Part shown: positions 1 to 64,000 of the stretch, piece after piece
Numbering within the stretch: position 1 is the first letter of the stretch
Layout: the number at the start of each line of letters is the position of its first letter
Assembly (NCBI GenBank): GCA_052139835.1
Contig: JBKQVT010000104.1
Location: 323 to 64,322, forward strand
Direction of reading: 5' to 3'
From: Thermoguttaceae bacterium
Lineage (GTDB): Bacteria > Planctomycetota > Planctomycetia > Pirellulales > Thermoguttaceae
Length of the DNA stretch: 64,000 nucleotides
Notes under the pieces: generated by a model
What the model saw: only the letters and a program-made list of their open reading frames with translations
Told to the model about the DNA's origin: nothing
Databases searched by the model: none
Program-made: the position numbers and the translations under genes

Positions 1-974
1 AGCTCTTGGGCTACCACATTGCCAACGCGCTGGCCGCGGCGCAGAATTCGCTGCCGCTGCGGAAGGTGCGTTCCTTCATCGCCGTGGGGGGCGATGCCCG
101 CTTCGCCGCCCGGCAAATCGGCCGCCCCACCGACAGCGAAGACCTGGTGATCGTCGATCCGGCGGACTTGGACAAGTTGGTGGAGCGCTGCGGGCGGCAC
201 ACGGCCGAGGAACTGTCGAAGCGCTATGGAATGCCGTTCGCCGAGGCCGAAACCCTCAACCCGGCCCTCTTGGTCTACCAGAATCTGTTGCGGCTGACGC
301 AGGCCACGCAGATGATCGTCTCCCACGTGTCGATGCGCGACGGGCTGCTGCTGGAGCTGGCCCGCGCCGTGACCGGCCAGGAAGACCAGGCCCTGCTGGA
401 AGGCGTGATCCACTCGGCCATGGCCGTGGCGCGGAAATATCGCGTGGACATGACCCACGCGCGGACCGTGGCCGACGTGTCCGTCCGGCTCTTCGACGAG
501 TTGCACGCCGAGCACGGCCTGGGGCCGCGGTATCGCTTGTTGCTGGAAGTGGCCGGGCTGCTGCACGAGGTGGGCGGCTTCGTCAGCAGCCGCAGCCACC
601 ACAAGCACAGCGGCTACCTGATCGCCAATTCCGAGATTTTCGGGCTCAACCGCGACGAGATCGCGGTCGTGGCCCAGGTGGCCCGCTACCATCGCCGCAG
701 CGGGCCGAAGCCCTCGCACGCCGAGTACATGGCGCTGCCCCGCGAGACGCGGGTGACGGTGAACAAGCTGGCGGCGATCTTGCGGGTGGCCGACGCCTTG
801 GCCCGCGGCCACGTCCGCCAGGCCGGCCAACTCCGCTTCGACCGCCAGGGCGACGACCTGGTGATCTCCATCTCCGGCGTGGCCGACGTGCTCTTGGAAG
901 ACCGGGCGGTGGCCAACAAGGGAGACCTCTTCGAGGACATCTACGGCCTGAAGGTCCGGTTGGAAACGGGATAA
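1..974 (+). CDS. ppx: Ppx/GppA-family exopolyphosphatase, C-terminal portion (5' end outside window)
   Basis: ORF 6..974 is open to the window edge and its first codon is TTG, so the gene probably starts upstream. HD-type signature HHKHSGYLIANSEIFGL...RYHRRSGP is typical of Ppx/GppA C-terminal halves. Confidence 0.8.
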   Translation, partial: LLGYHIANALAAAQNSLPLRKVRSFIAVGGDARFAARQIGRPTDSEDLVIVDPADLDKLVERCGRHTAEELSKRYGMPFAEAETLNPALLVYQNLLRLTQATQMIVSHVSMRDGLLLELARAVTGQEDQALLEGVIHSAMAVARKYRVDMTHARTVADVSVRLFDELHAEHGLGPRYRLLLEVAGLLHEVGGFVSSRSHHKHSGYLIANSEIFGLNRDEIAVVAQVARYHRRSGPKPSHAEYMALPRETRVTVNKLAAILRVADALARGHVRQAGQLRFDRQGDDLVISISGVADVLLEDRAVANKGDLFEDIYGLKVRLETG

Positions 975-1000
975 TTGTAGGGCGGGTCGGGGGTGGCGGA

Positions 1001-1840
1001 ATGCAGCGAAACCCATCGCAGTTCAGCCTCCGTACGCTGCTGGCGGCCGTCACCGCCGCGGCGGTGGTTTTCGCGGTGGCAAAATGTGTCGGCGGGCCGG
1101 AGGCAGTTTTGGCGAGCCTGGTGGCCATTCTCCTTGCTATCGGGGGCGCGGTTCTTTACTTGTTCGGTGCCCGCGCATTCGGCGCCTCCTTCGCCGCCGC
1201 GGCCCTCGTGGTGCTGTTTGCCTTTTTGCTGAGCCGCGCCCTGCGCGACGAGGTTCCGCTCCTCAGCGGTATTGCGGTTCTGAGCTTGGCCTGGTTCTAT
1301 TTCGCCATGCGTGGGACGGAGGGGCGCAGACTTCGGGCCGTCGGCATGGGTCTGCTGCTGGGCTTTCTAATGACGTTATTCCCGCTCAGCTACCTCGCAT
1401 GGCGGGCGGCCGGACAGCGGACGATGGAGGAGCAGCAGACCGTAGCCGATGCGCTGATAAGAGATGGTATGAAGAGGCGGGCTCGCGATGGCATCAGGCA
1501 AATAGACAGGCTGCTTGGCGAGTCCGACCGGATTGCCGGCAAGCCGATCACCCTGGATGCCGCGATTCGCCGCGGACGCTGGGCCTACCTCGGCCACGGC
1601 GGTTCCGGGTTGGTGATCGGCGAGCGGGGCACTGCCTTTCTGCGAGCGGACCACGACAAGGTGGCGGTGGACGTGCAGGGCGGCTGCACCCTTTTTGTGC
1701 AATGTGTGCCGAAGCGATGCTTCTTCGTCACGCGCGAGGGTTTCACTGCCGTCGAGGGGGACCTCAGCGGAGCAGACATCAAATCGCGTCTGAAGGAGGC
1801 GAAGAACCTGACCATTTTTGAAGGGGACGAAAAGCCGTAG
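1001..1840 (+). CDS. hypothetical membrane protein
   Basis: ATG ORF 27 nt after the ppx stop. N-terminal QFSLRTLLAAVTAAAVVFAVA anchor plus further hydrophobic helices and a soluble C-terminal ~130 aa. No family recognised. Confidence 0.6.
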   Translation: MQRNPSQFSLRTLLAAVTAAAVVFAVAKCVGGPEAVLASLVAILLAIGGAVLYLFGARAFGASFAAAALVVLFAFLLSRALRDEVPLLSGIAVLSLAWFYFAMRGTEGRRLRAVGMGLLLGFLMTLFPLSYLAWRAAGQRTMEEQQTVADALIRDGMKRRARDGIRQIDRLLGESDRIAGKPITLDAAIRRGRWAYLGHGGSGLVIGERGTAFLRADHDKVAVDVQGGCTLFVQCVPKRCFFVTREGFTAVEGDLSGADIKSRLKEAKNLTIFEGDEKP

Positions 1841-1981
1841 GTTATGCAACCTGCATTTCACGGCTGCCTCGCCGGCGCGAGCTACGCTGGGCAAGCCACT
1901 GCTGAAACGTGGGAAACTGCTCCGAAACTGTTTGGCGGCCGTGGGGCGTGGGCGCCGTGGTCCGTTATGCGCACGCATAAC

Positions 1982-3073
1982 CTACTTGTTTCCGACCCGG
2001 CCCGCCGGCGGCGGGACGTCCAGCTCGGGCAACAGGTCGTGGCCCAGCGATTCCCCCTGCTTGGCCGCATCCTCCCAGAGCAGGCGGGCCCGCGCGCGGT
2101 CCCCTTCCTTGTCCATCGCCAAGAACGTCCCCAAGACGACTTTCGAGCCGGGGGTGTGCGAAAACGAGCGGTTGACCAGCGTGCGGATCACGGCGACCGG
2201 CAGGGCCTCGATGCGGTAGCGCTGCTGCCGGCCGAAGATGTGGATCAGCAACTCGTTGCGGCTGGCCTCGACGATCGCCACGCGGTTGCCCTTGATCTCC
2301 AGCTCGTCGCCGGGGGTCAACTTGGCCACCTCATCGCGCAGCGCGTTCCAGAACTGGTCCAAATGATCGGCGATCGTTTCCAGTCGTTCCGATTCGGCGT
2401 CGTCGGCGGGACTTTGCGCGTTCTTCCGCGCCATTTTCAGGTGCTTATGGGCGGCGGCCATGTCGCGTTGCCAGAAGGCCAGCCGCGTCTGCGCGACCGC
2501 CTTGGCGTAGGCCGCCCGCTTGGCAGCATCTTCCGGCGGCGCCGCGGGCTTCGGCTCTTGCTTCTGCTTGGCGTCGGCGGGGGCAACGTTGGCCGCCGCC
2601 TCCGCCGCCTGCGCGGGGCGGGTCGGGGCAGCGGGGAGAACTTTGTCCACCGGGTGGGTTTCCGCGGGCTTGGGCCCGTGGGCGTCGGGGGGCACGCCGT
2701 CCACGCCCGCCGGCTGCGCGGGGCGGATCGGGGCAGCGGGAGGAACTTTTTCCGCCGCGTTCGCTTCCGCGGGCTGGGTTCCCACCGGGCGCAGCCGGTG
2801 GGCTTGGGACGGTGCGGCGTCCACGCCCGCGGGTTTCGGCCGCTGGGCCTTGGGCGCTGGCGATTGAACCGCTTCCTTTGCGACTTCGGCCTCGGCCGAC
2901 GGTCGTTGCGGACGAGGGTTGAGCACGGCCGCCACCACTCCCGCGAGGGATACGCCAATAAACACCAATAGGGCGGTGATCAGCCAGCCTCGCCAGCCAG
3001 TGTCGGCCTCGGCCGGACCAGAGGGCCGTGTTCGCATTGGATCCATGGTGTTGGCCACGACGATCCTCATCAT
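1982..3073 (-). CDS. hypothetical single-pass membrane protein with Pro/Ala-rich repeat linker
   Basis: ORF 1982..3130. Start placed at the MM pair (3073) because the first codons of the long ORF translate a REP hairpin (3105-3129). TM helix WLITALLVFIGVSLAGVVAAVL, two imperfect 35-40 aa repeats (PAGVD...AAP.RPAQ), ordered C-terminal ~190 aa. Confidence 0.55.
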   Translation of the reverse strand: MMRIVVANTMDPMRTRPSGPAEADTGWRGWLITALLVFIGVSLAGVVAAVLNPRPQRPSAEAEVAKEAVQSPAPKAQRPKPAGVDAAPSQAHRLRPVGTQPAEANAAEKVPPAAPIRPAQPAGVDGVPPDAHGPKPAETHPVDKVLPAAPTRPAQAAEAAANVAPADAKQKQEPKPAAPPEDAAKRAAYAKAVAQTRLAFWQRDMAAAHKHLKMARKNAQSPADDAESERLETIADHLDQFWNALRDEVAKLTPGDELEIKGNRVAIVEASRNELLIHIFGRQQRYRIEALPVAVIRTLVNRSFSHTPGSKVVLGTFLAMDKEGDRARARLLWEDAAKQGESLGHDLLPELDVPPPAGRVGNK

Positions 3074-3104
3074 CCTGGTTTTGGACGCATCTATTTTACA
3101 CCGC

Positions 3105-3130
3105 TGCCACGGCTGTGTCAGCCGTGGCAC
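3105..3130. repeat. REP-like palindrome TGCCACGGCT-GTGTC-AGCCGTGGCA
   Basis: 10-bp stem and 5-nt loop read directly. 22 nt are identical to the reverse complement of 9565-9587. Confidence 0.8.
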
Positions 3131-3249
3131 AAGGGGTAAGATTACGTTATCTCCCGGTTGCGGGAACTAACGCCCGTTGCTGGGCGTCTCTAACTGCGTT
3201 TGGGGCGGGGGAAGACGGTAGCGATGCCAATTTTCGAGGAGATTGCACG

Positions 3250-6200
3250 ATGAAGACGACTGTGGGGATGATTTTCTTGGCCCTCGGCGGCCTGTTGCTG
3301 GGGGGTACGGTCTTGGCGGCGGACCCCATTCCAGACGGCCAGGCCAGCCAAGCCCCGCGGGACGGCTTGTACAAGACAATGGACCAGGGGAACTTCAAGG
3401 ACGCCTACGATGGCCTGCGAAAAATCATCCTCGCGCCGGGCCAGCCGGTGGGTGAGGACCTCTCTCGGGCAGTCACCTGCCTGGAGCGGCTCAATCGCAC
3501 CAACGAGATCGACGAGTTGCTGGAAGCGGCCGTCAAGGCCCAGCAGGATGCCCCCCGAAAGTGGCTATTCCTCTGGGACATCGCTCAGCAATACATGCAA
3601 GTGCCGAAGCAGGGCGTCATCGTGGCGGGCAAATTCTCTCGCGGCCCGCACCGCGGCGGCGACGGGCGCTGGGTCAATGCGGCGGCCCGCGACCGCGTCC
3701 GGGCGTTGCAATTGATGACGCAGGCCATGCCCAACGCCCGCAACGACGACGAGCATCGCAAGGTTTCCGGTTTCCTGCGGGCCTTGGCCGACATGCTCTT
3801 GAACAATCGCGGCTTCCAGGAGTCGTGGCGGCTGCAATACAAGACCGACCTGGGCGTGCTGCCCGATTATGAAGAGGGCTGGGGCTGGGGGCGGGGTTGG
3901 GGATTCCGCGGCGGGCAGGTCCAGGGGGCCCCGGTCGATACGGACGGCAAGCCCGTCTTCTACAGCGTCCCCAAGGACTGGGACCAGGCCCAGAACGACG
4001 GCCAGCGCTGGCGATGGTGTCTCCAGCAGGCGGTCGAGTTCGACGCCCAGCGGACCAACGAGGTGCGGATGAAGTTCGCCGATTTCCTCCAGCAGCAGTT
4101 CGGCGTGCAGACGATGGCGGAGTTCGGCTGGCGATTCGGCCGCATGGCCAGCGACGACAGCAAGGAGGACACCAGCGGGACCTACGCGCTGAATACCCTG
4201 GGCGAGGACGAGACGATTGCCCGGCTGGCCACGGGCGTGAAGCGGTTCAAGCTCCCGGACGAGTTCAACTACATCAGGATTTACCAGCAGGTGGCCGACG
4301 ATCCGAAGACCGGCTGCGGCGCCGATGCGCTGGACCATCTGGCCAGGGAGTTTGAGAACCGGCGGCAGTATCCCAAGGCGGCCGACTACTTGCGCCGGGC
4401 GCTAAAGGAATATCCCAACGACGAACGGGCGAGGACGGACATTGCCGGTACCTGGAAGTACCGCTTGGAGCAGATCGAGGGCAACTGGGGCCGCTTCGAG
4501 CCGGTCATGACGCAGCCGGCCGGCCAGGGGGCCACGGTCGAGTATCGCTTCCGCAACGGCGACCAGGTCGATTTCACCGCCCAGGAAATCAAGGTCGAAA
4601 AGCTCCTCGACGACGTGAAGGCGTACATCAAGGCCCATCCCAATCAACTGGATTGGCGGAAGATCAACCTCGGCGACATCGGCTTCCGCCTGGTGACGGA
4701 GAATCAGAAGGAGTATCTCGGCCAGCAGGTGGCCCAGTGGAAACTGCCCTTGAAACCGCGGCCGGCGCACTTCGACCAGCGGATCACCGTGGCCACGCCG
4801 CTGCAAAAGGCCGGGGCCTACCTGTTGACCGCGAAGATGAACCGCGGCAACGCCTCGTGCATCGTCATCTGGCTCAACGACACGGCGATCGTCCGCAAGC
4901 CGATGCAGGGGAAGAACTACTATTACATCGCTGACGCCGCCGCGGGCACGCCGGTCGCCAAGGCCGAGGTCGAGTTCTTCGGTTGGCAGCAGCAGTGGCG
5001 TCAGCCGAACCATATTGACATTGAAACGAAGCAATTCGCCGAGTACGCCGACGCCGACGGCCAGGTGCTGACCGATCCGCAGCGGCAGCCCACTTACCCC
5101 TGGCAGTGGCTGGTCATCGCCCGGACGAAGGAGGGCCGCTTCGGCTACCTGGGCTTCAACGGCGTTTGGTATGGGAGTTGGTACGATGCCGACTACAACG
5201 CGACCAAAGTGTTTCCGATCACCGATCGGCCGGTCTACCGTCCCGGGCAGACGGTGGAGTACAAGTTCTGGGTCGAGCACGCCCAGTACGACCAGGCGGA
5301 TACCTCGGCCTTCGCCGGCCAGTCGTTCACCATCGAGATTCACAATCCCAAGGGGGAGAAGGTTGTCTCCGTGGAGCAGAAGGCCGACGCCTACGGCGGG
5401 CTGGAGGGCCATTACAAGCTGCCGGCCGACGCCACGCTGGGCGAATACGGCATGATGGTCAAGCAGGGCAATAATTACCTGGGCGGCGGCAGCTTCCGCG
5501 TCGAGGAATACAAGAAGCCCGAGTTCGAGGTGAACGTCGAGGCCCCGAAAGAGCCGGTGATGCTGGGCGAAAAGATCACGGCCACCATCGAGGCCAAGTA
5601 TTACTTCGGCTCGCCGGTCACTCACGCCAAGGTGAAGTACAAGATCATGCGGAGCAGTCAAACGGAGCCCTGGTATCCGTGCTGGCGCTGGGACTGGCTC
5701 TACGGCCCCGGCTATTGGTGGTTTGCCTACGACTGCCCCTGGTATCCGGGCTGGAGCCATTGGTGCGGTTGCTGCCGGCCGATTCCGTTCTGGTGGCCTC
5801 ATGCCCAGCAGCCGCCCGAGTTGGTGGCCGAGCGGGAAATGGAGATCGGCTCCGACGGCAAGGTGAAGGTCGAGATCGACACGGAAGTGGCCAAGGCGAT
5901 CCATCCCGACCAGGACCACCGCTACACGATCACGGCCGAGGTGGTCGACGCGTCGCGGCGGACCATCGTCGGCGAGGGCACGGTGCTGGTGGCGCGAAAG
6001 CCGTTCAAGGTCTACGCCTGGGTCAACCGCGGCTATTATCGCGTCGGCGACACCATCCATGCCTCCTTCAACGCCCATACGTTGGACAACAAGCCGGTCG
6101 AGGGCAAGGGAATGCTCACGCTGCTGCGGATCACCTATCGGAAGGACAAGAGCGGCAACCTCGAGCCGGTGGAGACGCCCTGGGCGCCGACCTGGGTGCT

Positions 6201-9200
6201 CCCGACCGACGCGGAGGGCCAGGCCCAGCAGCAACTGACGGCCTCGCAGGCCGGGCAATATCGCCTCTCCTACAAGCTGACCGACGGCAAGAACCACACC
6301 ATCGAGGGCGGCTACCTGTTCACCGTCATCGGCGAGGGTTTTGACAGCTCGCAGTTCCGCTTCAACCACCTGGAACTGGTTCCCGAGAAGGCCGACTATG
6401 CGCCGGGCGAGAAGGTGAAGCTGCAGATCAACACCGATCGGGCCGGCAGCACGGTGCTGTTGTTCGCCCGGCCGGCCAACGGCGTCTATCTGCCGCCGCG
6501 GGTCATCCGCATGGACGGCAAGAGCGCGGTGGCGGAGGTCGAGGTGACGAAGAAGGACATGCCCAACTTCTTCGTCGAGGCGGTGGCCGTGGCCGACGGC
6601 CGCGTCTACACCGAGGTCCGGCAGATCACCGTCCCGCCCGAGAAACGGGTGCTGGACATCGAGGTGATCCCTTCGGCGGCGACCTACCGGCCGGGCCAGA
6701 AGGCCAAGGTGAAGATCAAGCTGACCGATGCCCAGGGCAAGCCCTTTGTGGGCTCGACGGTGGTGGCGATCTATGACAAGTCGGTCGAGTACATCTCCGG
6801 CGGGTCGAATGTGCCGGAGATCAAAGAATTCTTCTGGAAGTGGCAGCGGCACCACTCCCCCAACACGGAGTCCAACCTCGGCCGGACGTTCAATAACCTC
6901 ATTTCTCCGAACACGATCGGCATGGGCGACCTGGGCATCTTCGGCCGCAGCGTGGCGGAGGAGTATTCGAAGGATAAAGCGATGGAGCAAGAGGACGGAG
7001 AGGGCATCCTGGACCTCAACGGTGCCGGCGGCGTAGGGTACGGCGCCCGCCGCGCCGCGGGCGCGGCGTTTTCAGCGGACGGTATGGCCCTTGATAGGCT
7101 TGAAAAGAAGGCGGAGGCGAAGCCCATGCCGACGGCGCCGCAGGCGATGGGCCGCGTGATGAATCGCGCCGCGGCTGGCGGCCAGCCCGGCCACGGTGCT
7201 GGCGGCCCGCTGGTCCAGCCGACGCTGCGGACCAAGTTCGCCGACACCGCCCTCTGGGTCGGCAACCTCACCACCGAGAGCAACGGCACCGCCGAAGTGG
7301 CCCTCGACATGCCCGAGAACCTCACCACCTGGCGGATCAAGGTCTGGGGCATGGGCCACGGCACCAAGGTGGGCCAGGGCCAGACCGACGTCATTACCCG
7401 CAAGGACCTGATCGTCCGCCTGGAGGCCCCGCGGTTCTTCGTCCAGACCGACGAAGTGGTCCTGTCGGCTATCGTGCATAACTTCCTCAAGACGAAGAAA
7501 TCGGTCCAGGTGGCGATGGAACTGGGCGGCAAGACGCTCCAGCCGCTGGACGAGTTGACACGGACGGTCGAGATCGCCCCGCAGGGCGAGGTCCGCGTCG
7601 ATTGGCGCGTCAAAGTGCTCGACGAGGGCGAGGCCGTCATCCGCATGAAGGCGCTGACGGACGAAGAATCCGACGCCATGGAGCAGCGGTTCCCCTGCTA
7701 TATCCACGGCATGTTGAAGATGGATGCCTGGTCCGGCGTGATCCGGCCCAAGGACACCACGGGCCAGTTCGGTGTGAGCGTGCCCGAGGCCCGGCGGCCG
7801 CAGCAATCGCGGATCGAGGTCCGCTATTCGCCCACGCTGGCCGGGGCCATGGTCGACGCCCTACCCTACCTGGTCGATTATCCCTACGGCTGCACGGAGC
7901 AGACGCTCAACCGTTTCCTGCCCACGGTCATCACGCAGAAGGTCCTCTTGGAGATGCACCTGAATCTGGAGCAGATCCGCAAGAAGCGGACCAACCTCAA
8001 CGCCCAGGAAATCGGCGAGGACACCGAGCGTGCCAAGCAGTGGAAGCGTTACGGGCGCAATCCGGTTTTCGACGAGGACGAAGTCCGCAAGATGGTCAAG
8101 GACGGGGTCGAGCGGCTGACCGAGATGCAGCTTTCCGACGGCGGCTGGGGGTGGTTCTCCGGTTGGGGCGAGCAGTCCTGGCCGCACACCACGGCCCTGG
8201 TGGTCCACGGCCTGCAACAGGCCCGGCAGAACGACGTGGCCATCGTGCCCGGCACGCTCGATCGCGGCATCGCGTGGCTGCGGCGCTACCAGGACGAGCA
8301 GATCCAGTGGATCAAGAACTGGTCGCTGCGGGAGAAGCAGCCGGGATTGCCCGCCAAGCCGCACGCCGACGAGCTGGACGCCTTCGTCTACATGGTGCTG
8401 GTCGACGCGGGCGTGAAAAACGCCGAGATGCGCGATTTCCTTTATCGCGACCGCACCGAGATCGCCGTCTACGCCAAGGCCATGTTCGGCATCGCGCTGG
8501 AGAAGCAGGGCGAGAAGGAGAAGCTCGCCATGATCCTCCGCAACATCAGCCAATATGTCCAGCAGGATGACGAGGACCAGACGGCCTGGCTCAACCTGCC
8601 CGGCGGCTACTGGTGGTATTGGTACGGCAGCGAGTACGAGGCCGAGGCCTATTACTTGAAGCTGTTGGCGCGGACCGATCCCAAGGGCGAGCTGGCCCCG
8701 CGGCTGGTCAAGTACCTGCTGAACAACCGCAAGAACGCCACTTACTGGACCTCGACCCGCGACACGGCGATCGTGGTGGAGGCGATGGCCGACTTCGTCC
8801 GCGCCAGCGGCGAGCAGCGTCCCGAGATGACCGTCCAGGTCTTCTGGGACGGCAAGCTGCAACAGGCGGTCGAGATCACCCCCCAGACGCTCTTCCAGTT
8901 CGACAACAAGTTCGTGCTGGAGGGCGAGGCGGTCGCGACGGGCAAACACGAGGTGAAGCTCGTCAAACAGGGGACCGGACCGCTCTACTACAACGGCTAC
9001 CTGACGAACTTCACCCTGGAGGACTTCATCACCAAGGCCGGCCTGGAGATCAAGGTCGGGCGGAAGTACTACAAGCTCATCGAGGCCGACAAGTCGATCC
9101 ACGCGGCCGGCTCGCGCGGCCAGGTGGTCGACCAGAAGGTCCAGAAGTATCGGCGCGAGGAACTGGAAAACCTCGCCACGCTCAAGAGCGGCGACCTGGT

Positions 9201-9543
9201 CGAGGTCGAACTGGAGATCCAGAGCAAAAACGACTACGAGTACCTGGTCTTCGAGGACATGAAGCCGGCCGGCTTCGAGCCGGTGGACTTGCGGAGCGGC
9301 TACACGGGCAACGACCTGGGGGCGTACGTGGAATTCCGCGACAACCGCGTGGTCTTCTTCGCCCGTACCCTGGCCCGCGGCAAGCACAGCGTGTGCTACC
9401 GCATGCGGGCGGAGGTCCCCGGCCGCTTCAGCGCCTTGCCCACGCGGGCCTGGGCGATGTATGCCCCCGAGCTGAAGGCCAATTCCGACGAGATCAAGTT
9501 GAAGGTGAAGGACGAAACGGCACGGGCCCCGGAGGGGCGGTAG
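3250..9543 (+). CDS. alpha-2-macroglobulin family protein with thioester (2097 aa)
   Basis: ATG at 3250 in frame with ORF 3028..9543. Signal peptide MKTTVGMIFLALGGLLLGGTVLAADP. Thioester motif YPYGCTEQTLNRF (TGC ACG GAG CAG at 7891-7902). Repeated MG-like beta-sandwich stretches (RPVYRPGQTVEYKFW, TYRPGQKAKVKIKL). C-terminal A2M receptor-like region. Confidence 0.9.
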   Translation: MKTTVGMIFLALGGLLLGGTVLAADPIPDGQASQAPRDGLYKTMDQGNFKDAYDGLRKIILAPGQPVGEDLSRAVTCLERLNRTNEIDELLEAAVKAQQDAPRKWLFLWDIAQQYMQVPKQGVIVAGKFSRGPHRGGDGRWVNAAARDRVRALQLMTQAMPNARNDDEHRKVSGFLRALADMLLNNRGFQESWRLQYKTDLGVLPDYEEGWGWGRGWGFRGGQVQGAPVDTDGKPVFYSVPKDWDQAQNDGQRWRWCLQQAVEFDAQRTNEVRMKFADFLQQQFGVQTMAEFGWRFGRMASDDSKEDTSGTYALNTLGEDETIARLATGVKRFKLPDEFNYIRIYQQVADDPKTGCGADALDHLAREFENRRQYPKAADYLRRALKEYPNDERARTDIAGTWKYRLEQIEGNWGRFEPVMTQPAGQGATVEYRFRNGDQVDFTAQEIKVEKLLDDVKAYIKAHPNQLDWRKINLGDIGFRLVTENQKEYLGQQVAQWKLPLKPRPAHFDQRITVATPLQKAGAYLLTAKMNRGNASCIVIWLNDTAIVRKPMQGKNYYYIADAAAGTPVAKAEVEFFGWQQQWRQPNHIDIETKQFAEYADADGQVLTDPQRQPTYPWQWLVIARTKEGRFGYLGFNGVWYGSWYDADYNATKVFPITDRPVYRPGQTVEYKFWVEHAQYDQADTSAFAGQSFTIEIHNPKGEKVVSVEQKADAYGGLEGHYKLPADATLGEYGMMVKQGNNYLGGGSFRVEEYKKPEFEVNVEAPKEPVMLGEKITATIEAKYYFGSPVTHAKVKYKIMRSSQTEPWYPCWRWDWLYGPGYWWFAYDCPWYPGWSHWCGCCRPIPFWWPHAQQPPELVAEREMEIGSDGKVKVEIDTEVAKAIHPDQDHRYTITAEVVDASRRTIVGEGTVLVARKPFKVYAWVNRGYYRVGDTIHASFNAHTLDNKPVEGKGMLTLLRITYRKDKSGNLEPVETPWAPTWVLPTDAEGQAQQQLTASQAGQYRLSYKLTDGKNHTIEGGYLFTVIGEGFDSSQFRFNHLELVPEKADYAPGEKVKLQINTDRAGSTVLLFARPANGVYLPPRVIRMDGKSAVAEVEVTKKDMPNFFVEAVAVADGRVYTEVRQITVPPEKRVLDIEVIPSAATYRPGQKAKVKIKLTDAQGKPFVGSTVVAIYDKSVEYISGGSNVPEIKEFFWKWQRHHSPNTESNLGRTFNNLISPNTIGMGDLGIFGRSVAEEYSKDKAMEQEDGEGILDLNGAGGVGYGARRAAGAAFSADGMALDRLEKKAEAKPMPTAPQAMGRVMNRAAAGGQPGHGAGGPLVQPTLRTKFADTALWVGNLTTESNGTAEVALDMPENLTTWRIKVWGMGHGTKVGQGQTDVITRKDLIVRLEAPRFFVQTDEVVLSAIVHNFLKTKKSVQVAMELGGKTLQPLDELTRTVEIAPQGEVRVDWRVKVLDEGEAVIRMKALTDEESDAMEQRFPCYIHGMLKMDAWSGVIRPKDTTGQFGVSVPEARRPQQSRIEVRYSPTLAGAMVDALPYLVDYPYGCTEQTLNRFLPTVITQKVLLEMHLNLEQIRKKRTNLNAQEIGEDTERAKQWKRYGRNPVFDEDEVRKMVKDGVERLTEMQLSDGGWGWFSGWGEQSWPHTTALVVHGLQQARQNDVAIVPGTLDRGIAWLRRYQDEQIQWIKNWSLREKQPGLPAKPHADELDAFVYMVLVDAGVKNAEMRDFLYRDRTEIAVYAKAMFGIALEKQGEKEKLAMILRNISQYVQQDDEDQTAWLNLPGGYWWYWYGSEYEAEAYYLKLLARTDPKGELAPRLVKYLLNNRKNATYWTSTRDTAIVVEAMADFVRASGEQRPEMTVQVFWDGKLQQAVEITPQTLFQFDNKFVLEGEAVATGKHEVKLVKQGTGPLYYNGYLTNFTLEDFITKAGLEIKVGRKYYKLIEADKSIHAAGSRGQVVDQKVQKYRREELENLATLKSGDLVEVELEIQSKNDYEYLVFEDMKPAGFEPVDLRSGYTGNDLGAYVEFRDNRVVFFARTLARGKHSVCYRMRAEVPGRFSALPTRAWAMYAPELKANSDEIKLKVKDETARAPEGR

Positions 9544-9549
9544 CCGGCA

Positions 9550-9587
9550 GCCACGGCGCAACCGCACGGCTGACACAGCCGTGGCAC
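9550..9587. repeat. REP-like palindrome (inverted copy of 3105-3130), probable terminator of the A2M gene
   Basis: CACGGCT-GACAC-AGCCGTG hairpin 20 nt after the A2M stop. An extra upstream GCCACGGC half-site allows an alternative pairing. Confidence 0.7.
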
Positions 9588-9608
9588 GCTGCAATTCCCC
9601 ACAGGCGC

Positions 9609-10667
9609 CTAAAAGCTGCCGGCGCTGATCGTCAAGCCGTCGTTGCGCGAACTCAGCCGCCGGAAGACCTCGGGATCGACCGAGTAGCTGATGCGATGCA
9701 CCGAGCCGTCGCAAAAGACGAATTGCGCGCCTGCCGCGTGGGCGGAACCGAACTGGTAGGCGTATTGCCGCTCCTGGCCACCCGGCGCCATTGGGGCGCT
9801 CCCAGCACCGGAAAAGTCGCGCTGCGGCGGGAACTGCCAATAACTTGGGAGGGCCGCCACGCTGGTGGTTGCGCCACCCAGGGCGCCAAAGCGGATCACG
9901 TCGTCCTGGAAACCACCGACGTAACCGGAGTCGTCGTCCGGCTCGCCGGCCCCTTGGGGGGCGACGAAGTAGTAGAGGGCGTTCATCCGCTTCTCTCCCA
10001 CCATGAGCGTGTTGGAAGTCCCGTCGGTCACGCTGGCCGGGGTAACGATGTAACTGCTGCCGCCGTTAAGGGTGCCTTGCATGACCACGATGCCGTCCAC
10101 GGTGCCGTCGCCGTAACAGCCGCCGCCGTCGCCGCCGGAGCAAGTGGTCCCCGCGTTGCCGGCGTAGTCGATCATGGCACGCCATGGCCCCCAGTTGCTG
10201 GTCGTTTCGCTCCGCACAACGGGTTGCCGCCGGGTCGGGCAAAAGTAGATGGCTGTCGGCGTGGCCCTCACCGTCGGGTCGTCCTGGGTCAGCCAGAGCG
10301 GCTTCTCCTCGATGTACGGCAGGATTTGATAGCCCCAGGACCAGTCCTGCTTGTCGAACTGTGCCGGGGTAATGTGGGCGGAATTGGGGGAAGAGGGGGT
10401 GCAGTTGGCCCAGGCCCGGCCATCCCCCCATGCCGACCAATCATAGCGTGCGCCTCCGTTGGGGAACGCCCCCGTCGCCGTGACGTGGCCCAAGAAACCC
10501 ACGCCGATCTGTTTGAGATTATTGCCGCACTGGGCAAGCCGCGCCGTTTCTCGCGCCGACTGCACCGCCGGCAAAAGCAGCCCCACCAGGATGCCGATGA
10601 TCGTGATGACCACCAGGAGTTCGACGAGCGTGAAGGCCCCACGGGGGCGGGCCGGGGAATGGCTCAT
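9609..10667 (-). CDS. DUF1559 domain protein with prepilin-type N-terminal cleavage/methylation motif
   Basis: [55 protein letters not shown] is the classic type IV pilin-like leader plus DUF1559 opening. C-terminal [14 protein letters not shown] motif. ATG at 10667 preferred over the ORF start at 10766. Confidence 0.85.
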
Positions 10668-10778
10668 TTTTCGGGCCGGGCACCAAGCGGAGGTTGGTCG
10701 GGGCCGAAAAATGTGCCTGTCCCCTTCGGTCCCATAGCTTCCGTTGCCAAGGAAAAGGGTTCGCATGATGCACCTCGA

Positions 10779-11240
10779 TCAAAAACTGGGGGTATGCCCT
10801 GGAGGAAAACTGGCCTGGCGAAACTCCTGGTCCTGCATCAACTCGACATTCCGCCGCGTCGTCACGACATAGCGCCGGCCATCGACCCCCTGTTTCTCGT
10901 AGGCCAGCACGGGCGTCGACTTGGCCCAATCGACCGGCCTCATCAGGTCCACGCCCCAGCAGATCACAAACGGCTGCCCGTCGCGCGGCGATCGCAACAG
11001 CTCGTCGGGGTTTCCCAATTTGGCCAGCGCCGGCTTCAAGTCCTCCGCACTCTCGGGGGGTTTCTGCTCCGTCGCGCAGAACTGTCCATAGGCCGCGAGG
11101 ATCTTCTTCAGATTGTCCGCGGCGGGGATGCGCGGGGTTTCCACCTTGACGGGCGCCGAGGAGGAGCAGCCCATCGCGATCAGACACCACAGCGCCCAAG
11201 GCAATCGGCGCCGCCATCCTCGCGGGAAGTGCAGTGGCAT
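10779..11240 (-). CDS. small putative lipoprotein, unknown function
   Basis: MPLHFPRGWRRRLPWALWCLIAMGCSSS contains a lipobox (IAMG|C). Lies 13 nt upstream of the long DUF1559 ORF on the same strand. Confidence 0.6.
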   Translation of the reverse strand: MPLHFPRGWRRRLPWALWCLIAMGCSSSAPVKVETPRIPAADNLKKILAAYGQFCATEQKPPESAEDLKPALAKLGNPDELLRSPRDGQPFVICWGVDLMRPVDWAKSTPVLAYEKQGVDGRRYVVTTRRNVELMQDQEFRQASFPPGHTPSF

Positions 11241-11506
11241 GGGGAAGCTCTTCTCGTGCACGCGGTTTGCGGGCGTCGCCACGCCGCCGGGGCTGGCCGC
11301 AATTCCCGGCCCGCTACCCGAAGTATACCGCGCCGGGGGGTAATCTGTAAACCGTCGAATCGGGGTTTGCGGCGGGCAAGGGGGGGCGAAGCGGGGGGGC
11401 GGGGCGGGCCTTGATTTCCCGGCTCCGCCGGGCGATACTTAAGCGTTTGGCGATTTTTGGGTGGGGCGACTCCTGCCCCCGCTGTCACCGTGGAGAATGG
11501 TTTGCC

Positions 11507-13084
11507 ATGTATGCTGAATTTCGTCAGACGGCCAAGGAAATTTTTGACGCGGCGGAACGCCAAGGCCGGCTGATCCGCAATCCGGACAACGGGCGGCTGC
11601 GGTCCCTGGCCATGGAAGAGTCGGGCGTGGTCCAGAGCAAGTACCGCAACCTGGTGATCGAGTCGGAGCCCAAGTCCCGCGCCGCCATGATGACCAAGAA
11701 CAACATCGACGCCTCCTTCGGCGACGCCGAGCGGCAGTTGCTCGCCCAGGCCAAGACGCGGCTGGCCAAGGAGGCGCTGGTGAGCATCGAGGTCGAGGTG
11801 GGCGACGGCAGCGAGGGGATTACCGCCCGGCTGATCGTGCCGCGCTCTGTGGCCCATATCGCCTATGGCGGCTCGAAACTCTTCAAGCCCACCGTGACCG
11901 ACAATCCCACCTACCAGGTCGTGCTCTTCTTCGACGAGCAATACGAGCAGAACAAGGCGAAGGATCTGCCCAAGAAGGACATCACCATCCGCCTGGCCCA
12001 CGCCCCCGACGGCCACATGGTCAAGTTCGCCCGCAACACCAACTACTTCGGCGAATGGAAGAAGGGCGTGTTCGCCGGCGAGGACTTCCGGGCGAAGCTC
12101 AAGGGCAACGGCATCTTCCTGCACTCGGGCTGCCGCAAGGACACGCTGGAGACCTCGCACGGTCCCTACATGACCAGCTACTCGCTGTTCGTTGCGCTGA
12201 GCGCCAACGGCAAGACCAGCACGACCTGCAAGATGCTGGCCCGCAAGGGCCGCGAGCGCTCCTGGCTCATCCAGGACGACGGCGGCACGCTTTCCCGCGA
12301 CGGCACCTTCCACGGCTTCGAGGCGGGCGGGCTGTTCATCAAGACCGACGGCCTGAATCCCGGCGAGCAGGCCGAGGCCTACTACGCCTGCCTGAAGCGC
12401 GAGACCTTCCTGGAGAACGTCTACGTCGAGGCCGACGGGGCCTTCGATTTCTACAACATGGAGCTGACCAGCAACGGCCGGGCGATCGTCGAGAGGCGCG
12501 ATTTCATGCACGCCGGCGACGAGATCAACGCCCCGCAAATCCACAACCTCTTCATCATCACCCGCGGCAGCCTCATCCCCGCCCTGGCTAGGCTGAGCCA
12601 CGAGCAGGCGGCGGCCTTCATGGTCCTGGGCCAATCACAGGAGTCCTCCGCCGGCGATCCCACCCAGGCCGGCAAGCTCAAGAACGAGTTCTTCTACGAC
12701 CCCTTCCTCGCCGGCGACCGCAGCGAGCACGCCAACCTCTTCTACGACATCCTCAAGGGCAACGGCCACATTCGCTGCTATCTCCTCAATACCGGCTGGG
12801 TCGGCGAAGGCGAGCACTTCCGCGACATCAATCTCGGCGACACGATGGGGATCCTCGACTCGGTGCTCCGCGGCGGCCTGGAAGACTGGATGCCCTCGGA
12901 AGGCACCGGGCTGTTGGTCCCCCGCGCGGTCCGTTCCGTCGACTCGATCCTCTTCCACCCCGCCAAGCTCTACGGCATGAGCGAGTTCGAGAAGCGGCAG
13001 AAGGCGCTGGACCAGCAGCGGGCGGACATCATCGACTCCTATCCGGCCCTGCACCCGGACATCAAAGCGGTTTTTCAACAATAG
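11507..13084 (+). CDS. pckA: phosphoenolpyruvate carboxykinase (ATP)-like protein, divergent
   Basis: ATG at 11507 with GGAGAA 9 nt upstream. Collinear similarity to ATP-PEPCK: ALSANGKTSTT at the kinase-1a position, FLENVYV..DG..DF, SNGRAIVER, LLNTGWVGEG. Confidence 0.65.
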   Translation: MYAEFRQTAKEIFDAAERQGRLIRNPDNGRLRSLAMEESGVVQSKYRNLVIESEPKSRAAMMTKNNIDASFGDAERQLLAQAKTRLAKEALVSIEVEVGDGSEGITARLIVPRSVAHIAYGGSKLFKPTVTDNPTYQVVLFFDEQYEQNKAKDLPKKDITIRLAHAPDGHMVKFARNTNYFGEWKKGVFAGEDFRAKLKGNGIFLHSGCRKDTLETSHGPYMTSYSLFVALSANGKTSTTCKMLARKGRERSWLIQDDGGTLSRDGTFHGFEAGGLFIKTDGLNPGEQAEAYYACLKRETFLENVYVEADGAFDFYNMELTSNGRAIVERRDFMHAGDEINAPQIHNLFIITRGSLIPALARLSHEQAAAFMVLGQSQESSAGDPTQAGKLKNEFFYDPFLAGDRSEHANLFYDILKGNGHIRCYLLNTGWVGEGEHFRDINLGDTMGILDSVLRGGLEDWMPSEGTGLLVPRAVRSVDSILFHPAKLYGMSEFEKRQKALDQQRADIIDSYPALHPDIKAVFQQ

Positions 13085-13096
13085 AGCGACGCCTCC

Positions 13097-14403
<1,307 letters not shown>

Positions 14404-14407
<4 letters not shown>

Positions 14408-15672
14408 TGGATCACGCTGAAATCGACCGGGGTCTGGTCGAGGCGATTCCCCTGGACGCGATGGACCTCGGGGTCGATGGAATAGGACACCTGGTGCACG
14501 GAGCCGTCGCACATGGCCATGCCGAAGGTGGAGGGATGGGCGCTGCCGAAGGCAGTCCAGTTGTTCGCGCCCCCGCCGGTAGCCGTGTCCACCTTATACC
14601 CCAACGTGCAGTCCTTGCGGGGCACCGTCATGAGCGCGTTGGAATAGTTCGGGCCATTGCTGGAACGGTCGGGGGCGGTGGTGACGGAGTAGCAATTGAA
14701 GCCTGTCCAGCGGGTATCGTCGCTGCTGAAGCCGCCGGCCCAGCCTGTTTCGTCGCCTTGGAACTGGTTGGAATAATAGAAAGCGGAATCGAGGAACTTT
14801 TCCCCGATCAAATAGGTATTACTCGCGCCGTGCAGAAGGTTGCCGGACTGGATCATGCTGCGGCGGTAAATCACGCCCGTTTCCACCCCGCTGGGGTTGC
14901 TGGGGTTCGGGGCGCCGGAGATACCGCCGGGATAACTCCCGCCGGGACCTGGCCCGTTGTAACCGGCGATGTCTTGGCCCTCGTAGTATGGATTTGGAGG
15001 GGTGCCCCACCCCGGATCCGGCCCCCAACCGGCAACGTCGGATTGGTAATCCCCGCCGTTGGAGGCGTAGTCGGTGCGGGCAATCGGACTCGACGTGGTC
15101 ATACTGATGTTGTAGAAACACCAACTCTGGTAGTCCATGTACGGGAAGGCGACCGCTTTGCGACGCGAGGGGCAAACAAAGACCTGCACCGGCGTGGCGG
15201 CCATTTGGGCCCCCAGCGACATCCGCTGCCCGTTGGCGCCGCTGGTATCGGTGGCGTACTGGGGGGGCGGGCCCAAGCCCATGCCCTTGCCCAGGTCGTG
15301 CAGGGGCTGCTGTTCGATCCAGGGCAAGATGTTGTAGCACCAGCCGCCGGGTTGAATTTTCGTGAAGCCCTGGTTCGGATCGCCCGCCCAGCGATAGAAC
15401 CAGCCCCCCGTGGGAAAGAAACCCACGGCCGACTGGTGGGCGACACACGCCAGGGACATCTGATGGAGGTTGTTCGCGCAGGTGGTGCGGCGCGCGGATT
15501 CCCGCACGGATTGCACCGCGGGCAACAGCAGCCCGACGAGGATGCCGATGATCGAGATCACCACCAGCAACTCGACCAACGTGAACCCGCGATCGCCTCC
15601 GTGGCTTGAGAATCGTGGCCGGACCGGCTTTCCATGCCCCCGCCGGACAATTCTAGAACAGGCGTCAGCCAT
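14404..15672 (-). CDS. DUF1559 domain protein with prepilin-type N-terminal motif (second paralog)
   Basis: [44 protein letters not shown] leader. C-terminal [17 protein letters not shown] at 15672. Confidence 0.85.
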
Positions 15673-15780
15673 GGCGAAATTCCTGGACCAGATGAATACG
15701 GCCCGACGGACCGCAACCCCCACGAACTTCAGGCACTAGTGTAATAATATATCCGATATTCGCGGCCGGTACAATGCCCC

Positions 15781-15814
15781 AAAAGGGTCCCTTGATAAGG
15801 GGACTTCCCCTTTT
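15781..15814 (-). terminator. putative intrinsic terminator after dapA
   Basis: AAAAGGG..TCCCTT-GAT-AAGGG..CCCTTTT two-tier hairpin abutting the dapA stop. The U-run is partly inside the stem. Confidence 0.35.
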
Positions 15815-15815
15815 C

Positions 15816-16712
15816 CTACAGCAGTCCGTAGGCAGCCAGCGTCTTGCGGAGCTTCGCCTCTTCCGTCGCGGTGAGCCGGGTCAGGGGCATCCGCAGATCG
15901 CCCGTGTCGTGGCCGAGCATCTGCATCGCCGCCTTGATTGGGATCGGATTGCTCGCCAGGCCGAGCATATCGCGGCAGAGAGGGAAGAGGCGATAGTGCC
16001 AGCGGCGGGCCTCGGCCAGATCGCCTTGCTCGAAGGCGCGGATCATGGCGATCACGTCGCCGGGGACGATATTGCCCACCACCGAGATCACCCCCCGCCC
16101 TCCCAACGCCAACAGCGGCAAGGTCAGGCTGTCGTCGCCGCTCAGCACGGTCAAATCGGTGGCGGCCAGGATCTGCGATGCCTGGTCCATCGAGCCGGTG
16201 GCCTCTTTGACCATGGTGATGTTGGGCAGCTCGGCCATGCGGGCGATCGTCTCCGGCTCGATGTTCTTGCCGGTGCGGCCGGGAATGTTGTAGACGCAGA
16301 TGGGGATCTCCACCGCCTGGGCCAGGACCTTGAAGTGCTGGTAGAAGCCTTCCTGGGTGGGCTTGTTGTAATAAGGGGCGACGACCAAGGCGGCGTCTGC
16401 CCCGCTCTTGGCCGCCCAGCGGGTCAGCCGCAGGGCCTCCTCCGTGCTGTTGGAGCCGGTGCCGGCCATGACCTTGATCCGCCCGGCGGCCGCCTCGACC
16501 ACCGCGGAAATCACCCGCTCGTGCTCGGGATGCGAAAGCGTGGGACATTCGCCGGTCGTTCCCACCGGGCAGACGCAGGTCGTGCCCGCCGCGATTTGGA
16601 ATTCCACGTTCCGCTCGAGGGCCTCCAGATCGACCTGGCCGTCGCGGAAGGGCGTTATGAGGGCCACGCCAAGGCCGGCAAAGTCTTCACTGCGGGTGGG
16701 CATGGGGTTCAC
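15816..16712 (-). CDS. dapA: 4-hydroxy-tetrahydrodipicolinate synthase
   Basis: [41 protein letters not shown] and full-length DapA collinearity. Start is GTG 16712 or ATG 16703. Confidence 0.9.
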
Positions 16713-16720
16713 GTATGAAA

Positions 16721-16814
16721 GGAGTTAGGAGTTAGGAGTTAGAAGTTAGAAGCTGGGATTCAGGGGCAGTGGAGCATCGAAGCTTCTAACTCCTAGCTTC
16801 TAGCTCCTACCTCC
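16721..16814 (-). repeat. octamer-array hairpin, (GGAGTTAG)n arms, between pdxJ and dapA
   Basis: Arms 16721-16754 and 16781-16814 are 34 nt each and complementary at 29/34 positions, with a 26-nt loop. Fills the entire pdxJ-dapA spacer. Confidence 0.85.
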
Positions 16815-16815
16815 T

Positions 16816-17526
16816 TCAGGTGATCAGGCACTTCATCTCGCGAACGGCCGTTTCCAGGCCAACCATCACCGCCCGCGCGATGATGCTGTGGCCGATGTTC
16901 AATTCGTGCATGGCCTCGATCGAGGCCACGGGGCGGACGTTCCGATAGGTCAGGCCGTGGCCCGCGTGCAAGGCCAGCCCCGCGGCGGACACTTGCCGGC
17001 CGGAGCGCTTGAGCACTTCGAGCTGCTTGGCGGCGGCCGCGCCGCGGCCTAGGGCATATTGGCCCGTGTGCAACTCGACGGCCTCGACGCCCAGCGCAAT
17101 CGCCGCTTCGATCTGCCGCGGATCGGGATCGAGAAACAGGCTGACCGCGATGCCGGCCTCGCGGAGCCGGGCGACGACCGGCGCGACGCGCTCGCGGTGG
17201 GCGGCCACGTCCAGTCCGCCCTCCGTGGTCAGTTCCTCGCGGCGTTCCGGGACCAGTGTCGCCTGGTCCGGCTTGACCTGGCAGGCGATTTCCAGGACCT
17301 GCCGGTCGCAGGCCATTTCCAGGTTCAGCTTGACGGCGACCGTTTCGCGGAGGACCCGCAGGTCGCGCTCTTGGATGTGGCGGCGATCCTCGCGGAGGTG
17401 CAAGGTGATACAGTCGGCCCCGCCCAGCTCCGCCAAAACGGCCGCCCAGACGGGGTCAGGTTCGTTGGCGCGCCGGGCCTGCCGCAAGGTGGCGACGTGA
17501 TCGATGTTGACGCCGAGTTCCGCCAT
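16816..17526 (-). CDS. pdxJ: pyridoxine 5'-phosphate synthase
   Basis: [25 protein letters not shown]...[16 protein letters not shown]...ELHTGQYA...[12 protein letters not shown] at 17526. The upstream 121 codons of ORF 16816..17889 are Arg/Pro/Ser junk. Confidence 0.9.
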
Positions 17527-17569
17527 GCTGACGATTATACCGCCTGTCGGTCGGCCAGCAAGGGCCGGC

Positions 17570-18967
17570 TCACTCGCGGCGGTCCGGCTCGCTGCCCGGC
17601 GGTTCGTCGTGGCGGGCGGTTTCCAGCCGCGGCGCGGCGTAGGCGTCGAAGATCGTCCAGGGGGGGTAGAGCCGCTGCATCTTGGCCATGTATTCCTGGG
17701 CTTTTTTCGCCGACCGCTCCTGCTTGATCTGCTTGCGGATCTGCTCCTGGGCCTCGGGGAACGAGGTCCGCGTGGCCTCCTGGCGTTCCAGCACGCGGAT
17801 GATGTGCAGGCCGTTGGCGGTCTCCAGGATGGTGGGGCTGGGCTGGCCGACAGGCTGCGTGAACAAGGCCCGATCAAGCTCCTCGGCAACCAGGCTCCCC
17901 TTGGTGGTCCAGTCGCGCAGCCCGCCCTCCGCGGCCGTGGCGCCGTCGGATTGGGCGCGGGCGACTTCGGCCAGCGGCCGGCCGGCCACCACCACCTGGT
18001 TCCCCATCTGAGCGATGGCCGCGTAGGCCGCCGCCCGGTTGGGATACTTGTCGGTGCGAACCATCAATTCCTCCCAGCGTGCACGGGCGGGCTTGTCGAA
18101 GGTGTGCAAGTGGGCCTGGTACCATTCCAGCAGTTCTTGATGGGTGATTTCTTCGTCCGATTTCAGTTGCTGGCCCATCCATTGCCCGGCCATGTCCCGA
18201 CGCATGAACCACTCCTTCTCGCGGTCCAGCGAGCTGCCGTAAGAGCGAAGCTTCCGGTCCAGCTCGTCTCGCGACTGGACGTCCGCCTGCTTCATCAGCT
18301 TCTTCAGTTGCAACTCCTCGAAGTCCTTGGCCATGCTCTCCTGAATGTGGTCGAGGCTCTCCGCGGGGATCAGGTTGCGGGCGTCATTGCAGACTTCCAG
18401 CGTCTCAAGGTGCCCTCTTAACAGGTTGCGCAACAGCGTCTGGTGATCGGAGGCCACGCCGGCCAGCGGGTTGGGGTCGTTCGTGTGGGCCGCCAGGTCG
18501 TCGACCGCCTCCCTGATGGCCTGGACGAGCTGCCTCCGCACTTGCTCCTGTCGTTCCGGGGGAAGTTTTTTGTCCACGGCGCGGTCGAAGAGGTCGTAGA
18601 TGCCGCCGAAGAGGTCGCCGCTGAGCACGTTGTCGGAACCGTCGCGGGCAAGCCACTGGCCGCCCTCGATGGGCACCTGCTCGCCCAACGGCTGCCCGGT
18701 CTGATCTCCCAGCCGTGAACGCACGTAACCCGGCGGCTGCGCCGTGCCCCCGCCCGGCCATGACGGGGGACGCGAAGGGGACGTGGGCTGGCTGGGTGGA
18801 CCCGGAAAATTCTGGGCACTGCCGGGAATCAGCGGCGTGGGCGAGGGCCCCAGCGGCGCGCCGCCGCCGTTGTCCGTCCCCGGTCCCCGATAATCATCGG
18901 CCGCAGCCACGCCCAGCCAGAGCGACAGCCCCGCCAACACGGTGAACAGCCAGGTTCGTTGTCGCAC
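17570..18967 (-). CDS. SurA-like peptidyl-prolyl cis-trans isomerase (parvulin/PpiC domain)
   Basis: Parvulin-like block [59 protein letters not shown]. There is no ATG near the N-terminus. GTG at 18967 gives signal peptide [23 protein letters not shown]. The longer ORF (to 19081) would translate a palindromic repeat. Confidence 0.75.
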
Positions 18968-19014
18968 GGAAACTGCCCCTGCAGCGAGGGATGGATCGAG
19001 TTGGCTATGCTCGG

Positions 19015-19081
19015 GTGCCACTGGCTCCGCCAGTGCCTTTTTGCCAGTGGCCCAGGCGAGCACTGGCAAAGCCAGTGGCAC
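19015..19081. repeat. nested palindromic element (GTGCCACTGGC ... GCCAGTGGCAC)
   Basis: Outer 11-bp arms 19015-19025 / 19071-19081 and inner arms TTTGCCAGTG / CACTGGCAAA. A 13-nt mini-copy GTGCCACTGGCAC occurs at 34868-34880. Confidence 0.75.
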
Positions 19082-19091
19082 TCCGGCGCAA

Positions 19092-19117
19092 CCGGGGGGA
19101 TAAACCCCCCGGCTCGC
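19092..19117 (-). repeat. 26-nt core GCGAGCCGGGGGGTTTATCCCCCCGG (copy 1 of 3, reverse orientation)
   Basis: Reverse complement is identical 26/26 to 49006-49031 and 59265-59290. Contains an 8-bp stem and 5-nt loop hairpin. Confidence 0.9.
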
Positions 19118-19147
19118 TATGGAGCGGGGGGGATTATAGACGCCAAG

Positions 19148-22100
19148 TCACTGCAACTGCAACAGCGATTTGACACGGCGGCGGACTGCCTCGCCCTCGG
19201 CGACGCTGCCGTCCAGGGGCAAATAGGCGGTCCGGCCGTCCACCACGCGGAGGGCCCCCCCGCTTTGGGCCGCCAACTCCCGAATCCGCCCCGCCGAGGC
19301 GTACTCGAACACCGCGTACTGGTCCTCCAGGTGGATGGCGCTGATTTGCCAGCGGTGGGCGGCGATCCGCAACTCCGCCAAGGCCAGCAACTGCTCGACC
19401 ACCGCCGGCGGCGGCCCAAAACGGTCTACAAGCTCCCCGCGGAAGTCCGCCAGCTCCGCGGGCGTGGCGATGCGGGCCAGGCGGCGATAGAGGTCGATCT
19501 TCGGCCGCATGTCCGGCACGTAGCCCTGGGGGATGTAGGCCGCGCCGGGCAGGTCGATGTCCACCTCGATCGAGGTCTGCGGCGGCAGCCGCTTCAGCGC
19601 GGCCACGGACTGTTCCAGCAGCGCGCAGTAGAGTTCGTAGCCCACCGCGGCGATATGCCCGCTCTGTTGCGTGCCCAGGATGTTTCCCGCCCCGCGGATC
19701 TCCAGGTCGCGCATGGCGATGGCGAATCCGGCGCCCATGTCGCTGAACTCCTCGATGGCGCGCAAACGCTTGGCGGCCGAGGGCGAGAGGTTCTTGTTGG
19801 GATCGACCAGCAGGTAGCAATAGGCCCGGTGCTTGTAGCGTCCCACGCGGCCGCGGAGCTGGTGCAGGTCGGCCAGCCCGTAACGGTCCCCTTCGTCGAT
19901 GAAGATCGTGTTGGCGTTGGGGATATCCAGCCCGCTCTCCACGATCGTCGTGGCCAGCAGCATGTCGAAGCGCTGATCGACGAAGTCCAGCATCACTTGT
20001 TCGAGTTCATGCTCGGGCATCTGGCCGTGGGCGATGCCGAGGCGGGCCTCGGGCACGATCTGCCGCAGCCGCTGCCCCAAGATCTCGATGTCCTCGACGC
20101 GGTTGTGCACGAAGAAAATCTGCCCGCTGCGATTCAATTCCCGCATCACCGCGTGGCGGATGAGTTCGCCCTGGAAGCGGGTCACGCGGGTTTCCACCGC
20201 CAGGCGGTCCTGCGGCGGCGTCTCCAGGTTGGAGATATCCCGCACCCCCAACAGGCTCATGTGCAGCGTCCGCGGGATCGGCGTGGCCGTCATCGTCAGC
20301 ACGTCGACCATCTGGCGGAAGGCCTTCAGGCGTTCCTTCACCTCGACGCCGAAACGCTGCTCCTCGTCGATGATCACCATCCCGAGGTTGTGAAACTTCA
20401 CGTCCGGCTGCACCAGCCGGTGGGTGCCGATCAAGACGTCGATCTCGCCTGCGGCCAGGCGCTTGATGATGCGGGCCTGCTGACCGCGCGTGGAAAATCG
20501 CGACAAGGCGGCGATCTCGAAGGGAAACTCCGCCATCCGCGCGGTAAAGGTCCGCAGGTGCTGCTCGGCCAGCACCGTGGTGGGCACGAGCACCGCCACT
20601 TGGTAGCCGGCGTCCACGGCCGTGAAGGCGGCCCGCATGGCCAGCTCCGTCTTGCCGTAGCCCACGTCGCCGCAGAGCAGCCGGTCCATGGGCCGCGACT
20701 GGCCCATGTCGTGCTTGATCGCCTCCATCGTGGTCAACTGGTCGGGGGTCTCTTCGTAAGGGAAGGAGGCGTCGAATTCGTGCTGCCACTCGGTCTCGAC
20801 CGGGAAGGTGATGCCGGGGCGCGACGCCCGCGAGGCCTGGAGTTCCAGCATTTCGGCGGCCAGGTCGCTCACCGCCGCCTGGACCTTGCCCTTCTGATGC
20901 TCCCAGGCGTGGCCGCCCAGGCGGGCCAGCGTCGGCCGGCTCTTCGTCCCCCCCACGTACTTCTGCACCAGGCCGATCTTCGACGAAGGCACGTAGAGCT
21001 TCGTCCGCCCGGCAAACTCCAATTCCAGGTGCTCCTCGACCTGGCCGCCTTTTTCCAGAAGTGTCAAACCGCGGTAGCGGGCGATGCCGTGGGCGACGTG
21101 CACCACCAGGTCGCCCTCGTGCAACTCGAGAAAGCTGTCGATCACCCGCCCCAGGTGCCGCCGCGCCGGGCGCCGCAGATCGGTGCGGTGAAAGAGTTCG
21201 CCGCTGCTTAAGAGCACCACGCCTTCCGTGACCAGCCGGAAACCGTTGTGCAGCGTGCCCAGGGGAAAATGGAGCCGTCCCTGCTCGGCCAGCCGCGTGG
21301 CGGCAAAGATCTCCGCCAGGCGGCGTACCTCGGCCTCGGTCTGGCAAACCAGGAAGACCTCCTGGCCCGCGCCGGCGTCGTCCAATTCGTTGCGGACCTT
21401 GTTGATGTCGCCGCTGAAGCGCTCGACCGATTCGATCTTCAGCCGGCAGGTGGTTTCCAGCGAGCCGGCGGCCACGGCCGAGGCCGTCACCGAGGGGAAG
21501 CGGCACACCTCGCGGAGCACGTCGGCCACCGCGTGCAGTTCCGGCGGCCGCTCCAGGCGCTTCAGGTAATGCTGCCCCTCGGCCTCCAATTCGCCCGGCT
21601 CGACCAGCAGAAACCAGCTTTCCGGCGGCAGGAAATCGCTGAAATGGCCGCGGCCCTGCAAGAGCGGCTCCAGCACCGTCACTTCCACGGCGTCCATTTT
21701 GCCCATGCTCCGCTGGCTGGAGACCTCGAAGCGGCGGAGCGATTCGATCTCGTCGCCCAGCAGCTCCACCCGCACCGGGTCGTACCAATCGGGGGCGAAG
21801 ATGTCGACGATGCCGCCGCGGAGCGAGAACTCGCCCGGCAATTCCACGCCGGTGGTGGCGTGAAAGCGGTTCTCCACCAGCCAGCGGGCCAGTTCCTCCA
21901 GCGAAAGCCGCTCGCCGACCCGCAGCAACCGCGTCTGCCGCGCCAGGGCGTCGCGGTCCGGCACGGGCTGCACGAGGGCCTGGATGCTGGTGGCCACCAG
22001 CCGCGGCCGCTGGGGCGATTGCAGCATCTTCAGCAGCCGCAGCCGCTCGCCGGCCGCCTCGTCCGCGCCGGCCCGCTCGCCGGCGAGCGTTTCGCAGGCG

Positions 22101-22381
22101 AGAAACTGTTCGACCGTTCCCTCCAGAAACAGCCCCAGATCATCGACCAGGGCGTCCACCTCATCGGCCCGCGGACAGACGACCACCAGCGGTCCGCGTG
22201 TCCGGGCGGCCAGCGTGGCGGCCACCAGCGCGCAGCTCGAGCCCCAGACTCCGTCCAACGTGGCCGCGTGTCCGCCGATCAGACTCGCGACCGCTTCGGC
22301 GAAGCCTTCTTGGCGCTCCAGCCGGCCGACCAATTCCCGCAGTCGGTCCGGTGCAGTAATTTCCGCAACGGCGTCTGCCAT
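19148..22381 (-). CDS. mfd: transcription-repair coupling factor
   Basis: 1077 aa. Superfamily-2 helicase motifs LLCGDVGYGKTE, MVIIDEEQRFG, TATPIPRTL, plus a CarD/TRCF-type segment (GDLVVHVAHGIARYRGL) and TRG-like region. Confidence 0.95.
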   Translation of the reverse strand: MADAVAEITAPDRLRELVGRLERQEGFAEAVASLIGGHAATLDGVWGSSCALVAATLAARTRGPLVVVCPRADEVDALVDDLGLFLEGTVEQFLACETLAGERAGADEAAGERLRLLKMLQSPQRPRLVATSIQALVQPVPDRDALARQTRLLRVGERLSLEELARWLVENRFHATTGVELPGEFSLRGGIVDIFAPDWYDPVRVELLGDEIESLRRFEVSSQRSMGKMDAVEVTVLEPLLQGRGHFSDFLPPESWFLLVEPGELEAEGQHYLKRLERPPELHAVADVLREVCRFPSVTASAVAAGSLETTCRLKIESVERFSGDINKVRNELDDAGAGQEVFLVCQTEAEVRRLAEIFAATRLAEQGRLHFPLGTLHNGFRLVTEGVVLLSSGELFHRTDLRRPARRHLGRVIDSFLELHEGDLVVHVAHGIARYRGLTLLEKGGQVEEHLELEFAGRTKLYVPSSKIGLVQKYVGGTKSRPTLARLGGHAWEHQKGKVQAAVSDLAAEMLELQASRASRPGITFPVETEWQHEFDASFPYEETPDQLTTMEAIKHDMGQSRPMDRLLCGDVGYGKTELAMRAAFTAVDAGYQVAVLVPTTVLAEQHLRTFTARMAEFPFEIAALSRFSTRGQQARIIKRLAAGEIDVLIGTHRLVQPDVKFHNLGMVIIDEEQRFGVEVKERLKAFRQMVDVLTMTATPIPRTLHMSLLGVRDISNLETPPQDRLAVETRVTRFQGELIRHAVMRELNRSGQIFFVHNRVEDIEILGQRLRQIVPEARLGIAHGQMPEHELEQVMLDFVDQRFDMLLATTIVESGLDIPNANTIFIDEGDRYGLADLHQLRGRVGRYKHRAYCYLLVDPNKNLSPSAAKRLRAIEEFSDMGAGFAIAMRDLEIRGAGNILGTQQSGHIAAVGYELYCALLEQSVAALKRLPPQTSIEVDIDLPGAAYIPQGYVPDMRPKIDLYRRLARIATPAELADFRGELVDRFGPPPAVVEQLLALAELRIAAHRWQISAIHLEDQYAVFEYASAGRIRELAAQSGGALRVVDGRTAYLPLDGSVAEGEAVRRRVKSLLQLQ

Positions 22382-22407
22382 GGTCCGTTGCTGAATTATA
22401 AGCTAAG

Positions 22408-22435
22408 GACTGGGGGCTGGGGACTGGGGGCTGGA
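22408..22435. repeat. G-rich 14-mer tandem duplication (GACTGGGGGCTGGG x2)
   Basis: ggactgggggctggggactgggggctgg read directly, 27 nt upstream of the mfd start. Four G-runs of 3 or more. Confidence 0.8.
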
Positions 22436-22461
22436 AAAGTCCCCCGACTGCGTCGGGGGGA
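22435..22461 (-). terminator. putative intrinsic terminator after the 72-aa membrane protein gene
   Basis: On the minus strand: CCCCCGAC-GCA-GUCGGGGG (8-bp GC stem) followed by ACUUUUCC. Confidence 0.45.
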
Positions 22462-22490
22462 GCCGGGATGGGTCGTCGCGCGTGCGCCGC

Positions 22491-22709
22491 CTACGCCTTC
22501 CGCGCCCGGTGCCTTTCGCCATAGGGTATCAAGATGCCAATCAGGATCGCGACGATCGCTGTTTTGGCCAAGATGTCGGAGACCTCCCGGCCGAAGCCGA
22601 GGACTTGTCGGGCCTCCGCCTGCCGGCCCGCGTGAAAGAGATTGTTAGCGGAGTATGAGTAAAGTGCGAGCCACGCCAGCAGGAGAAGCACAACCAGATA
22701 GCCGATCAA
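22491..22709 (-). CDS. small two-helix membrane protein, hypothetical
   Basis: 72-aa ORF with two clear hydrophobic helices (IGYLVVLLLLAWLALY; AKTAIVAILIGILIPY). Followed by a hairpin with a U-tract. Confidence 0.4.
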   Translation of the reverse strand: MIGYLVVLLLLAWLALYSYSANNLFHAGRQAEARQVLGFGREVSDILAKTAIVAILIGILIPYGERHRARKA

Positions 22710-22803
22710 AACGGGGTCGGTCCAAAACGGTCCAAAACGGGGTCAGACTTTAATTATCAACTTTGGCGCCTTGCCGCCCGTCCGTAAGTCCGCCGGGCAA
22801 TCG

Positions 22804-23844
22804 CTACCGCCGGTTGGCGGAGCGGGGCCGCGAGCCGCGGTTGCCGCCGCCGCGGTTCCGGTCCCGCCCGCCGCGGTTGCCGCCGCGGCCGGACGCGGCG
22901 CCGTTGCCGGGCCGCCGGGCACGCGATTCAAGATTCGCGGAAACCAGGATTCCCACCGCTTCTTCCCAGGTGGGGATGCTGTGAAATCCCACCGCGGCCG
23001 AGGCCTCGTCGTCGGTCTCGTCGCCCAGCGGGTCGGGCAAGTCCAACGTGGTGTCGTCGAGGTCTTCTTCCAGCGGCGGCCGGTCTTCGACCGCGGGCGC
23101 GGGGATCGCCGCGTCTCGAACCGGTCCGCGGTCGCGGCCGCGCGACCTGCCGCGGCGGCCCCGGCGACGCTCCGGCCGCTCCGGGCGCGATTCCGCCGTG
23201 GGCTCGCCCTGCTCGACTGGTTGTTCCTCTTCGGGCAGTTCCAGGGTGAAATCGTCCGATTCCGGCGGCGCCGAGCCGGTCGGCTGCTCTGCGGGCGCGG
23301 CGTCGCGGGGACCGCGACCGCGGCGACGGCGCTTGCGGCGACGGCGCTCCGGCGGGCCCTCGGCGTCGGACGACTGGGGGACGAAGCCGACCAATTCCTC
23401 GCTGAGGAGGGCGAATTCTTCGGCCGCGCCGGACTCGATGGGCTCCCTGGGCTCGTCGGCCGGCGGGCTGGCGATCTCGACGGGCTCGGGGGGCGTGTAG
23501 CGGGCCCGCGGCATGGCCGGCGGGAACGCCGGCGGCGCGGGGGGTGGCGTCACGGGGCGCACGGACGGCTGGGCGGCCCGCGGTGCGGGCGGCTTTGCAG
23601 CGGGCGGCTTTGCAGCGGGCGGGGGCGCCGGTGCCGGCGCAACGCCCAGCGAGCCCGCCAAGGCGTCCCAATTCGCCGCCGGTCGCGGGGGCCGGGGCGC
23701 GGCGGCCCGCGGTGCCGCAACGGGCAGCGTGGGCTTGGGTTGGCTCGGGGCGGGCCCGGCGGATTGCGGTTTGGGTTCTTCCGGGGCTGGCTCAACCCCC
23801 AATAAGGATGCCACATCGCCCCAATGGTTCGGCGCGTCGGTCAT
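22804..23844 (-). CDS. hypothetical intrinsically disordered protein with C-terminal RGG tail
   Basis: ATG ORF. Ordered islands MTDAPNHWGDVASLLGV and FHSIPTWEEAVGILVSANLESRAR are separated by Pro/Ala/Glu/Arg-rich low complexity. The protein ends GRGGNRGGRDRNRGGGNRGSRPRSANRR. Confidence 0.55.
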   Translation of the reverse strand: MTDAPNHWGDVASLLGVEPAPEEPKPQSAGPAPSQPKPTLPVAAPRAAAPRPPRPAANWDALAGSLGVAPAPAPPPAAKPPAAKPPAPRAAQPSVRPVTPPPAPPAFPPAMPRARYTPPEPVEIASPPADEPREPIESGAAEEFALLSEELVGFVPQSSDAEGPPERRRRKRRRRGRGPRDAAPAEQPTGSAPPESDDFTLELPEEEQPVEQGEPTAESRPERPERRRGRRGRSRGRDRGPVRDAAIPAPAVEDRPPLEEDLDDTTLDLPDPLGDETDDEASAAVGFHSIPTWEEAVGILVSANLESRARRPGNGAASGRGGNRGGRDRNRGGGNRGSRPRSANRR

Positions 23845-23929
23845 GTTTGCGGTGTACCCGAGTTTTCAGTAAGGTAAGTAATGAAGTATAAGTGTTCTCC
23901 ACTCCGATGGGAAGGTGGTTTGCCGCAGG

Positions 23930-25006
23930 ATGTCGGACCGGCCGCGTTTCTTGTTTGTCACCTGCCAAGTGGGCGCCCAGCAGGCCGTCAAGGGCGAGTT
24001 GGCCCGCCGCTGGCCAGACTTTCCCCTGGCCTTCTCGCGGCCCGGTTTCCTCACGTTCAAGCTGCCCGAGGATCACCGCCTGCCGCCGGAGTTCGCGCTG
24101 GGCGCGGTATTTGCGCGGGCGTCGGGTTTCTCGCTGGGGCCGGTCCAGGGTGAGGACTTGGACGGGCTTGCCCGCGGTGTTTGGGCCGTTTTCGGCCCTC
24201 GGCCCTGGCAACGGATACACGTGTGGGAGCGTGATGCGGCGCGGCCGGGGGAACATGGTTATGAGCCCGGCCTGACGCCCGCGGCCGCCGCGGCTTACGA
24301 CGCCTTGCTAGGAGCTTGCCCTCGCTCTGGGGCGGCGGCGGCCTTGGCGCAGCAGTGGCAGCAGCCTGCCCGGCCGGGCCATGCCGTGCTGGACTGCATC
24401 CTCTTGGAGCCCGGGCAGTGGTGGGTGGGGACCCATCGGGTCGGCTCGGTCGCGTCGCAATGGCCCGGCGGACTGAGCCCTTTGGTCTTGCCCCCCGAGG
24501 CGATCAGCCGGGCGTGGCTGAAAATGGAGGAAGCCCTGCGATGGGCCGAGTTGCCGATCCCGGCGGAGGCGCATTGGGCCGAGATCGGCAGCGCTCCGGG
24601 CGGATCGTGCCAAGCGCTGTTGCAGCGCGGCTACCATGTGGTCGGCATCGACCCGGCGGCGATGGACCCGCGGATCCTGGGGTATCCGCGGTTTACGCAT
24701 ATTCGCCGCCGCAGCGCGGCGGTGCGGCGTCGCGACCTCCGCAAGGTCCGCTGGCTGGCCGCCGACATGAACGTCCCACCCGCGTATACGCTCGATGCGG
24801 TGCAGTCCCTAGTCACCCATGCGGAGGTGCATATTCGCGGGATGCTGTTGACGCTCAAACTGCCGCAGTGGAAATTGGCCCAGGAGGTGCCCGCCTACCT
24901 CGACCGCATTCGCAGTTGGGGGTACAATGTCGTTCGCGCCCGGCAACTGCAACACAATCGTCGCGAGTTTTGCGTGGCGGCCTTGCAGCAGCCGTTTCGA
25001 CGGTAG
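23930..25006 (+). CDS. rlmM: RlmM-like 23S rRNA 2'-O-ribose (C2498) methyltransferase family protein
   Basis: THUMP-like N-terminus (FLFVTCQVGAQQAVKGEL...RPGFLTFK) followed by an FtsJ/RrmJ-like SAM fold (WAEIGSAPGGSCQALLQRGYHVVGID ... WLAADMNVPP). About 360 aa, as in RlmM. ATG 23930 (GTG 23915 possible). Confidence 0.65.
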   Translation: MSDRPRFLFVTCQVGAQQAVKGELARRWPDFPLAFSRPGFLTFKLPEDHRLPPEFALGAVFARASGFSLGPVQGEDLDGLARGVWAVFGPRPWQRIHVWERDAARPGEHGYEPGLTPAAAAAYDALLGACPRSGAAAALAQQWQQPARPGHAVLDCILLEPGQWWVGTHRVGSVASQWPGGLSPLVLPPEAISRAWLKMEEALRWAELPIPAEAHWAEIGSAPGGSCQALLQRGYHVVGIDPAAMDPRILGYPRFTHIRRRSAAVRRRDLRKVRWLAADMNVPPAYTLDAVQSLVTHAEVHIRGMLLTLKLPQWKLAQEVPAYLDRIRSWGYNVVRARQLQHNRREFCVAALQQPFRR

Positions 25007-25101
25007 TGGCGGCGGCGTTTTGGCGCGATCGGCGTTGACTCATCGCCGCGCCGTCTTTAGAATCTGATTTTTCGCATCAGTCACGTACTTCCTTGTAACC
25101 A

Positions 25102-25164
25102 GCGTAGGGCAGGCATCGCCCACCAAGGCACGACGGATTTTGGTGGGTGGTTCCCACCCTACGC
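25102..25164. repeat. REP-like element of the GCGTAGGG...CCCACCAA / TTGGTGGG...CCCTACGC type
   Basis: Outer 8-bp and inner 8-bp complementary blocks with an internal loop. The right half contains the GGGTGG-TTC-CCACCC hairpin. Confidence 0.7.
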
Positions 25165-25221
25165 AAATAGGGCAAGCTGGGCAGGCTTCCCATCATATTC
25201 CTGGCCAGCAGGAGGCGCAGC

Positions 25222-27348
25222 ATGAGATCGTGGGGGATTCTGCAATATTCGGCGACCGCGACGTTGACGATCGCTCTTGTGGCCCTTGGCGGCCAGTGGA
25301 CCGCGCGGGCGGCGGGAAAAGATCAGCAGCCGGCCGCGGCCAAGGCAACGCCCGCCGCCCGTGCATCCGTGCACCTCAGCGATCCCAACGCGATTTACGG
25401 CGAGCCGTTGGCGCCGGGCATGGTGCGGCTGCTGCAAGACGAGATCGCCACCGGGCTGCGCAAGCGAGGCGTGGACGGCGATTTCGCCCGCTTCCAGAGA
25501 TACGCCGGCTCGCGGTTGGACGCGACGGCCGCGGCGTACACGGGCTCGGAGTTGACGGGCAATTGCCGCTTGAGCTGGTACGACCACATGCTGCGCAACC
25601 CGCTGCGGGCCCCCGCCGAAGCGGAGGAATTCACCCGCACGCTGCACAAGGCGATTGTGGATGATCCGTCGGGACTCGGACCCGCGGTGGCCACCGCGGC
25701 CGAGAAGCTGGACCTCGGCAAGCGCAAGCCGCGCGGGTTCGTCGCGGTCCACTCGCCGCACGAGGCGTTGGAAGTGGTCAAGCAGGCGCTGGTCGAAGCG
25801 CAGGCCGCCTACGCCGCCGCGCTGGCGCCGTTGAGCAAGGGTGAAATCCAGGAGCTGGCGACGTATCTCTATCCGGTCCTGGTGGGCCAGAACCGCGTGG
25901 GTCACACGATCAACGACCGCGGCACCGGCCGCCGCCTCTGCGACCTGATGGAGAAGATGGACCGCAGCGCCATGATCGACGCCGCCGAGGCGCTGGTGCC
26001 GCTGAGCGATCCGGCGCTATTGCAACAACTCAAGCAACTGCCCGTGGACGGCAACGTCGTCGTGCCGGGCGTGACGGGGCGGGTGGTGGCGCGGATCGAC
26101 ACCCCGGCCGGCGCCATCGTGATCGGCAAGGGCGCCAATACCTTCCAGTTGGACGCCATGCCCGGCGTGGCGGCCGTGATCGACCTGGGCCGGGGCAACG
26201 TGTATTACGAAGGGACCTGCTCGCTCCAGCGGCCGGTGCTGGTGGTGCTGAACCTCGGCGGTGGCAATTTCTTCAAGGCCACCAGCCCCGGCGTCCAGGG
26301 CAGCGCGATCCTGGGCGTCTCCATGCTCGTGAACCTGGAGGGGGACAACCGCTACGACGCCCTCGACGTCGCCCAAGGGTCCGCGTTGGCCGGGGTCGGC
26401 ATGCTCGTCGAGTTCGGCGGCAACAACAAGTATCACGGCGTCCGCCGCGTGCAAGGCGAGGCCCTCGGCGGCCTGGGGCTGCTGATCAGCCGCGGCGGGC
26501 ACAACGATTACCACGCGGCGATGTGGGCCCAAGGGATGGGCGGCCCGCTGGGCTTCGGACTCCTGGAAGACCTCCGCGGCGGCGACCACTACTATTGCGG
26601 CGGCCTCTATCCCAACTCCTACAAGCCGGAAACACCCGGCTACGAGGGCTTCGGCCAGGGCGTGGGGGCGGGCATTCGCCAGTCGGCCGACGGAGGGATC
26701 GGCGTGTTGCTCAACGGCGGCGGCCACAACGTCTACGAGTTCGACTACCTCTCGCACGGCGGCGGCTATTGGTGCGGCATGGGCTTCGCCCGCGATTTCG
26801 GCGGCAACAGCCAGCGCCTCATCGCGCGGAAGGCCTTCTACGGTGAGGAACGCACGGAGCAGCTCTTCCAGCGATTCGGCTGCGGCTGGGGCTGCCATTA
26901 CGCCCTGGGCTTCTGCTTCGACGACCGCGGCAACAGCACCTACGAAGGCAGCATCATGGGCAGCGGCATGGCCTGGGATTGCTCGGTCGGCGTGCTCTGC
27001 AGCTTCGGCGGCAAGGACCATTACACGGCCACCGGCGGACTCACCCAGGGATGCGGCGCCCAGGCCGGACTGGGCATCCTCTTCCACTATGGCGACGATT
27101 CGGTGTGGGACGGCTGGACCCAGGCCTATGCGTCGCCGGGCATCAGCTACCATCACCTGCCGGAGTGCGGCGGCAACTTCAGCTTCCTGATCAATTATGG
27201 CGGCAACAGCACCTTCGGTTGCGGGGCCGAGCGGCACTGCTACATGCAGCGCGGCGCCGCCGGCGGCTTCCTGATCGATCGCCCCCGACACGATGAGGTC
27301 ACCACCACGGCGGCCAAACCGGTCGACAGCGCCCCGGCGGGGCGGTGA
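25222..27348 (+). CDS. secreted glycine-rich repeat protein (predicted beta-solenoid), unknown function
   Basis: AGGAGG 6 nt upstream of ATG. Signal peptide ...LVALGGQWTARAAG. C-terminal half carries about 10 degenerate ~23-aa units with the core GG(N/H/D)(N/D)xY(x)6QG. Confidence 0.75.
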   Translation: MRSWGILQYSATATLTIALVALGGQWTARAAGKDQQPAAAKATPAARASVHLSDPNAIYGEPLAPGMVRLLQDEIATGLRKRGVDGDFARFQRYAGSRLDATAAAYTGSELTGNCRLSWYDHMLRNPLRAPAEAEEFTRTLHKAIVDDPSGLGPAVATAAEKLDLGKRKPRGFVAVHSPHEALEVVKQALVEAQAAYAAALAPLSKGEIQELATYLYPVLVGQNRVGHTINDRGTGRRLCDLMEKMDRSAMIDAAEALVPLSDPALLQQLKQLPVDGNVVVPGVTGRVVARIDTPAGAIVIGKGANTFQLDAMPGVAAVIDLGRGNVYYEGTCSLQRPVLVVLNLGGGNFFKATSPGVQGSAILGVSMLVNLEGDNRYDALDVAQGSALAGVGMLVEFGGNNKYHGVRRVQGEALGGLGLLISRGGHNDYHAAMWAQGMGGPLGFGLLEDLRGGDHYYCGGLYPNSYKPETPGYEGFGQGVGAGIRQSADGGIGVLLNGGGHNVYEFDYLSHGGGYWCGMGFARDFGGNSQRLIARKAFYGEERTEQLFQRFGCGWGCHYALGFCFDDRGNSTYEGSIMGSGMAWDCSVGVLCSFGGKDHYTATGGLTQGCGAQAGLGILFHYGDDSVWDGWTQAYASPGISYHHLPECGGNFSFLINYGGNSTFGCGAERHCYMQRGAAGGFLIDRPRHDEVTTTAAKPVDSAPAGR

Positions 27349-27392
27349 TCGCCGCTGGGTTGGCTCGGAAAATAAAAGGTTGGACAAATATC

Positions 27393-28850
27393 ATGCGAAT
27401 TCTGCATTTTTCTCTGCTGGTAGTGTGCTTGGGACTGCTGGGCGGCAGTGTGGCCTGGGCGGCCGCTGACGATGCGACTTCGCCCAAGGCGGCGGAAAAG
27501 CCGGCCGCCGCCACGCCGGCGGGCCAGGACGCGGGAGTCTCGACGGCCAGCGACGCCGCCGTTCCGACGCCGCTGCCCCCGGTGGCCAAGGAAGACAAAC
27601 CGGCCGCCGCCACGCCGGCGGGCCAGGACGCGGGAGTCTCGACGGCCAGCGACGCCGCCGGCGCGCCGCCGCCGCCCCCTCCGGCCAAGGAAAACACGCC
27701 GCCCGCGAAGGCCGCCCCCCCGGAACCGCCGAAAACAGAACCGCCGAAAACAGAACCACCGAAGGTAGCATCGCCGAAGGCAGAGGCGCCGAAGGCGGCG
27801 CCGAAAAAGCAACTTACCGCCGCGCAAGTCGAACTCCGCGACCGCGTCCGCCGCACCTTGGAGGCGCAACTCCAACAGCCCTTCAACACCCGCGACAATA
27901 CGGCCGCCGACCTCATCAAGTTTTGCTGGGCCTTCGGCTGCCGAAGCGAAGTCGAGCGCGGCGATGCGCCGGGACAGAAGGTCAACGCCGTCACCTGCCT
28001 GTGCTGGGACCTTCCCTGCGGCGGATACCACCTGCTGGCGCTGGACGACGGCCGGATTGCCGCCCGCGTCGGCTACGGCCTGCAAGACGATCCCGCCCAG
28101 TTCCTGGCGATGTTGGCGTTGGCCCACGTTCCCACCGACTATCCGCTCCGCGCCGGGAAAACGGTCCGCACCGTGGCCGACCTGGTGGAGTCGGAGAAGC
28201 GCGCCTGCCGCTCCGGGGCCGACATGTCGCTGAAATTGGTCGGCCTGTCGCATTATGCCGGGCAGGAAACGTGGAAGAACAGCCTGGACGAGGACTGGTC
28301 GATCAAGCGGATGGTCGCCTCCGAGTTGGCCCGGCCGCCGGTTGCCGGACCGGGCGGGATCACGAGGCTGCTGGGGCTCAGTTGCGCGCTGAATTTGTGC
28401 GCGAGGTCGGAGACGCCGCTGGACGGGGCCTTCGGCCGCGCCAAAGCCTTCGTCGACGACTACCGGCAATACGTGCTGCGAAGTCAGAACAGCGACGGGA
28501 GCTGGAGTTTCCGGCCCGTCGCCGGCCAGGCCCCCGAGCGCGACTACGCCTGGCAGTTCCTGGCCACCGGCGAGGTCGCCGAGTGGCTGGCCTTGAGCGT
28601 GCCGGCAACGGCCCTGGAAGACCCGACGCTGGTCCGGTCGATCGAGTATCTCGACTCCATGCTCAACAGCGAGCGCTATCGCGGCAGCACGCAGGGGCTG
28701 AGCAGCCGGGACCTCGCCGCCATGGCCCACGCGATGCACGCGCTGGCGGTCTACGACGCGCGGGTCTTTCAGCCCGCCGACCCCGAGCCGGGCAAAGAAG
28801 CCAAGCCGGTCGCCACCGCCGCCAGTGGGCAGGCCGCCGCCGTGCAATAG
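27393..28850 (+). CDS. secreted protein with prenyltransferase/squalene-oxidase-type (alpha/alpha toroid) repeat region
   Basis: MRILHFSLLVVCLGLLGGSVAWA signal peptide. Pro/Ala-rich duplicated linker. QNSDGSWSF and related terpenoid-cyclase-like repeat motifs in the C-terminal ~300 aa. Confidence 0.65.
   Translation: MRILHFSLLVVCLGLLGGSVAWAAADDATSPKAAEKPAAATPAGQDAGVSTASDAAVPTPLPPVAKEDKPAAATPAGQDAGVSTASDAAGAPPPPPPAKENTPPAKAAPPEPPKTEPPKTEPPKVASPKAEAPKAAPKKQLTAAQVELRDRVRRTLEAQLQQPFNTRDNTAADLIKFCWAFGCRSEVERGDAPGQKVNAVTCLCWDLPCGGYHLLALDDGRIAARVGYGLQDDPAQFLAMLALAHVPTDYPLRAGKTVRTVADLVESEKRACRSGADMSLKLVGLSHYAGQETWKNSLDEDWSIKRMVASELARPPVAGPGGITRLLGLSCALNLCARSETPLDGAFGRAKAFVDDYRQYVLRSQNSDGSWSFRPVAGQAPERDYAWQFLATGEVAEWLALSVPATALEDPTLVRSIEYLDSMLNSERYRGSTQGLSSRDLAAMAHAMHALAVYDARVFQPADPEPGKEAKPVATAASGQAAAVQ
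27501..27660 (+). repeat. 61-bp perfect direct repeat at 99-bp spacing inside CDS 27393..28850
   Basis: 27501-27561 equals 27600-27660 exactly (encodes PAAATPAGQDAGVSTASDAA twice). An adjacent 15-bp x3 repeat lies at 27723-27767 (EPPKT). Confidence 0.9.
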
Positions 28851-28868
28851 CAAGGCGGAGCGCGGAAC

Positions 28869-29066
28869 ATGACGCCGGAAGCGGCCCTCCAGCGACAGAT
28901 CGAGTGCTACCGGCGAATGACGGGTGAGCAGCGATTGCAGATCGCCCTGGATTTGCACCAGTTTGCTTGCGATATGGCCCGCGAGGGCATCCGCCATCAG
29001 TTTCCCCAGGCCGACGAGGCGGAGGTCGAGCGCCGGCTGCGCCAGCGGCTGGAATTGGCCCGGTAA
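28869..29066 (+). CDS. small hypothetical protein (65 aa, helical)
   Basis: ATG ORF with balanced composition (MTPEAALQRQIECYRRMTGEQRLQIALDLHQFA...). No family recognised. Confidence 0.4.
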   Translation: MTPEAALQRQIECYRRMTGEQRLQIALDLHQFACDMAREGIRHQFPQADEAEVERRLRQRLELAR

Positions 29067-29140
29067 TGGGGATCGTAGGATGGGTCGAGGGGCACCACGC
29101 GCAGCGTGGTCGCGAGCCCCACCGACTGCAGTTTGCGGTC

Positions 29141-29935
29141 CTATTCTGTCGCCTGTTGCAGCACGCCGGAGTAGAGAAGCTCCTCGCCCGCGGCCGTCTC
29201 CAGCCGCAAGGCCCCGTCGGGGGCGATGCCGCGGCAGACGCCGGTGAGCAGCCGCCGGCCGCGCTGCACGCGGAGCGTACGGCCATGTTGCACACAAAGG
29301 GCGTCGGCGCGGGCGGCAATCCGCGGGCCGTCGCAAGCCAGGCCGGCGAAGTTCCGCTCCAAATGACCCATCAGGCCGATAAGGATCTGCGTCTGGTCCT
29401 GTGGCCGGCCGGTCAGGTCGCGGAGCGTGGCCGCTTGCTCGCGCAGCTCCGGCGGGGCGTCGGCGAGCGAGTTGTTGGTGTTGATGCCGATGCCCACGAC
29501 GTGCCGCCCGTCGGCGAGCGCTTCGATGAGAATGCCCGAGAGCTTCCGCGGGCCGACCAGCACGTCGTTGGGCCACGCCAGGCCCACCTGGTGGTCCGGC
29601 AGCAGCGGAGCGACGCTCTCGGCGACGGCGACGGCGGCGGCCAGGGCGGCCAGCGGGGCACGGCTTCGCAGCGGCGCGGAAAGCTGCCGTGGCCCCAGCA
29701 GCAGGCTCATGGCCAGGCCGCCCCCGCCCGTCCACCAGCGGTTGGCCCCCCTGCCCCGTCCGGCCGTTTGCTCGTCGGCGAGAATCAGCAAGGGCAGCTC
29801 GTGGTCGCCTTCGGCCGCGGCCTGGATCGCCCGATCATTGGTCGAGCGCAGCGTCGCATGGTGCTCGATCCGCACGACGAACGTCTCGTGCAGGACGCGC
29901 TCGGTGTCGATGGAATTTGGGGTGGATGGGGGCAT
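29141..29935 (-). CDS. birA: biotin--[acetyl-CoA-carboxylase] ligase
   Basis: ADEQTAGRGRGANRWWT (GRGRxGR biotin-loop motif), LAWPNDVLVGPRKLSGILIE. 264 aa with no N-terminal HTH visible, so a group I ligase. Confidence 0.85.
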   Translation of the reverse strand: MPPSTPNSIDTERVLHETFVVRIEHHATLRSTNDRAIQAAAEGDHELPLLILADEQTAGRGRGANRWWTGGGGLAMSLLLGPRQLSAPLRSRAPLAALAAAVAVAESVAPLLPDHQVGLAWPNDVLVGPRKLSGILIEALADGRHVVGIGINTNNSLADAPPELREQAATLRDLTGRPQDQTQILIGLMGHLERNFAGLACDGPRIAARADALCVQHGRTLRVQRGRRLLTGVCRGIAPDGALRLETAAGEELLYSGVLQQATE

Positions 29936-29942
29936 GAGGAAA

Positions 29943-30043
29943 AGGAGTTAGAAGTTAGGAGTTAGGAGTTAGAATCGCGGGGGGGTCGAGACAGATCTGC
30001 TTTCCGGGGGCTCTTAACTTGAAACTCCTAACTTCTAACTCCT
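29943..30043 (-). repeat. octamer-array hairpin, (GGAGTTAG)n arms, upstream of birA
   Basis: 29943-29963 is perfectly complementary (21/21) to 30023-30043. Further degenerate CTAACT units extend to ~30067. Confidence 0.85.
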
Positions 30044-30161
30044 AAATTCTAACTGTTAACTTCTTCCAGCGAAACCGACCTTGACTGGGCGGCCTATCCT
30101 TGTTATCTAACGGCCCTTGCCAAGGACTTATCTGTGGTTTTCTCATCGGGAACCCGCCTCC

Positions 30162-31355
30162 GTGAGGGGACTGGTGGTCAGGATCGCCAGAATTACCTGC
30201 TGCCTGTGTGTGGCCACTGCGGTGCTTGTCTCGGCTGCGGCCATGGGGCAAACGCCGCGGGTGCAGTTCGGCTCGATGGTCGACGGGCCGGAGGCGGCGC
30301 CCGGCGCCGCGCCGGCGACGCCGCCGATGACTTCCCCGAATCCGTCGCCGGCGCCGGCCCTTGCTCCGGGGCCGGATCCGATGGCTGCTGGTGCGGCCCC
30401 GATGGCGACGCTCGGCGGGCCGATCCAGCCCGCGCCGACCTGGGACCCTTATGCCACGCCGCCGGCCGGCTCGGGGGCCGTGTTGCCCGCGGGGCCCTAT
30501 CTCGACTGGGGTAATCCGGCGGCCAGCGTCGCCCAACTGCAGAAGTTCCGCGTGGAGACGCGGGCCGATTACCACTACTTTGCCCCGGAGGGGTCGAATC
30601 CCCTGGGGTTCAATCAGCTCGAGCTCAGCACCACGCTGGCCATTCCCGTCCTGAAGAGCAAGCTGTTGATCACCCCCGGTTTTGCCACGTATTTCTGGCA
30701 GGGGCCGAACTCGAAGCTGCCCCCGCCCGCGCCGGCCGATATGCCGGCGGACACGTTCGACGCCTATCTCGATGCGGCGTGGAACCCGCACATCAACGAC
30801 CGCTTTAGCGGCGAGCTGTCGCTCCGCGGCGGCGTCTATTCCGACTTCCGCGGCATCGACGAGGACAGCATCCGGCTGACCGGGACTGCGCTGGCGGTGA
30901 TGCAGATCAACCAGATCACGCAACTCAAGCTCGGCATCTGGTATCTGAACCGGGTCCAGTACAAGATTTTGCCGACCTTCGGCGTTGTCTGGTCGCCCAA
31001 CGACAACGTCCGCTTCGACATCCTCTTTCCCAATCCCAAGTACAGCCAGCGGCTCAATGCGATGGGCGGCATGGACTGGTGGTGGTATCTCTCCGGCGAC
31101 TACGGCGGCGACGCCTGGACGATCCGGCGCGGCAAGGAGCCGGGCACCATCGTGGGCGGCCAACTCGACGAGGTAGACTACAACGACATCCGCATCGCCC
31201 TGGGCCTGGAGTTCAAGCGACCCGGCGGGTTGGGACTGTCGGGACTCTTCGAGATCGGCGGGGCCTTCGACCGGCATCTCGATTACGCCAGCGGAGAGCC
31301 CGGCAGTTACGCGGCGTCCTCGACGGTCTTCTTGCGCGGGAGCCTGGCCTTCTGA
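30162..31355 (+). CDS. putative outer-membrane beta-barrel protein (paralog 1)
   Basis: Signal peptide VRGLVVRIARITCCLCVATAVLVSAAA. Alternating amphipathic strands. C-terminal ...VFLRGSLAF (terminal aromatic). Start GTG 30162 within ORF 30117..31355. Confidence 0.6.
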   Translation: MRGLVVRIARITCCLCVATAVLVSAAAMGQTPRVQFGSMVDGPEAAPGAAPATPPMTSPNPSPAPALAPGPDPMAAGAAPMATLGGPIQPAPTWDPYATPPAGSGAVLPAGPYLDWGNPAASVAQLQKFRVETRADYHYFAPEGSNPLGFNQLELSTTLAIPVLKSKLLITPGFATYFWQGPNSKLPPPAPADMPADTFDAYLDAAWNPHINDRFSGELSLRGGVYSDFRGIDEDSIRLTGTALAVMQINQITQLKLGIWYLNRVQYKILPTFGVVWSPNDNVRFDILFPNPKYSQRLNAMGGMDWWWYLSGDYGGDAWTIRRGKEPGTIVGGQLDEVDYNDIRIALGLEFKRPGGLGLSGLFEIGGAFDRHLDYASGEPGSYAASSTVFLRGSLAF

Positions 31356-31356
31356 G

Positions 31357-32481
31357 ATGCACTCCCAGGCAGCGGCGATCGCCGGTTCCATCTCGGACAG
31401 ATTCTCGTCGCGGCGCGCGGGACAGCCCTTTCTCCGCCTGAGCTGTTGTCTCGCCCTGACCGCGTTGGCATGTTGTCTGGCCGGGCCGGCCTGCGGCCAG
31501 GTGATGCGGATGCCGGCCAGCGACGCGGCCGACCAGGCCGATCCGGACGCGACAACGCCCCCCTACTACTTTCCCATCCAGCGGCTTTCACCGCTGGGCG
31601 CGGATCCCGGCGCCGCCGCGGCCGCGATGGAGTCGGCCCCCGCGCCGGGCAGCGACGGCGCCACGGCGCCGGCGACCGACCTGCTCCGCGGCGCCCGGCC
31701 GGGGGTGTTCCAGAAGCTTCTCTTCGAGGGCTCCTGGCTGCCCCGCAATGGCGGCAACGGCTTTGGATTCGACACCCTCGAACTGAAGGCGGTCTTCGGG
31801 CTGCCTTGCCCGACGCGGGAGTATCCGCTCTTGATCACCCCCGGGTTTGCCGTGCATTACCTGGACGGGCCGGCGGCCGTCGTGCTGCCCTCGCGGCTCT
31901 ACGACGCCTACGTGGAGTTTCGCTGGCTGGGGCACGTGACGCCGCGGCTGGGCTTCGACATCGCGGTCACGCCCGGCGAGGCCAGCGACTTCCGCCAGGA
32001 TGACAGCCATGCCCTGCGGATCACCGGGCACGGCATCGCCGCCTGGACGTGGACGCCCACGCTCAAGCTGGTGTTGGGGGCCGACTATCTCGACCGCACG
32101 GACGTGCCGCTGTTGCCGGTGGCCGGGCTGATTTGGACGCCCGACGACGACACCAAGTTCGCGCTGGTCTTTCCGCAACCGAAGATTTCCCGCCGCGTCT
32201 ATTGGAGCGGCATCCACAACGACGACGTTCAGGATTGGGTCTACGTCGGCGGCGAGCTGGGCGGCGGCACCTGGGCCATCCGCCGCAGCGACGGCGCCGA
32301 CGACCTGCTGAACTATCGCGACCTGCGGGCCTTTCTCGGCATCGAGCGGCAGGCCATCGGCAGGATCAACCCGCGGCTGGAAATCGGCTATGTCTTCGCC
32401 CGCAAGCTCGATTTGGACCAGGCGGCGACGGATTACTATCCCCGCGACACGCTGATGCTCCGCGGGGCGCTGGTCTATTGA
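31357..32481 (+). CDS. putative outer-membrane beta-barrel protein (paralog 2)
   Basis: ATG 1 nt after the paralog 1 stop. Collinear with paralog 1 (LLITPGFA..Y..GP, DAY(L/V), IW(S/T)P(N/D)D..(R/K)F..(L/V)FP(N/Q)PK). Ends ...LMLRGALVY. Confidence 0.6.
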   Translation: MHSQAAAIAGSISDRFSSRRAGQPFLRLSCCLALTALACCLAGPACGQVMRMPASDAADQADPDATTPPYYFPIQRLSPLGADPGAAAAAMESAPAPGSDGATAPATDLLRGARPGVFQKLLFEGSWLPRNGGNGFGFDTLELKAVFGLPCPTREYPLLITPGFAVHYLDGPAAVVLPSRLYDAYVEFRWLGHVTPRLGFDIAVTPGEASDFRQDDSHALRITGHGIAAWTWTPTLKLVLGADYLDRTDVPLLPVAGLIWTPDDDTKFALVFPQPKISRRVYWSGIHNDDVQDWVYVGGELGGGTWAIRRSDGADDLLNYRDLRAFLGIERQAIGRINPRLEIGYVFARKLDLDQAATDYYPRDTLMLRGALVY

Positions 32482-32582
32482 GCCGGTGTGCCTTTGCGCC
32501 GCGTTGTTCGGCGCATTCTTTGGCGGGCCGGCGCCGGCCTTGTCGAGTATCTCAGCGGACGGCGTTGGCCGGCATGTTATTC

Positions 32583-32711
32583 GTTTCTGTTGCGGAAGGC
32601 TGGGTGCCACTGCTGGCTTGTCCAGCAGTGCCGATGCGTTGCCCCACCACACTGCTGGGCAAGCCAGCAGTGGCACCCGAAAACCCGTTTGCCGCCTTCC
32701 GCAACAGAAAC
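32583..32711. repeat. 129-bp three-tier near-perfect palindrome
   Basis: Arms 32583-32600/32694-32711 (18/18), 32602-32620/32661-32679 (19/19) and 32622-32630/32650-32658 (9/9). Each half can also fold on itself (CACTGCTGG-N5-CCAGCAGTG). Confidence 0.9.
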
Positions 32712-32925
32712 ATATTCGAGGGCAGCCTGACCATCCCTCTCTTTCTTCCCGTAAATTTGCGCCCTTGCGTCTTTGCGCCTTGGCGTAGAATCCATTTGCC
32801 CAGGGATGATGCCACGGCCTTGGTGCTTGTTGGTGTTGTTTCCATGGAATTCCCCGACGCCGCTGGCTATACTGGACCACAAACGTAAATCGTTCCCACC
32901 CCTCCGCCCGCAAAGGAGACTCGAC

Positions 32926-33954
32926 GTGACGTTGCGCCTTCCCTGCTTTGTGCTGCTTTTGGTGGCGTGCGGCCTGCGGGCCGCCACGGCGCAGGAGCCG
33001 GTAGCCGGCCCGCCGCGCGAGGCCACCAACTCCATCGACATGAAATTGGTGCTGATCCCGGCCGGGGAATTCATGATGGGCAGCACCGAGCCCAGAGACG
33101 ATCTGCTGAAGGCCGCCGCGGCGTACAAGGGCGGGATCAAAGAGAACGACTTCTTCAAGGACGAATATCCCCGCCACCGCGTGCGGATCACCAAGCCCTT
33201 CTACCTGGGTCGATGCGAAGTGACGATCGGGCAGTTCAAGAAGTTCGTCGACGACACCGGCTTCAAGACGGCCGCGGAACGCAGCGACGCCGGCCGCACG
33301 GACGAGGAGCGGCATGACCGCGCCCGCCGCGGCAACGGCGGCTGGGGATTCAATCCGCAGACCGGCAAGTGCGAGGGACGCAATCCCAAGTTCAACTGGC
33401 GCAACACCGGCTTCCCCCAAACCGACGACCAACCCGTGGTGGACGTCACCTGGTACGACGCCGTGGCCTTCTGCCAATGGCTCAGCCGCAAGGAGGGCAA
33501 GACCTACCGCCTGCCCACCGAGGCCCAGTGGGAATACGCCTGCCGGGCCGGGACTACCACGCGCTACTCCAACGGCGACGATCCCAGCCAGCTCAGCCGC
33601 GTGGCCAATGTGCAGGACCCCACCGGCCGCAGCGAATTGCCGCACGTGCAGGAGATCATCATGCCCAAGGACGGCAAGTTCACCGTGGCGGTGGGCAGTC
33701 TGCCGCCCAACAAATTCGGGCTCTGCGACATGCACGGCAACGCCTGGGAGTGGTGCTCCGACCGCTACGGCGAGGACTACTATGCCAAGTCGCCGGTGGA
33801 CGATCCGACGGGCCCGGAGACGGGCGGGCGCCGCGTTCGCCGGGGCGGGGGGTGGAACAGCTTCCCGCTCTTTGCCCGCGCTTCGTTCCGCAATTGGAAC
33901 GTGCCCGAGAGCCGCTGCGTGAACCTCGGTTTTCGCGTCCTCCGCGAGCCCTGA
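32926..33954 (+). CDS. formylglycine-generating enzyme (SUMF1/FGE-sulfatase) family protein
   Basis: AAGGAG 7 nt upstream of GTG 32926. Signal peptide. MKLVLIPAGEFMMGS, HRVRITKPFYLGRCEVT, PVVDVTWYDAVAFCQWLS, YRLPTEAQWEYACRAG, GLCDMHGNAWEWC, RVRRGGGW, LGFRV. Confidence 0.9.
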   Translation: MTLRLPCFVLLLVACGLRAATAQEPVAGPPREATNSIDMKLVLIPAGEFMMGSTEPRDDLLKAAAAYKGGIKENDFFKDEYPRHRVRITKPFYLGRCEVTIGQFKKFVDDTGFKTAAERSDAGRTDEERHDRARRGNGGWGFNPQTGKCEGRNPKFNWRNTGFPQTDDQPVVDVTWYDAVAFCQWLSRKEGKTYRLPTEAQWEYACRAGTTTRYSNGDDPSQLSRVANVQDPTGRSELPHVQEIIMPKDGKFTVAVGSLPPNKFGLCDMHGNAWEWCSDRYGEDYYAKSPVDDPTGPETGGRRVRRGGGWNSFPLFARASFRNWNVPESRCVNLGFRVLREP

Positions 33955-34044
33955 CCGGGGGGAGCCTTTACATTCCCGCCGGAACAGGGTATCACTAGGT
34001 CTCCTGGGCAGTCCGCCGACTAATTTCCCCCGGAGACCGAAGGG

Positions 34045-34860
34045 ATGAGCGAGGACCTATCCGCGCCGCAAACGCCTCCCACCGCGCCCCGCTGGCAGCC
34101 GCTGGGGGCGCTCGACCGCCGCGTGCTGGGCGTGTTGGCCGAAAAGGCCAAAACCACCCCCGACGCCTATCCCATGTCGCTCAACGGCATCGCCACCGGC
34201 TGCAATCAGAAGAGCAACCGCGATCCGCTCATGCAACTCGAGCCCGACGACGTGGCGGAATCGCTCGAACGGCTTCGCCAAATGGGGGCCGTCGGCATGG
34301 TCGAAGGCTACGGCCGGGTGACGAAGTACCGGCACTACCTCTACGATTGGCTGGGGATCGAGAAGATCGAGCTGTCGGTGATGACCGAATTATTGCTGCG
34401 GGGGGCGCAGACCGAGGGGGAGCTGCGCGGCCGGGTGTCGCGCATGGACCCGGTTCCGGACCTGCCGGCCCTGCGGACGCTGTTGACGTCGTTGGAGGCC
34501 AAGGGGCTGGTGCTTTCGCTCACGCCCGAGGGGCGCGGGCACGTCGTCAGCCACGCCTTGTATACGCCGCGGGAGTTGGAACATCTGCGGGCGCAGCACG
34601 GGCATGGGCGGGCGGCGGCGTTTCTGCGCGAAGATGGGCCCGTGGGACCGGCCCCGGTGGCCCTGCCGGGCGTCGCCGGCGGTCCGGCCGACATGCCGGC
34701 CCCGCCGACCGGCCAGGCCGGCAGCGAGGCCCTCCGCCGCGATCTTGGGGAGCTTCGCGAGCAGATCGCGCTCGTGCGCGGCGAATTGCAAGACCTCGCG
34801 GCCCGGCAAGAGCGGATGGAAGACGACGTCCGCAATCTGAAGGATGCCCTGGGCAGCTAG
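34045..34860 (+). CDS. DUF480 (YceH-like) family protein with C-terminal coiled-coil extension
   Basis: LDRRVLGVLAEKAKTTPDAYPMSLNGIATGCNQKSNRDPLM...RVTKYRH...ELSVMTELLLRGAQTEGELR parallels E. coli YceH. Confidence 0.75.
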   Translation: MSEDLSAPQTPPTAPRWQPLGALDRRVLGVLAEKAKTTPDAYPMSLNGIATGCNQKSNRDPLMQLEPDDVAESLERLRQMGAVGMVEGYGRVTKYRHYLYDWLGIEKIELSVMTELLLRGAQTEGELRGRVSRMDPVPDLPALRTLLTSLEAKGLVLSLTPEGRGHVVSHALYTPRELEHLRAQHGHGRAAAFLREDGPVGPAPVALPGVAGGPADMPAPPTGQAGSEALRRDLGELREQIALVRGELQDLAARQERMEDDVRNLKDALGS

Positions 34861-34939
34861 GTGACGTGTGCCACTGGCACCCTGCCCGGTCAAGCCGATT
34901 CCTTCCGAAAAACTGCTTTCCCTGCGGGCAGATTCTGCG

Positions 34940-34945
34940 TATAAT
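34940..34945 (+). promoter_or_regulatory. candidate -10 box (TATAAT) for the cytidylate-kinase-like gene
   Basis: Perfect TATAAT 62 nt upstream of ATG 35007. Only a weak -35 (CTTTCC) at 17-nt spacing. Confidence 0.3.
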
Positions 34946-35006
34946 ACACGTGGGACCTTGATGCGTTCCCTCCTCCTCGACACCCTTCTTTTCTCTCAGG
35001 AGGTGG

Positions 35007-35720
35007 ATGATGAACACGCAAATCCACGAGGATCCGCGAATCGCCGCCGCGGTGGAGCGGCGGACCCAGGCCTGGACACATACCCAGGAGGTGGCGGACC
35101 GTGCCGTGCAAGGGGCCTTGCGGCTGCGGCTGGCCGCCTGCGGCCGCACCTACGTGGCCATCTCCCGCGAGGCCGGGGTCGACGCCGGCGAGATCGCCCG
35201 CCTGCTGGGACAACGGCTGGGCTGGGAAGTCCTCGACCGCACCCTGCTGGACCGCGTCGCCGAGCGGCTCCACGAACCCCGCAGCATGGTGAACCTGGTC
35301 GACGAAACCCAGGCCAACTGGGCCTATGACGTGCTGGGCGCCTGGATGGACGGCCAGATCGTTACCCACGAGAAGTACGTGGCTTGCTTGACGCGGGTGG
35401 TCCGGGCGGCCGGGCGACGCGGCAAGGTCATTTTCGTCGGCCGCGGGGCGCAGTTCCTCCTCCCCCGGGAGACGGGGCTGGCCGTGCGGCTGGTCGCCGG
35501 GGAAAAATTCCGCGTCCAGCGGCTCATCGAGCGCCACGCCCTGGACGAGGCCGCGGCGCGGCGACTGATGCTGAAGACCGACCACGACCGCCGGGACTTT
35601 GTGGGCCGCTACTTCCACCGCGACACGAACGATCCGCACCTCTACGACCTGGTGCTGAACGTGGAGCGGCTGGGGCCGGCCGCCGTGGTGGACCAGATCG
35701 TCGCCGCGCTCTGCCGGTAG
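35007..35720 (+). CDS. cytidylate-kinase-like family protein
   Basis: AGGAGG upstream of ATG. YVAISREAGVDAGEIARLLGQRLGWEVLDRTLLDRVAE ... VIFVGRGAQFLLP ... HLYDLVLN is typical of the CMP-kinase-like family lacking a canonical P-loop. Confidence 0.65.
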   Translation: MMNTQIHEDPRIAAAVERRTQAWTHTQEVADRAVQGALRLRLAACGRTYVAISREAGVDAGEIARLLGQRLGWEVLDRTLLDRVAERLHEPRSMVNLVDETQANWAYDVLGAWMDGQIVTHEKYVACLTRVVRAAGRRGKVIFVGRGAQFLLPRETGLAVRLVAGEKFRVQRLIERHALDEAAARRLMLKTDHDRRDFVGRYFHRDTNDPHLYDLVLNVERLGPAAVVDQIVAALCR

Positions 35721-36724
35721 ACGGCCGCGTGGTGCGGACGGGTCACTTCCTCAGCGGCATCGGCGTCCCCCAGCGGCGTTGGAGTGAAGCCGATCAGCAA
35801 GAACGCCAGGGTCAGCCACCCCAGGATGATCCGGCCGCTGCCCAGCGGCACATAATCGTTGGCCGTGGGTGGATGCCGCGGGCCCATCATCACCAGGAGA
35901 AAGATCAGCAACATCCAGCTTCGCATGTTGCGGAAGTCCAGGACCAGCATCACCGCAGCCGCCACCAATAAGACGGTCGCCACGGCGTGGGCCTTCCTTC
36001 GCAGGATGGCGTACAACACATGCCCGCCGTCGAGTTGCCCGATGGGGATCAGGTTCAAGGCGGTGACGAACAAGCCGACCCATCCGGCCGCAGCCAGCGG
36101 ATGCAGGACCAAAGAGTATCCATGTGGAATCGCCGCGTGCAGCCAGCGCGTCAACCACTGGAACAGCAACGGTTCGCCCAGCAGCCAGGGCTCGGCCTGG
36201 TGGACAATGACCACATGGGGAAATGCGACGGGTTGGGACATCCCCAGGATAACATCGGGAAACGCCCGCGACATGACGATCCCCACCACGCAACAGACGA
36301 CGGTGGGCACCAGCCCGGCCAACGGCCCGGTGATGCCGATGTCGAAGAGGGCCCGGCGATTGGTGATCCGGGAACTCATGCCGATCACGGCCCCGAAGGT
36401 GCCGAACGGTCCGATAGGCATGGGAATGAAGAACGGGTAGCTGGCGTGAACCCCATAGCGCCAGGCCTGCACGAAATGTCCCATCTCGTGACAGATCAAA
36501 ATGGTCATCAGGGCGGCGGAGAACTCCCAGCCGCCCACGTACCAGGTGCTCAGGCAGGTGGCGATGAAGAGGCCCAGCGGCAGCCAGAAACGACGGCGCC
36601 GCGGCGGCGGGCCGACCAACTCGGCCGTCAGATATTCCGGCACCAGTTCGGCGATCAGGATGCCCTGTTCCGGCCCCGCCCCTTCGTGGCGCAAGAGATT
36701 TTCACTATAATGATTGTCTTCCAT
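35642..36724 (-). CDS. site-2 protease (peptidase M50) family membrane metalloprotease
   Basis: HEMGHFVQAWRYG (HExxH) in a TM helix, multiple TM segments, LNLIPIGQLDGGHV (LDG motif). ATG 36724 has AGGAGG 5 nt upstream. Confidence 0.85.
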   Translation of the reverse strand: MEDNHYSENLLRHEGAGPEQGILIAELVPEYLTAELVGPPPRRRRFWLPLGLFIATCLSTWYVGGWEFSAALMTILICHEMGHFVQAWRYGVHASYPFFIPMPIGPFGTFGAVIGMSSRITNRRALFDIGITGPLAGLVPTVVCCVVGIVMSRAFPDVILGMSQPVAFPHVVIVHQAEPWLLGEPLLFQWLTRWLHAAIPHGYSLVLHPLAAAGWVGLFVTALNLIPIGQLDGGHVLYAILRRKAHAVATVLLVAAAVMLVLDFRNMRSWMLLIFLLVMMGPRHPPTANDYVPLGSGRIILGWLTLAFLLIGFTPTPLGDADAAEEVTRPHHAAVYRQSAATIWSTTAAGPSRSTFSTRS

Positions 36725-36792
36725 AAGCCTCCTGCATTGTAGCTCATAAAACGCCGACGGCAAGGAGCCGCCGCTTTTCCCCGAGATCGACC

Positions 36793-38259
36793 ATGCTGGA
36801 CCGCCTCTTCCGCTTGTCGGAAAACCATACCACGGTACGCGTCGAGCTGCTGGCCGGGTTGACCACCTTCCTCACCATGGCCTACATCATTTTTCTCCAG
36901 CCGGCCATCCTCAGCGGGCAACTGTTCCAGAAGACAATGGGGAAGGACTTTTCCACGCACATGGACTCCGGGGCCATCCTGACGGCCACCTGCCTGGCGG
37001 CCGCGCTGGCCACGGTGATCATGGGCCTCTACGGCCGCTACCCCATCGCGCAGGCCCCCGGCATGGGCGAGAACTTCTTCTTTGTCTTTTCGGCGATCCC
37101 GGCGGCGGCCGTCATGATCCACCAGCGCGTCGCGGCCGGCCTCATGCTGCCCGGCTCGACCACGCCTTGGCAGATCGCGCTGGGCGTGGTGTTCTGGTCG
37201 GGCGTCCTCTTCCTGCTGATCTCCATATTCGGCGTCCGCGAGGCCATTCTCAACGCCGTCAGCCCCAGCATGCGCGACGGCATCGCGGTCGGCATCGGGT
37301 TGTTCATCGCCTTCATCGGGCTGCAAGTGGTCCACCTGGTGGTGCCCGATCCCCACGTGCTGGTCACGCTCAACCATCACTTCGCCTCGCCCGACCTGAT
37401 CGTGTTCTTCTTCGGTCTGTTGCTGACCGCGGTGCTCTCGGCGCGGCGGGTCCGCGGCGCGATCCTCTGGGGGATCGGCGCGAGTACGCTGCTGGCCGTC
37501 GCCCTGAAGGCGATACTGCCGCACCTCGGCGCGGCGGTGGCCAAATCGAGCCTGGTGACGGACTCGATGCTGATGACGCAGTTCACCCTCGCCCATAGGG
37601 CGGTCGCGGCGCCGCCCTCGCTGGCCCCCACGCTGCTGAAGATGGACCTCCTCGGCGCGCTCGGCTGGCCCATGCTCCCCTTCATCCTGATCTTCCTCTT
37701 CATGGTGCTCTTCGACACGCTGGGGACTCTGATCGGCGTCTGCCAGCAGGCCGGCCTGATCCGCGACAACCGCCTGGAACGGGCCCGCCAGGCGCTGGTC
37801 TCCGACGCGGTAGGCACCGTGGCCGGCGCCGCCTTGGGCACCAGCACCGTGACCAGCTTCGTGGAGAGCGCGGCCGGGGTCGAGCACGGCGGCCGCACGG
37901 GGCTGACCGCGCTCTGCGTCGCCGCGCTGTTTCTCCTGGCCCTGTTTTTCAGCCCGCTCATCGCCATGGTCGGCAGCTATCCGCCCATCACGGCCCCGGC
38001 CCTGGTGATCGTCGGCTCGATGATGATGCGCAACGTCACGAAGGTCGATTGGGCCAACTACGCCGAGGCGATGCCCGCCTTCCTCATCATGATCGGCATT
38101 CCCCTGGCCTACTCGATCGCCGACGGCCTGGCCGTGGGCTTCATCGCCTATCCGATCATCAAGTTGTCTGCCGGCCAGGGCCGCGACGTCAAGTGGCTGA
38201 TGTACCTGATGGCAGCGGTCCTCCTGGCCTACTTCCTTTTCGTGCGGGTGGCCGTGTGA
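36793..38259 (+). CDS. NCS2/AzgA-family purine (adenine/guanine/hypoxanthine) permease
   Basis: MLDRLFRLSENHTTVRVELLAGLTTFLTMAYIIFLQPAIL is the hallmark AzgA/PbuG N-terminus. About 13 TM segments. Confidence 0.85.
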   Translation: MLDRLFRLSENHTTVRVELLAGLTTFLTMAYIIFLQPAILSGQLFQKTMGKDFSTHMDSGAILTATCLAAALATVIMGLYGRYPIAQAPGMGENFFFVFSAIPAAAVMIHQRVAAGLMLPGSTTPWQIALGVVFWSGVLFLLISIFGVREAILNAVSPSMRDGIAVGIGLFIAFIGLQVVHLVVPDPHVLVTLNHHFASPDLIVFFFGLLLTAVLSARRVRGAILWGIGASTLLAVALKAILPHLGAAVAKSSLVTDSMLMTQFTLAHRAVAAPPSLAPTLLKMDLLGALGWPMLPFILIFLFMVLFDTLGTLIGVCQQAGLIRDNRLERARQALVSDAVGTVAGAALGTSTVTSFVESAAGVEHGGRTGLTALCVAALFLLALFFSPLIAMVGSYPPITAPALVIVGSMMMRNVTKVDWANYAEAMPAFLIMIGIPLAYSIADGLAVGFIAYPIIKLSAGQGRDVKWLMYLMAAVLLAYFLFVRVAV

Positions 38260-38330
38260 CGACATTTCGCGGAAACGGGTAGTCGTCACACGCCGTGTGA
38301 CGACATATTGACGGCACACGGCGTGTGCCG
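38251..38330 (+). promoter_or_regulatory. cluster of mutually exclusive hairpins (terminator/attenuator-like) after the purine permease gene
   Basis: Direct repeat GCCGTGTGACGACAT at 38251-38265 and 38292-38306. Its complement GTCGTCACACG at 38283-38293 can pair with either copy. A further palindrome CGGCACAC-GGC-GTGTGCCG lies at 38312-38330. Confidence 0.45.
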
Positions 38331-38379
38331 CCTACTGGGGGCCCTTGCAAAGGCGGGGAAAAGCGGGGAAAATCAGCCT

Positions 38380-40827
38380 ATGCTCATCCCGCAATATTCA
38401 CTCCGCTGGCTGCTGGGCGCCACGACCGTCTGCGCGATGGCCTGCTCGGTTTTTGCCATGGCGCTGCGGGGCAGCCTGCTGGCGGCCGCGGTGTCGATGG
38501 CCATTGTGGCCCTGGTGGCGATCGAGCTGGTCCACGTCTTTTTGTTCCTGCTGGTTTGGCTGTTTTCGCTGGCGTTTTCGTCGCCCAAGTCCAAGCCGGC
38601 CGCGGGGGCCGAGCAAGCGATCCTGGTGGCCCTGGTCCTGGCCGTCTTATCGGCCGGAGGGGGCGCACCCATCGCGACGGCGCAGGCCGCCAGGACCGTC
38701 GCTACCGCCGGCGGAGCGGCCGCAGCCCGGCCCGGCGGGCCGGCGCTGCCGCTGATCGGCAACGGCCTGCGGATGGGCATCGATTTCGAGTCGACCGCGA
38801 CGAGGCCCGGTTATCAGCCGGTCCGCATTACGGTCCTTCCCACCGCCCCGGTCACGGCGGACAGGACGCTCTCGATCGAGATCCTGCGGGGCCGGCCGCC
38901 GACGGAGGGCTATGACCTGCGGGTCGTTCGGGACCTGGAGATCCCGGCCGGGTCCACTGGCCGGACGATGACGATTTCCGTTCCGGAGGTCGCCGGGAGC
39001 ACCCACTACCGAGTGAACGTCAGCGAAGACGGCACTCTGCTCGGGGCGTTGTCCGTGCCTTGGACGGCGCGCGACAGCGTGTGGATCGAGGCGCTTCCCG
39101 CAATGCTCTTCCTGGGAAAGAGCCCGCCGGACACCAGCGGGTTGGCCGCGGCGCTGCCCCACGCCAACCTCCGCTACTGGGCTACGGGGCGGTCGCGTTC
39201 GGGGTCTTCGTCCTCGCAACTAGCGGCGGCCGAGAGCTGGCCGATGGCAGACTTCTCCGACCAGTGGATCGACTACAGCGGCTTCGATATCGTCTGCCTG
39301 TCGCAGGAGCAGCTTGCGGCCTTGGGAGAATCGCGGCCGGCGGCGCTCCGCGCGCTGGCGGCCTGGACGGCGGCCGGCGGCAATCTCTGGGTTTATGGCG
39401 TCGGGGAGCAGTGGGAGCATTTGCCGGAACTGGAAAAGATCCTCGATCTCTTGAGCGATCGCGGGCCGACCGGGCCGGCGCCGCCGGGTTGGACGGCCCC
39501 GGAGAAGGGGCTCTACGGCCGCACTCCGGAAGCTGCGGAGACGAGTGAAGACGACGACGAGGGCAATCCAGTGATCTACCGCAACGGGCGTCGCGTCGCC
39601 GCGCGTCCGGCCAAGCGAAGTCCCGCTGGCCCGAAGACCCCGTTGCCAACGCCGCCCCAGCGCCCCTCTTTCGTTTTCCGCCCCATGCAGGCCGGACTTG
39701 TCGTGGCGCTGGCCTCCGAGCAGCCCTTTCCGGGGACCGCCGGCGATTGGCGCTGGGTCTTGGACTCGATGGGGGACAGCCGCTGGCATTGGTATGAGCG
39801 GCACGGGCTTTCGCTGAAAAGGGAAAATCCCGATTATTGGAACTTCCTCATTCCCGGCGTCGGCGTGGCGCCGGTTACGCAGTTCTGCGTGCTCATCACC
39901 GTGTTCGTGATCGGCATCGGGCCGGTGAACTATTGGCTGCTGCGCCGTCGGCGGCAATTGCACTTGCTGCTGCTGACGATTCCCGCCAGCGCGGCGGCGG
40001 TGACGCTCTTGCTGTTCGCCTATGCCTTGATGGCCGACGGCCTGGACGTGCGCGTTCGCGCGCGGAGCGTCACACAACTCGATCAACGCAGCGGCCGGGC
40101 GGTCTGTTGGACGCGGCTGTCGTACTTTGCCGGCCTGACGCCGCGCGGCGGGTTGCGCTTTCCCGCCGACACCCTGGTCCTGCCCTTGGAACAAATGCCC
40201 GGCGGCATCAGCCGCGAGCAGCCGTTGTTCCGCGAAGTGCTTTGGGATGAAGATCAGCGGTTTTCCTCCGGCTGGATTGCCGCGCGGACGCCGGCGCAGT
40301 TTCTCACCGTCCGCACGCGGATGTCCGGCATCGGCTTGGATTTGCTGGAGGCGCCGGGCAAGGAGAAGGCCCCTGCCGTGCGGAACCGCCTGCAAACGCC
40401 GATCCAGCAACTGCTGGTGCGGACCAAGGAAGGGAAATATTACCGCGCCGGTGCGATCGGGGTGGACGCCACAGCCGCGCTGGAGCCGATCTCCGCGCCG
40501 GCGGAGGCCGGCGTGCTGGAGATGATACAGCGCGACAAGCTCCTGGCGCCGCCCGGAGCGGAGCAGGTCGCCACGGGGGGAGGTTTCGGGCCCCGGCGCG
40601 GTCTTTTCGGGCGCATGACGTTCTATCCCGAATCGCTGCCGGACCCGGCCGTCGCGACCAGCCGGCTGGAGCAGATGCGGTCTTCCGGCGCGGGGCAGCC
40701 GGGCGATCCTTCCCTGGTTGTGCCGGGCAGTTACGTCGCGGTGGTCGAGCGCTCGCCGGAGGTCGTCCTCGGCGTGCCCTCGCCGCGCGAAGAGCCGTCG
40801 TCGCACGTGATTTTGGGGCAATGGTAG
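38380..40827 (+). CDS. large hypothetical membrane protein (815 aa) preceding an ABC transporter
   Basis: MLIPQYSLRWLLGATTVCAMACSVFAMAL anchor, 2-3 N-terminal helices, large soluble region, internal TM pair (VTQFCVLITVFVIGIGPVNYWLL / LLLLTIPASAAAVTLLLFAYALM). Stop overlaps the next gene's start. Confidence 0.6.
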   Translation: MLIPQYSLRWLLGATTVCAMACSVFAMALRGSLLAAAVSMAIVALVAIELVHVFLFLLVWLFSLAFSSPKSKPAAGAEQAILVALVLAVLSAGGGAPIATAQAARTVATAGGAAAARPGGPALPLIGNGLRMGIDFESTATRPGYQPVRITVLPTAPVTADRTLSIEILRGRPPTEGYDLRVVRDLEIPAGSTGRTMTISVPEVAGSTHYRVNVSEDGTLLGALSVPWTARDSVWIEALPAMLFLGKSPPDTSGLAAALPHANLRYWATGRSRSGSSSSQLAAAESWPMADFSDQWIDYSGFDIVCLSQEQLAALGESRPAALRALAAWTAAGGNLWVYGVGEQWEHLPELEKILDLLSDRGPTGPAPPGWTAPEKGLYGRTPEAAETSEDDDEGNPVIYRNGRRVAARPAKRSPAGPKTPLPTPPQRPSFVFRPMQAGLVVALASEQPFPGTAGDWRWVLDSMGDSRWHWYERHGLSLKRENPDYWNFLIPGVGVAPVTQFCVLITVFVIGIGPVNYWLLRRRRQLHLLLLTIPASAAAVTLLLFAYALMADGLDVRVRARSVTQLDQRSGRAVCWTRLSYFAGLTPRGGLRFPADTLVLPLEQMPGGISREQPLFREVLWDEDQRFSSGWIAARTPAQFLTVRTRMSGIGLDLLEAPGKEKAPAVRNRLQTPIQQLLVRTKEGKYYRAGAIGVDATAALEPISAPAEAGVLEMIQRDKLLAPPGAEQVATGGGFGPRRGLFGRMTFYPESLPDPAVATSRLEQMRSSGAGQPGDPSLVVPGSYVAVVERSPEVVLGVPSPREEPSSHVILGQW

Positions 40828-41786
40828 GTGACGCCGTCATGTCTGTTTCCCCCCCCATGATCGAGCTGCGAGACCTGCACCGGCATTTCGGCAGCACGCG
40901 GGCGGTCGACGGCGTCTCGTTCACGGTTCACCAGGGGCAGGTTTTCGGCTATATCGGCCCCAACGGCGCCGGCAAGACGACCAGCATGCGGGTGCTGGCC
41001 ACGCTGGACCTGCCCACCGCCGGCGACGCCCTCATCGACGGCTTCTCCGTGGTGGACGATCCGGACCGGGTCCGCCGCCGCCTCGGCTTCATGCCCGACT
41101 ACTTCACCACCTATGCCAACGCCAACGTCCGCGAATACCTGGACTTCTACGCGCGGGCGTACCAGCTTCGCGGCCGGAAGCGGATCGACGCCATCGACCG
41201 CGTGATGAGCTTCACCGGCCTGGACGTGCTGGCCGAGAAGCCCATCAACGGGCTCTCCAAAGGGATGAAGCAGCGGCTTTGCCTGGGCCGCGCGCTGGTG
41301 CACGATCCGCCGGTCATGGTCCTGGACGAGCCGGCGGCCGGCCTGGACCCGCGGGCCCGCATCGAACTCCGCGAGATGATCCGCACCCTGGCGGCGGCGG
41401 GCAAGACGATCCTCATCAGCTCACACATCCTCACCGAGCTGGCCGCCGTCTGCGACCTGGTGGGCATTCTCGAGCGCGGGCGGCTGCTGGCCGTGGGGAC
41501 CGTGGAAGAGATCCAGCGGCAGGGCCGGCAGCCGCACAATTGCGTGGAAGTCCGCCTCTTGGACGGCACCGCGGCGCTGGCCGAGTGGCTGGCCGCCCGG
41601 CCCGGCATCGAGCGCTTGCGGGCCAACGGCGAGGGCGTCACCTTCCTTCATGCCGGCGACGCCGAGGCCGAGGCCGCCCTGCTGCGGGCCATCGTCGAGG
41701 CCGGCTTCCGCGTCGTCGCCTTCGGCACGCAACGGCAGACGCTCGAAGACGTCTTCATGCAAATCACCCAGGGGGTGGTGCAATGA
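40821..41786 (+). CDS. ABC transporter ATP-binding protein (ABC-2/DrrA-like)
   Basis: Walker [10 protein letters not shown], signature LSKGMKQRL, Walker [14 protein letters not shown]-loop SSHIL. Start ATG 40821 (overlaps the upstream stop) or ATG 40839. Confidence 0.9.
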
Positions 41787-43441
41787 GCCAACAGGCAGAG
41801 CCGATTCTGGCCACCCTGGTGGCGCCGGTTGCCACCGCGCGCCCCGCTTCGGCGATCGGCCGGCTGCTGAGGCGCGTCGGCGACCGGCTCAACCCCATCC
41901 TGGTGAAGGAAACCCGCCAGGCCCTGAAGAGCAAGCAGTTCACCATCACCTTCGGCCTGCTGCTGATCGCCGTCTGGGCATGGACGATCCTGGGCGTGGC
42001 CTTCATCGGGCCGGGCCTCTGGTACGGCGCCGAGGGGCGGAAGATGTTCTACGGCTACTACCTCGTGCTGGCGCTGCCGCTGCTGATCATCGTCCCCTTC
42101 GGCGCCCTGCGCTCGCTGGCCGGCGAGCACGAAGAGCACACCTACGACCTGCTCTCCATCACCACGCTGAGGCCGCGGCAGATCGTCGGCGGCAAGCTGG
42201 GCAGCTCGATCCTGCAGATGATGATCTACCTGTCGGCCATCTCGCCGTGCCTCGCCTTCACCTACATCCTCCGCGGCATCGACCTCCCCACGATCCTCGT
42301 CATCCTCTGCTCGACGACGTTTCTCTCCCTGGGGCTGGCGGTGGCCGGGCTGTTGGCCGGCACGCTCAGCACGGCCAAGCACTGGCAGGTGGTGTTGTCG
42401 GTGCTGGCGGTGCTGGGGCTGTTTTGGGTGTTCGTGCCGGCGTGCGAGCTTGCGGGTTTTGCGCTCGTCTGGGACATGCCCTTCTCCGATGCCCTGTTCT
42501 GGCAGATTTTCGCGGCGGTGCTGAGCATTGCGGCCAGCTACATGGTGCTGGTCTTCTTCGCCGCGGCCGCCCGCGTCAGCTTCCATAGCGAGAATCGGTC
42601 CACCCCGCTGCGGGTCGTCATGCTCTTGCAGCAGCTCCTGGTGGTCGGCTGGATGACCTTCGCGGCCTTCAGTAAGGCCGGGCCGGTGCTGCTGACGACC
42701 TGCATGTGCCTGCTGGGCCTGCACTGGTACGCGATGGGGGTCTTCATGACCGGCGAATCACCGGAGCTGTCGTCGCGGGTGAAACGCAAGCTGCCGCAGA
42801 GCCTGCTGGGCCGGGCGCTTTCCACCTGGTTCAACCCGGGGCCCGGCACTGGCTATCTCTTCGCCCTGGCCAACTGCGCGGCCATGTTCGCGCTGACCGT
42901 GGCCGGCGCGGCCGTGTTGGCCCATTTCAATTTGGCCCACGCCCCCAAGGGCGCCAAGCCGCTGTGGACGCTCGAGGAGGTGTCCAGGATCGCCTGGTTC
43001 GCCGTCGTGGCGCTGGCCTACCTCGCCCTCTACCTCGGCGCCGGACTGCTGGTGCTGCGCTGGCTGCGGAGGTTCGTTCAGCCGGGCGTGCTGCTGACCG
43101 GCATCGTCCACTTCCTCCTCTTCGTCTTGGGCGTGGTCGCCCCCTTCGTGATCGAGTTGATCCGCAGCCAGGGCGTGGGTGATTATTCCTTCCTGCAAAT
43201 CACCAACGCCTTCTGGACGCTCCGCGAGCTCGACAGGTACCTGGTCGCCAGCGACCGGGCGGCCATAGCGGCGGCCGTTTCGGCCCTGGCAATCATGGTC
43301 TTCCTGGCGAACCTGCCGGGCGTGGCCCGCGAGCTGCGACAGGTGCGGATCCAACGGCCGCGGCGGGTCGTCGAGGAAGACGCCGCGGCGGCCGCGCTGA
43401 AATCGCCCCCCAAACCCGTCCACACTAGCCCCTGGGATTGA
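41783..43441 (+). CDS. large polytopic membrane protein, putative ABC-2-type permease (552 aa)
   Basis: ATG 41783 overlaps the ATPase TGA (ATGA). About 12 hydrophobic helices. No family motif recognised by eye. Confidence 0.6.
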   Translation: MSQQAEPILATLVAPVATARPASAIGRLLRRVGDRLNPILVKETRQALKSKQFTITFGLLLIAVWAWTILGVAFIGPGLWYGAEGRKMFYGYYLVLALPLLIIVPFGALRSLAGEHEEHTYDLLSITTLRPRQIVGGKLGSSILQMMIYLSAISPCLAFTYILRGIDLPTILVILCSTTFLSLGLAVAGLLAGTLSTAKHWQVVLSVLAVLGLFWVFVPACELAGFALVWDMPFSDALFWQIFAAVLSIAASYMVLVFFAAAARVSFHSENRSTPLRVVMLLQQLLVVGWMTFAAFSKAGPVLLTTCMCLLGLHWYAMGVFMTGESPELSSRVKRKLPQSLLGRALSTWFNPGPGTGYLFALANCAAMFALTVAGAAVLAHFNLAHAPKGAKPLWTLEEVSRIAWFAVVALAYLALYLGAGLLVLRWLRRFVQPGVLLTGIVHFLLFVLGVVAPFVIELIRSQGVGDYSFLQITNAFWTLRELDRYLVASDRAAIAAAVSALAIMVFLANLPGVARELRQVRIQRPRRVVEEDAAAAALKSPPKPVHTSPWD

Positions 43442-43442
43442 T

Positions 43443-44309
43443 ATGTCTTCTCCTGCAACGGACTCCCCCACGATTGTCATTACCGGCGCCTCGACGGGAA
43501 TCGGCGAGGCCTGCGCCTTGGCGCTGGACGCCCGCGGCTGGCGCGTCTTCGCCGGCGTGCGCAGCCCCTCCGACGCCGAGCGGCTTCGCGGCCAGGCCTC
43601 GCCGCGGCTGGCCCCCGTGCAGTTGGACGTGACCGATGCGGCCTCCATTGCCCAGGCCGTCGGCCGCGTCGAGGAGGCCGTGGGCGAGGCCGGCCTGGCG
43701 GGCCTGGTCAATAACGCCGGGATCGTCGTGGCCGGGCCCCTGGAACTCCTCCCCATCGACATGGTGCGGAAGCAGTTCGAGGTCAACGTCATCGGCCAGA
43801 TCGCGGTCACGCAAGCCTTCCTGCCGCTGCTGCGGCGGGCCCGCGGGCGGATCGTAAACATGAGCTCGCTCAACGGTCGCATCGCCGCCCCCTACCTGGC
43901 CCCCTACGCGGCGTCGAAGCACGCCCTGGAGGCGATCAGCGACGCCCTGCGGAGCGAACTCCGCGCCTGGGGGATCGAGGTCTCGCTGGTCGAGCCGGGC
44001 AGCATCGCCACGCCGATCTGGGACAAGTCGTTCGCGGCCGCCGATCAACTGGAAGCCGAGACCGCTGCTGAGGGCTTGGCACTTTATGAGGCCGATCTGG
44101 CCGCGGTCCGCAAGGCGGGCCGGCTGCTGGCCGAGGGGGCCTTGCCGGTGGATCGCGTGGTCCGCGCGGTAATCCACGCCCTGACCGCCCGGCGGCCCAA
44201 GACCCGCTACCCGGTGGGCATGGAGACGTTCTTGCTCTTCCGTGCCGTCAAATGGGTGCCCGATCGCCTCTGGGACCGCTTCGTGCGGAACAGCATGGGG
44301 TTGCCTTGA
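43443..44309 (+). CDS. SDR-family oxidoreductase
   Basis: ITGASTGIGEACA (TGxxxGxG), NNAG, YAASKHALEA (YxxxK). Starts 1 nt after the permease stop. Confidence 0.9.
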   Translation: MSSPATDSPTIVITGASTGIGEACALALDARGWRVFAGVRSPSDAERLRGQASPRLAPVQLDVTDAASIAQAVGRVEEAVGEAGLAGLVNNAGIVVAGPLELLPIDMVRKQFEVNVIGQIAVTQAFLPLLRRARGRIVNMSSLNGRIAAPYLAPYAASKHALEAISDALRSELRAWGIEVSLVEPGSIATPIWDKSFAAADQLEAETAAEGLALYEADLAAVRKAGRLLAEGALPVDRVVRAVIHALTARRPKTRYPVGMETFLLFRAVKWVPDRLWDRFVRNSMGLP

Positions 44310-44319
44310 CGAGCCGGCC

Positions 44320-45657
44320 TCAGAGTCTCTTCAGCCGCTGGAAACGGGTCTTCAACGGCCCGCTCCGCGGATAGCGCGCCGCGTAGGTGTCGACCATCTC
44401 CTTCAGCCGCATGAAGATCCACGGCTGCGTGGGGTGCTGCCCGTTCTTGCTAAACACGATGTCGTCGGCGATGTAGACCCCGGCGTGCACCACCGTCTCG
44501 TCCGGCCTGGTCAGCAATACCAGGTCGCCCAACTGAGAGAGTTCATAGATCTCATAGTAGTCCCTCTTCAGCACCTCCCGCACGTAGCCGACGTCGTTGA
44601 AGCGGTCGTCCGGCGGGTCGTTGAAGAAGTTGAAGGCGGACCAGATGCAGTCCTGCTCGAAGGGCGTCGTGGCGCCGGACAGGAAGGGGTAGGTGTAGGC
44701 GCGATCGCGGGCGAAGGGGGGCAAGACCGTGATGATGCTCAGGCCGCCGCCGCGTTCCATACGCCGCACGGCCCGGAACAGCGACACCAGGTCGCGCCGC
44801 CGCCCGCCGACGCCCCAGTAAGCAGCCAGCTTATCGACGTCGCTGTCGGGGTCGATTCTCAGCCGCAGCAGGAAGGTCTCTCTCCTGTAGACCGCCTTCA
44901 TGAACCGCCGCCGTTCCGCGTCGTCGGGCAGAGCCCGCAACGCCGGCTCCATGTCGGCAAACACCACCGACTCCGGTCCTTGCGAGTACAACAGCCGATG
45001 GAAGAGCGCGATCGACGCCGCCGCCAGTCCGCTGCCCTTGAACTGCGCTTCCAGGTCCGCGGGCCGGAATTGGAGCGGATCGATCTGGTGGGCGTTGGGC
45101 GAAAACTCGACCAGCAGGAAGTAGATTTTGGCGCGTGCGGCGGGGCTCAGGCCCAGGATCAGCTCGTCGCCCGGCTCGACTGCTACGCCCTCCGGCAGCG
45201 TGCTCCAGGCGGCCTTGTGGAGTAGCACGTCGCGCTGTGCGGCGGTCAGTTCCTCGACCGTGCGGAGAAATTCGATCGCCTTTTGCTTGGTATAGCCTTG
45301 AAAGACCCAGCGGACCGGCGGGCCGTCGGGCGGCGGAATGGCCAGAAGCTCGTCGGGCGGGGCCAGCGTCAGGGGCACGGCGCGGAGTTGCCCCCATGGC
45401 CCCGGCTTGGCTGGAATCCCCTGCGGCGTCGCCGTGTCGGCGTCCGCGAGCGCCGGCAGGCCGCGGGCGTGCGACGGTCCGAACAGCAGAAAGGCGACGA
45501 TCGCCCAAGGGACCAGCCAGAGGACGGATAGCAACACGACGCGCCGCGATAGCCGCAGGCGGTCAAACGGCCGAGCACCCCTTCTCAACACGGTAGAATG
45601 CGACTCCTCGCTGACCAACCCCGGTTGCCCTTTGCAACGTCCCGGATGCAGCGGCAC
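44320..45657 (-). CDS. hypothetical membrane-anchored protein with possible NlpC/P60-like (papain-fold) C-terminal domain
   Basis: N-terminal TM VVLLSVLWLVPWAIVAFLLF. C-terminal EQDCIWSAFNFF ... GDLVLLTRPDETVVHAGVYIADDIVFSKNG resembles the Cys...His core of NlpC/P60. Confidence 0.5.
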   Translation of the reverse strand: MPLHPGRCKGQPGLVSEESHSTVLRRGARPFDRLRLSRRVVLLSVLWLVPWAIVAFLLFGPSHARGLPALADADTATPQGIPAKPGPWGQLRAVPLTLAPPDELLAIPPPDGPPVRWVFQGYTKQKAIEFLRTVEELTAAQRDVLLHKAAWSTLPEGVAVEPGDELILGLSPAARAKIYFLLVEFSPNAHQIDPLQFRPADLEAQFKGSGLAAASIALFHRLLYSQGPESVVFADMEPALRALPDDAERRRFMKAVYRRETFLLRLRIDPDSDVDKLAAYWGVGGRRRDLVSLFRAVRRMERGGGLSIITVLPPFARDRAYTYPFLSGATTPFEQDCIWSAFNFFNDPPDDRFNDVGYVREVLKRDYYEIYELSQLGDLVLLTRPDETVVHAGVYIADDIVFSKNGQHPTQPWIFMRLKEMVDTYAARYPRSGPLKTRFQRLKRL

Positions 45658-45841
45658 GACGGTCCGTCTCGACTGCGACTGCGTTGCCCGAGATCGCCCC
45701 AGAACATATACTATTCTACTACGGAGTGCCCCTGGGGGGATAGAGGCTGGGTGCGTCTCTGGCGAGCGGGTGGTTTCTGGGGGGCAATTTCCCCGCAGCC
45801 TTGCCCTGGGCGGGGGTTTCCTTTCCCCCGCCTGGTCCCCC

Positions 45842-45869
45842 TTGCCGGGCGGCGCAGGCGTGCTATGAT
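45842..45869 (+). promoter_or_regulatory. candidate sigma70-type promoter (TTGCCG-N16-TGcTATGAT) for the APC-USP transporter
   Basis: -35-like TTGCCG 45842-45847 and an extended -10 TGcTATGAT at 45861-45869. This would give a ~245-nt leader. Confidence 0.35.
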
Positions 45870-46120
45870 AGCCGAGTGCAGCCGAATTCCGCGCCGCAAA
45901 AGGGCGCGGGAGCGGGGGAACCAGTTGGCCGAGAGAAATCGGCCAGGGGCGCAGGTCCGTACCGTCCGGACCAGGGTACTTTCATGCCCTAGCCCGACAG
46001 CTAACCTCGCAGGCAGGTCGCGGCGCGGTGCCGCGGCCGGTATGAAAGGGCCTCCACGTCTGGCGGCGCGGCGTTGTGCCCAACCTCCCCTTGCGGCGCT
46101 TCCATCGCGCCGGTCGATCT

Positions 46121-48967
46121 ATGCCCGATCCTCGACAGCCCGGCGGAGCCTTGCAAGGAGCCGTCCAGCGCCTCCGCCGCCCGGTCCAAGTTATCGTCGT
46201 CAGCAGCGTGATGCTGACGTTCATCTCCTACTGGCGCACGGCGGCCATCGTGCTCTGCGACCTGGCCAGCACCGCCTACTATATCGGCGGCATCGTCGAG
46301 GGGGCCATCGGACCGGCCGCCCCCTGGTTCATCCTCGCCGTCATGCTTTTCAGCTACGCCGTCCGCAGCATCTACATCGAAAGCTGCTCGCTCTTCGTCC
46401 GCGGCGGCGTCTATCGCGTGGTCAAGGAGGCTATGGGCGGATTCCTCGCCAAGTTGTCGGTCTCCGCCTTGATGTTCGACTACATCCTCACCGGCCCGAT
46501 CAGCGGCATGTCGGCCGGGCAATATATCATGGGCCTGCTGCTGGACACCCTCTCCACGATCGACCCCGCGCTGAAGCCGTACCTGGCAGGGCCCGGACCC
46601 TTCTTGCGCAACTGGGGCGCGGTCATCATCGCCTGCGCCATCACGCTCTACTTCTTCCGCCAGAACCTGGTCGGCATCCACGAGTCCAGCGGCAAGGCGC
46701 TGAAGATCATGGTGGCCACCACCGTCATGGCCGTCGTGATCCTCGTCTGGTGCGGCGCCACCCTCTTGGTCCGCGGCCCCGTGAACCGTGTCCCCCTGGC
46801 CCCGAACCTTTCGCCGAAGGTCGAGTACCAGGTCGTCGCGGGGACGGATCGCGTCACCGGCGAGCGGCGCGAGGTCTGGCAGCGCGATCCCAAGACCGGC
46901 CGGCTCGTCGAAAAAATGGAAAACGGCCACGCCGTCGCCCGGCTCAACGAGGCCACCGGCAAGCCGGAAGATCCGCTGGGATTCATGCCCAAACTCTTTC
47001 CCACGCTCTCCGCCAAGCTGCGGCAGCCCGGCAACTGGCTGAGCCTGGTGGGCCTGATTGGGATCATGCTGGCCTTCGGCCATTCGATTTTGGCCATGAG
47101 CGGCGAGGAGACCTTGGCCCAGGTCTATCGCGAGGTCGAGTCGCCCAAGCTGCCCAATTTCAAGAAGGCGGCCTTCATCGTCTTCGTCTACAGCGTCGTG
47201 CTCACGGCCGGCGTCTGCTTCCTGGCCGTGCTGTTGATCCCCGATGAAATCCGCATGAAGGACTATTCCGACAATCTCATCGGCGGCCTGGCGATGCACG
47301 TCATCGGCCCGCCGCTGGCCCGGTTGCTGTTGAACGCCTTCGTGGTGCTGGTGGGGTTCCTCATCCTGGCCGGGGCGGTCAATACGGCCATCATCGGCTC
47401 CAACGGCGTGCTCAACCGCGTGGCCGAGGACGGCGTGCTGCCCGACTGGTTTCTGCGGCCGCATCGCCGCTTCGGCACCACCCATCGCGTCCTCTACCTG
47501 ATCGTCGGCCTGCAATTGCTCACCATCCTCCTCAGCCGCGGCAACATGTACGTGCTGGGCGAGGCCTACGCCTTCGGCGTGGTGTGGAGCTTCGTCTTCA
47601 AGGCCCTCGCCATGGTGGTGCTGCGCTTCCGCGACCGCAGCCCCCGCGAGTTCAAGGTGCCGCTGAACATCCGCATCGGCACCGTCGAGTTTCCCATCGG
47701 CCTGATCGCGATCTTCCTCATCCTGCTGGTCACGGCGGCCTTGAACTTCCTCACCAAGGAGGTGGCCTCCATCAGCGGCGTGGCCTTCACCGTGGTCTTC
47801 CTCGCGCTCTTCATGACCTCGGAATATATTCACGAGAAGAAGCGCGGGGCGGCCGCGCACCAACACCTCGAACAGTTCAACGAGACCACGGCGGACGAAA
47901 TCTCGCCCGCCTCGCTCGGCCTGACCAGGCCCTATCGGAAGCTGGTGGCCATCCGCTCCCCGCAAAACCTCTTCATGCTGGAAAAGACCCTCGCCGAGAC
48001 CGACCCGGAAACCACCGAGGTCGTGGTGATGACGGCCAAGTGGATTCCGCCGGGCGGCGGGCTGCCCCACGCCCAAGGGTTCGATCGCTACGATCAGCAG
48101 TTGATGACGGCCGTGGTCACGCTGGCCGAGAAGGCCGGCAAGGAGGCCACGCCCCTGATCCTGCCCACCAACAACCCCCTCTACGCCATCGTCAACACGG
48201 CCGCCACGCTCCAGGCCCAGGAACTCATCCTGGGGGCCTCGAATCAATACTCGCCCGACGAACAACTCGAGCAGATCGCCTTCTATTGGATCAACGTGCA
48301 CCAGGGTGTCATGGAGCCGCTCACCGTGCGGATCCTCAGCCGCAACCGCGACGTGTATCTCGACCTGGGCGGGGGCAATCGCATCCCCAAGATCAGCGAG
48401 CGCCAGGCCCGCAGCGTCGCTGAACTCCGCTCCGCCGGCGTCGGCATCAGCCATGCCATGCTGGTCCACGCCGATACCCCGGAGAGCAGCGACCTCTTCA
48501 AGGCGGTGCTCACGATGATCGACCCGCAGGTTGCCCTGACCGTGGTGCCGGTGCCGCTGGCCGCAGAGGCCGGCGCGGGCGAGCCACCGCCGGCCGCGGC
48601 GGATGGGGGACTGTCCCAATTTTCGGGCACGGACGCGAAGCGTCGGCCCGAAAATGGGACTGTCCCCTTTGGTGGACACAACGAAAGCTGGGTGCAGAAG
48701 GACATCGAGCGCGCGAAGCAGTTGCGGCGCGAAGTGGCCGTCGCGGAGTTGCCCTTGGGCGCGGCCGCCGAAGAACTCGTCCGCCTGGCCGCCGAGCAGG
48801 ACTGCGACGTGCTGATCATCGGCCTGCCCTCGCAGTCATCGCCCCAGGAAGGCGCCCCGTTGGACACCGACTACATTGTCCGCCACGCTTCCTGCTGGGT
48901 CTGTCTGGTGTCCTGGCCGCTGATCCCGCAGGACGCCGAGGTGGAGCCTGCAAAGACAGGGATTTAG
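46121..48967 (+). CDS. APC-superfamily permease fused to C-terminal universal-stress-protein (USP)-like domains
   Basis: ATG 46121. About 12 TM APC-like core (FISYWRTAAIVLCDLASTAYYIGG..., GGVYRVVKEAMG). Cytoplasmic tail with USP-like blocks (KLVAIRSPQNLFMLEKT...VVVMTAK; ELVRLAAEQDCDVLIIGLP...IVRHASCWVCLV). Confidence 0.8.
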   Translation: MPDPRQPGGALQGAVQRLRRPVQVIVVSSVMLTFISYWRTAAIVLCDLASTAYYIGGIVEGAIGPAAPWFILAVMLFSYAVRSIYIESCSLFVRGGVYRVVKEAMGGFLAKLSVSALMFDYILTGPISGMSAGQYIMGLLLDTLSTIDPALKPYLAGPGPFLRNWGAVIIACAITLYFFRQNLVGIHESSGKALKIMVATTVMAVVILVWCGATLLVRGPVNRVPLAPNLSPKVEYQVVAGTDRVTGERREVWQRDPKTGRLVEKMENGHAVARLNEATGKPEDPLGFMPKLFPTLSAKLRQPGNWLSLVGLIGIMLAFGHSILAMSGEETLAQVYREVESPKLPNFKKAAFIVFVYSVVLTAGVCFLAVLLIPDEIRMKDYSDNLIGGLAMHVIGPPLARLLLNAFVVLVGFLILAGAVNTAIIGSNGVLNRVAEDGVLPDWFLRPHRRFGTTHRVLYLIVGLQLLTILLSRGNMYVLGEAYAFGVVWSFVFKALAMVVLRFRDRSPREFKVPLNIRIGTVEFPIGLIAIFLILLVTAALNFLTKEVASISGVAFTVVFLALFMTSEYIHEKKRGAAAHQHLEQFNETTADEISPASLGLTRPYRKLVAIRSPQNLFMLEKTLAETDPETTEVVVMTAKWIPPGGGLPHAQGFDRYDQQLMTAVVTLAEKAGKEATPLILPTNNPLYAIVNTAATLQAQELILGASNQYSPDEQLEQIAFYWINVHQGVMEPLTVRILSRNRDVYLDLGGGNRIPKISERQARSVAELRSAGVGISHAMLVHADTPESSDLFKAVLTMIDPQVALTVVPVPLAAEAGAGEPPPAAADGGLSQFSGTDAKRRPENGTVPFGGHNESWVQKDIERAKQLRREVAVAELPLGAAAEELVRLAAEQDCDVLIIGLPSQSSPQEGAPLDTDYIVRHASCWVCLVSWPLIPQDAEVEPAKTGI
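48606..48668 (+). repeat. REP-like palindromic element embedded in frame inside the APC-USP CDS
   Basis: GGGACTGTCCC at both ends (48607-48617, 48655-48665). Inverted TTTTCGGGC / GCCCGAAAA arms and a central GACGC-GAA-GCGTC. 63 nt equals 21 codons. Confidence 0.75.
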
Positions 48968-49050
48968 GGATTTGGGGATTTCGGGATTTGGGGATTTAGG
49001 GGACAGCGAGCCGGGGGGTTTATCCCCCCGGGTTCGTTGCGCCGCCGCGG
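48959..49050 (+). repeat. composite element: (GGGATTTN)x5.5 array plus 26-nt hairpin core plus GC tail
   Basis: gggattta gggatttg gggatttc gggatttg gggattta gggg, then GCGAGCCGGGGGGTTTATCCCCCCGG (49006-49031) and ttcgttgcgccgccgc. The transporter TAG stop (48965-48967) lies in unit 1. Confidence 0.9.
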
Positions 49051-49108
49051 ATTCCGCATGCTTTTCTGCTTCGCGTCCGCGGTGAGCTTCTCGTTCTGCC
49101 CCGCCGGG

Positions 49109-49117
49109 TGATATACT
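49109..49117 (+). promoter_or_regulatory. candidate extended -10 (TGaTATACT) for the LRR protein gene
   Basis: Read directly 41 nt upstream of ATG 49158. No convincing -35. Confidence 0.25.
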
Positions 49118-49157
49118 GTCAACTGGCGACTTGCTCTCTTGGTCCGCGTGGTGACGC

Positions 49158-50729
49158 ATGGCCGACGCTCGTAAGCTCCGCTGGTATCGCTTCACGCCGG
49201 ATCGGGCCGTCGTCGCGATGCTGGCGCTGGAAGGCTTCCTGCTGCTGTCGGCGTGGTTTCGCTGGTTCCCCTTCAACCGGCACAAGGGCTGGACGGTGCT
49301 GATCGCGGTGGCAAGTGTCGGCGTGTTCTTCGTGCTGATGTTCCTTTGGTTCCTCGCCGCCCTGGTCTTTCGGCTGCGGTTCCAGTTCAGCATCCTCGCG
49401 CTGCTTTTGTTGGTCGTGGTCGTTGCGGTCCCGTTCAATTGGCTGGAGACGGAGATGAAGGCGGCGAGGAAGCAGGAGGAGGCGGTGGCGGGGATAAGGG
49501 ACGCGGGGGGGGCTTTGTTCTATGATTACGAGGTTGACGGGCCCGGCGGAGGCCGCCCAGGTGCAAAGCCCTCAGGACCGGCGTGGCTGCGGAATCTGTT
49601 CGGAATTGATTTCTTTGCAGCGGCTGATTCGGTCTACCTCTGCGACGCCGCAGTCACGGATGCCGGCCTGGAACACCTCAAAGGGCTGCACCAACTCCGG
49701 AAGCTCGAACTCGGCAGCAGCGGACTTACCGACGCCAGGCTGGGACGCATCGCGGGGCTGACGCAACTCCAAACTCTGGGCATCGGCGCGACGAGCGTCA
49801 CGGATGCGGGGATGAAGCATCTTAAGGGATTGACCCAACTCCAGGATCTGAGCCTCTGCTGGAACGAAATCGGCGACGCTGGGTTGGAAGGCATCAAGGT
49901 GTTGACACGACTCCGGCACCTCAAACTCGGCGGCACGAAGATAACCGACGCAGGGCTGGCGCGACTCAGCGGACTGACGCAACTTCGAGACCTGAGCCTC
50001 GTCCGCACCAAGGTCAGCGACGCCGGGATGGAACACCTCAAAGGGCTGACCCAACTCCAGTCACTGGACCTGAGCTACACCAAGGTCAGCGACACCGGGC
50101 TGCAACACCTCAAGGGATTGACCCAGCTCCGAGAGCTTTTGGCGGTCCGGACCACGGTCAGCGACGCCGGGCTGCGACACCTTGAGGGATTGAGCCAACT
50201 CCAAAGGCTGGACCTCTGCCGCACCAGGGTGCGCGACGCCGGACTGCAACACCTCAGAGGCCTGACCCAACTCCAATCGCTCAACCTTGGTGGCACCAGG
50301 GTCAGTGGCGCCGGGCTGGAACACCTCAACAAATTGCCCCAGCTCCAATCGCTCAACCTTGACGAAACCAGGGTCACTGGCGCCGGGCTGGAACACCTCA
50401 ACAAATTGCCCCACCTCCAAGAGCTGAGCCTCAGCGGCCCGAAGGTCAGCGATGCCGGCTTGGAGCACCTCGAGGGATTGAACCAACTCCAAACGCTCGA
50501 TCTAAGTTTTTGCGCCAACGTCGGCGACGCCGGGCTGGAACACCTCAAAGGATTGACTCAACTCCAATATCTCAACCTCGACTACAGCAGGGTGAGCGAC
50601 GCCGGGCTGGAGCACCTCAAAGGACTGAGTCAACTCCAGTCGCTCCATCTCCAGGCGTGCACCAGCGTCACCGACGCAGGCGTGCAAAAACTCAAAAAGG
50701 CATTGCCGGGCTGCCACGTCCTGCGCTGA
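49158..50729 (+). CDS. membrane-anchored leucine-rich-repeat (RNI-like LRR) protein
   Basis: N-terminal TM helices, then about 14 tandem 24-25-aa units LxHLKGLTQLQxLxLxxTxVSDAGL. Confidence 0.85.
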   Translation: MADARKLRWYRFTPDRAVVAMLALEGFLLLSAWFRWFPFNRHKGWTVLIAVASVGVFFVLMFLWFLAALVFRLRFQFSILALLLLVVVVAVPFNWLETEMKAARKQEEAVAGIRDAGGALFYDYEVDGPGGGRPGAKPSGPAWLRNLFGIDFFAAADSVYLCDAAVTDAGLEHLKGLHQLRKLELGSSGLTDARLGRIAGLTQLQTLGIGATSVTDAGMKHLKGLTQLQDLSLCWNEIGDAGLEGIKVLTRLRHLKLGGTKITDAGLARLSGLTQLRDLSLVRTKVSDAGMEHLKGLTQLQSLDLSYTKVSDTGLQHLKGLTQLRELLAVRTTVSDAGLRHLEGLSQLQRLDLCRTRVRDAGLQHLRGLTQLQSLNLGGTRVSGAGLEHLNKLPQLQSLNLDETRVTGAGLEHLNKLPHLQELSLSGPKVSDAGLEHLEGLNQLQTLDLSFCANVGDAGLEHLKGLTQLQYLNLDYSRVSDAGLEHLKGLSQLQSLHLQACTSVTDAGVQKLKKALPGCHVLR

Positions 50730-50824
50730 CATCGCCGATCCGACAATCCCCGCCTTCGGGCACCGCGTCGAGTCGTCGGTCCCGGACCGAGATTGCCCGA
50801 ATTCCGTTGAGCCTTCGCTGGGGC

Positions 50825-50858
50825 GCCCTCACCCTGCCCTCTCCCGGAGGGAGAGGGG
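50825..50858. repeat. REP element GCCCTCACCC-N-CCCTCTCCC-GGA-GGGAGAGGG, probable bidirectional terminator
   Basis: 9-bp stem and 3-nt loop at 50837-50857, between the convergent LRR gene (stop 50729) and malic enzyme gene (stop 50868). Same family as 57451-57540. Confidence 0.75.
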
Positions 50859-50867
50859 ACCGCGGGC

Positions 50868-52301
50868 TCACGGCGAAATGTGGAACGACGGCTTGTGCTC
50901 CCGACGTGCGACCCCGGCCTCGACCGCCGCGTGCGATACCGCCTTCGCCACCGCAATCGCCACGCGACGGTCGAAGACGCTGGGGACGATGTAGTCGGGC
51001 GTGAGGTCCCCCTGGGCAATCACGCCCGCAATCGCACCGGCGGCGGCGATCTTCATGGCGTCGACCACCCGGCAGGCCCGCACGTCCAACATGCCGCGAA
51101 AGAAGCCGGGAAAACAGAGCACGTTGTTGATCTGGTTCGGATAATCCGAGCGCCCGGTCGCCACCACCGCCGCGTACGGCACGGCCAGGTCCGGATCGAT
51201 CTCGGGATCGGGGTTCGCCAGGGCGAAGACGATGGGCCGCGGGGCCATTTTCTTCAGGTCCTCGACGCCCAAGACGTCCGCCGCCGAGACGCCGATGAAG
51301 ACATCGGCGCCGGCGATCACGTCAGCCAGGCTGCCCCGCAGCCGCTCGGGATTGGTGTTCTCGGCCAGCCACTGTTTCACCGGGTTATCGGCGTAATCGT
51401 TGCCGCGCACGAGCGCCCCGGCGCGGTCGCAGAGCACGATGCGCGCGGCGCCCGCCGAGGCCAGCAGCTTGGCGATGGCCGTGCCGGCCGCTCCCGCCCC
51501 CGAGATGACCACACGCAGGTCCGGCAGCTTCTTCTCGACCAGTTTCAGGGCGTTTTCGAGGGCGGCCATCACGACGATGGCCGTGCCGTGCTGGTCGTCG
51601 TGAAAGACCGGGATATCAAGCCGGCCGCTCAGCTCCTCCTCGATGGCCATGCAGCGCGGGGCGGAGATGTCCTCCAGGTTGATGCCGCCGAAGGTCGGCG
51701 CCAGGCGGACGCAGGTCTCGACGATCTCGCCGGCGTCCTGGGTGCCGAGGCAGATGGGAAAGGCGTCCACGCCGCCGAATTCCTTGAACAGCACGGCCTT
51801 GCCCTCCATCACCGGCAGGGCGGCCAGGGGGCCGATGTTGCCCAGGCCCAGGACCGCCGAGCCGTCGCTCACCACGGCGACGGTGTTGTGGCGGATGGTC
51901 AGGGCGAAGGCGGCCTCCGGCTCGGCGTGGATCGAGCGGCAAATCCGCGCCACCCCCGGCGTATAGACCATCGAGAGGTCGTCGCGGGTGACCACGGGCG
52001 TGATCGGGTTGATTTCGATCTTGCCGCCGAGGTGGAGGAGAAACGTGCGGTCGGATACCCGCAGCACCCGCACCCCTTCGATGGCCCGGACGCACTGCAC
52101 GATCCGCTGCTCGTGCTCCAGGTCGCGGGCGCTGACGGTGATGTCGCGGGTGATGTTGCCCTCTTGGACTTCGACCACGTCGACGGCGCCGATGAAGCCG
52201 TCGGCCGCGCCGATGGCCGAGGTGATGCGGCCCAACTGGCCGGGGCGGTCGGCGTATCGCAGCCGCAGAACGGTGCTGTAGGAGGGGCTTTGGCGTTTCA
52301 T
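50868..52301 (-). CDS. NAD(P)-dependent malic enzyme with N-terminal ACT domain
   Basis: ACT-like VLRLRYADRPGQLGRITSAIGAADGFIGAVDV. Malic enzyme core VYTPGVARIC...VVSDGSAVLGLGNIGPLAALPVMEGKAVLFKEFGGVDAFPI. Rossmann VISGAGAAGTAIAKLL. ATG 52301 preferred over TTG 52313. Confidence 0.9.
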   Translation of the reverse strand: MKRQSPSYSTVLRLRYADRPGQLGRITSAIGAADGFIGAVDVVEVQEGNITRDITVSARDLEHEQRIVQCVRAIEGVRVLRVSDRTFLLHLGGKIEINPITPVVTRDDLSMVYTPGVARICRSIHAEPEAAFALTIRHNTVAVVSDGSAVLGLGNIGPLAALPVMEGKAVLFKEFGGVDAFPICLGTQDAGEIVETCVRLAPTFGGINLEDISAPRCMAIEEELSGRLDIPVFHDDQHGTAIVVMAALENALKLVEKKLPDLRVVISGAGAAGTAIAKLLASAGAARIVLCDRAGALVRGNDYADNPVKQWLAENTNPERLRGSLADVIAGADVFIGVSAADVLGVEDLKKMAPRPIVFALANPDPEIDPDLAVPYAAVVATGRSDYPNQINNVLCFPGFFRGMLDVRACRVVDAMKIAAAGAIAGVIAQGDLTPDYIVPSVFDRRVAIAVAKAVSHAAVEAGVARREHKPSFHISP

Positions 52302-52313
52302 GGGAGGAACCAA

Positions 52314-52394
52314 GGAGTTAGAAGTTAGGAGTTAGAAGCGTTGAGCGGACGGCCGTCGATGCTTCCGACTTCTAACTCCTAACTCCTAACTCCT
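52314..52394 (-). repeat. octamer-array hairpin, (GGAGTTAG)n arms, between sdhB and the malic enzyme gene
   Basis: 52314-52338 and 52370-52394 are complementary at 24/25 positions. The loop carries its own GACGG/CCGTC mini-palindrome. Confidence 0.9.
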
Positions 52395-52408
52395 TTCTTC
52401 TTTCTCCT

Positions 52409-53245
52409 TCATCCATCCAGCCAGCGGCGCAGGACGTGCCGCGTGGCGGCGCGGCCCTGGCGGGCAATCGCCGTCGTCAGGGGGATCTCCTTCGGGCAGA
52501 CCTGCGCGCAGTTCTGCGCATAGCTGCACGTCTCGATCCCCCCTTCGCCCACCAGCACGTCCAACCGCTGCGGGGCCAGCATCTTTCCGATCGGGTTCAA
52601 ATTGAACAACTCCGCCTGGCCGATGGCGAAGGCGCCGACGTAGCCGCGGGCCTCGGCCGCGCGGCGGCGGGCGTCGTACTGCTCCGGGGTCTCGTCGCGG
52701 CGATAGGCCGCCTCGATCTTGAGGAACTGCGGACAAGCCTCCAGGCAGCAGCCGCAGACGATGCACTTGCTCAGCACATAGGCCGTCTCCTGGTCCGGCA
52801 TCGACTGCCGCGGGCCCGAGCCCATGTCCAGGTAGCTATCCACCGGCACCCAGGCCTGGATCCGCTCCAGGGCGGCGAACATCCGGTCGCGGTCGACCAC
52901 CAGGTCGCGGAGCACGGGAAACTTGGTCATCGGCCGCAGCTCGATCTGGCCCGGCCGCTCGGCCAGCAGGGCGTCGACCAGGGCCGTACACGCCTGGCGG
53001 ACGCGGCCGTTGACCAGCATCGTGCAGGCCCCGCAGACCTCTTCCAGGCAATTGCACTCCCAGGCGATGGGGGCGACCTTGCGGCCGTCGGCGGTCACGC
53101 CCGCGGTGGCGATCTTCTCCAGGACGCTGATGCAGTTCATGTACGGTTCCCAGGGGACCTCGAACTGCTGCCAATAGGGCTGCTTCGCCGGCGCGTCCTG
53201 CCGCAGCACGCGGACCGAAAACGTCTTGGAAGGGGATTGGCTCAT
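52409..53245 (-). CDS. sdhB: succinate dehydrogenase/fumarate reductase iron-sulfur subunit
   Basis: MSQSPSKTF... with WECNCLEEVCGAC ([2Fe-2S]), CIVCGCCLEACP and CAQVCP cluster motifs. ATG 53245 overlaps the sdhA stop (ATGA). Confidence 0.9.
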   Translation of the reverse strand: MSQSPSKTFSVRVLRQDAPAKQPYWQQFEVPWEPYMNCISVLEKIATAGVTADGRKVAPIAWECNCLEEVCGACTMLVNGRVRQACTALVDALLAERPGQIELRPMTKFPVLRDLVVDRDRMFAALERIQAWVPVDSYLDMGSGPRQSMPDQETAYVLSKCIVCGCCLEACPQFLKIEAAYRRDETPEQYDARRRAAEARGYVGAFAIGQAELFNLNPIGKMLAPQRLDVLVGEGGIETCSYAQNCAQVCPKEIPLTTAIARQGRAATRHVLRRWLDG

Positions 53246-55200
53246 GGCTTTTGTTTCCGCTGCCGCTGGGCCCAGAGCTGCTCGACCACTTTCGCCCCGG
53301 CGCCGCCGTAAAGCCGCGGGCGCGGGGGAATCAGCGACACGTCCACGTCCTCGTAGCGGAGCGCCGGCTGGCCGTCGGCGGAAAACTCGGCGACGGTGGT
53401 CTTCAGCCAGCGTCGCGTGTTCTCTTGGAAGCGATCGACCCATTGCTCCGCCGCGCGGCGGGCCTCGGCCGTGTCGCCCGAGGGCAAATCGGGCATGGCG
53501 AACTCGGGCTTGTAGTGGGCGCCGCGACACTCGTCGCGGGCCAGCGCGCCGCGGAGGATCGCCTTGGCCAGCGGAAACATGTCGCCCAACGCGCGGGCGA
53601 AGACTGCGTTCTGATTGAGCCAGTTGCCGGTGTCGGAGAGCGAGCAGTGCCGGGCCTGCTCGTCCAAGTCCTCGACCGCGGCGCAGGCCTCGGCCAGCTC
53701 GTCGTTGCGGCGGACGACCGTGCCGGCACGCGTCATCACGCGCCCCAGTTCGGCATGGATGCGATAGGGGTTGGGGCCGCCTTCGGGCCGCGCCAACAAG
53801 GCCCGGTAGTCGGCCAGGTGCCGCATCGCCGGCTGGTCGAACAGCGAAGAGGGCTGCTCGGTCGCCGCGGCGCCCGGCAGGTTGCTGATATAGCGGAGCA
53901 CGCCCGGCGCGACGATCAGGCCGCTGAAGAGGCAAGCCACCAGCGAGTTGGCCCCCAGGCGGTTGGCGCCGTGAAATTGATATTCGCATTCGCCGATGGC
54001 GAACAGCCCCGGGATATTGGTCTGCTGGTTGCGGGGCGAGCCGACGACCAGCCCGCCGGCCGCGCTGCGCTCGTAGTCGCACCACAGCCCGCCCATCGTG
54101 TAGTGGACGGCGGGGAAGATTTTCATGGGCGTGGTGCGGGGGTCGGCGCCCTGGAATTTCTGATAGATGTCCAGCACGCCGCCCAGCTTGCGGTCGAGCG
54201 TCTCGCGGGGCAGTTGAGTCACGTCGAGATAGACGCAGGGGCGGTCGCGCTCGACGCTCAGGCCCTCGCGGAAGCAGACGTCGAAGAGTTCGCGGGTAGC
54301 GATGTCGCGCGGCACCAGGTTGCCATAGGTCGGATAGCGCTCTTCGAGGAAATAGAACCGCTCCTTCTCGGGAATCTGCGCGGGCGGCCTGGGGTCTTGC
54401 GGCGTGTGGGGCACCCAGATGCGGCCCCCCTCGCCGCGGACGCTCTCGCTGATGAGCCGCAGCTTGTCGGGGCCGGGGATGGCCGTGGGATGGACCTGGA
54501 TGAACTCGGGGTTGGCGTAATACGCCCCTGCCTGGAAGCAGCGGCTCACCGCGCTGCCGTTGCAGGCCATCGAGTTGGTCGAGAGGCCGAACAAGAGGCC
54601 GGCGCCGCCGCCGGCGACGATCACGGCGTCGGCCGGCAGGGCGTGAATCTTCATCGTCACCAGGTCCTGGGCGACGCAGCCGCGGCAGCGGCCGTGTTCG
54701 TCCAGCACCGGGCCAAGGAAGTCCCAGCACTCGTACTTCGTCACCTTGCCGGCCACGCACCAGCGGCGGACCTGCTCGTCCAGGGCATAGAGCAACTGCT
54801 GGCCGGTGGTGGTTCCGGCGAAGGCCGTGCGGCGGAAGAGCGTGCCGCCGAAGCGGCGCTGGTCGCGAAAGCCCTCGTGGGTGCGATTGAACGTCACGCC
54901 CAGCCGGTCCAGCAGGTCGATGATCCGCGGGGCCCAATCGACCATCTCGCGCACGGGGGGCTGATTCTGCAGGAACTCGCCGCCGTAGACGGTGTCCTCG
55001 AAATGGTTCCAGGTGCTGTCGCCGAGCTGCCGGGTGAGGTCGTTGACGCTGTTGATGCCGCCCTGGGCGCAGCAGCTATGCGAGCGGCGCAGCGGCAGCA
55101 GGCTCATGATGTCGACGTTGCAGTCGAGCTCGGCCAGTTTCATGGCCGCGGCCATGCCGGCCAATCCGCCGCCGACGATCATCACGCGCACGTTTGCCAC
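53242..55200 (-). CDS. sdhA: succinate dehydrogenase/fumarate reductase flavoprotein subunit
   Basis: VMIVGGGLAGMAAAMKLAE FAD fold, covalent-FAD His context RRSHSCCAQGGIN, HYTMGGL, RLGANSL. GTG 55200 with AAGGAG 8 nt upstream. Confidence 0.9.
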   Translation of the reverse strand: MANVRVMIVGGGLAGMAAAMKLAELDCNVDIMSLLPLRRSHSCCAQGGINSVNDLTRQLGDSTWNHFEDTVYGGEFLQNQPPVREMVDWAPRIIDLLDRLGVTFNRTHEGFRDQRRFGGTLFRRTAFAGTTTGQQLLYALDEQVRRWCVAGKVTKYECWDFLGPVLDEHGRCRGCVAQDLVTMKIHALPADAVIVAGGGAGLLFGLSTNSMACNGSAVSRCFQAGAYYANPEFIQVHPTAIPGPDKLRLISESVRGEGGRIWVPHTPQDPRPPAQIPEKERFYFLEERYPTYGNLVPRDIATRELFDVCFREGLSVERDRPCVYLDVTQLPRETLDRKLGGVLDIYQKFQGADPRTTPMKIFPAVHYTMGGLWCDYERSAAGGLVVGSPRNQQTNIPGLFAIGECEYQFHGANRLGANSLVACLFSGLIVAPGVLRYISNLPGAAATEQPSSLFDQPAMRHLADYRALLARPEGGPNPYRIHAELGRVMTRAGTVVRRNDELAEACAAVEDLDEQARHCSLSDTGNWLNQNAVFARALGDMFPLAKAILRGALARDECRGAHYKPEFAMPDLPSGDTAEARRAAEQWVDRFQENTRRWLKTTVAEFSADGQPALRYEDVDVSLIPPRPRLYGGAGAKVVEQLWAQRQRKQKP

Positions 55201-55204
55201 GGCT

Positions 55205-55984
55205 TCAGGCTCCTTTCCGATAGGCCAGCATGGCGGCGCCGGCGGCGACCGCGGCCAGGCAGGCGATGGGGGCCGTCGCGCCGGCCGGGGCCACGCGGAG
55301 CATGCCCACCAGGGCGCCGAGGCCGACGGCCAGAAGCGCCAGGCCGGCGGCGGCACAAGGATAGTTGGCCCCGCGCCGGGCGGCCTGGCTGGTCCAGACG
55401 CCCCAGGTGCTGCCGGCGGTCCAAAGTCCGTTGCCCAGGTGGTAGACGCTGACCGTCACGCCCACGGCGTAGGCGGCGATCACCCAGGCCGAGGCGGAGA
55501 TGGCCCGCGAGGCGGTCTCGGCCGCATTCTGGTAATCGAACAGGGCCCCGCCCAGCGGCCTGGTGACGTGTTGGCTCCACCAGGGAATCTCCAGCCAGCC
55601 GCGCATCTGGAAGACGTGCCAGAGAATAAATGCGAAGGCGGCCACGCCCGTCAGACGCTGCAACGTGTAGCGGATGTTGCCGGCGTAGGGATAGTTGAGC
55701 AGGTTGCGTTTGCCGCGGAGCACGATCACCAGGCCGACGAGGCCGTGGAAGAGAATGGGCAGGAGGACCAATCCCCATTCGAGGAAGAAGAGCGTGGTGG
55801 GGCCGACGGCATGGATCTGGTCGGCCCGCCGCTGGTAGGTTTCTGCGCCGTCGAGCACGGCGGCGTTGGTCGCCAGGTGGAAGGCCAGGTAGCCGCTGAC
55901 GAAAACGACGCCGGTGAGCGAGTGCAGGCGGCGAATGACGAATTCGTGGCGGCCGAAGAATGCGTCGAAACACGGTATTCGCAC
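55205..55984 (-). CDS. sdhC: succinate dehydrogenase cytochrome b subunit (single-subunit, 5-TM type)
   Basis: About 260 aa, five hydrophobic helices with conserved His (RRLHSLTG..., ILFHGLVG, ILWHVFQ, VYHLGNG), positioned directly upstream of sdhA. GTG 55984 has AGGAG 8 nt upstream. Confidence 0.75.
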   Translation of the reverse strand: MRIPCFDAFFGRHEFVIRRLHSLTGVVFVSGYLAFHLATNAAVLDGAETYQRRADQIHAVGPTTLFFLEWGLVLLPILFHGLVGLVIVLRGKRNLLNYPYAGNIRYTLQRLTGVAAFAFILWHVFQMRGWLEIPWWSQHVTRPLGGALFDYQNAAETASRAISASAWVIAAYAVGVTVSVYHLGNGLWTAGSTWGVWTSQAARRGANYPCAAAGLALLAVGLGALVGMLRVAPAGATAPIACLAAVAAGAAMLAYRKGA

Positions 55985-55986
55985 GA

Positions 55987-57426
55987 TCAAAGCTCCTGGG
56001 AGCGAATCACGACGAGCTTCTCGATCTGCATGTCCTTCATGGTATACGGAATGCCGCCGACGCCCAAGCCCGATTCCCGCAGGCCGGCAAAGGGCATCCA
56101 ATCGACGCGGAAGGCGGTGTGGTCGTTGACCATGACGGCGGAGGCGTCCAGCCGCCGGGCCGCCCGCAGGGCCGTGTCCAGGTCGCGGGTGAAGACTGCC
56201 GCCTGGAAGGCGTAGGGGAGCGCATTGGCCCGCGCGATCGCCTCGTCCAGCTCGTCGCAGGGCACGACGCAGACCACCGGGCCGAAGACCTCGTGGGTCA
56301 TGACGCGCGAATCGGCCGGCGGGTTGTAGAGCACGGTGGGGGCGTAGCACGTCGGGCCCAGCGGGCGGCCGCCGCAGCACAATTTCGCCCCGCCGCCGAC
56401 CGCCTCGGCGACCCACTTCCCCACGCGCTCGACCTCGGAGGGGCGAATTAAGGGGCCGACCTGCGTCTGGGGCAGCACCGGATCGCCCACCGTCAAGGCC
56501 CCGGCCTGCTGGGCAATGGCGTCGGCCAGCTTCTCGGCGATTTGCCTCACGGCGAAGACCCGCTGCACGGAGACGCAGACCTGGCCGGCATGATAGAAGC
56601 CTCCCTTGACCAGCAGCGGGACCATGGCGGCGAAATCAGCGTCGGCGGCCACCACCACCGGGGCCACGCCGCCGTGCTCCAGCGAGCAGCGCGTGCCGGG
56701 GGCCAACTGCGACCGCAACATCCAGCCCACCCGAGAGCTGCCGATGAAACTGAAGAAGCCCACCCGCCGGTCGCCGGCCAGCCGGCGGTTGAGTTCCTCG
56801 TCGCCGGTCAAGAGGGCCTGGCACCACTCCGCCGGCAGCCCGGCCTCGCGGAGGATGCCGACGAACCGCCAGCAGGAGAGCGGGGCCGCCTTGGCCGGCT
56901 TGACGATCACCGGGCAGCCGGCCGCCACCGCCGGGCCGACCTGGTGGACGATCAGGTTCAGGGGGTGATTGAAGGCGCTGAAGGCGACCACGACGCCGAT
57001 GGGCTCGTGGCGGGTGAAGGCCAAGCGCCCGGCCGAGGCCGCATTGAGTCCCATGGGCACTTCGCGGCCGGCCTGGGTGCGGAGGCATTCGACGCACAAC
57101 CGCACGCCGTCGATCGCCCGATCCACCTCGACCAACGAATCGACCAGCGGCTTACCGCCTTCGCGGGCCGCCTCGATGGCCAACTGCTCGCGCCGCCCTT
57201 GCATAATCGCGGCCGCGGCCTGCAGGACCTCGATCCGCCGGGCCGGGCCCAGCCAGCGGTCACGATCGCAAAACAAGCCATAGGCGGTCTTAAGTGCCTG
57301 CTCGATGCCGGACTCCCCGGCGCAGGCCACCGTGGCGATCAGCGTGCGATCAAAGGGGGCGAAGACCTCGGCATGGGCCGCGTCGCCCTCAGCGCCCGGA
57401 ACCAGTAAAGGGAAGTGCTCGGCCAT
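55987..57426 (-). CDS. NAD(P)-dependent aldehyde dehydrogenase (candidate succinic-semialdehyde dehydrogenase)
   Basis: ALDH-family collinearity: FSFIGSSRVGW, SLEHGGVAP (ELGG-like), catalytic GQVCVSVQRVF, EVFGPV. Stop is 2 nt from the sdhC start. Confidence 0.85.
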   Translation of the reverse strand: MAEHFPLLVPGAEGDAAHAEVFAPFDRTLIATVACAGESGIEQALKTAYGLFCDRDRWLGPARRIEVLQAAAAIMQGRREQLAIEAAREGGKPLVDSLVEVDRAIDGVRLCVECLRTQAGREVPMGLNAASAGRLAFTRHEPIGVVVAFSAFNHPLNLIVHQVGPAVAAGCPVIVKPAKAAPLSCWRFVGILREAGLPAEWCQALLTGDEELNRRLAGDRRVGFFSFIGSSRVGWMLRSQLAPGTRCSLEHGGVAPVVVAADADFAAMVPLLVKGGFYHAGQVCVSVQRVFAVRQIAEKLADAIAQQAGALTVGDPVLPQTQVGPLIRPSEVERVGKWVAEAVGGGAKLCCGGRPLGPTCYAPTVLYNPPADSRVMTHEVFGPVVCVVPCDELDEAIARANALPYAFQAAVFTRDLDTALRAARRLDASAVMVNDHTAFRVDWMPFAGLRESGLGVGGIPYTMKDMQIEKLVVIRSQEL

Positions 57427-57450
57427 CGCGTTTTGTCCTCCAATGTCCCG

Positions 57451-57540
57451 TCTCCCGCCGGGAGAGGGTTAGGGTGAGGGCTTTGTGCTTCTCTCCGACG
57501 TCGCCCTCACCCCCGGCCCCTCTCCCAAAGGGAGAGGGGA
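57451..57540. repeat. two inverted copies of the CCCTCACCC/CCCTCTCCC..GGGAGAGGG REP family
   Basis: Copy a 57451-57481 (tctcccgccgggagagggttagggtgagggc), copy b 57503-57540 (gccctcacccccggcccctctcccaaagggagagggga). Each has its own hairpin and the two can pair with each other. Confidence 0.8.
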
Positions 57541-57553
57541 GATGTTTACCTCA

Positions 57554-59188
57554 TCACACCGGACAGACCATCTTGCTGAGCTTCTCGGTGAGCTTCATGT
57601 TCTCGGCATAGTCCACCGGGCAGTCGATCACCACCACGGTGTCGTCGGCCAGGGCCTGCTGCAAAATGGGCCGCAGTTGGTCGGCGGCCTCGACGCGGTA
57701 GCCCTTGGCGCCGAAGCTCTCGGCATACTTCACGAAATCGGGGTTGCCGAAACGGACGTGGGCGGGCCGGCCGAAATGCCGCAACTGGTGCCACTCGATC
57801 AGGCCGTAGCCGTTGTCGTTCCAAATCAGGATCACGATCGGCGTGCCGATCCGCAGGGCCGTCTCGATCTCCTGCGAATTCATCATGAAGCCGGCGTCGC
57901 CGGTCACCGCCACCGCCGGCCGATCGGGATAGGCCAGCTTGGCGGCCACGGCGCCGGGCACGCCGATCCCCATGGCGGCGAAGCCGTTGGAAATGATGCA
58001 CGAGTTGGGCCGCTCGGGCTGATAGAGCCGGGCCATCCAGACCTTGTGGGCGCCCACGTCGCAGACCACGTTGCAATGGGCGGCCAGCACCCGCTGCAAG
58101 TCCCAGACGATCCGCTGGGGCTTCATCGGGCAGCATTCGTCGTTGGCGTACTCGCACAATTCGTTCATGATCGCTTGCCACAGGCCGGCGGCCGGGTAGT
58201 GGTCCTGCGGCCGGGTCAAAGCGGCCAGACCGTCCAGCGACGCCGCGATGTCGCCCAGCACGCCGCAGGCCACGATGTAGTGCTCGTCCACCTCGGCTGG
58301 CGCCGAATCGACGTGTACGATCTGCCGGTCCTTGCTGGGATGCCAGAAGCTGGGCGGATACTCGACCATGTCGTAGCCGACGCAGATGATCACGTCGGCG
58401 CGATCGAAGCCGCAGGCCACGTAATCGTGCGCCCGCATCCCCACCGCCCCCAGCCACACGCAGTGCGAGAACGGCACCACCCCCTTGGCCATGAAGGTCG
58501 AGGCCACGGGAATGTGCAGCTTCTCGGCGAAACGCAGCAACTGCTTGGCGGCGCGGGCGCGGATCACGCCGTTGCCGGCCATGATCAGCGGGTAGCGGGC
58601 GTGGGAAATAATGTCCGCCGCTTGCCGCAGCTTCTGCGGCGGAGGCACCGACTGGATCGGCCGCTGCACCCGCAACGGCACCTTCCCCTCGACCCGCAGC
58701 CGCGCCACGTCCTCGGGAAAGTCGATGAATCCCACCCCCGGCTTCTCCGTCTCCGCCTGCTTGAAGGCCTTGCGGACCACCTCGGGAATCGTCTCCGGGT
58801 GCACGATCTGGGTGTGGAATTTCGAGATCGGCGCGAAGAGGTTCACCAGGTCCAGGGCCTGGTGGCTCTCCTTGTGCATCCGCGTGGTGGCGGCCTGGCC
58901 GGAAATCGCCACCAGCGGCGCCCGGTCCATGTTGGCGTCGGCCACGCCGGTCACGAGGTTGGTGGCCCCGGGGCCCAGCGTCGCCAGGCACACCCCTGCC
59001 CTGCCGGTCAGCCGACCGTACACGTCGGCCATGAAGGCGGCGCCCTGCTCGTGGCGGGTGGCGATGAAGCGGATGGGACTGTCCAGCAGGACGTCCATGA
59101 TGTCGATGTTTTCCTCGCCGGGGATGCCGAAAATGTACTCGACCCCCTCATTCTCCAGGCAGCGCACGAAGAGTTCAGCAGCTTTCAT
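57554..59188 (-). CDS. thiamine-diphosphate enzyme of the acetolactate synthase (AlsS)-like family (candidate 2-oxoglutarate decarboxylase)
   Basis: MKAAELFVRCLENEGVEYIFGIPGEENIDIMD...RHEQGAAFMADVYGRLTG...LGPGATNL and ThDP motif GDAGFMMNSQEIETALRIGTPIVILIWNDNGYG. Confidence 0.85.
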   Translation of the reverse strand: MKAAELFVRCLENEGVEYIFGIPGEENIDIMDVLLDSPIRFIATRHEQGAAFMADVYGRLTGRAGVCLATLGPGATNLVTGVADANMDRAPLVAISGQAATTRMHKESHQALDLVNLFAPISKFHTQIVHPETIPEVVRKAFKQAETEKPGVGFIDFPEDVARLRVEGKVPLRVQRPIQSVPPPQKLRQAADIISHARYPLIMAGNGVIRARAAKQLLRFAEKLHIPVASTFMAKGVVPFSHCVWLGAVGMRAHDYVACGFDRADVIICVGYDMVEYPPSFWHPSKDRQIVHVDSAPAEVDEHYIVACGVLGDIAASLDGLAALTRPQDHYPAAGLWQAIMNELCEYANDECCPMKPQRIVWDLQRVLAAHCNVVCDVGAHKVWMARLYQPERPNSCIISNGFAAMGIGVPGAVAAKLAYPDRPAVAVTGDAGFMMNSQEIETALRIGTPIVILIWNDNGYGLIEWHQLRHFGRPAHVRFGNPDFVKYAESFGAKGYRVEAADQLRPILQQALADDTVVVIDCPVDYAENMKLTEKLSKMVCPV

Positions 59189-59234
59189 GGCGGTTCACAA
59201 GTTGAGACAGGAAGAGACACCACGGAGGGAAAAC

Positions 59235-59307
59235 GGGATTTAGGGATTTCGGGATTTAGGGATGGCGAGCCGGGGGGTTTATCCCCCCGGTTTCGCTGCG
59301 CCGCCGC
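59235..59307 (+). repeat. composite element, second copy: (GGGATTTN)x3.5 plus 26-nt hairpin core plus GC tail
   Basis: gggattta gggatttc gggattta ggga, then GCGAGCCGGGGGGTTTATCCCCCCGG (59265-59290) and tttcgctgcgccgccgc. Confidence 0.9.
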
Positions 59308-59420
59308 TAATCACCGCAGCCGTGTTCTCCGTGTTTCCCTGGTGTTTTTCTTTTCCCCCGTAATCATACGCACGGAGGGGATGATTGCCAAGCCGTTCTA
59401 GGAAAAAACCTGCGCTTCGT

Positions 59421-61562
59421 TCAGAAACCGACGCCAGTCCCCCCCTTCGACTCCACTTCGAAAAGCCCGATGCCGCCTTTCTCCAGCGGCCACGTGGTCA
59501 GATGTCGCCCGGTAAAATCCAGTTCCTCCCATGGCACCGCGGACCCGGTTCCATCAAATTGCATCCCATGGTAATGGCCGGAACCTGAAGGGGCCCAGGT
59601 CTGAAAGTCGCAGGCCAGGTCGATCTTGCGAGTTTTGCCGCTGGTGTTGACCACGATGACCAGCACCTTTCCACGCAAGACATACGCGGTCACCAGCGCC
59701 TCGGGACACGGCTCGGCAAGGATGCACTCGCCGATCAGCGTGCCGTCGGTGAAATAGGGGAGAAACTCCGCACGCAGCCGGGCGCATTGCTTCAAGGCCC
59801 GACTCAGCTCCGCGTGGTTGGCGATCCAATCGCTGGCGTTGGCGCCGTCGGGCTTCCGCGGCTGGACGTTCAGGTAGCGGTTCAGCGCGAAGCCCTCTTT
59901 CACCTCCGCCGGCGAGGCGTCGATGTTGAGGTTGATCCGCGGCGTGGGAAAGACGCTCGTGACGGCTCGGCAGTCCTTCAGCATGTCCCAGTTCCAAGAG
60001 TAATCGAGGTAGTCGCAGGAGACTTCCATGGCAGCCACGACTTCCGCGGAAAAGGTCGATTGGGGATCGCGGCGGCGGGAGTAATCGCGGATTTGCCGGG
60101 TGAGCGTGAGCACGTTCGGCTCCGGGGGCTCGATGAAATACTGGTCCCAGGAGAGCGAGGGGATGCCCATGTCCACGAGGTGCCGGCAGGATTCGAGCAC
60201 CTCCCGCTGCCAGATGGGATTGTGCGAGTTGATCTGCACGGAGCTGTAGGCATGGGCGTAAGACGGGTTGAAACGGGGAATGAACTCGGGGTGATAGGTC
60301 CAGCCTTCGTTGCCGGACACCTTCAGACCATACCTGGCGGCAGTCTTCTCCTTGGCATTGAAGACGCTGATGAAGGGGACCACGTTCACGCCGAGCCGCT
60401 TGCACTCGGTCACGGCCCGGACAAACCCCTCATCGCCGCCGAGGTGTTTCCAAAACGGCGGCAGCGGCAAGAGGAAGCCCTCCGAGGGCCCCCACACTAC
60501 CATCTCGTCCAGCCCGTGCTCTTTGGCTTCCTTCGCCAGCTTGGGCAGGTCGGCGAAGGTGAAGTTGGCATCCTGCGGGTCGTCGGGATAGTTGCGGGAA
60601 AGCCAGACGGTGCGGAAACCCAGGCCGCGGCGGACGTGCTCCGGCAGTGGCACGACCCGCTTGATGTTCTGCCGGACCCAGGTCCGGTAGGGCTCGATTC
60701 CCTTGGCCCAGCCGGCCGCGTGGGGCGTGAGCCAGTACTCGCCGCTGTTCCACTGCGCAGCGGGGGCGATCGTCACGTCCTGGGGGAAGACCATGCGGAG
60801 CTTTTTGTTGGTTTCCCAGAGGTGCAGCAGCATGACCATCGTTGGTTGCACGCCCCACTGGCGGGCAAAGAGGCTCAGCCCGCCGCGGAGGCTGCCGTAG
60901 TCGATCCAACGCACGATCATCTCGCTGTACAGGCCGTTGGCGGCGATCCAGCGCACCACGCCCGGATTGCCCTCCAGCGGCGCGGGCGGCGAGGGACGAA
61001 GATCGGCGAACGGCCTGGTCACGCATCCTCCGCTGCGAACCTCGGTTGGCGCGGCGCCCTGGATCGGCGTCAGTCCCACCAGGTCTGGGAAGAGAACCTG
61101 CATGACCGGTCTGGTCGAGCGGTTGTCAATCGAGCAACTCAAAACGATCGAGCGGCCGTCCGGCGCAGCCTGGAACGTCACGGTCGCAGCAATCGGACCG
61201 CCTGCCGAGGGGCCGCCGAGCCGGTCCCAGTGGATCGTGAGGGTGTCGGCGGCCCTCGTAATCTTCACCCGCTTGGAGCGCCGGGCGGCAAGGGTCGCCG
61301 TGACGCCCGGCTTTTCCCCAGCCTGCACCACGTCGACCACCCCGGCGGCCTCGGGCGTGGTCTCCAGAATCGTCCCCGCGCCCGTGTGGGCAAGCCGCAA
61401 GAGGACGCCGGAGTTGTCGTCCAACACGATGTGCAGTCCGTTGAGCGTTGTCTCGACGGGCGCCGCACGCGCCGCGTTCGATCCGCCGCCGGGCAGCGCC
61501 AGCACGGCCGCGGCCGCCAGCGAAAACAGAGTGCTAACGAAACGCGAGCGGTTCATGTTCAT
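59421..61562 (-). CDS. secreted hypothetical protein: N-terminal beta-rich domain plus C-terminal TIM-barrel-like (glycoside-hydrolase-like) domain
   Basis: Signal peptide MNMNRSRFVSTLFSLAAAAVLALPG. The first ~300 aa are paralogous to the next gene. The C-terminal half has alternating beta/alpha pattern (DEMVVWGP, VNVVPFISV, PSLSWDQYF). Confidence 0.65.
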   Translation of the reverse strand: MNMNRSRFVSTLFSLAAAAVLALPGGGSNAARAAPVETTLNGLHIVLDDNSGVLLRLAHTGAGTILETTPEAAGVVDVVQAGEKPGVTATLAARRSKRVKITRAADTLTIHWDRLGGPSAGGPIAATVTFQAAPDGRSIVLSCSIDNRSTRPVMQVLFPDLVGLTPIQGAAPTEVRSGGCVTRPFADLRPSPPAPLEGNPGVVRWIAANGLYSEMIVRWIDYGSLRGGLSLFARQWGVQPTMVMLLHLWETNKKLRMVFPQDVTIAPAAQWNSGEYWLTPHAAGWAKGIEPYRTWVRQNIKRVVPLPEHVRRGLGFRTVWLSRNYPDDPQDANFTFADLPKLAKEAKEHGLDEMVVWGPSEGFLLPLPPFWKHLGGDEGFVRAVTECKRLGVNVVPFISVFNAKEKTAARYGLKVSGNEGWTYHPEFIPRFNPSYAHAYSSVQINSHNPIWQREVLESCRHLVDMGIPSLSWDQYFIEPPEPNVLTLTRQIRDYSRRRDPQSTFSAEVVAAMEVSCDYLDYSWNWDMLKDCRAVTSVFPTPRINLNIDASPAEVKEGFALNRYLNVQPRKPDGANASDWIANHAELSRALKQCARLRAEFLPYFTDGTLIGECILAEPCPEALVTAYVLRGKVLVIVVNTSGKTRKIDLACDFQTWAPSGSGHYHGMQFDGTGSAVPWEELDFTGRHLTTWPLEKGGIGLFEVESKGGTGVGF

Positions 61563-61574
61563 TTTCCCTTTGAG

Positions 61575-62492
61575 CTACTTCGGCTTGCCCTGCTCTTTGA
61601 GCCAGGCGCGGTAGGGGGCGTCGGCCTCCGCCCGGCCTTGGCTGTAGGGCGTCAGACAATACTCGCAACTCTCCCACTTGGCGCCGTCGGCCAGGTTCAC
61701 GTAATGGCAACACATCATCCGCAGCCGCTCGATCTTCTCCCGGTATTGGAGCATGACGATCGGTCCCTTGTCCCAGGCGGAGCGGCGGGGAAAACAGGCA
61801 AAGCCCGCCTTTTCCGTGCCGTAGAGCATCCAGCGGCCGACGCTCTCGCTCTGCTGGCCATCCGAGCTAAACTCGGCGAAGGTCGAGTCCCCGGCATAGA
61901 ATTGGTCCCGCTCGGTCGGCAGCAGCGACTTAAACGAGCGGACGACCGCTCCGCCGGCCCCGCCGCTGCGGAACTCGGTTTCCGCCGCGCCGCCAAAAGG
62001 CAGCAAACCGAGAAAATCGGGAAAGAGGACCTGGCGGACGGCGCGGCGCGAATGGTTTTCGATCCGACATGCCAATAACACCGATTTGCCGTCGGCGGCC
62101 GCCTTCAGCGTGACGGTGGCGGCAACGCTGCCCGACACGGGAAAGGCCGCGCGGCTTGTGCCCAGGCGGTCCCAATGGATTGTCACCCCCTCGGGCGTTT
62201 TCGTGATCCGCGCCCCGGGGGAGAAGCGGGAAGCCAATCGCAGCGGCTCGAACTGCGGCACGGGATAGGCCAGGTCGAGAATGCTGGCATCCTCGGGCGT
62301 CGTGCGAAGCACCTCGCCGGGCCCGGCGGATGCCAGGCTGAGGATGCCCCCCGTCTTTCCGTCCAAGACGATTTTCCAGCCGCCCAGCGCGGCGGTCACC
62401 GTCGGGCCGGTCTCTTCGGCGGCCGGGCCGGGCCCGGCAAAGCCGACAAGAAGCACGCCCACAGAAAATAAGACAGTTGATAGTTTCACCAC
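61575..62492 (-). CDS. secreted hypothetical protein, stand-alone paralog of the N-terminal domain of 59421..61562
   Basis: GTG start, signal peptide VKLSTVLFSVGVLLVGFAGPGPA. Collinear with the neighbour (TIHWDRLG, AATVT(L/F)(K/Q)AA(A/P)DG(K/R)S(V/I)(L/V)L(A/S)C.I(E/D)N(H/R)S, QVLFPD(F/L)(L/V)GL). Confidence 0.65.
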   Translation of the reverse strand: MVKLSTVLFSVGVLLVGFAGPGPAAEETGPTVTAALGGWKIVLDGKTGGILSLASAGPGEVLRTTPEDASILDLAYPVPQFEPLRLASRFSPGARITKTPEGVTIHWDRLGTSRAAFPVSGSVAATVTLKAAADGKSVLLACRIENHSRRAVRQVLFPDFLGLLPFGGAAETEFRSGGAGGAVVRSFKSLLPTERDQFYAGDSTFAEFSSDGQQSESVGRWMLYGTEKAGFACFPRRSAWDKGPIVMLQYREKIERLRMMCCHYVNLADGAKWESCEYCLTPYSQGRAEADAPYRAWLKEQGKPK

Positions 62493-62501
62493 AGAAAACC
62501 T

Positions 62502-62529
62502 CCCTAAATCCCTAAATCCCTAAATCCCT
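62502..62529. repeat. (CCCTAAAT)x3 octamer array
   Basis: Read directly between the carbonic anhydrase stop (62534) and the GTG start of 61575..62492. It is the complement of the GGGATTTA arrays. Confidence 0.9.
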
Positions 62530-62533
62530 CTAT

Positions 62534-63250
62534 TCACCGCGTCAGCTCGAGCAACTCCTTCTGCTTGGGGTGCTCGCCGAGCCATTGGACCTTGCCGGTC
62601 TTCACGTCGTAGATCGCGCCGATCACCTTGAGCTTGCCGGATTGGACGTGGCGGCGCGTCATCGGACTGCCCGCCATCAGTTCTTCGATCGAATACCATA
62701 CGTTCAACTCGGTGGCGGCCGGCACGAGATCCTTGCCGTGCAGGTCGCGGTGGGCGGCCTGGGCCGCGGCGACCGCCGGCTCGATCTTGTCCACCACCCG
62801 GCGGATATTGCCGTGCAGTTCCGCGCCGGTGACCGCCGCGGTCACCGCGCCGCAGTCGGTGTGGCCCAGGACGATCAGCAGGTGCGTGCCCAAGTGGCTC
62901 ACGCCATACTCGATGGAGCCCATCTCAGCGACGTCGCAGACGTTGCCGGCGACCCGCACGGCGAAGATGTCGCCGATCCCCTGGTCGAAGACGGTCTCCA
63001 GCGGCACCCGCGAGTCGCTGCAGCCGAGGATCGTGACGAAGGGCTGCTGGCTGCGGGCGGTTTCGCTCCGCCGGGCGGCATCGGCGGCGGCGTGGGTGCT
63101 CTTCTCCGCCGCGAACCGCGCGTTGCCCGCCTTCAATCGCGCGATCGCTTCCTCCGCCGTCACGCCGCTGGACTGCTCCGCGGCCGCAACGAGGCCCGCC
63201 GCCGCCGACAACCAGGTCGCGAGTGCCGTGAAGAGGACCAGTTTTCTCAT
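62534..63250 (-). CDS. beta-class carbonic anhydrase with signal peptide
   Basis: MRKLVLFTALATWLSAAAGLVAA signal. Zinc ligand motifs GCSDSRVP and LGHTDCGAV. ATG 63250 preferred, because upstream codons of ORF 62534..63304 translate a repeat array. Confidence 0.9.
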   Translation of the reverse strand: MRKLVLFTALATWLSAAAGLVAAAEQSSGVTAEEAIARLKAGNARFAAEKSTHAAADAARRSETARSQQPFVTILGCSDSRVPLETVFDQGIGDIFAVRVAGNVCDVAEMGSIEYGVSHLGTHLLIVLGHTDCGAVTAAVTGAELHGNIRRVVDKIEPAVAAAQAAHRDLHGKDLVPAATELNVWYSIEELMAGSPMTRRHVQSGKLKVIGAIYDVKTGKVQWLGEHPKQKELLELTR

Positions 63251-63267
63251 GGGGATCTCCTGGTTTA

Positions 63268-63300
63268 GGGATTTAGGGATTGGGGATTGGGGATTGGGGA
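63268..63300. repeat. (GGGATTTA)/(GGGGATT) array
   Basis: gggattta gggatt ggggatt ggggatt gggga, filling the spacer between the hydrolase stop (63301) and the carbonic anhydrase start (63250). Confidence 0.9.
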
Positions 63301-64000
63301 TCAATGACGGCCAGATTCCAAAAATTGCAAGAGCGTCGCCCGAAAAAGCCGCCGATCGTAGTTCTCCATTTGTTTGTGTCCTGCGCCCTCGAAGACGACC
63401 AACTTCGCGTGCGATCGGATCCGTTGGTACATCGCCTGGACTTCCGGCAGCCGGGCGTTCGGATCGGCCGAACCCGTGACGAAGACCACGGGCACGGTCG
63501 CGGGAATGTCTTGCAGAGAATCATAGGGGGAAACACGGTCGGCGGCAATCGGCAGGAAAAGCGGCGCCCAGAGCTTCAGGCCGCCGTAGGCCACCCAATC
63601 CAGCCCCGGACCGAGTTGGTGTTGCAGCCGGTTCCAGACCGCCGTGTCGAGGTCCTTGTACGGATGGTTGAAGAAGTATCCGGCGACGCGATCCTGCAAT
63701 TGGCCGGCGGCGAAGATCGCGGCCGCCGCCCCCATCGAGTCGCCCATCACGTAGATCGGCTCGCCGGGAAACTGGCGGCGGAGAAACTCGACGCCCGCAA
63801 CGACGTCGTGCCGGGCGCTCCAGCCCACGTCGTTTACAGAGCCCGTCGAATCGCCGTGACAACGCAGGCTGGGCGCCAGCACGGTGAGCCGCTCCTGGGC
63901 CAGCATCTGGATGACGGGCAACATGCCGCTGCGGCAGTTGTTGATGCCGTGGAGCAGCAGCACGCAGCCCTTGTGCCGATCGCCGCGGACCAGCCAGGCG
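63301..64000 (-). CDS. alpha/beta-fold hydrolase (5' end outside window)
   Basis: Frame stays open to the window end (..GCVLLLHGINN oxyanion-type motif). Nucleophile elbow VMGDSMGAAA (GxSxG). C-terminal GAGHKQ. Confidence 0.75.
   Translation of the reverse strand, partial: AWLVRGDRHKGCVLLLHGINNCRSGMLPVIQMLAQERLTVLAPSLRCHGDSTGSVNDVGWSARHDVVAGVEFLRRQFPGEPIYVMGDSMGAAAAIFAAGQLQDRVAGYFFNHPYKDLDTAVWNRLQHQLGPGLDWVAYGGLKLWAPLFLPIAADRVSPYDSLQDIPATVPVVFVTGSADPNARLPEVQAMYQRIRSHAKLVVFEGAGHKQMENYDRRLFRATLLQFLESGRH

Follow-up and report, generated by a model that had tools for sequence, protein, structure and literature searches.

Three long hairpins lie between genes in a stretch of DNA of 64,000 nucleotides from a member of the Thermoguttaceae (hereafter, the window). 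As judged by Pfam, the gene order is pdxJ-HP1-dapA at the first hairpin, HP2-birA at the second, and sdhA-sdhB-HP3-malic enzyme at the third, where HP1 to HP3 are copies 1 to 3 of the same kind of element (see the table). A sequence-only reading of the window had reported the three hairpins and had named dapA, birA, malic enzyme, pdxJ, and sdhB as the genes around them. The hairpins were recovered by an inverted-repeat finder and by folding, all 13 of the window's exact matches to GGAGTTAG fall within the three loci, and the Pfam assignments of the genes agree with the names that had been given. A minus-strand open reading frame that overlaps the DUF6268 gene had no match in Pfam. (In the assembly L121, pdxJ is called as a gene of 236 amino acids.)

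Coordinates of the three hairpin elements and of the genes beside them in the window
Feature	Coordinates	Strand	Position and parts	Pfam
dapA (4-hydroxy-tetrahydrodipicolinate synthase)	15816..16703	-	downstream of copy 1	DHDPS (E = 3.7e-89)
Copy 1 (HP1)	16719..16816	-	occupies the pdxJ-dapA spacer of 112 nt (16704-16815); read along the mRNA, G-rich 5' arm 16816->16776, core about 16782->16753, C-rich 3' arm 16759->16719	
pdxJ	16816..17526	-	upstream of copy 1; TGA (16816-16818) abuts the element	PdxJ (E = 9.2e-96)
birA-type biotin-protein ligase, without HTH domain	29141..29935	-	downstream of copy 2	BPL_LplA_LipB, BPL_C
Copy 2 (HP2)	29942..30065	-	in the divergent birA/DUF6268 spacer; arms 29942-29974 and 30015-30065, core 43-58 nt	
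DUF6268 gene	30117 (or later)..31355	+	divergent from birA; bounds the copy 2 spacer	DUF6268 (E = 3.4e-7)
Malic enzyme, N-terminal ACT domain	50868..52301	-	downstream of copy 3	malic, Malic_M, ACT_4
Copy 3 (HP3)	52303..52408	-	106 nt between the sdhB TGA (52409-52411) and the C-ATG of malic enzyme; arms 52307-52338 and 52369-52400, core 52339-52368	
sdhB (Fe-S subunit of succinate dehydrogenase or fumarate reductase)	52409..53245	-	upstream of copy 3	Fer2_3, Fer4_8

Each copy is about 100-125 bp long and consists of a G-rich arm of heptamers (TTAGGAG/TTAGAAG), a GC-rich core of 30-56 nt, and a complementary arm (CTCCTAA/CTTCTAA). Read on the minus strand, all three copies run from GGAGTTA/GAAGTTA units through the GC-rich centre to TAACTCC/TAACTTC units and then to the start codon. 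The sequence-only reading described the unit as an octamer, but Tandem Repeats Finder reports a period of 7 and 3-5 copies per arm. The unit is therefore a heptamer, and the "octamer" comes from counting in the G with which the following unit starts. If one mismatch is allowed, GGAGTTAG occurs 53 times in the window, as compared to 22.2 +/- 4.6 times in shuffled sequences. The arms begin with AAGGAG and are 32-41 nt long (41 nt with 83% complementarity, 32 nt with 91%, and 33 nt with 85%), which places them among the window's longest palindromes. They are around 40% GC in a window that is 66% GC, and the three loci rank 2nd, 6th, and 15th among the 80-nt windows of lowest GC content, in line with the earlier description of these regions as unusually AT-rich. 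In both arms, every one of the three reading frames contains a stop codon (TAG in (TTAGGAG)3 and TAA in (CTCCTAA)3). The cores of the three copies have only short motifs in common (TCGAYG... and CGATTCTAAC); copies 1 and 3 share only TCGATGCTyCC, in opposite orientation. The element recurs in several independent assemblies (L121, L247, L248, L252, and Logan contigs), which rules out an artefact of assembly. (One low-depth Logan contig of 227 nt joins the dapA flank to a core like that of copy 3 and may be a k-mer chimera. The window also contains separate arrays of GGGATTTA/GGGATTG.)

As RNA, the minus strands of HP1, HP2, and HP3 are predicted to fold at -49.6, -45.2, and -59.7 kcal/mol (z = -6.7, -4.5, and -7.7), with stems of 27-40 bp. 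The plus strands are predicted to fold at -62.2, -61.4, and -57.3 kcal/mol, so that for two of the three copies the antisense fold is the better one. At HP1 and HP3, the element starts immediately after the upstream TGA, and the distance from the final CTCC of the 3' arm to the ATG is 17, 8, and 12 nt (ATGs at 16703, 29935, and 52301, respectively), which bears out the statement that a start codon follows shortly after each hairpin. No Shine-Dalgarno sequence precedes these ATGs. The base of the predicted stem takes in the stop-codon region and reaches to within 1-17 nt of the ATG; in HP3, the A and U of the AUG are predicted to pair with the AU of the upstream ...GGAUGA. It is reasonable to expect that a predicted stem of 27-40 bp between a stop codon and an ATG would matter physically for the mRNA.

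Some of the features that had been read as signs of a regulatory role need to be qualified. HP1 and HP3 do fill intercistronic spacers; HP2 lies between the divergent birA (-) and DUF6268 (+) genes and is not intercistronic. That all three hairpins face their downstream gene in the same way tells nothing about the arms: whichever strand is read, an inverted repeat runs G-arm...C-arm, and orientation can be a property of the central core alone. The likeness of the arms to Shine-Dalgarno and anti-Shine-Dalgarno sequences is real at the level of the letters, and any role that it might have is putative. At gathering thresholds, Rfam 15 had no family at the three loci and reported just one unrelated c-di-AMP riboswitch; a permissive search gave only sub-threshold models of miRNA precursors, that is, generic long hairpins. 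A scan for sigma-70-type promoters (-35 and -10 boxes with 16-18 bp spacing, a consensus that may differ from that of planctomycete promoters) found none at HP1 or HP3 and one weak match at HP2, on the plus strand (30019-30048). We also considered whether an inner unit, TTAGAAT, could be a -10 box that fires across the core, and dropped this idea: HP1 and HP3 have no TTAGAAT, and the consensus scan was negative.

A relative that is about 90% identical in DNA (L249) has an empty site at the sdhB-malic enzyme junction. L249 and the window align collinearly along 21 kb (84-92% nucleotide identity), and the L249 gene at 9172-10008 is the collinear counterpart of the window's sdhB. In L249, the TGA of sdhB and the ATG of malic enzyme are one base apart (TGA-C-ATG), and the junction reads ...GGATGGATGA|CATGAAACGCC, or in longer form ...CTGGATGGATGA|CATGAAACGCC, that is, GGATGA|CATGAAACGCC. 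In the window and in L248 (a 99% strain), there are 106 extra nucleotides (52303-52408) exactly between the TGA and the CATG, and the BLAST segments between the window and L249 break at 52409 and 52302. Stop-C-ATG is also the arrangement in L250, a more distant outgroup whose upstream gene is a different one. There is no target duplication at this one clean junction (filled, GGATGA|AGGAG...CCTCC|CATG; empty, GGATGA|CATG). These alignments show copy 3 to be inserted DNA and not an evolved leader: the palindrome would have arrived ready-made and split a tightly coupled junction of 1 nt. Growth of the repeats in place is ruled out for copy 3 because a palindrome of 106 nt sits where the spacer was 1 nt.

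The spacer between pdxJ and dapA varies among relatives, which we ranked by the identity of their dapA protein to the window's (the energies are for RNA folds). Relative to the window's TTAGGAG hairpin (-49.6 kcal/mol, z = -6.7), L247 (dapA 99% identical) is missing the greater part of its 5' arm (-19.6 kcal/mol, z = -1.2). L245 (95%) has other arm units and an inverted centre (-34.4 kcal/mol, z = -1.2), and L246 (95%) is like L245 with one more heptamer (-40.2 kcal/mol, z = -4.3); these two have identical dapA proteins, and their spacers are one heptamer unit apart. In L242 (93%), the hairpin is absent, and the spacer is 50 nt with a Shine-Dalgarno sequence, GGAGGAGG, 7 nt before the ATG (-13.6 kcal/mol, z = +0.5). 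L243 (92%) has an unrelated GC-rich palindrome, and L244 (88%) has a hairpin of a different heptamer, (GTCAGTT)n...(AACTGAC)n (-53.5 kcal/mol, z = -5.9). Across all of the strains that we compared, GAACCCCATG at the start of dapA is kept. In L245, the 32 nt at the centre agree with the window's at 25 of 32 positions when reverse-complemented and have no match in forward alignment, and the 3' arm of L245 is collinear with the window's (22 nt identical). Because the centre is reverse-complemented while the 3' arm is collinear, this looks like an inversion, perhaps through recombination between the arms. The sequence-only reading had proposed the alignment of orthologous spacers as a check, and the result went against it: at pdxJ-dapA the hairpin is absent, decayed, flipped, or replaced, and at sdhB-malic enzyme it is absent from L249.

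In contrast, the contig that lacks copy 3 (L249/L251) keeps copy 2 upstream of birA. In L251, copy 2 is at the same distance from the ATG, has a homologous core in the same orientation, and is predicted to fold at -52.8 kcal/mol (z = -5.5). The birA protein is 81% identical, and the number of units in the arms of copy 2 differs from that in the window. Because copy 2 has been kept at 81% identity of birA, the family is old in this lineage, and by these comparisons the lineage has both old and young copies.

Metagenomic reads indicate that there are many copies of the arms. The window has 3 copies in 64 kb, all of them intergenic, and the window's DNA was found in soil and peat metagenome runs. 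(The closest named homologues of dapA and malic enzyme are from metagenome-assembled genomes of Thermoguttaceae, Pirellulales, and Planctomycetaceae.) In three soil runs (X1-X3), the depth of the arms is 15-80 times that of the flanks, and many contigs leave the arms into unlike flanks. In run X1, at a likeness of at least 90%, the depth was 26-36 for the flanks, 370-513 for the left arm, about 2100 for the right arm, and 64-68 for the core. Furthermore, one contig of 392 nt at similar depth differs from the arms and core at only 7 of 70 nt but has unlike flanks, which makes it a paralogous copy. A search for RNA runs matching the window's genes or one termite-gut locus found none.

The same architecture is found in other hosts. 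We scanned species genomes for GGAGTTAGGAGTTAG, and the matches listed were mostly from Nostocales, with others from Thermoguttaceae, Phycisphaerales, Kiritimatiellia, Chloroflexota, Bacteroidales, and Clostridia. Among these listed matches, an unbiased sample for this purpose, arrays of the two kinds no more than 150 nt apart had the G-array first in 24 cases and the C-array first in 0 (p = 1e-7), and there were 7 pairs of arrays in the same sense. In other heptamer hairpins of these loci, the G-rich arm likewise comes first. For solo arrays, again among the matches listed, the nearest open reading frame was on the 5' side of the G-strand in 58 cases and on the other side in 29, most often with its stop codon (37 as compared to 17); G-strand arrays followed stop codons in 37 cases as compared to 12.

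The hairpin form was present in at least 120 metagenome contigs, with GC content from 0.31 to 0.69, from termite gut, rumen, human gut, peat, and soil. The variant units (TTAGGAG, TCTGGAG, TCAGGAG, and TGAGGAG) have a GGAGT/GAAGT core in common. By rough gene calls, and among the matches listed, 51 copies were between co-directional genes, 21 between convergent genes, 9 between divergent genes, and 3 (of 122) inside called genes. The median distances to the stop and start codons, among the matches listed, were 2 nt and 32 nt in low-GC hosts, 16 nt and 42 nt in mid-GC hosts, and 29.5 nt and 19 nt in high-GC hosts; in the high-GC metagenome loci, the distance on the start side was at most 20 nt for 9 of the 16 listed. 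Judging from these distances by host GC, lying directly 5' of a start codon is a trait of the lineage and not of the class. The rule that the hairpin is always 5' of a start codon thus holds for the three copies in the window and fails for the family at large, whose members often lie against stop codons.

The sense RNA was the more stable for 21 of 45 co-directional hairpins and the antisense RNA for 24, as expected of a palindrome at the level of DNA, and we dropped strand-specific selection of the RNA as an explanation because these 45 hairpins have no bias. The flank after the C-arm is G-poor and modestly T-rich (at least 4 T in the first 8 bases in 42%, as compared to 19% further out), and some copies have runs of A before them and runs of T after them. 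The two arms of a copy are not alike in length or composition, and most loci have a core of their own. The start-proximal C-arm has a weak tendency to be the longer arm (35 versus 19, p = 0.055). With respect to the downstream gene, the core points the same way in 3 of 3 copies in the window and in about 7 of 8 copies of a termite-gut subfamily (with a GGCGUAGCC core), but it is flipped in L245. This consistency hints at strand-specific selection or strand-specific insertion.

We propose that the elements are mobile or insertional REP/MITE-like palindromes with hypervariable heptamer arms and that their effects on mRNA are by-products; we put the probability of this at about 0.6. Taken together, the comparisons show palindromic DNA that is inserted (as seen for copy 3) and present in many copies, whose arms slip, whose core can flip, and whose presence does not track the neighbouring gene. 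The element has the look of a genomic passenger, not of a switch dedicated to dapA, birA, or malic enzyme. After insertion, slippage alters the number of units in the arms, the core can invert (presumably by recombination between the arms), and copies decay or persist independently of the adjoining gene.

In transcribed spacers, the element would probably be co-transcribed and fold into a long hairpin; for HP1 and HP3, we infer co-transcription because the 1-17 nt before the ATG leave no room for a promoter. The base of the hairpin would juxtapose the upstream stop codon and the downstream start codon. A ribosome terminating at the UGA, which would cover roughly 10 nt downstream, would then melt the base of the stem and free the start region. 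Because the terminating ribosome would open the base of the stem, the termination-reinitiation coupling of a TGA-C-ATG junction could survive the insertion, and the palindrome may be tolerated at such sites because coupling survives and the stem rejoins stop and start. A nearly perfect stem of about 30 bp is also a plausible substrate for RNase III and a plausible protector of RNA ends. Correia/NEMIS, ERIC, and REP elements suggest by analogy that a side effect would most likely fall on mRNA processing or segmental stability.

Several observations do not fit easily with an insertional palindrome. The window and the fetched loci yielded no mobilising gene (transposase, RAYT, or other) apart from one Y1 transposase, in L243: a tblastn search with the L243 protein as the query found no Y1 transposase in the window or in about 1.5 Mb of other fetched loci. 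(We also dropped a link to RAYT or IS200, as the only Y1 transposase, in L243, is beside a different palindrome of the GTAG type.) The single clean junction lacks a target-site duplication. The cores differ, there is no evident master copy, and the core has only about twice the depth of the flanks at a likeness of at least 90%. The place, orientation, and hairpin of copy 2 have been kept across 19% amino-acid divergence of birA, and this retention could mean that it has a function. Neutral insertion alone does not explain the strict polarity of the arms or how closely the elements hug stop and start codons. Further puzzles are the entry of the palindrome into a spacer of 1 nt without a duplication and the recurrence of one heptamer in distant phyla.

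These puzzles leave room for a more interesting reading, in which heptamer-armed palindromes would be a cross-phylum class with one conserved mechanism, either an insertion or repair activity or a portable coupling module, and with a functional, oriented core. In the first variant, a dedicated activity would add G-rich heptamers to 3' ends at breaks beside genes. In the second variant, the module would couple translation without a Shine-Dalgarno sequence in phyla that seldom use one (Planctomycetota, Cyanobacteria, and Bacteroidota). We regard a single conserved mechanism as unlikely.

The sequence-only reading had favoured a selected cis-regulatory RNA, in which the hairpin controls initiation (with the Shine-Dalgarno-like GGAG masked by CUCC) or sets processing or segmental stability. 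As evidence for an action on the downstream gene, there is a long stem from the stop codon to 8-17 nt before an ATG that lacks a Shine-Dalgarno sequence, the predicted partial pairing of the start codon in HP3, and the conserved hairpin of copy 2 in L251. The short distance to the start codon in 9 of the 16 high-GC loci among the matches listed, and the orientation of the core (3 of 3 in the window and about 7 of 8 in the termite-gut subfamily), are also consistent with regulation, and the TAACTGA heptamers of Beggiatoaceae likewise lie just upstream of start codons (PMC4679880). However, the orthologous spacers of close relatives lack the element (L249 and L242) or have it decayed (L247) or flipped (L245). 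In low-GC and mid-GC hosts, the elements instead hug stop codons (medians of 2 and 16 nt), and 21 copies are convergent, among the matches listed. Furthermore, the sense RNA is no more stable than the antisense RNA (21 versus 24), the neighbouring genes are functionally unrelated, and no Rfam family matches. The regulatory reading of the three hairpins is weakly supported, and we doubt that they are dedicated regulators.

Alternatively, a stem just after a stop codon might halt or attenuate RNA polymerase from either side, as a bidirectional terminator or insulator. At most low-GC and mid-GC loci the hairpin does begin 0-20 nt after a stop codon, convergent contexts outnumber divergent ones (21 versus 9), and solo G-strand arrays tend to follow stops (37 versus 12), all among the matches listed; the flank after the C-arm is G-poor and T-rich (42% versus 19%), sometimes with A-runs before and T-runs after the hairpin. 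In the window, though, the tails of the three copies (CUCCUUUCAUAC, CUCCUUUUCCUC, and CUCCUUGGUUCC) have no U-tract, and a scan for terminators was negative at all three loci, so we rejected a classical intrinsic terminator. At HP1 and HP3, a promoter would not fit into the 1-17 nt that are left before the ATG, and dapA and malic enzyme would be silenced by termination; HP2 has divergent starts on its two sides. It is quite unlikely that the elements are terminators or insulators.

Could the palindromes have arisen in place, by slippage of a simple sequence that became palindromic by template switching, with no movement of DNA? Heptamers are reported to be the commonest long simple repeats of bacteria and have been ascribed to slippage (Mrazek 2007, as cited in PMC4679880 and PMC4692102). 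The spacers of L245 and L246 differ in unit number beside identical dapA proteins, the two arms of one copy are unequal in length and composition, and most cores are unique to their locus. But a palindrome with a GC-rich core of 30 nt cannot grow from a spacer of 1 nt, the paralogous copy has both arms and core in common with the window's, and the 24:0 polarity among the matches listed is not predicted by random growth. Purely local expansion is therefore improbable as the origin of the family. Finally, an array of binding sites for a DNA- or RNA-binding protein (such as S1, a cold-shock or CsrA-like protein, or a nucleoid protein) with GGAGT/AACTCC every 7 nt and the hairpin secondary would fit the conserved GGAGT/GAAGT core of the variant units, the strict periodicity, and a proposal that was made for TAACTGA repeats (PMC4679880), but it is very unlikely given that no candidate protein was identified, that the motifs are base-paired inside the hairpin, and that unit number and sequence drift freely between strains.

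Intergenic repeats of the REP, MITE, and STRR types are widespread and poorly understood, and heptamer repeats have no accepted function. The palindromes described here offer some rare assets: a natural pair of alleles (TGA-C-ATG and its 106-nt filled form), old and young copies, and a rule of polarity that holds across phyla. With the pair of alleles, one can ask how the element enters, how it is tolerated between essential genes, and whether it affects processing or coupling. For annotation, the warning is that such hairpins should not each be read as a gene-specific regulator.

How do these elements compare to known repeats? We searched the literature for the arm sequence GGAGTTAGGAG and found no paper containing that sequence. 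REP, BIME, and REPIN sequences are short extragenic palindromes that are present in many copies, are often co-transcribed in operons, are evolutionarily labile, and have been credited with mRNA stabilisation or termination (PMC3116915, PMC3733652). The window's element is also non-coding, extragenic, palindromic, and (by depth in the soil runs) multi-copy. It is not a classical REP, as had been recognized from the sequence, and no Rfam family matches it. REPs are GC-rich, 20-40 bp long, tagged with GTAG or CGTC, and accompanied by a RAYT, whereas the window's arms are AT-rich heptamers without a tag. L243 makes the contrast plain, as it has both a GTAG-type palindrome and a Y1 transposase.

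Correia/NEMIS and ERIC elements resemble the window's element in size (about 100-150 bp), in their long terminal inverted repeats, in lying near genes, and probably in being co-transcribed. RNase III or RNase E cleaves the hairpins of Correia/NEMIS and ERIC elements, and transcript levels change as a result. They differ in having a fixed sequence, a TA target duplication, and a conserved interior, whereas the window's element has arms of variable unit number, no duplication at the one clean junction, and mostly locus-specific cores. As in MITEs, there are terminal inverted repeats around a short non-coding interior and presence/absence polymorphism (L249 versus the window and L248). As for the interior, the cores of the copies have only short motifs in common, and one paralogue has a core at 90% likeness.

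The STRR sequences of cyanobacteria are direct arrays of other units (CCCCAGT, TTGGTCA, and CAACAGT). They are similarly intergenic tandem heptamers with hypervariable copy number, and the window's arms are head-to-tail heptamers whose copy number varies between strains; among the matches listed, TTAGGAG arrays and G-arm/C-arm hairpins occur in many Nostocales genomes. We know of no description of STRR sequences as paired-arm palindromes with a core, or in high-GC planctomycetes. TAACTGA repeats are direct repeats of 2-6 units in marine Beggiatoaceae, cyanobacteria, and Bacteroidetes (MacGregor 2015, PMC4679880), with one inverted case among 170 sets and no insertion polymorphism or core described (PMC4679880). 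TAACT is shared with the 3' arm unit TAACTCC, and both kinds of repeat have a patchy spread across phyla and lie near start codons. The window's unit is instead TAACTCC/TAACTTC (5 of 7 bases in common) and always comes with an inverted arm. The hairpins of L023 and L244 have arm units of the AAACTGA or AACTGAC type.

G-rich heptamers (GGGAATC and GGGGA(C/T)T) have been described in Xanthomonas and Nostoc (Rehm 2015, PMC4692102). Immediately downstream of a stop codon, their G-rich strand is the coding one, and immediately upstream of a start codon it is the non-coding one. They are rare between divergent genes; their length varies between close relatives, inverted pairs could form stem-loops, and they form G-quadruplexes and prefer four units (PMC4692102). 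Solo TTAGGAG-type arrays follow the same positional rule, and the element resembles these repeats in its rarity between divergent genes and in the variation of its length among close relatives. TTAGGAG has no G-tracts, however, and the window's arrays of GGGATTTA/GGGATTG match this class more closely.

Two other systems offer mechanistic analogies only for the window's predicted stems. In the early mRNA of phage T7, intercistronic RNase III sites leave protective hairpin ends. In structure-mediated coupling, the terminating ribosome melts the base of a stem that holds the upstream stop codon. The sites in these systems are conserved, single-copy, and functionally tested. In summary, what the window's element has in common with REPs, classical MITEs, TAACTGA repeats, and terminators is generic, and it lacks features that define each of them. 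It is a palindromic dispersed repeat whose inverted arms are heptamer arrays of variable number.

Apart from the TTAGGAG hairpins, short tandem repeats of a second family occur at gene boundaries in the window (see the table for all coordinates). These arrays are built from G-tract octamers, (GGGATTTA)n, and at one site include heptamers, (GGGATTG)n. We compared them with L249, a relative that is collinear with the window over 21 kb. The array at 59.2 kb is one unit shorter in L249 than in the window, and the array at 48.9 kb, present in the window, is wholly missing from L249.

Two of the octamer arrays are each adjoined by a conserved GC hairpin, GCGAGCC-GGGGGG-TTTAT-CCCCCC-GGTTTCGCTGCGCCGCC. 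The hairpin sequence in L249 is identical to that of the window, and in L245 (whose dapA protein is 95% identical) the stem has changed in a compensating manner (GCCGGG/CCCGGC). Possible identities for this element are a repeat of REP-like kind and an RNA resembling a terminator.

Table. Coordinates of repeats, palindromes and other features in the window and in related loci
Feature	Locus	Coordinates	Strand
G-tract arrays	window	48958-49001, 59235-59263, 62498-62529, 63264-63301	
(GGGATTG)n	window	63273-63301	
GC hairpin	window	49005-49050, 59265-59310	
GC hairpin	L245	about 7195-7235	
GTGCCACTGG...CCAGTGGCAC palindromes	window	19015-19081, 32602-32678	
GTGCCACTGG...CCAGTGGCAC palindrome	L242	about 11230-11255	
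GTAG-type palindrome and transposase	L243	9700-9990 and 2818-3240	
Hairpins with other heptamer arms	L023	1-190	
Hairpins with other heptamer arms	L244	9874-9989	
Hairpins with common core	L123, L135, L149, L153, L156, L162, L206, L233		
c-di-AMP riboswitch	window	45870-46030	+
974-codon ORF	window	46046-48967	
72-nt repeat (ORF 49158-50729)	window	49992-50645	
99-nt tandem repeat	window	27501-27696	
15-nt repeats	window	27723-27796	

GC-rich palindromes on GTGCCACTGG...CCAGTGGCAC, with arms of 22-29 nt and 91-97% complementarity, are a third REP-like family, which is also found downstream of dapA in L242 (dapA protein 93% identical). In L243 (92% identical), the pdxJ-dapA spacer carries a palindrome that differs from the window's and begins GGTAGGGTGGGTCGAGCGAAGC (GTAG-type). 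A gene for an IS200-like Y1 transposase (140 aa) lies 7 kb from it, the only such gene among all loci retrieved. On eight termite-gut metagenome contigs, hairpins of the TTAGGAG type form a subfamily whose common core carries a small GC stem, GGGCGTAGCCC/CGGCGTAGCCG; when each is read in the sense direction of the gene that follows, this core has a single orientation in about 7 of 8 cases.

The window also contains a c-di-AMP riboswitch of the ydaO/yuaA type, which scores 57 bits where the gathering threshold is 38, with a long ORF directly downstream. Another ORF, in which a repeat of 72 nt (24 codons) recurs about nine times, encodes a leucine-rich-repeat-like protein; these repeats cross-match in relatives as well. 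Elsewhere, a GC-rich stretch that is probably coding holds a 99-nt tandem repeat, present twice with 90% likeness between the copies, and nearby 15-nt repeats.

Judging from their G-tracts, the (GGGATTTA)n and (GGGATTG)n arrays could form quadruplexes, and they resemble the class described in Xanthomonas and Nostoc (PMC4692102). Hairpins with other heptamer arms occur in the planctomycete relatives L023 and L244 (the latter with an 88% identical dapA protein), as (TCAGTTT)11...(AAACTGA)3-4 and (GTCAGTT)n...(AACTGAC)n, and these heptamers are near in sequence to the TAACTGA direct repeats of Beggiatoaceae.

Follow-up and report, generated by a model that had tools for sequence, protein, structure and literature searches.

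The question raised by this locus is whether a gene that annotation pipelines label "acetolactate synthase large subunit", together with the aldehyde dehydrogenase (ALDH) gene and the sdhCAB genes that follow it, encodes a CoA-independent route from 2-oxoglutarate (2-OG) to fumarate. The genes lie in the 64,000-nt stretch of planctomycete DNA analyzed here (the window), and their coordinates are given in Table 1. The sequence-only reading had described six co-directional minus-strand genes with very short junctions, and this description was borne out when the open reading frames were checked and the sequence was read directly. The ALDH TGA codon is followed by TC (2 nt) and then by the sdhC GTG; the sdhC TGA is separated by 4 nt from the sdhA GTG; and sdhA and sdhB overlap as ATGA. 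An AGGAG Shine-Dalgarno sequence is located 8 nt upstream of the sdhC GTG, within the 3' end of the ALDH gene, and AAAGGAG precedes the sdhA GTG. The ThDP enzyme carries the quoted motif GDAGF...NDNGYG and the ALDH the quoted motif GQVCVSVQR, and the domain assignments of the cluster proteins held in searches with NCBIfam models and a domain search. The promoter candidate precedes the ThDP gene by about 175 nt and was the sole match in that region; it is weak evidence because shuffled sequences gave an average of 0.7 hits, and the scan covers planctomycete promoters poorly.

Table 1. Features of the cluster, with positions in the window
Feature	Position	Strand	Details
Sigma-70-like promoter candidate	59363..59391	-	TTGGCA-17-TATGAT; 10/12 consensus matches
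ThDP-dependent enzyme, probable KGD	57554..59188	-	544 aa; NF006187, TPP_enzyme_N/M/C
Compound palindromic (REP-like) element	57427..57553	-	Fills the 127-nt ThDP-ALDH spacer
Aldehyde dehydrogenase, probable SSADH	55987..57426	-	479 aa; Aldedh 402 bits
sdhC, single membrane-anchor cytochrome b (b558-type), complex II	55205..55984	-	GTG start; TIGR02046
sdhA, flavoprotein subunit	53242..55200	-	GTG start; NF006392 881 bits (cutoff 855); FAD_binding_2 + Succ_DH_flav_C
sdhB, iron-sulfur subunit	52409..53245	-	NF006391 341 bits (cutoff 244)
Long inverted repeat between sdhB and malic-enzyme gene	52307..52400	.	32-nt arms, GGAGTTAG-like units
ACT-domain malic enzyme	50868..52301	-	ACT_4 + malic + Malic_M

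The ThDP enzyme scored 779 bits (cutoff 509) on NF006187, a family whose NCBIfam name is "acetolactate synthase" and which also contains the characterized cyanobacterial 2-oxoglutarate decarboxylases (KGD). A cyanobacterial KGD-type protein (L130) scored 881 bits on the same model, and the gene beside it matches the Synechococcus 7002 succinic semialdehyde dehydrogenase (SSADH) structures 3VZ1/4IT9 at 659 bits. The window enzyme was 57% identical to the Microcystis KGD (L146), 36–37% identical to AlsS, and 31% identical to IlvI. The identification of L146 as the Microcystis KGD was based on its N-terminus, MGELNTAEL, on a match to 56 of the 57 residues from published mutagenesis primers, and on E50 being in register. 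In a simple neighbor-joining tree, which carries no support values, the window clade was sister to the cyanobacterial KGD clade and AlsS fell outside; the metagenome sequences in this tree were chosen on the motif NDGGYGLIEWK, and positions 461–471 are therefore biased. As the sequence-only reading implied, the enzyme nests with neither AlsS nor IlvB. MaKGD is strictly 2-OG-specific, and six substrate contacts have been assigned in it; they come from docking to an AlphaFold-predicted structure rather than from crystallography. Four of these contacts (V382, K386, A408, and L467) are identical in the window enzyme, while Q254 is replaced by R and K471 by H; AlsS matches none of the six. Judged from its sequence, the enzyme is likely a 2-oxoglutarate decarboxylase despite its annotation as acetolactate synthase.

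The ALDH scored below the cutoff of every NCBIfam model, including the curated SSADH models. Rather than being orthologous to A2771 or GabD, it belongs to a different, uncharacterized ALDH family and is 28% identical to the cyanobacterial SSADH. The closest solved structures were Burkholderia ALDHs and moss ALDH21 (NADP-SSADH; 31.7% identity), the latter being its nearest characterized relative. The succinate-binding residues R121, Y296, and R457 of ALDH21 are kept as R103, Y278, and R440, and these are invariant across our ALDH alignment (A1). The Arg/Tyr/Arg trio is not exclusive to SSADHs: both Arg residues are found in the M. jannaschii lactaldehyde dehydrogenase, and the trio is also present in uncharacterized Burkholderia ALDHs. 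We consider the ALDH a probable succinic semialdehyde dehydrogenase.

SdhC scored 71.8 bits on TIGR02046 (b558 family), under the cutoff of 96; its translation has four His residues within hydrophobic segments, and homologues with 57–77% identity are encoded at the corresponding place in L003, L006, L007, L008, L010, and L011. The arms of the inverted repeat downstream of sdhB (I1) are 91% complementary and are not followed by a U-tract; the repeat may serve as a terminator or as a hairpin affecting RNA stability. The malic-enzyme open reading frame was present as described (50868..52313), but its start was revised: the listed frame merely opens at the first TTG, at 52313, and the ATG at 52301 is therefore likelier. 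Its product scored 384 bits on NF009501, far under the cutoff of 1178. Among the relatives, only the closest, L008, has a malic-enzyme gene 3' of sdhB. The malic-enzyme gene of the window, though co-directional with the cluster, is thus probably a unit of its own or one loosely tied to it.

Comparison with other genomes separated the conserved pair from its lineage-specific extension. The NF006187 ThDP gene adjoins an ALDH gene of the window type in 51 of 77 judgeable loci, distributed over many phyla. The linkage to sdhCAB emphasized in the sequence-only reading is kept in six relatives, with ALDHs 73–89% identical to that of the window, and because of this recurrence the order ThDP-ALDH-sdhC(AB) is more than chance; however, it is limited to those six loci (6/74), and the widespread unit is the ThDP-ALDH pair. 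Five of the six are labelled or recognisably planctomycete, and the sixth, labelled Nealsonbacteria, is probably mis-binned. Many relatives have the cassette without sdh, and some have only one of the two genes (ThDP or ALDH), or have IS elements and stress-type genes such as OsmC and TauE on its flanks. The neighborhood of the cassette has a 2-OG/TCA flavor: four loci, spread over two phyla, have citrate synthase beside it, and 13 have a stand-alone glutamate-synthase FMN-domain protein there. NF006187 enzymes paired with the window-type ALDH span three subclades (734–909 bits), and others are paired with a GabD-type SSADH in cyanobacteria and on a Haloarcula plasmid; thus, two ALDH families have been recruited. 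The cassette is also found in Methylophagaceae (L076, L077, L079, and L081), a family reported to be without OGDH.

The best explanation of the cluster is a CoA-independent route from 2-OG to fumarate, and we assign this reading a probability of roughly 0.6. The ThDP enzyme would decarboxylate 2-OG to succinic semialdehyde, the ALDH would oxidize this with NAD(P)+ to succinate, and an SdhCAB of the Bacillus subtilis type would convert succinate to fumarate, with electrons passing to (mena)quinone. The core unit is the two-gene cassette found in many phyla; in a planctomycete lineage to which Thermoguttaceae belong, sdhCAB follows it directly. The published TCA reconstruction for Thermogutta terrifontis, the type species of the family, has a ferredoxin-dependent 2-oxoglutarate oxidoreductase (OFOR) and lists no OGDH; because of this, the bypass may be an O2-tolerant alternative to that enzyme plus succinyl-CoA ligase in this lineage. 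A lack of sucA has been reported for several planctomycetes of a related family, Adhaeretor mobilis HG15A2 among them. The proposal made for this locus from its sequence is thus supported by the KGD-sister position of the ThDP enzyme, the T. terrifontis enzyme list, and the conserved sdhCAB linkage, and we regard the cluster as a well-supported candidate rather than a demonstrated pathway.

The enzymes could have these functions without forming a single operon, if the hairpin in the ThDP-ALDH spacer terminates transcription; co-expression would then be confined to ALDH-sdhCAB, and the ThDP gene would have its own regulation. The hairpin is very stable (−73.6 kcal/mol, z = −4.96). The sdh-linked relatives other than L008 have palindrome-rich spacers of about 88–276 nt, and the spacer is 17–40 nt in most clade A loci without sdh linkage. 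However, the hairpin has no U-tract, the distance from it to the ALDH ATG is only ~40 nt and contains a GGAGGA Shine-Dalgarno sequence, and no promoter-like site was found in that interval. In L008, the closest relative, the spacer is just 29 nt, leaving no room for a terminator plus a promoter, and the palindromic element is absent; it is therefore not a conserved terminator. Nor is the element specific to this locus: it is a dispersed repeat with related copies at 50824–50860 of the window and in L003, L007, and L080, and it is 75.7% identical to an E. coli intergenic repeat over about 105 nt. We conclude that the element is a recent insertion, and split transcription is possible but the less probable arrangement. 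By analogy with REP elements, the insertion may alter how much mRNA the ThDP gene yields relative to ALDH-sdhCAB, rather than separate the two functionally.

A less likely alternative is that the pair is a generic cassette converting some other 2-oxo acid to an aldehyde and then to an acid (for example sulfopyruvate to sulfoacetate, or hydroxypyruvate, 2-oxoadipate, or another keto acid). It would then stand upstream of sdhCAB through an accident of gene order inherited in one planctomycete lineage. The ALDH fits no curated family, and its weak best matches include lactaldehyde, sulfoacetaldehyde (SafD), and phosphonoacetaldehyde dehydrogenases. TauE/SafE-family exporters are encoded no more than a few kb away in L209, L210, L212, and L005; the IS elements and stress genes in several genomes, the low frequency of sdh linkage, and the changes at ThDP positions 254 and 471 point the same way. 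Against this, the ThDP enzyme is in a sister clade to a strictly 2-OG-specific enzyme and keeps four of six pocket residues, K386 among them; the recurrent neighbors (sdhCAB, citrate synthase, and the Glu_synthase domain) are related to 2-OG and the TCA cycle; and its family is paired elsewhere with bona fide SSADH types. That the ThDP enzyme is a true acetolactate synthase, catabolic or biosynthetic, with unrelated ALDH and sdh neighbors, is very improbable: NCBI and JGI give all homologues that name, the best solved-structure matches are AlsS, and the enzyme clears the AlsS model NF006378 by a narrow margin (520.9 bits, cutoff 510), but L130 also passes it, at 515 bits, so this model does not discriminate AlsS from KGD, and in addition the enzyme fails TIGR02418 (AlsS) and TIGR00118 (IlvB), is only 36–37% identical to AlsS, has replacements at all of the AlsS substrate positions F254, Q408, M467, and Q471, and is encoded beside an ALDH gene in most genomes; among the window ORFs that were scanned, in the cluster and on its flanks, none matched ilvN or alsD.

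The preferred reading, a bypass through succinic semialdehyde, can be compared with several known systems. In the cyanobacterial KGD/SSADH bypass (SynPCC7002_A2770/A2771; Sll1981; Microcystis MAE_06010), the ThDP enzyme is likewise an NF006187 member, its E50 and GDG...ND motif are also kept in the window enzyme, the ALDH gene is adjacent in both, and the proposed chemistry is equal (2-OG to SSA to succinate). The two differ in that the cyanobacterial SSADH is from another ALDH family, its gene is upstream of KGD in the cyanobacterial metagenome loci whereas the window has ThDP and then ALDH, and the window cluster is joined to sdhCAB in a heterotrophic planctomycete. The Haloarcula sp. JP-L23 plasmid pair (L087) similarly couples an NF006187 enzyme to an SSADH-class ALDH, the two genes overlapping by 4 nt; however, its ThDP enzyme is only 46% identical, its ALDH belongs to the GabD/PRK09406 type and is encoded ahead of the ThDP enzyme, and sdh is absent.

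The mycobacterial variant TCA cycle (Kgd/Rv1248c plus GabD1/GabD2) is conceptually the same succinic semialdehyde bypass, but its Kgd is homologous to the SucA-type E1 rather than ALS-like, and later work showed that it is a 2-hydroxy-3-oxoadipate synthase. To our knowledge, it has no homology to the window ThDP enzyme beyond the ThDP fold. Rv1248c is cited in PMC10418658.

For the individual enzymes, AlsS (B. subtilis 4RJJ and K. pneumoniae 1OZF; 386–413 bits, the best PDB matches) shares the fold and three-domain architecture of the ThDP enzyme but has an unlike substrate pocket at all six compared positions. Physcomitrella patens ALDH21 (NADP-dependent SSADH, PDB 5MZ5) is the one with known function among the five best solved-structure matches to the ALDH, and its catalytic Cys and Glu are conserved; it differs in being a eukaryotic cytosolic GABA-shunt enzyme with no ThDP partner. 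The Bacillus subtilis-type SdhCAB (type B, with a di-haem cytochrome b558 anchor) has the same sdhC-sdhA-sdhB order; the window SdhA and SdhB pass the equivalog models and the single-subunit anchor has four membrane-segment His residues, although SdhC is under the family cutoff. In the window, genes for two soluble enzymes are added upstream of this unit, and these enzymes would provide the succinate that it oxidizes.

The best explanation of the cluster is the one proposed by the sequence-only reading, and we give it a probability of about 0.6: the ThDP enzyme would act as a 2-oxoglutarate decarboxylase (KGD), the aldehyde dehydrogenase (ALDH) as a succinic semialdehyde dehydrogenase (SSADH), and SdhCAB would complete the conversion of 2-oxoglutarate (2-OG) to fumarate. 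The ORF listing returned the same six co-directional minus-strand ORFs, from 50868 to 59188, that this reading had described, and their families were confirmed by Pfam and NCBIfam. The GC content was high throughout the window (0.63-0.70), with 0.64-0.69 in the cluster region. Coordinates of all features are collected in the table.

Coordinates of the cluster genes and other features in the window and in comparison loci (L numbers) from other genomes, metagenomes and plasmids
Feature	Sequence	Coordinates	Strand	Remarks
ThDP enzyme	window	57554..59188	-	544 aa
ALDH	window	55987..57426	-	479 aa
sdhC	window	55205..55984	-	GTG start
sdhA	window	53242..55200	-	GTG start
sdhB	window	52409..53245	-	
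ACT-domain malic enzyme	window	50868..52313	-	ATG at 52301 is the more likely start
Spacer repeat	window	57427-57553		ThDP-ALDH spacer
Spacer repeat, partial copy	window	50824-50860		just 3' of the malic-enzyme gene
Spacer repeat, related piece	L003	3287-3326		
Spacer repeat, related piece	L007	3454-3492		
Spacer repeat	L213	601-703		
Inverted repeat	window	52307-52400		sdhB/malic-enzyme spacer
ORF	window	59421-61562	-	713 aa
ORF	window	61575-62492	-	305 aa
Beta-carbonic anhydrase	window	62534-63304	-	~3 kb upstream of the ThDP gene
Beta-carbonic anhydrase	L004	5624-6151		~4 kb upstream of a lone ALDH gene
Bacterial alpha-2-macroglobulin	window	3028-9543	+	2171 aa
ATP-dependent PEP carboxykinase	window	11411-13084	+	
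Mfd (TRCF)	window	19148-22381	-	
Insertion	L008	11438-12082		643 nt, between ALDH and sdhC
PF01645 protein	L049	2149-3690		adjoins the cassette

The junctions were read from the sequence. At the ALDH/sdhC junction, only TC separates the ALDH TGA from the sdhC GTG, with AGGAG 8 nt upstream; at the sdhC/sdhA junction, 4 nt lie between the TGA and the sdhA GTG, which has AAAGGAG in front of it; and sdhA and sdhB overlap as ATGA. Such tight joining of the gene for a dehydrogenase that would be soluble and substrate-supplying to the gene for the complex II anchor is an unusual operon design. SdhA and SdhB scored above the cutoffs of NF006392 (881 bits vs 855) and NF006391 (341 bits vs 244), respectively; SdhC was b558-like yet fell under its family cutoff (71.8 bits vs 96). 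Because L008, the closest relative, was the only one among the relatives with a malic enzyme gene 3' of sdhB, we consider the malic enzyme to be loosely associated with the cluster. The inverted repeat in the sdhB/malic-enzyme spacer has 32-nt arms that are 91% complementary, is made up of tandem GGAGTTAG/GAAGTTAG octamers, and has no U-tract.

The 127-nt spacer between the ThDP and ALDH genes contains a compound hairpin (-73.6 kcal/mol, z = -5.0) without a U-tract. Its repeat is laid out as CCCTCTCCC..GGGAGAGGG, then GGGGTGAGGGC..GCCCTCACCC, then CCCTCTCCC..GGGAGA. Because none of the junctions gave a canonical intrinsic terminator in a terminator scan, a role for the hairpin as a simple terminator is unsupported. 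In L008, whose ThDP enzyme and ALDH are 92% and 89% identical to those of the window, the spacer is only 29 nt long and the hairpin is absent; we therefore conclude that the element is a recent insertion. By blastn, a partial copy of the repeat was found elsewhere in the window, and related pieces were found in L003, L007, and L080. The element was also 75.7% identical over ~105 nt to an E. coli intergenic repeat with the same three-hairpin layout; this repeat is unannotated, and 3615 of the 5426 complete E. coli genomes carry it, one site being the hrpB-mrcB interval. Given the partial copy, the related pieces, and the E. coli match, the spacer represents a dispersed REP-like element and not a dedicated terminator, and we classify it as a putative cross-phylum REP/boxC-like element. 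Other sdh-linked relatives had different palindromes in this spacer, and in most clade A loci not linked to sdh its length was 17-40 nt.

The window ThDP enzyme contains the Pfam domains TPP_enzyme_N/M/C and keeps the equivalents of E50, D435, and D462 (the catalytic Glu50 and the GDG...N(D)N diphosphate/Mg motif). Its best NCBIfam model was NF006187/PRK08322 (779 bits vs a cutoff of 509). It did not reach the AlsS model TIGR02418 (475.7 vs 551.1) or the IlvB model TIGR00118 (422.8 vs 538.35), and it barely cleared a second AlsS model, NF006378 (520.9 vs 510). The last score does not discriminate between AlsS and KGD, because the KGD-type cyanobacterial protein of locus L130 clears the same model with 515 bits. 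The L130 protein scored 881 bits with NF006187, and the ALDH encoded by the adjoining gene matched the crystal structures of the Synechococcus 7002 SSADH with 659 bits; these results led us to conclude that the proven KGDs belong to NF006187. The model is an 'equivalog' named 'acetolactate synthase large subunit', and it captures characterised cyanobacterial KGDs at ~880 bits. For a large part of the family, that name is probably incorrect.

The KGD of Microcystis (MaKGD) is strictly 2-OG-specific, and its residues docked against 2-OG have been described (PMC10418658). For comparison, four MaKGD peptide fragments were derived from the mutagenesis primers of that study. No exact match to the fragments was found among the protein-cluster representatives searched, whose cluster names included no cyanobacterium, and a 66-aa chimera of the fragments used as a protein query gave only two irrelevant short matches. 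Metagenomes were scanned with a degenerate DNA pattern for NDGGYGLIEWK, which gave 120 loci. The protein of locus L146 (GC 42%) begins MGELNTAEL as in the published MaKGD model, matches 56 of the 57 fragment residues, and has E50 in register; it is the Microcystis KGD. Close KGD homologues adjoin an ALDH in many further loci from the scan.

The window enzyme was 57% identical to the Microcystis KGD, 36-37% identical to the AlsS proteins of B. subtilis and K. pneumoniae, and 31% identical to E. coli IlvI. In a neighbor-joining tree of 139 sequences, which carries no support values and in which the search pattern had predetermined residues 461-471 of the metagenome sequences, AlsS lay outside the large NF006187 group, and clade A, which includes the window enzyme, was sister to the cyanobacterial KGD clade. 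Thus the enzyme, which the sequence-only reading had described as AlsS-like and put forward as a candidate KGD, did not fall within AlsS/IlvB. The six proposed 2-OG contacts of MaKGD, which were obtained by docking into an AlphaFold model, were identical in the window enzyme at V382 (I/M in AlsS), K386 (A/H in AlsS), A408, and L467, and changed at Q254 (to R) and K471 (to H); AlsS had none of the six.

The window ALDH was 100% identical to P0121, a protein from a Thermoguttaceae MAG. It reached the cutoff of no NCBIfam model, and its scores with the curated SSADH models were 250 for NF006916 (cutoff 521), 241 for TIGR01780 (646), 203 for NF006915 (730), and 192 for NF008415 (828). The closest solved structures, all at ~250 bits, were those of uncharacterised Burkholderia ALDHs, moss ALDH21, and the lactaldehyde dehydrogenase of M. 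jannaschii. ALDH21 is an NADP-dependent SSADH, and Kopecna and coworkers reportedly found in 2017 that its Arg121, Arg457, and Tyr296 bind the carboxylate of succinate. Alignment to 5MZ5 showed that the window ALDH keeps this clamp together with the catalytic Cys and Glu. R103, Y278, C284, and R440 were invariant in 19 members of the ALDH family; the chain numbering is offset by 18, which places the catalytic Cys at 302. The clamp is not specific to SSADHs, both arginines being found in lactaldehyde dehydrogenase too. For this reason, and because the identity is just 31.7% over 461 residues to ALDH21 and 28% to the cyanobacterial SSADH, a member of a different ALDH family, we say at most that the window ALDH may work like an SSADH, though it lies outside every characterised SSADH family. 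As a candidate SSADH, it is non-orthologous to the cyanobacterial enzyme and belongs to an uncharacterised ALDH family. The bypass pair envisaged in the sequence-only reading was borne out for the kinship of the ThDP enzyme to KGD, but its ALDH is not an A2771/GabD-type partner.

A profile scan with the ALDH alignment, covering one genome per GTDB species, gave 80 loci with 59-89% identity. Their labels included Planctomycetota, Gamma-, Alpha-, and Deltaproteobacteria, Acidobacteriota, Calditrichota, Latescibacterota, Krumholzibacteriia, Gemmatimonadota, Verrucomicrobiota, and others; some of the MAGs may be mis-binned. The window proteins were compared by tblastn with 87 loci, 77 of which could be judged for ThDP adjacency. 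A same-strand ThDP gene directly adjoined the ALDH gene in 51 of the 77 (47 upstream and 4 downstream). By identity to the window enzyme, the partners were grouped into classes A (at least 60%; 23 loci), B (45-59%; 12 loci), and C (<45%; 16 loci), and all seven partners sampled, which covered the three classes, scored 734-909 bits with NF006187. The ALDH gene was followed by sdhC in only six loci (L003, L006, L007, L008, L010, and L011), with spacers of 16-1542 nt. Five of these were labelled as or recognisably Planctomycetota, and L010 was labelled Nealsonbacteria, almost certainly through mis-binning. Other relatives had the ThDP-ALDH cassette without sdh (L009, L012, L022, and L209-L211), the ThDP gene alone (L001), or the ALDH gene alone (L004 and L212), and IS elements adjoined several of these loci. 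Because relatives carry the cassette or its single genes without sdh, we conclude that the conserved functional unit is the two-gene cassette and that the joining to complex II is lineage-specific. This refines the link between bypass and complex II proposed earlier: the cassette is the widespread unit, and its joining to sdhCAB is specific to one planctomycete lineage.

IS elements or transposase genes (rve, HTH_Tnp_1, Transposase_20, and Transposase_mut) flank the cassette or a lone ALDH gene in L005, L209, L210, L211, and L212, and in L005 an IS lies between the ALDH gene and a split ThDP gene. Cassette proteins were at least 65-74% identical across MAGs labelled as different phyla. Together, the IS flanks and the cross-phylum identity suggest horizontal mobility or mis-binning. 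In L008, the insertion between the ALDH gene and sdhC carries an ORF resembling a BrnT/DUF497-type toxin (MNGIEFAWDEKKARINRRKHGVSFEEA...), and the ALDH and sdhA genes have frameshifts that resemble long-read assembly errors.

In 13 loci that span several phyla (L012, L013, L016, L022, L035, L040, L044, L047, L049, L053, L063, L075, and L082), a stand-alone glutamate-synthase FMN-domain protein (PF01645) adjoined the cassette. It is ~500-570 aa long and membrane-anchored. Its presence hints at a three-step module that would lead from glutamate/2-OG to succinate. Other neighbors were citrate synthase (4 loci in two phyla) and a pyridine-nucleotide disulfide oxidoreductase (7 loci).

In the PLSDB plasmids, a Leisingera plasmid had an ALDH of this family (56% identity) next to a ThDP enzyme of clade A (63%), and in a Haloarcula plasmid a GabD-type SSADH gene overlapped an NF006187 gene by 4 nt; the search of PLSDB found no cyanobacterial KGD. 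NF006187 enzymes are thus paired with two ALDH families, and because one of these is a bona fide SSADH, the pairing is an argument for succinic semialdehyde as the shared intermediate. This argument weighs against the main rival explanation, in which the cassette uses another 2-oxo acid and the adjacency to sdh is incidental; the two changed contacts, the ALDH scores below every family cutoff, and the cassettes found apart from sdh are compatible with that explanation, which we consider unlikely. Functions of the ALDH as GAPN, lactaldehyde dehydrogenase, SafD, or PhnY were rejected because the family cutoffs were missed and the neighbors do not fit, and they are retained only within this generic rival. 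The annotated acetolactate-synthase function, favored by the pipeline name 'acetolactate synthase large subunit' and by AlsS enzymes as the top solved-structure matches, is very improbable: alsD had no match among the cluster genes and the flanking ORFs scanned in the window, and no ilvN/ilvH small-subunit gene adjoins the ThDP gene.

The preferred reading, with KGD, SSADH, and SdhCAB acting in succession, would account for how aerobic planctomycetes carry out the 2-OG step. The ORFs scanned in the window (long ORFs to ~40.8 kb and ORFs from ~42.8 kb on) included no match for sucA/sucB, korAB, or sucCD. In the reconstruction of T. terrifontis R1, the 2-OG step is assigned to a ferredoxin-dependent 2-oxoglutarate oxidoreductase, alongside SucCD and SdhCAB (THTE_3868-3870), and 2-oxoglutarate dehydrogenase (OGDH) is not listed. 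We found no link between KGD and Planctomycetes in the literature searched. Lineages of Methylophaga, Nitrosomonas, and lucinid symbionts are commonly said to have an incomplete TCA cycle. The ALDH gene has a clade C NF006187 gene directly upstream in four Methylophaga MAGs (L076, L077, L079, and L081) and in L044 (Nitrosomonas), and L027 and L028, from lucinid symbionts, carry the ALDH gene. Methylophagaceae are reported to be without OGDH (PMC10199937).

A wider proposal is tentative, and we lean somewhat against it as a whole: the NF006187 family and the uncharacterised ALDH family may form a horizontally spread 2-OG-to-succinate bypass in at least 10 phyla, including lineages long regarded as having incomplete TCA cycles, such as Methylophagaceae and planctomycetes lacking sucA. 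In Thermoguttaceae-like planctomycetes this bypass would be joined to complex II, and the resulting operon of five genes, leading from 2-OG to fumarate, would complete the oxidative TCA cycle in air with no need for OGDH, CoA, or succinyl-CoA ligase. If the KGD and SSADH functions are assigned correctly, planctomycete reconstructions with a missing sucA or an O2-sensitive ferredoxin oxidoreductase for the 2-OG step would gain a simple account of aerobic TCA function, and a large family named 'acetolactate synthase large subunit' would have to be re-annotated in thousands of genomes. The ALDH would then represent a new SSADH family, and the same ThDP partner would have recruited it separately from the GabD-type SSADH of cyanobacteria and haloarchaea, and claims of 'incomplete TCA cycles' for cassette-bearing obligate methylotrophs, autotrophs, and several phyla would become directly testable.

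Several other features were seen around the cluster. Two co-directional ORFs of 713 and 305 aa, just upstream of the ThDP gene, had no Pfam match. Beta-carbonic anhydrase genes lie near both the window cluster and the lone ALDH gene of L004; this nearness may be a coincidence, though the proposed decarboxylase would release CO2. Elsewhere the window encodes an alpha-2-macroglobulin, a PEP carboxykinase, and Mfd.

Comparison with known systems showed the following: AlsS has F254, Q408, M467, and Q471 at positions where the window enzyme has R, A, L, and H. The cyanobacterial KGD gene is partnered with an A2771/GabD-type SSADH gene, whereas the window ThDP gene adjoins an ALDH gene of another family. 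With the type B succinate:quinone oxidoreductase, exemplified by SdhCAB of B. subtilis, the window cluster shares the sdhC-A-B order and a single b-type anchor; its SdhC differs in scoring below the family cutoff, although its position and His pattern fit.
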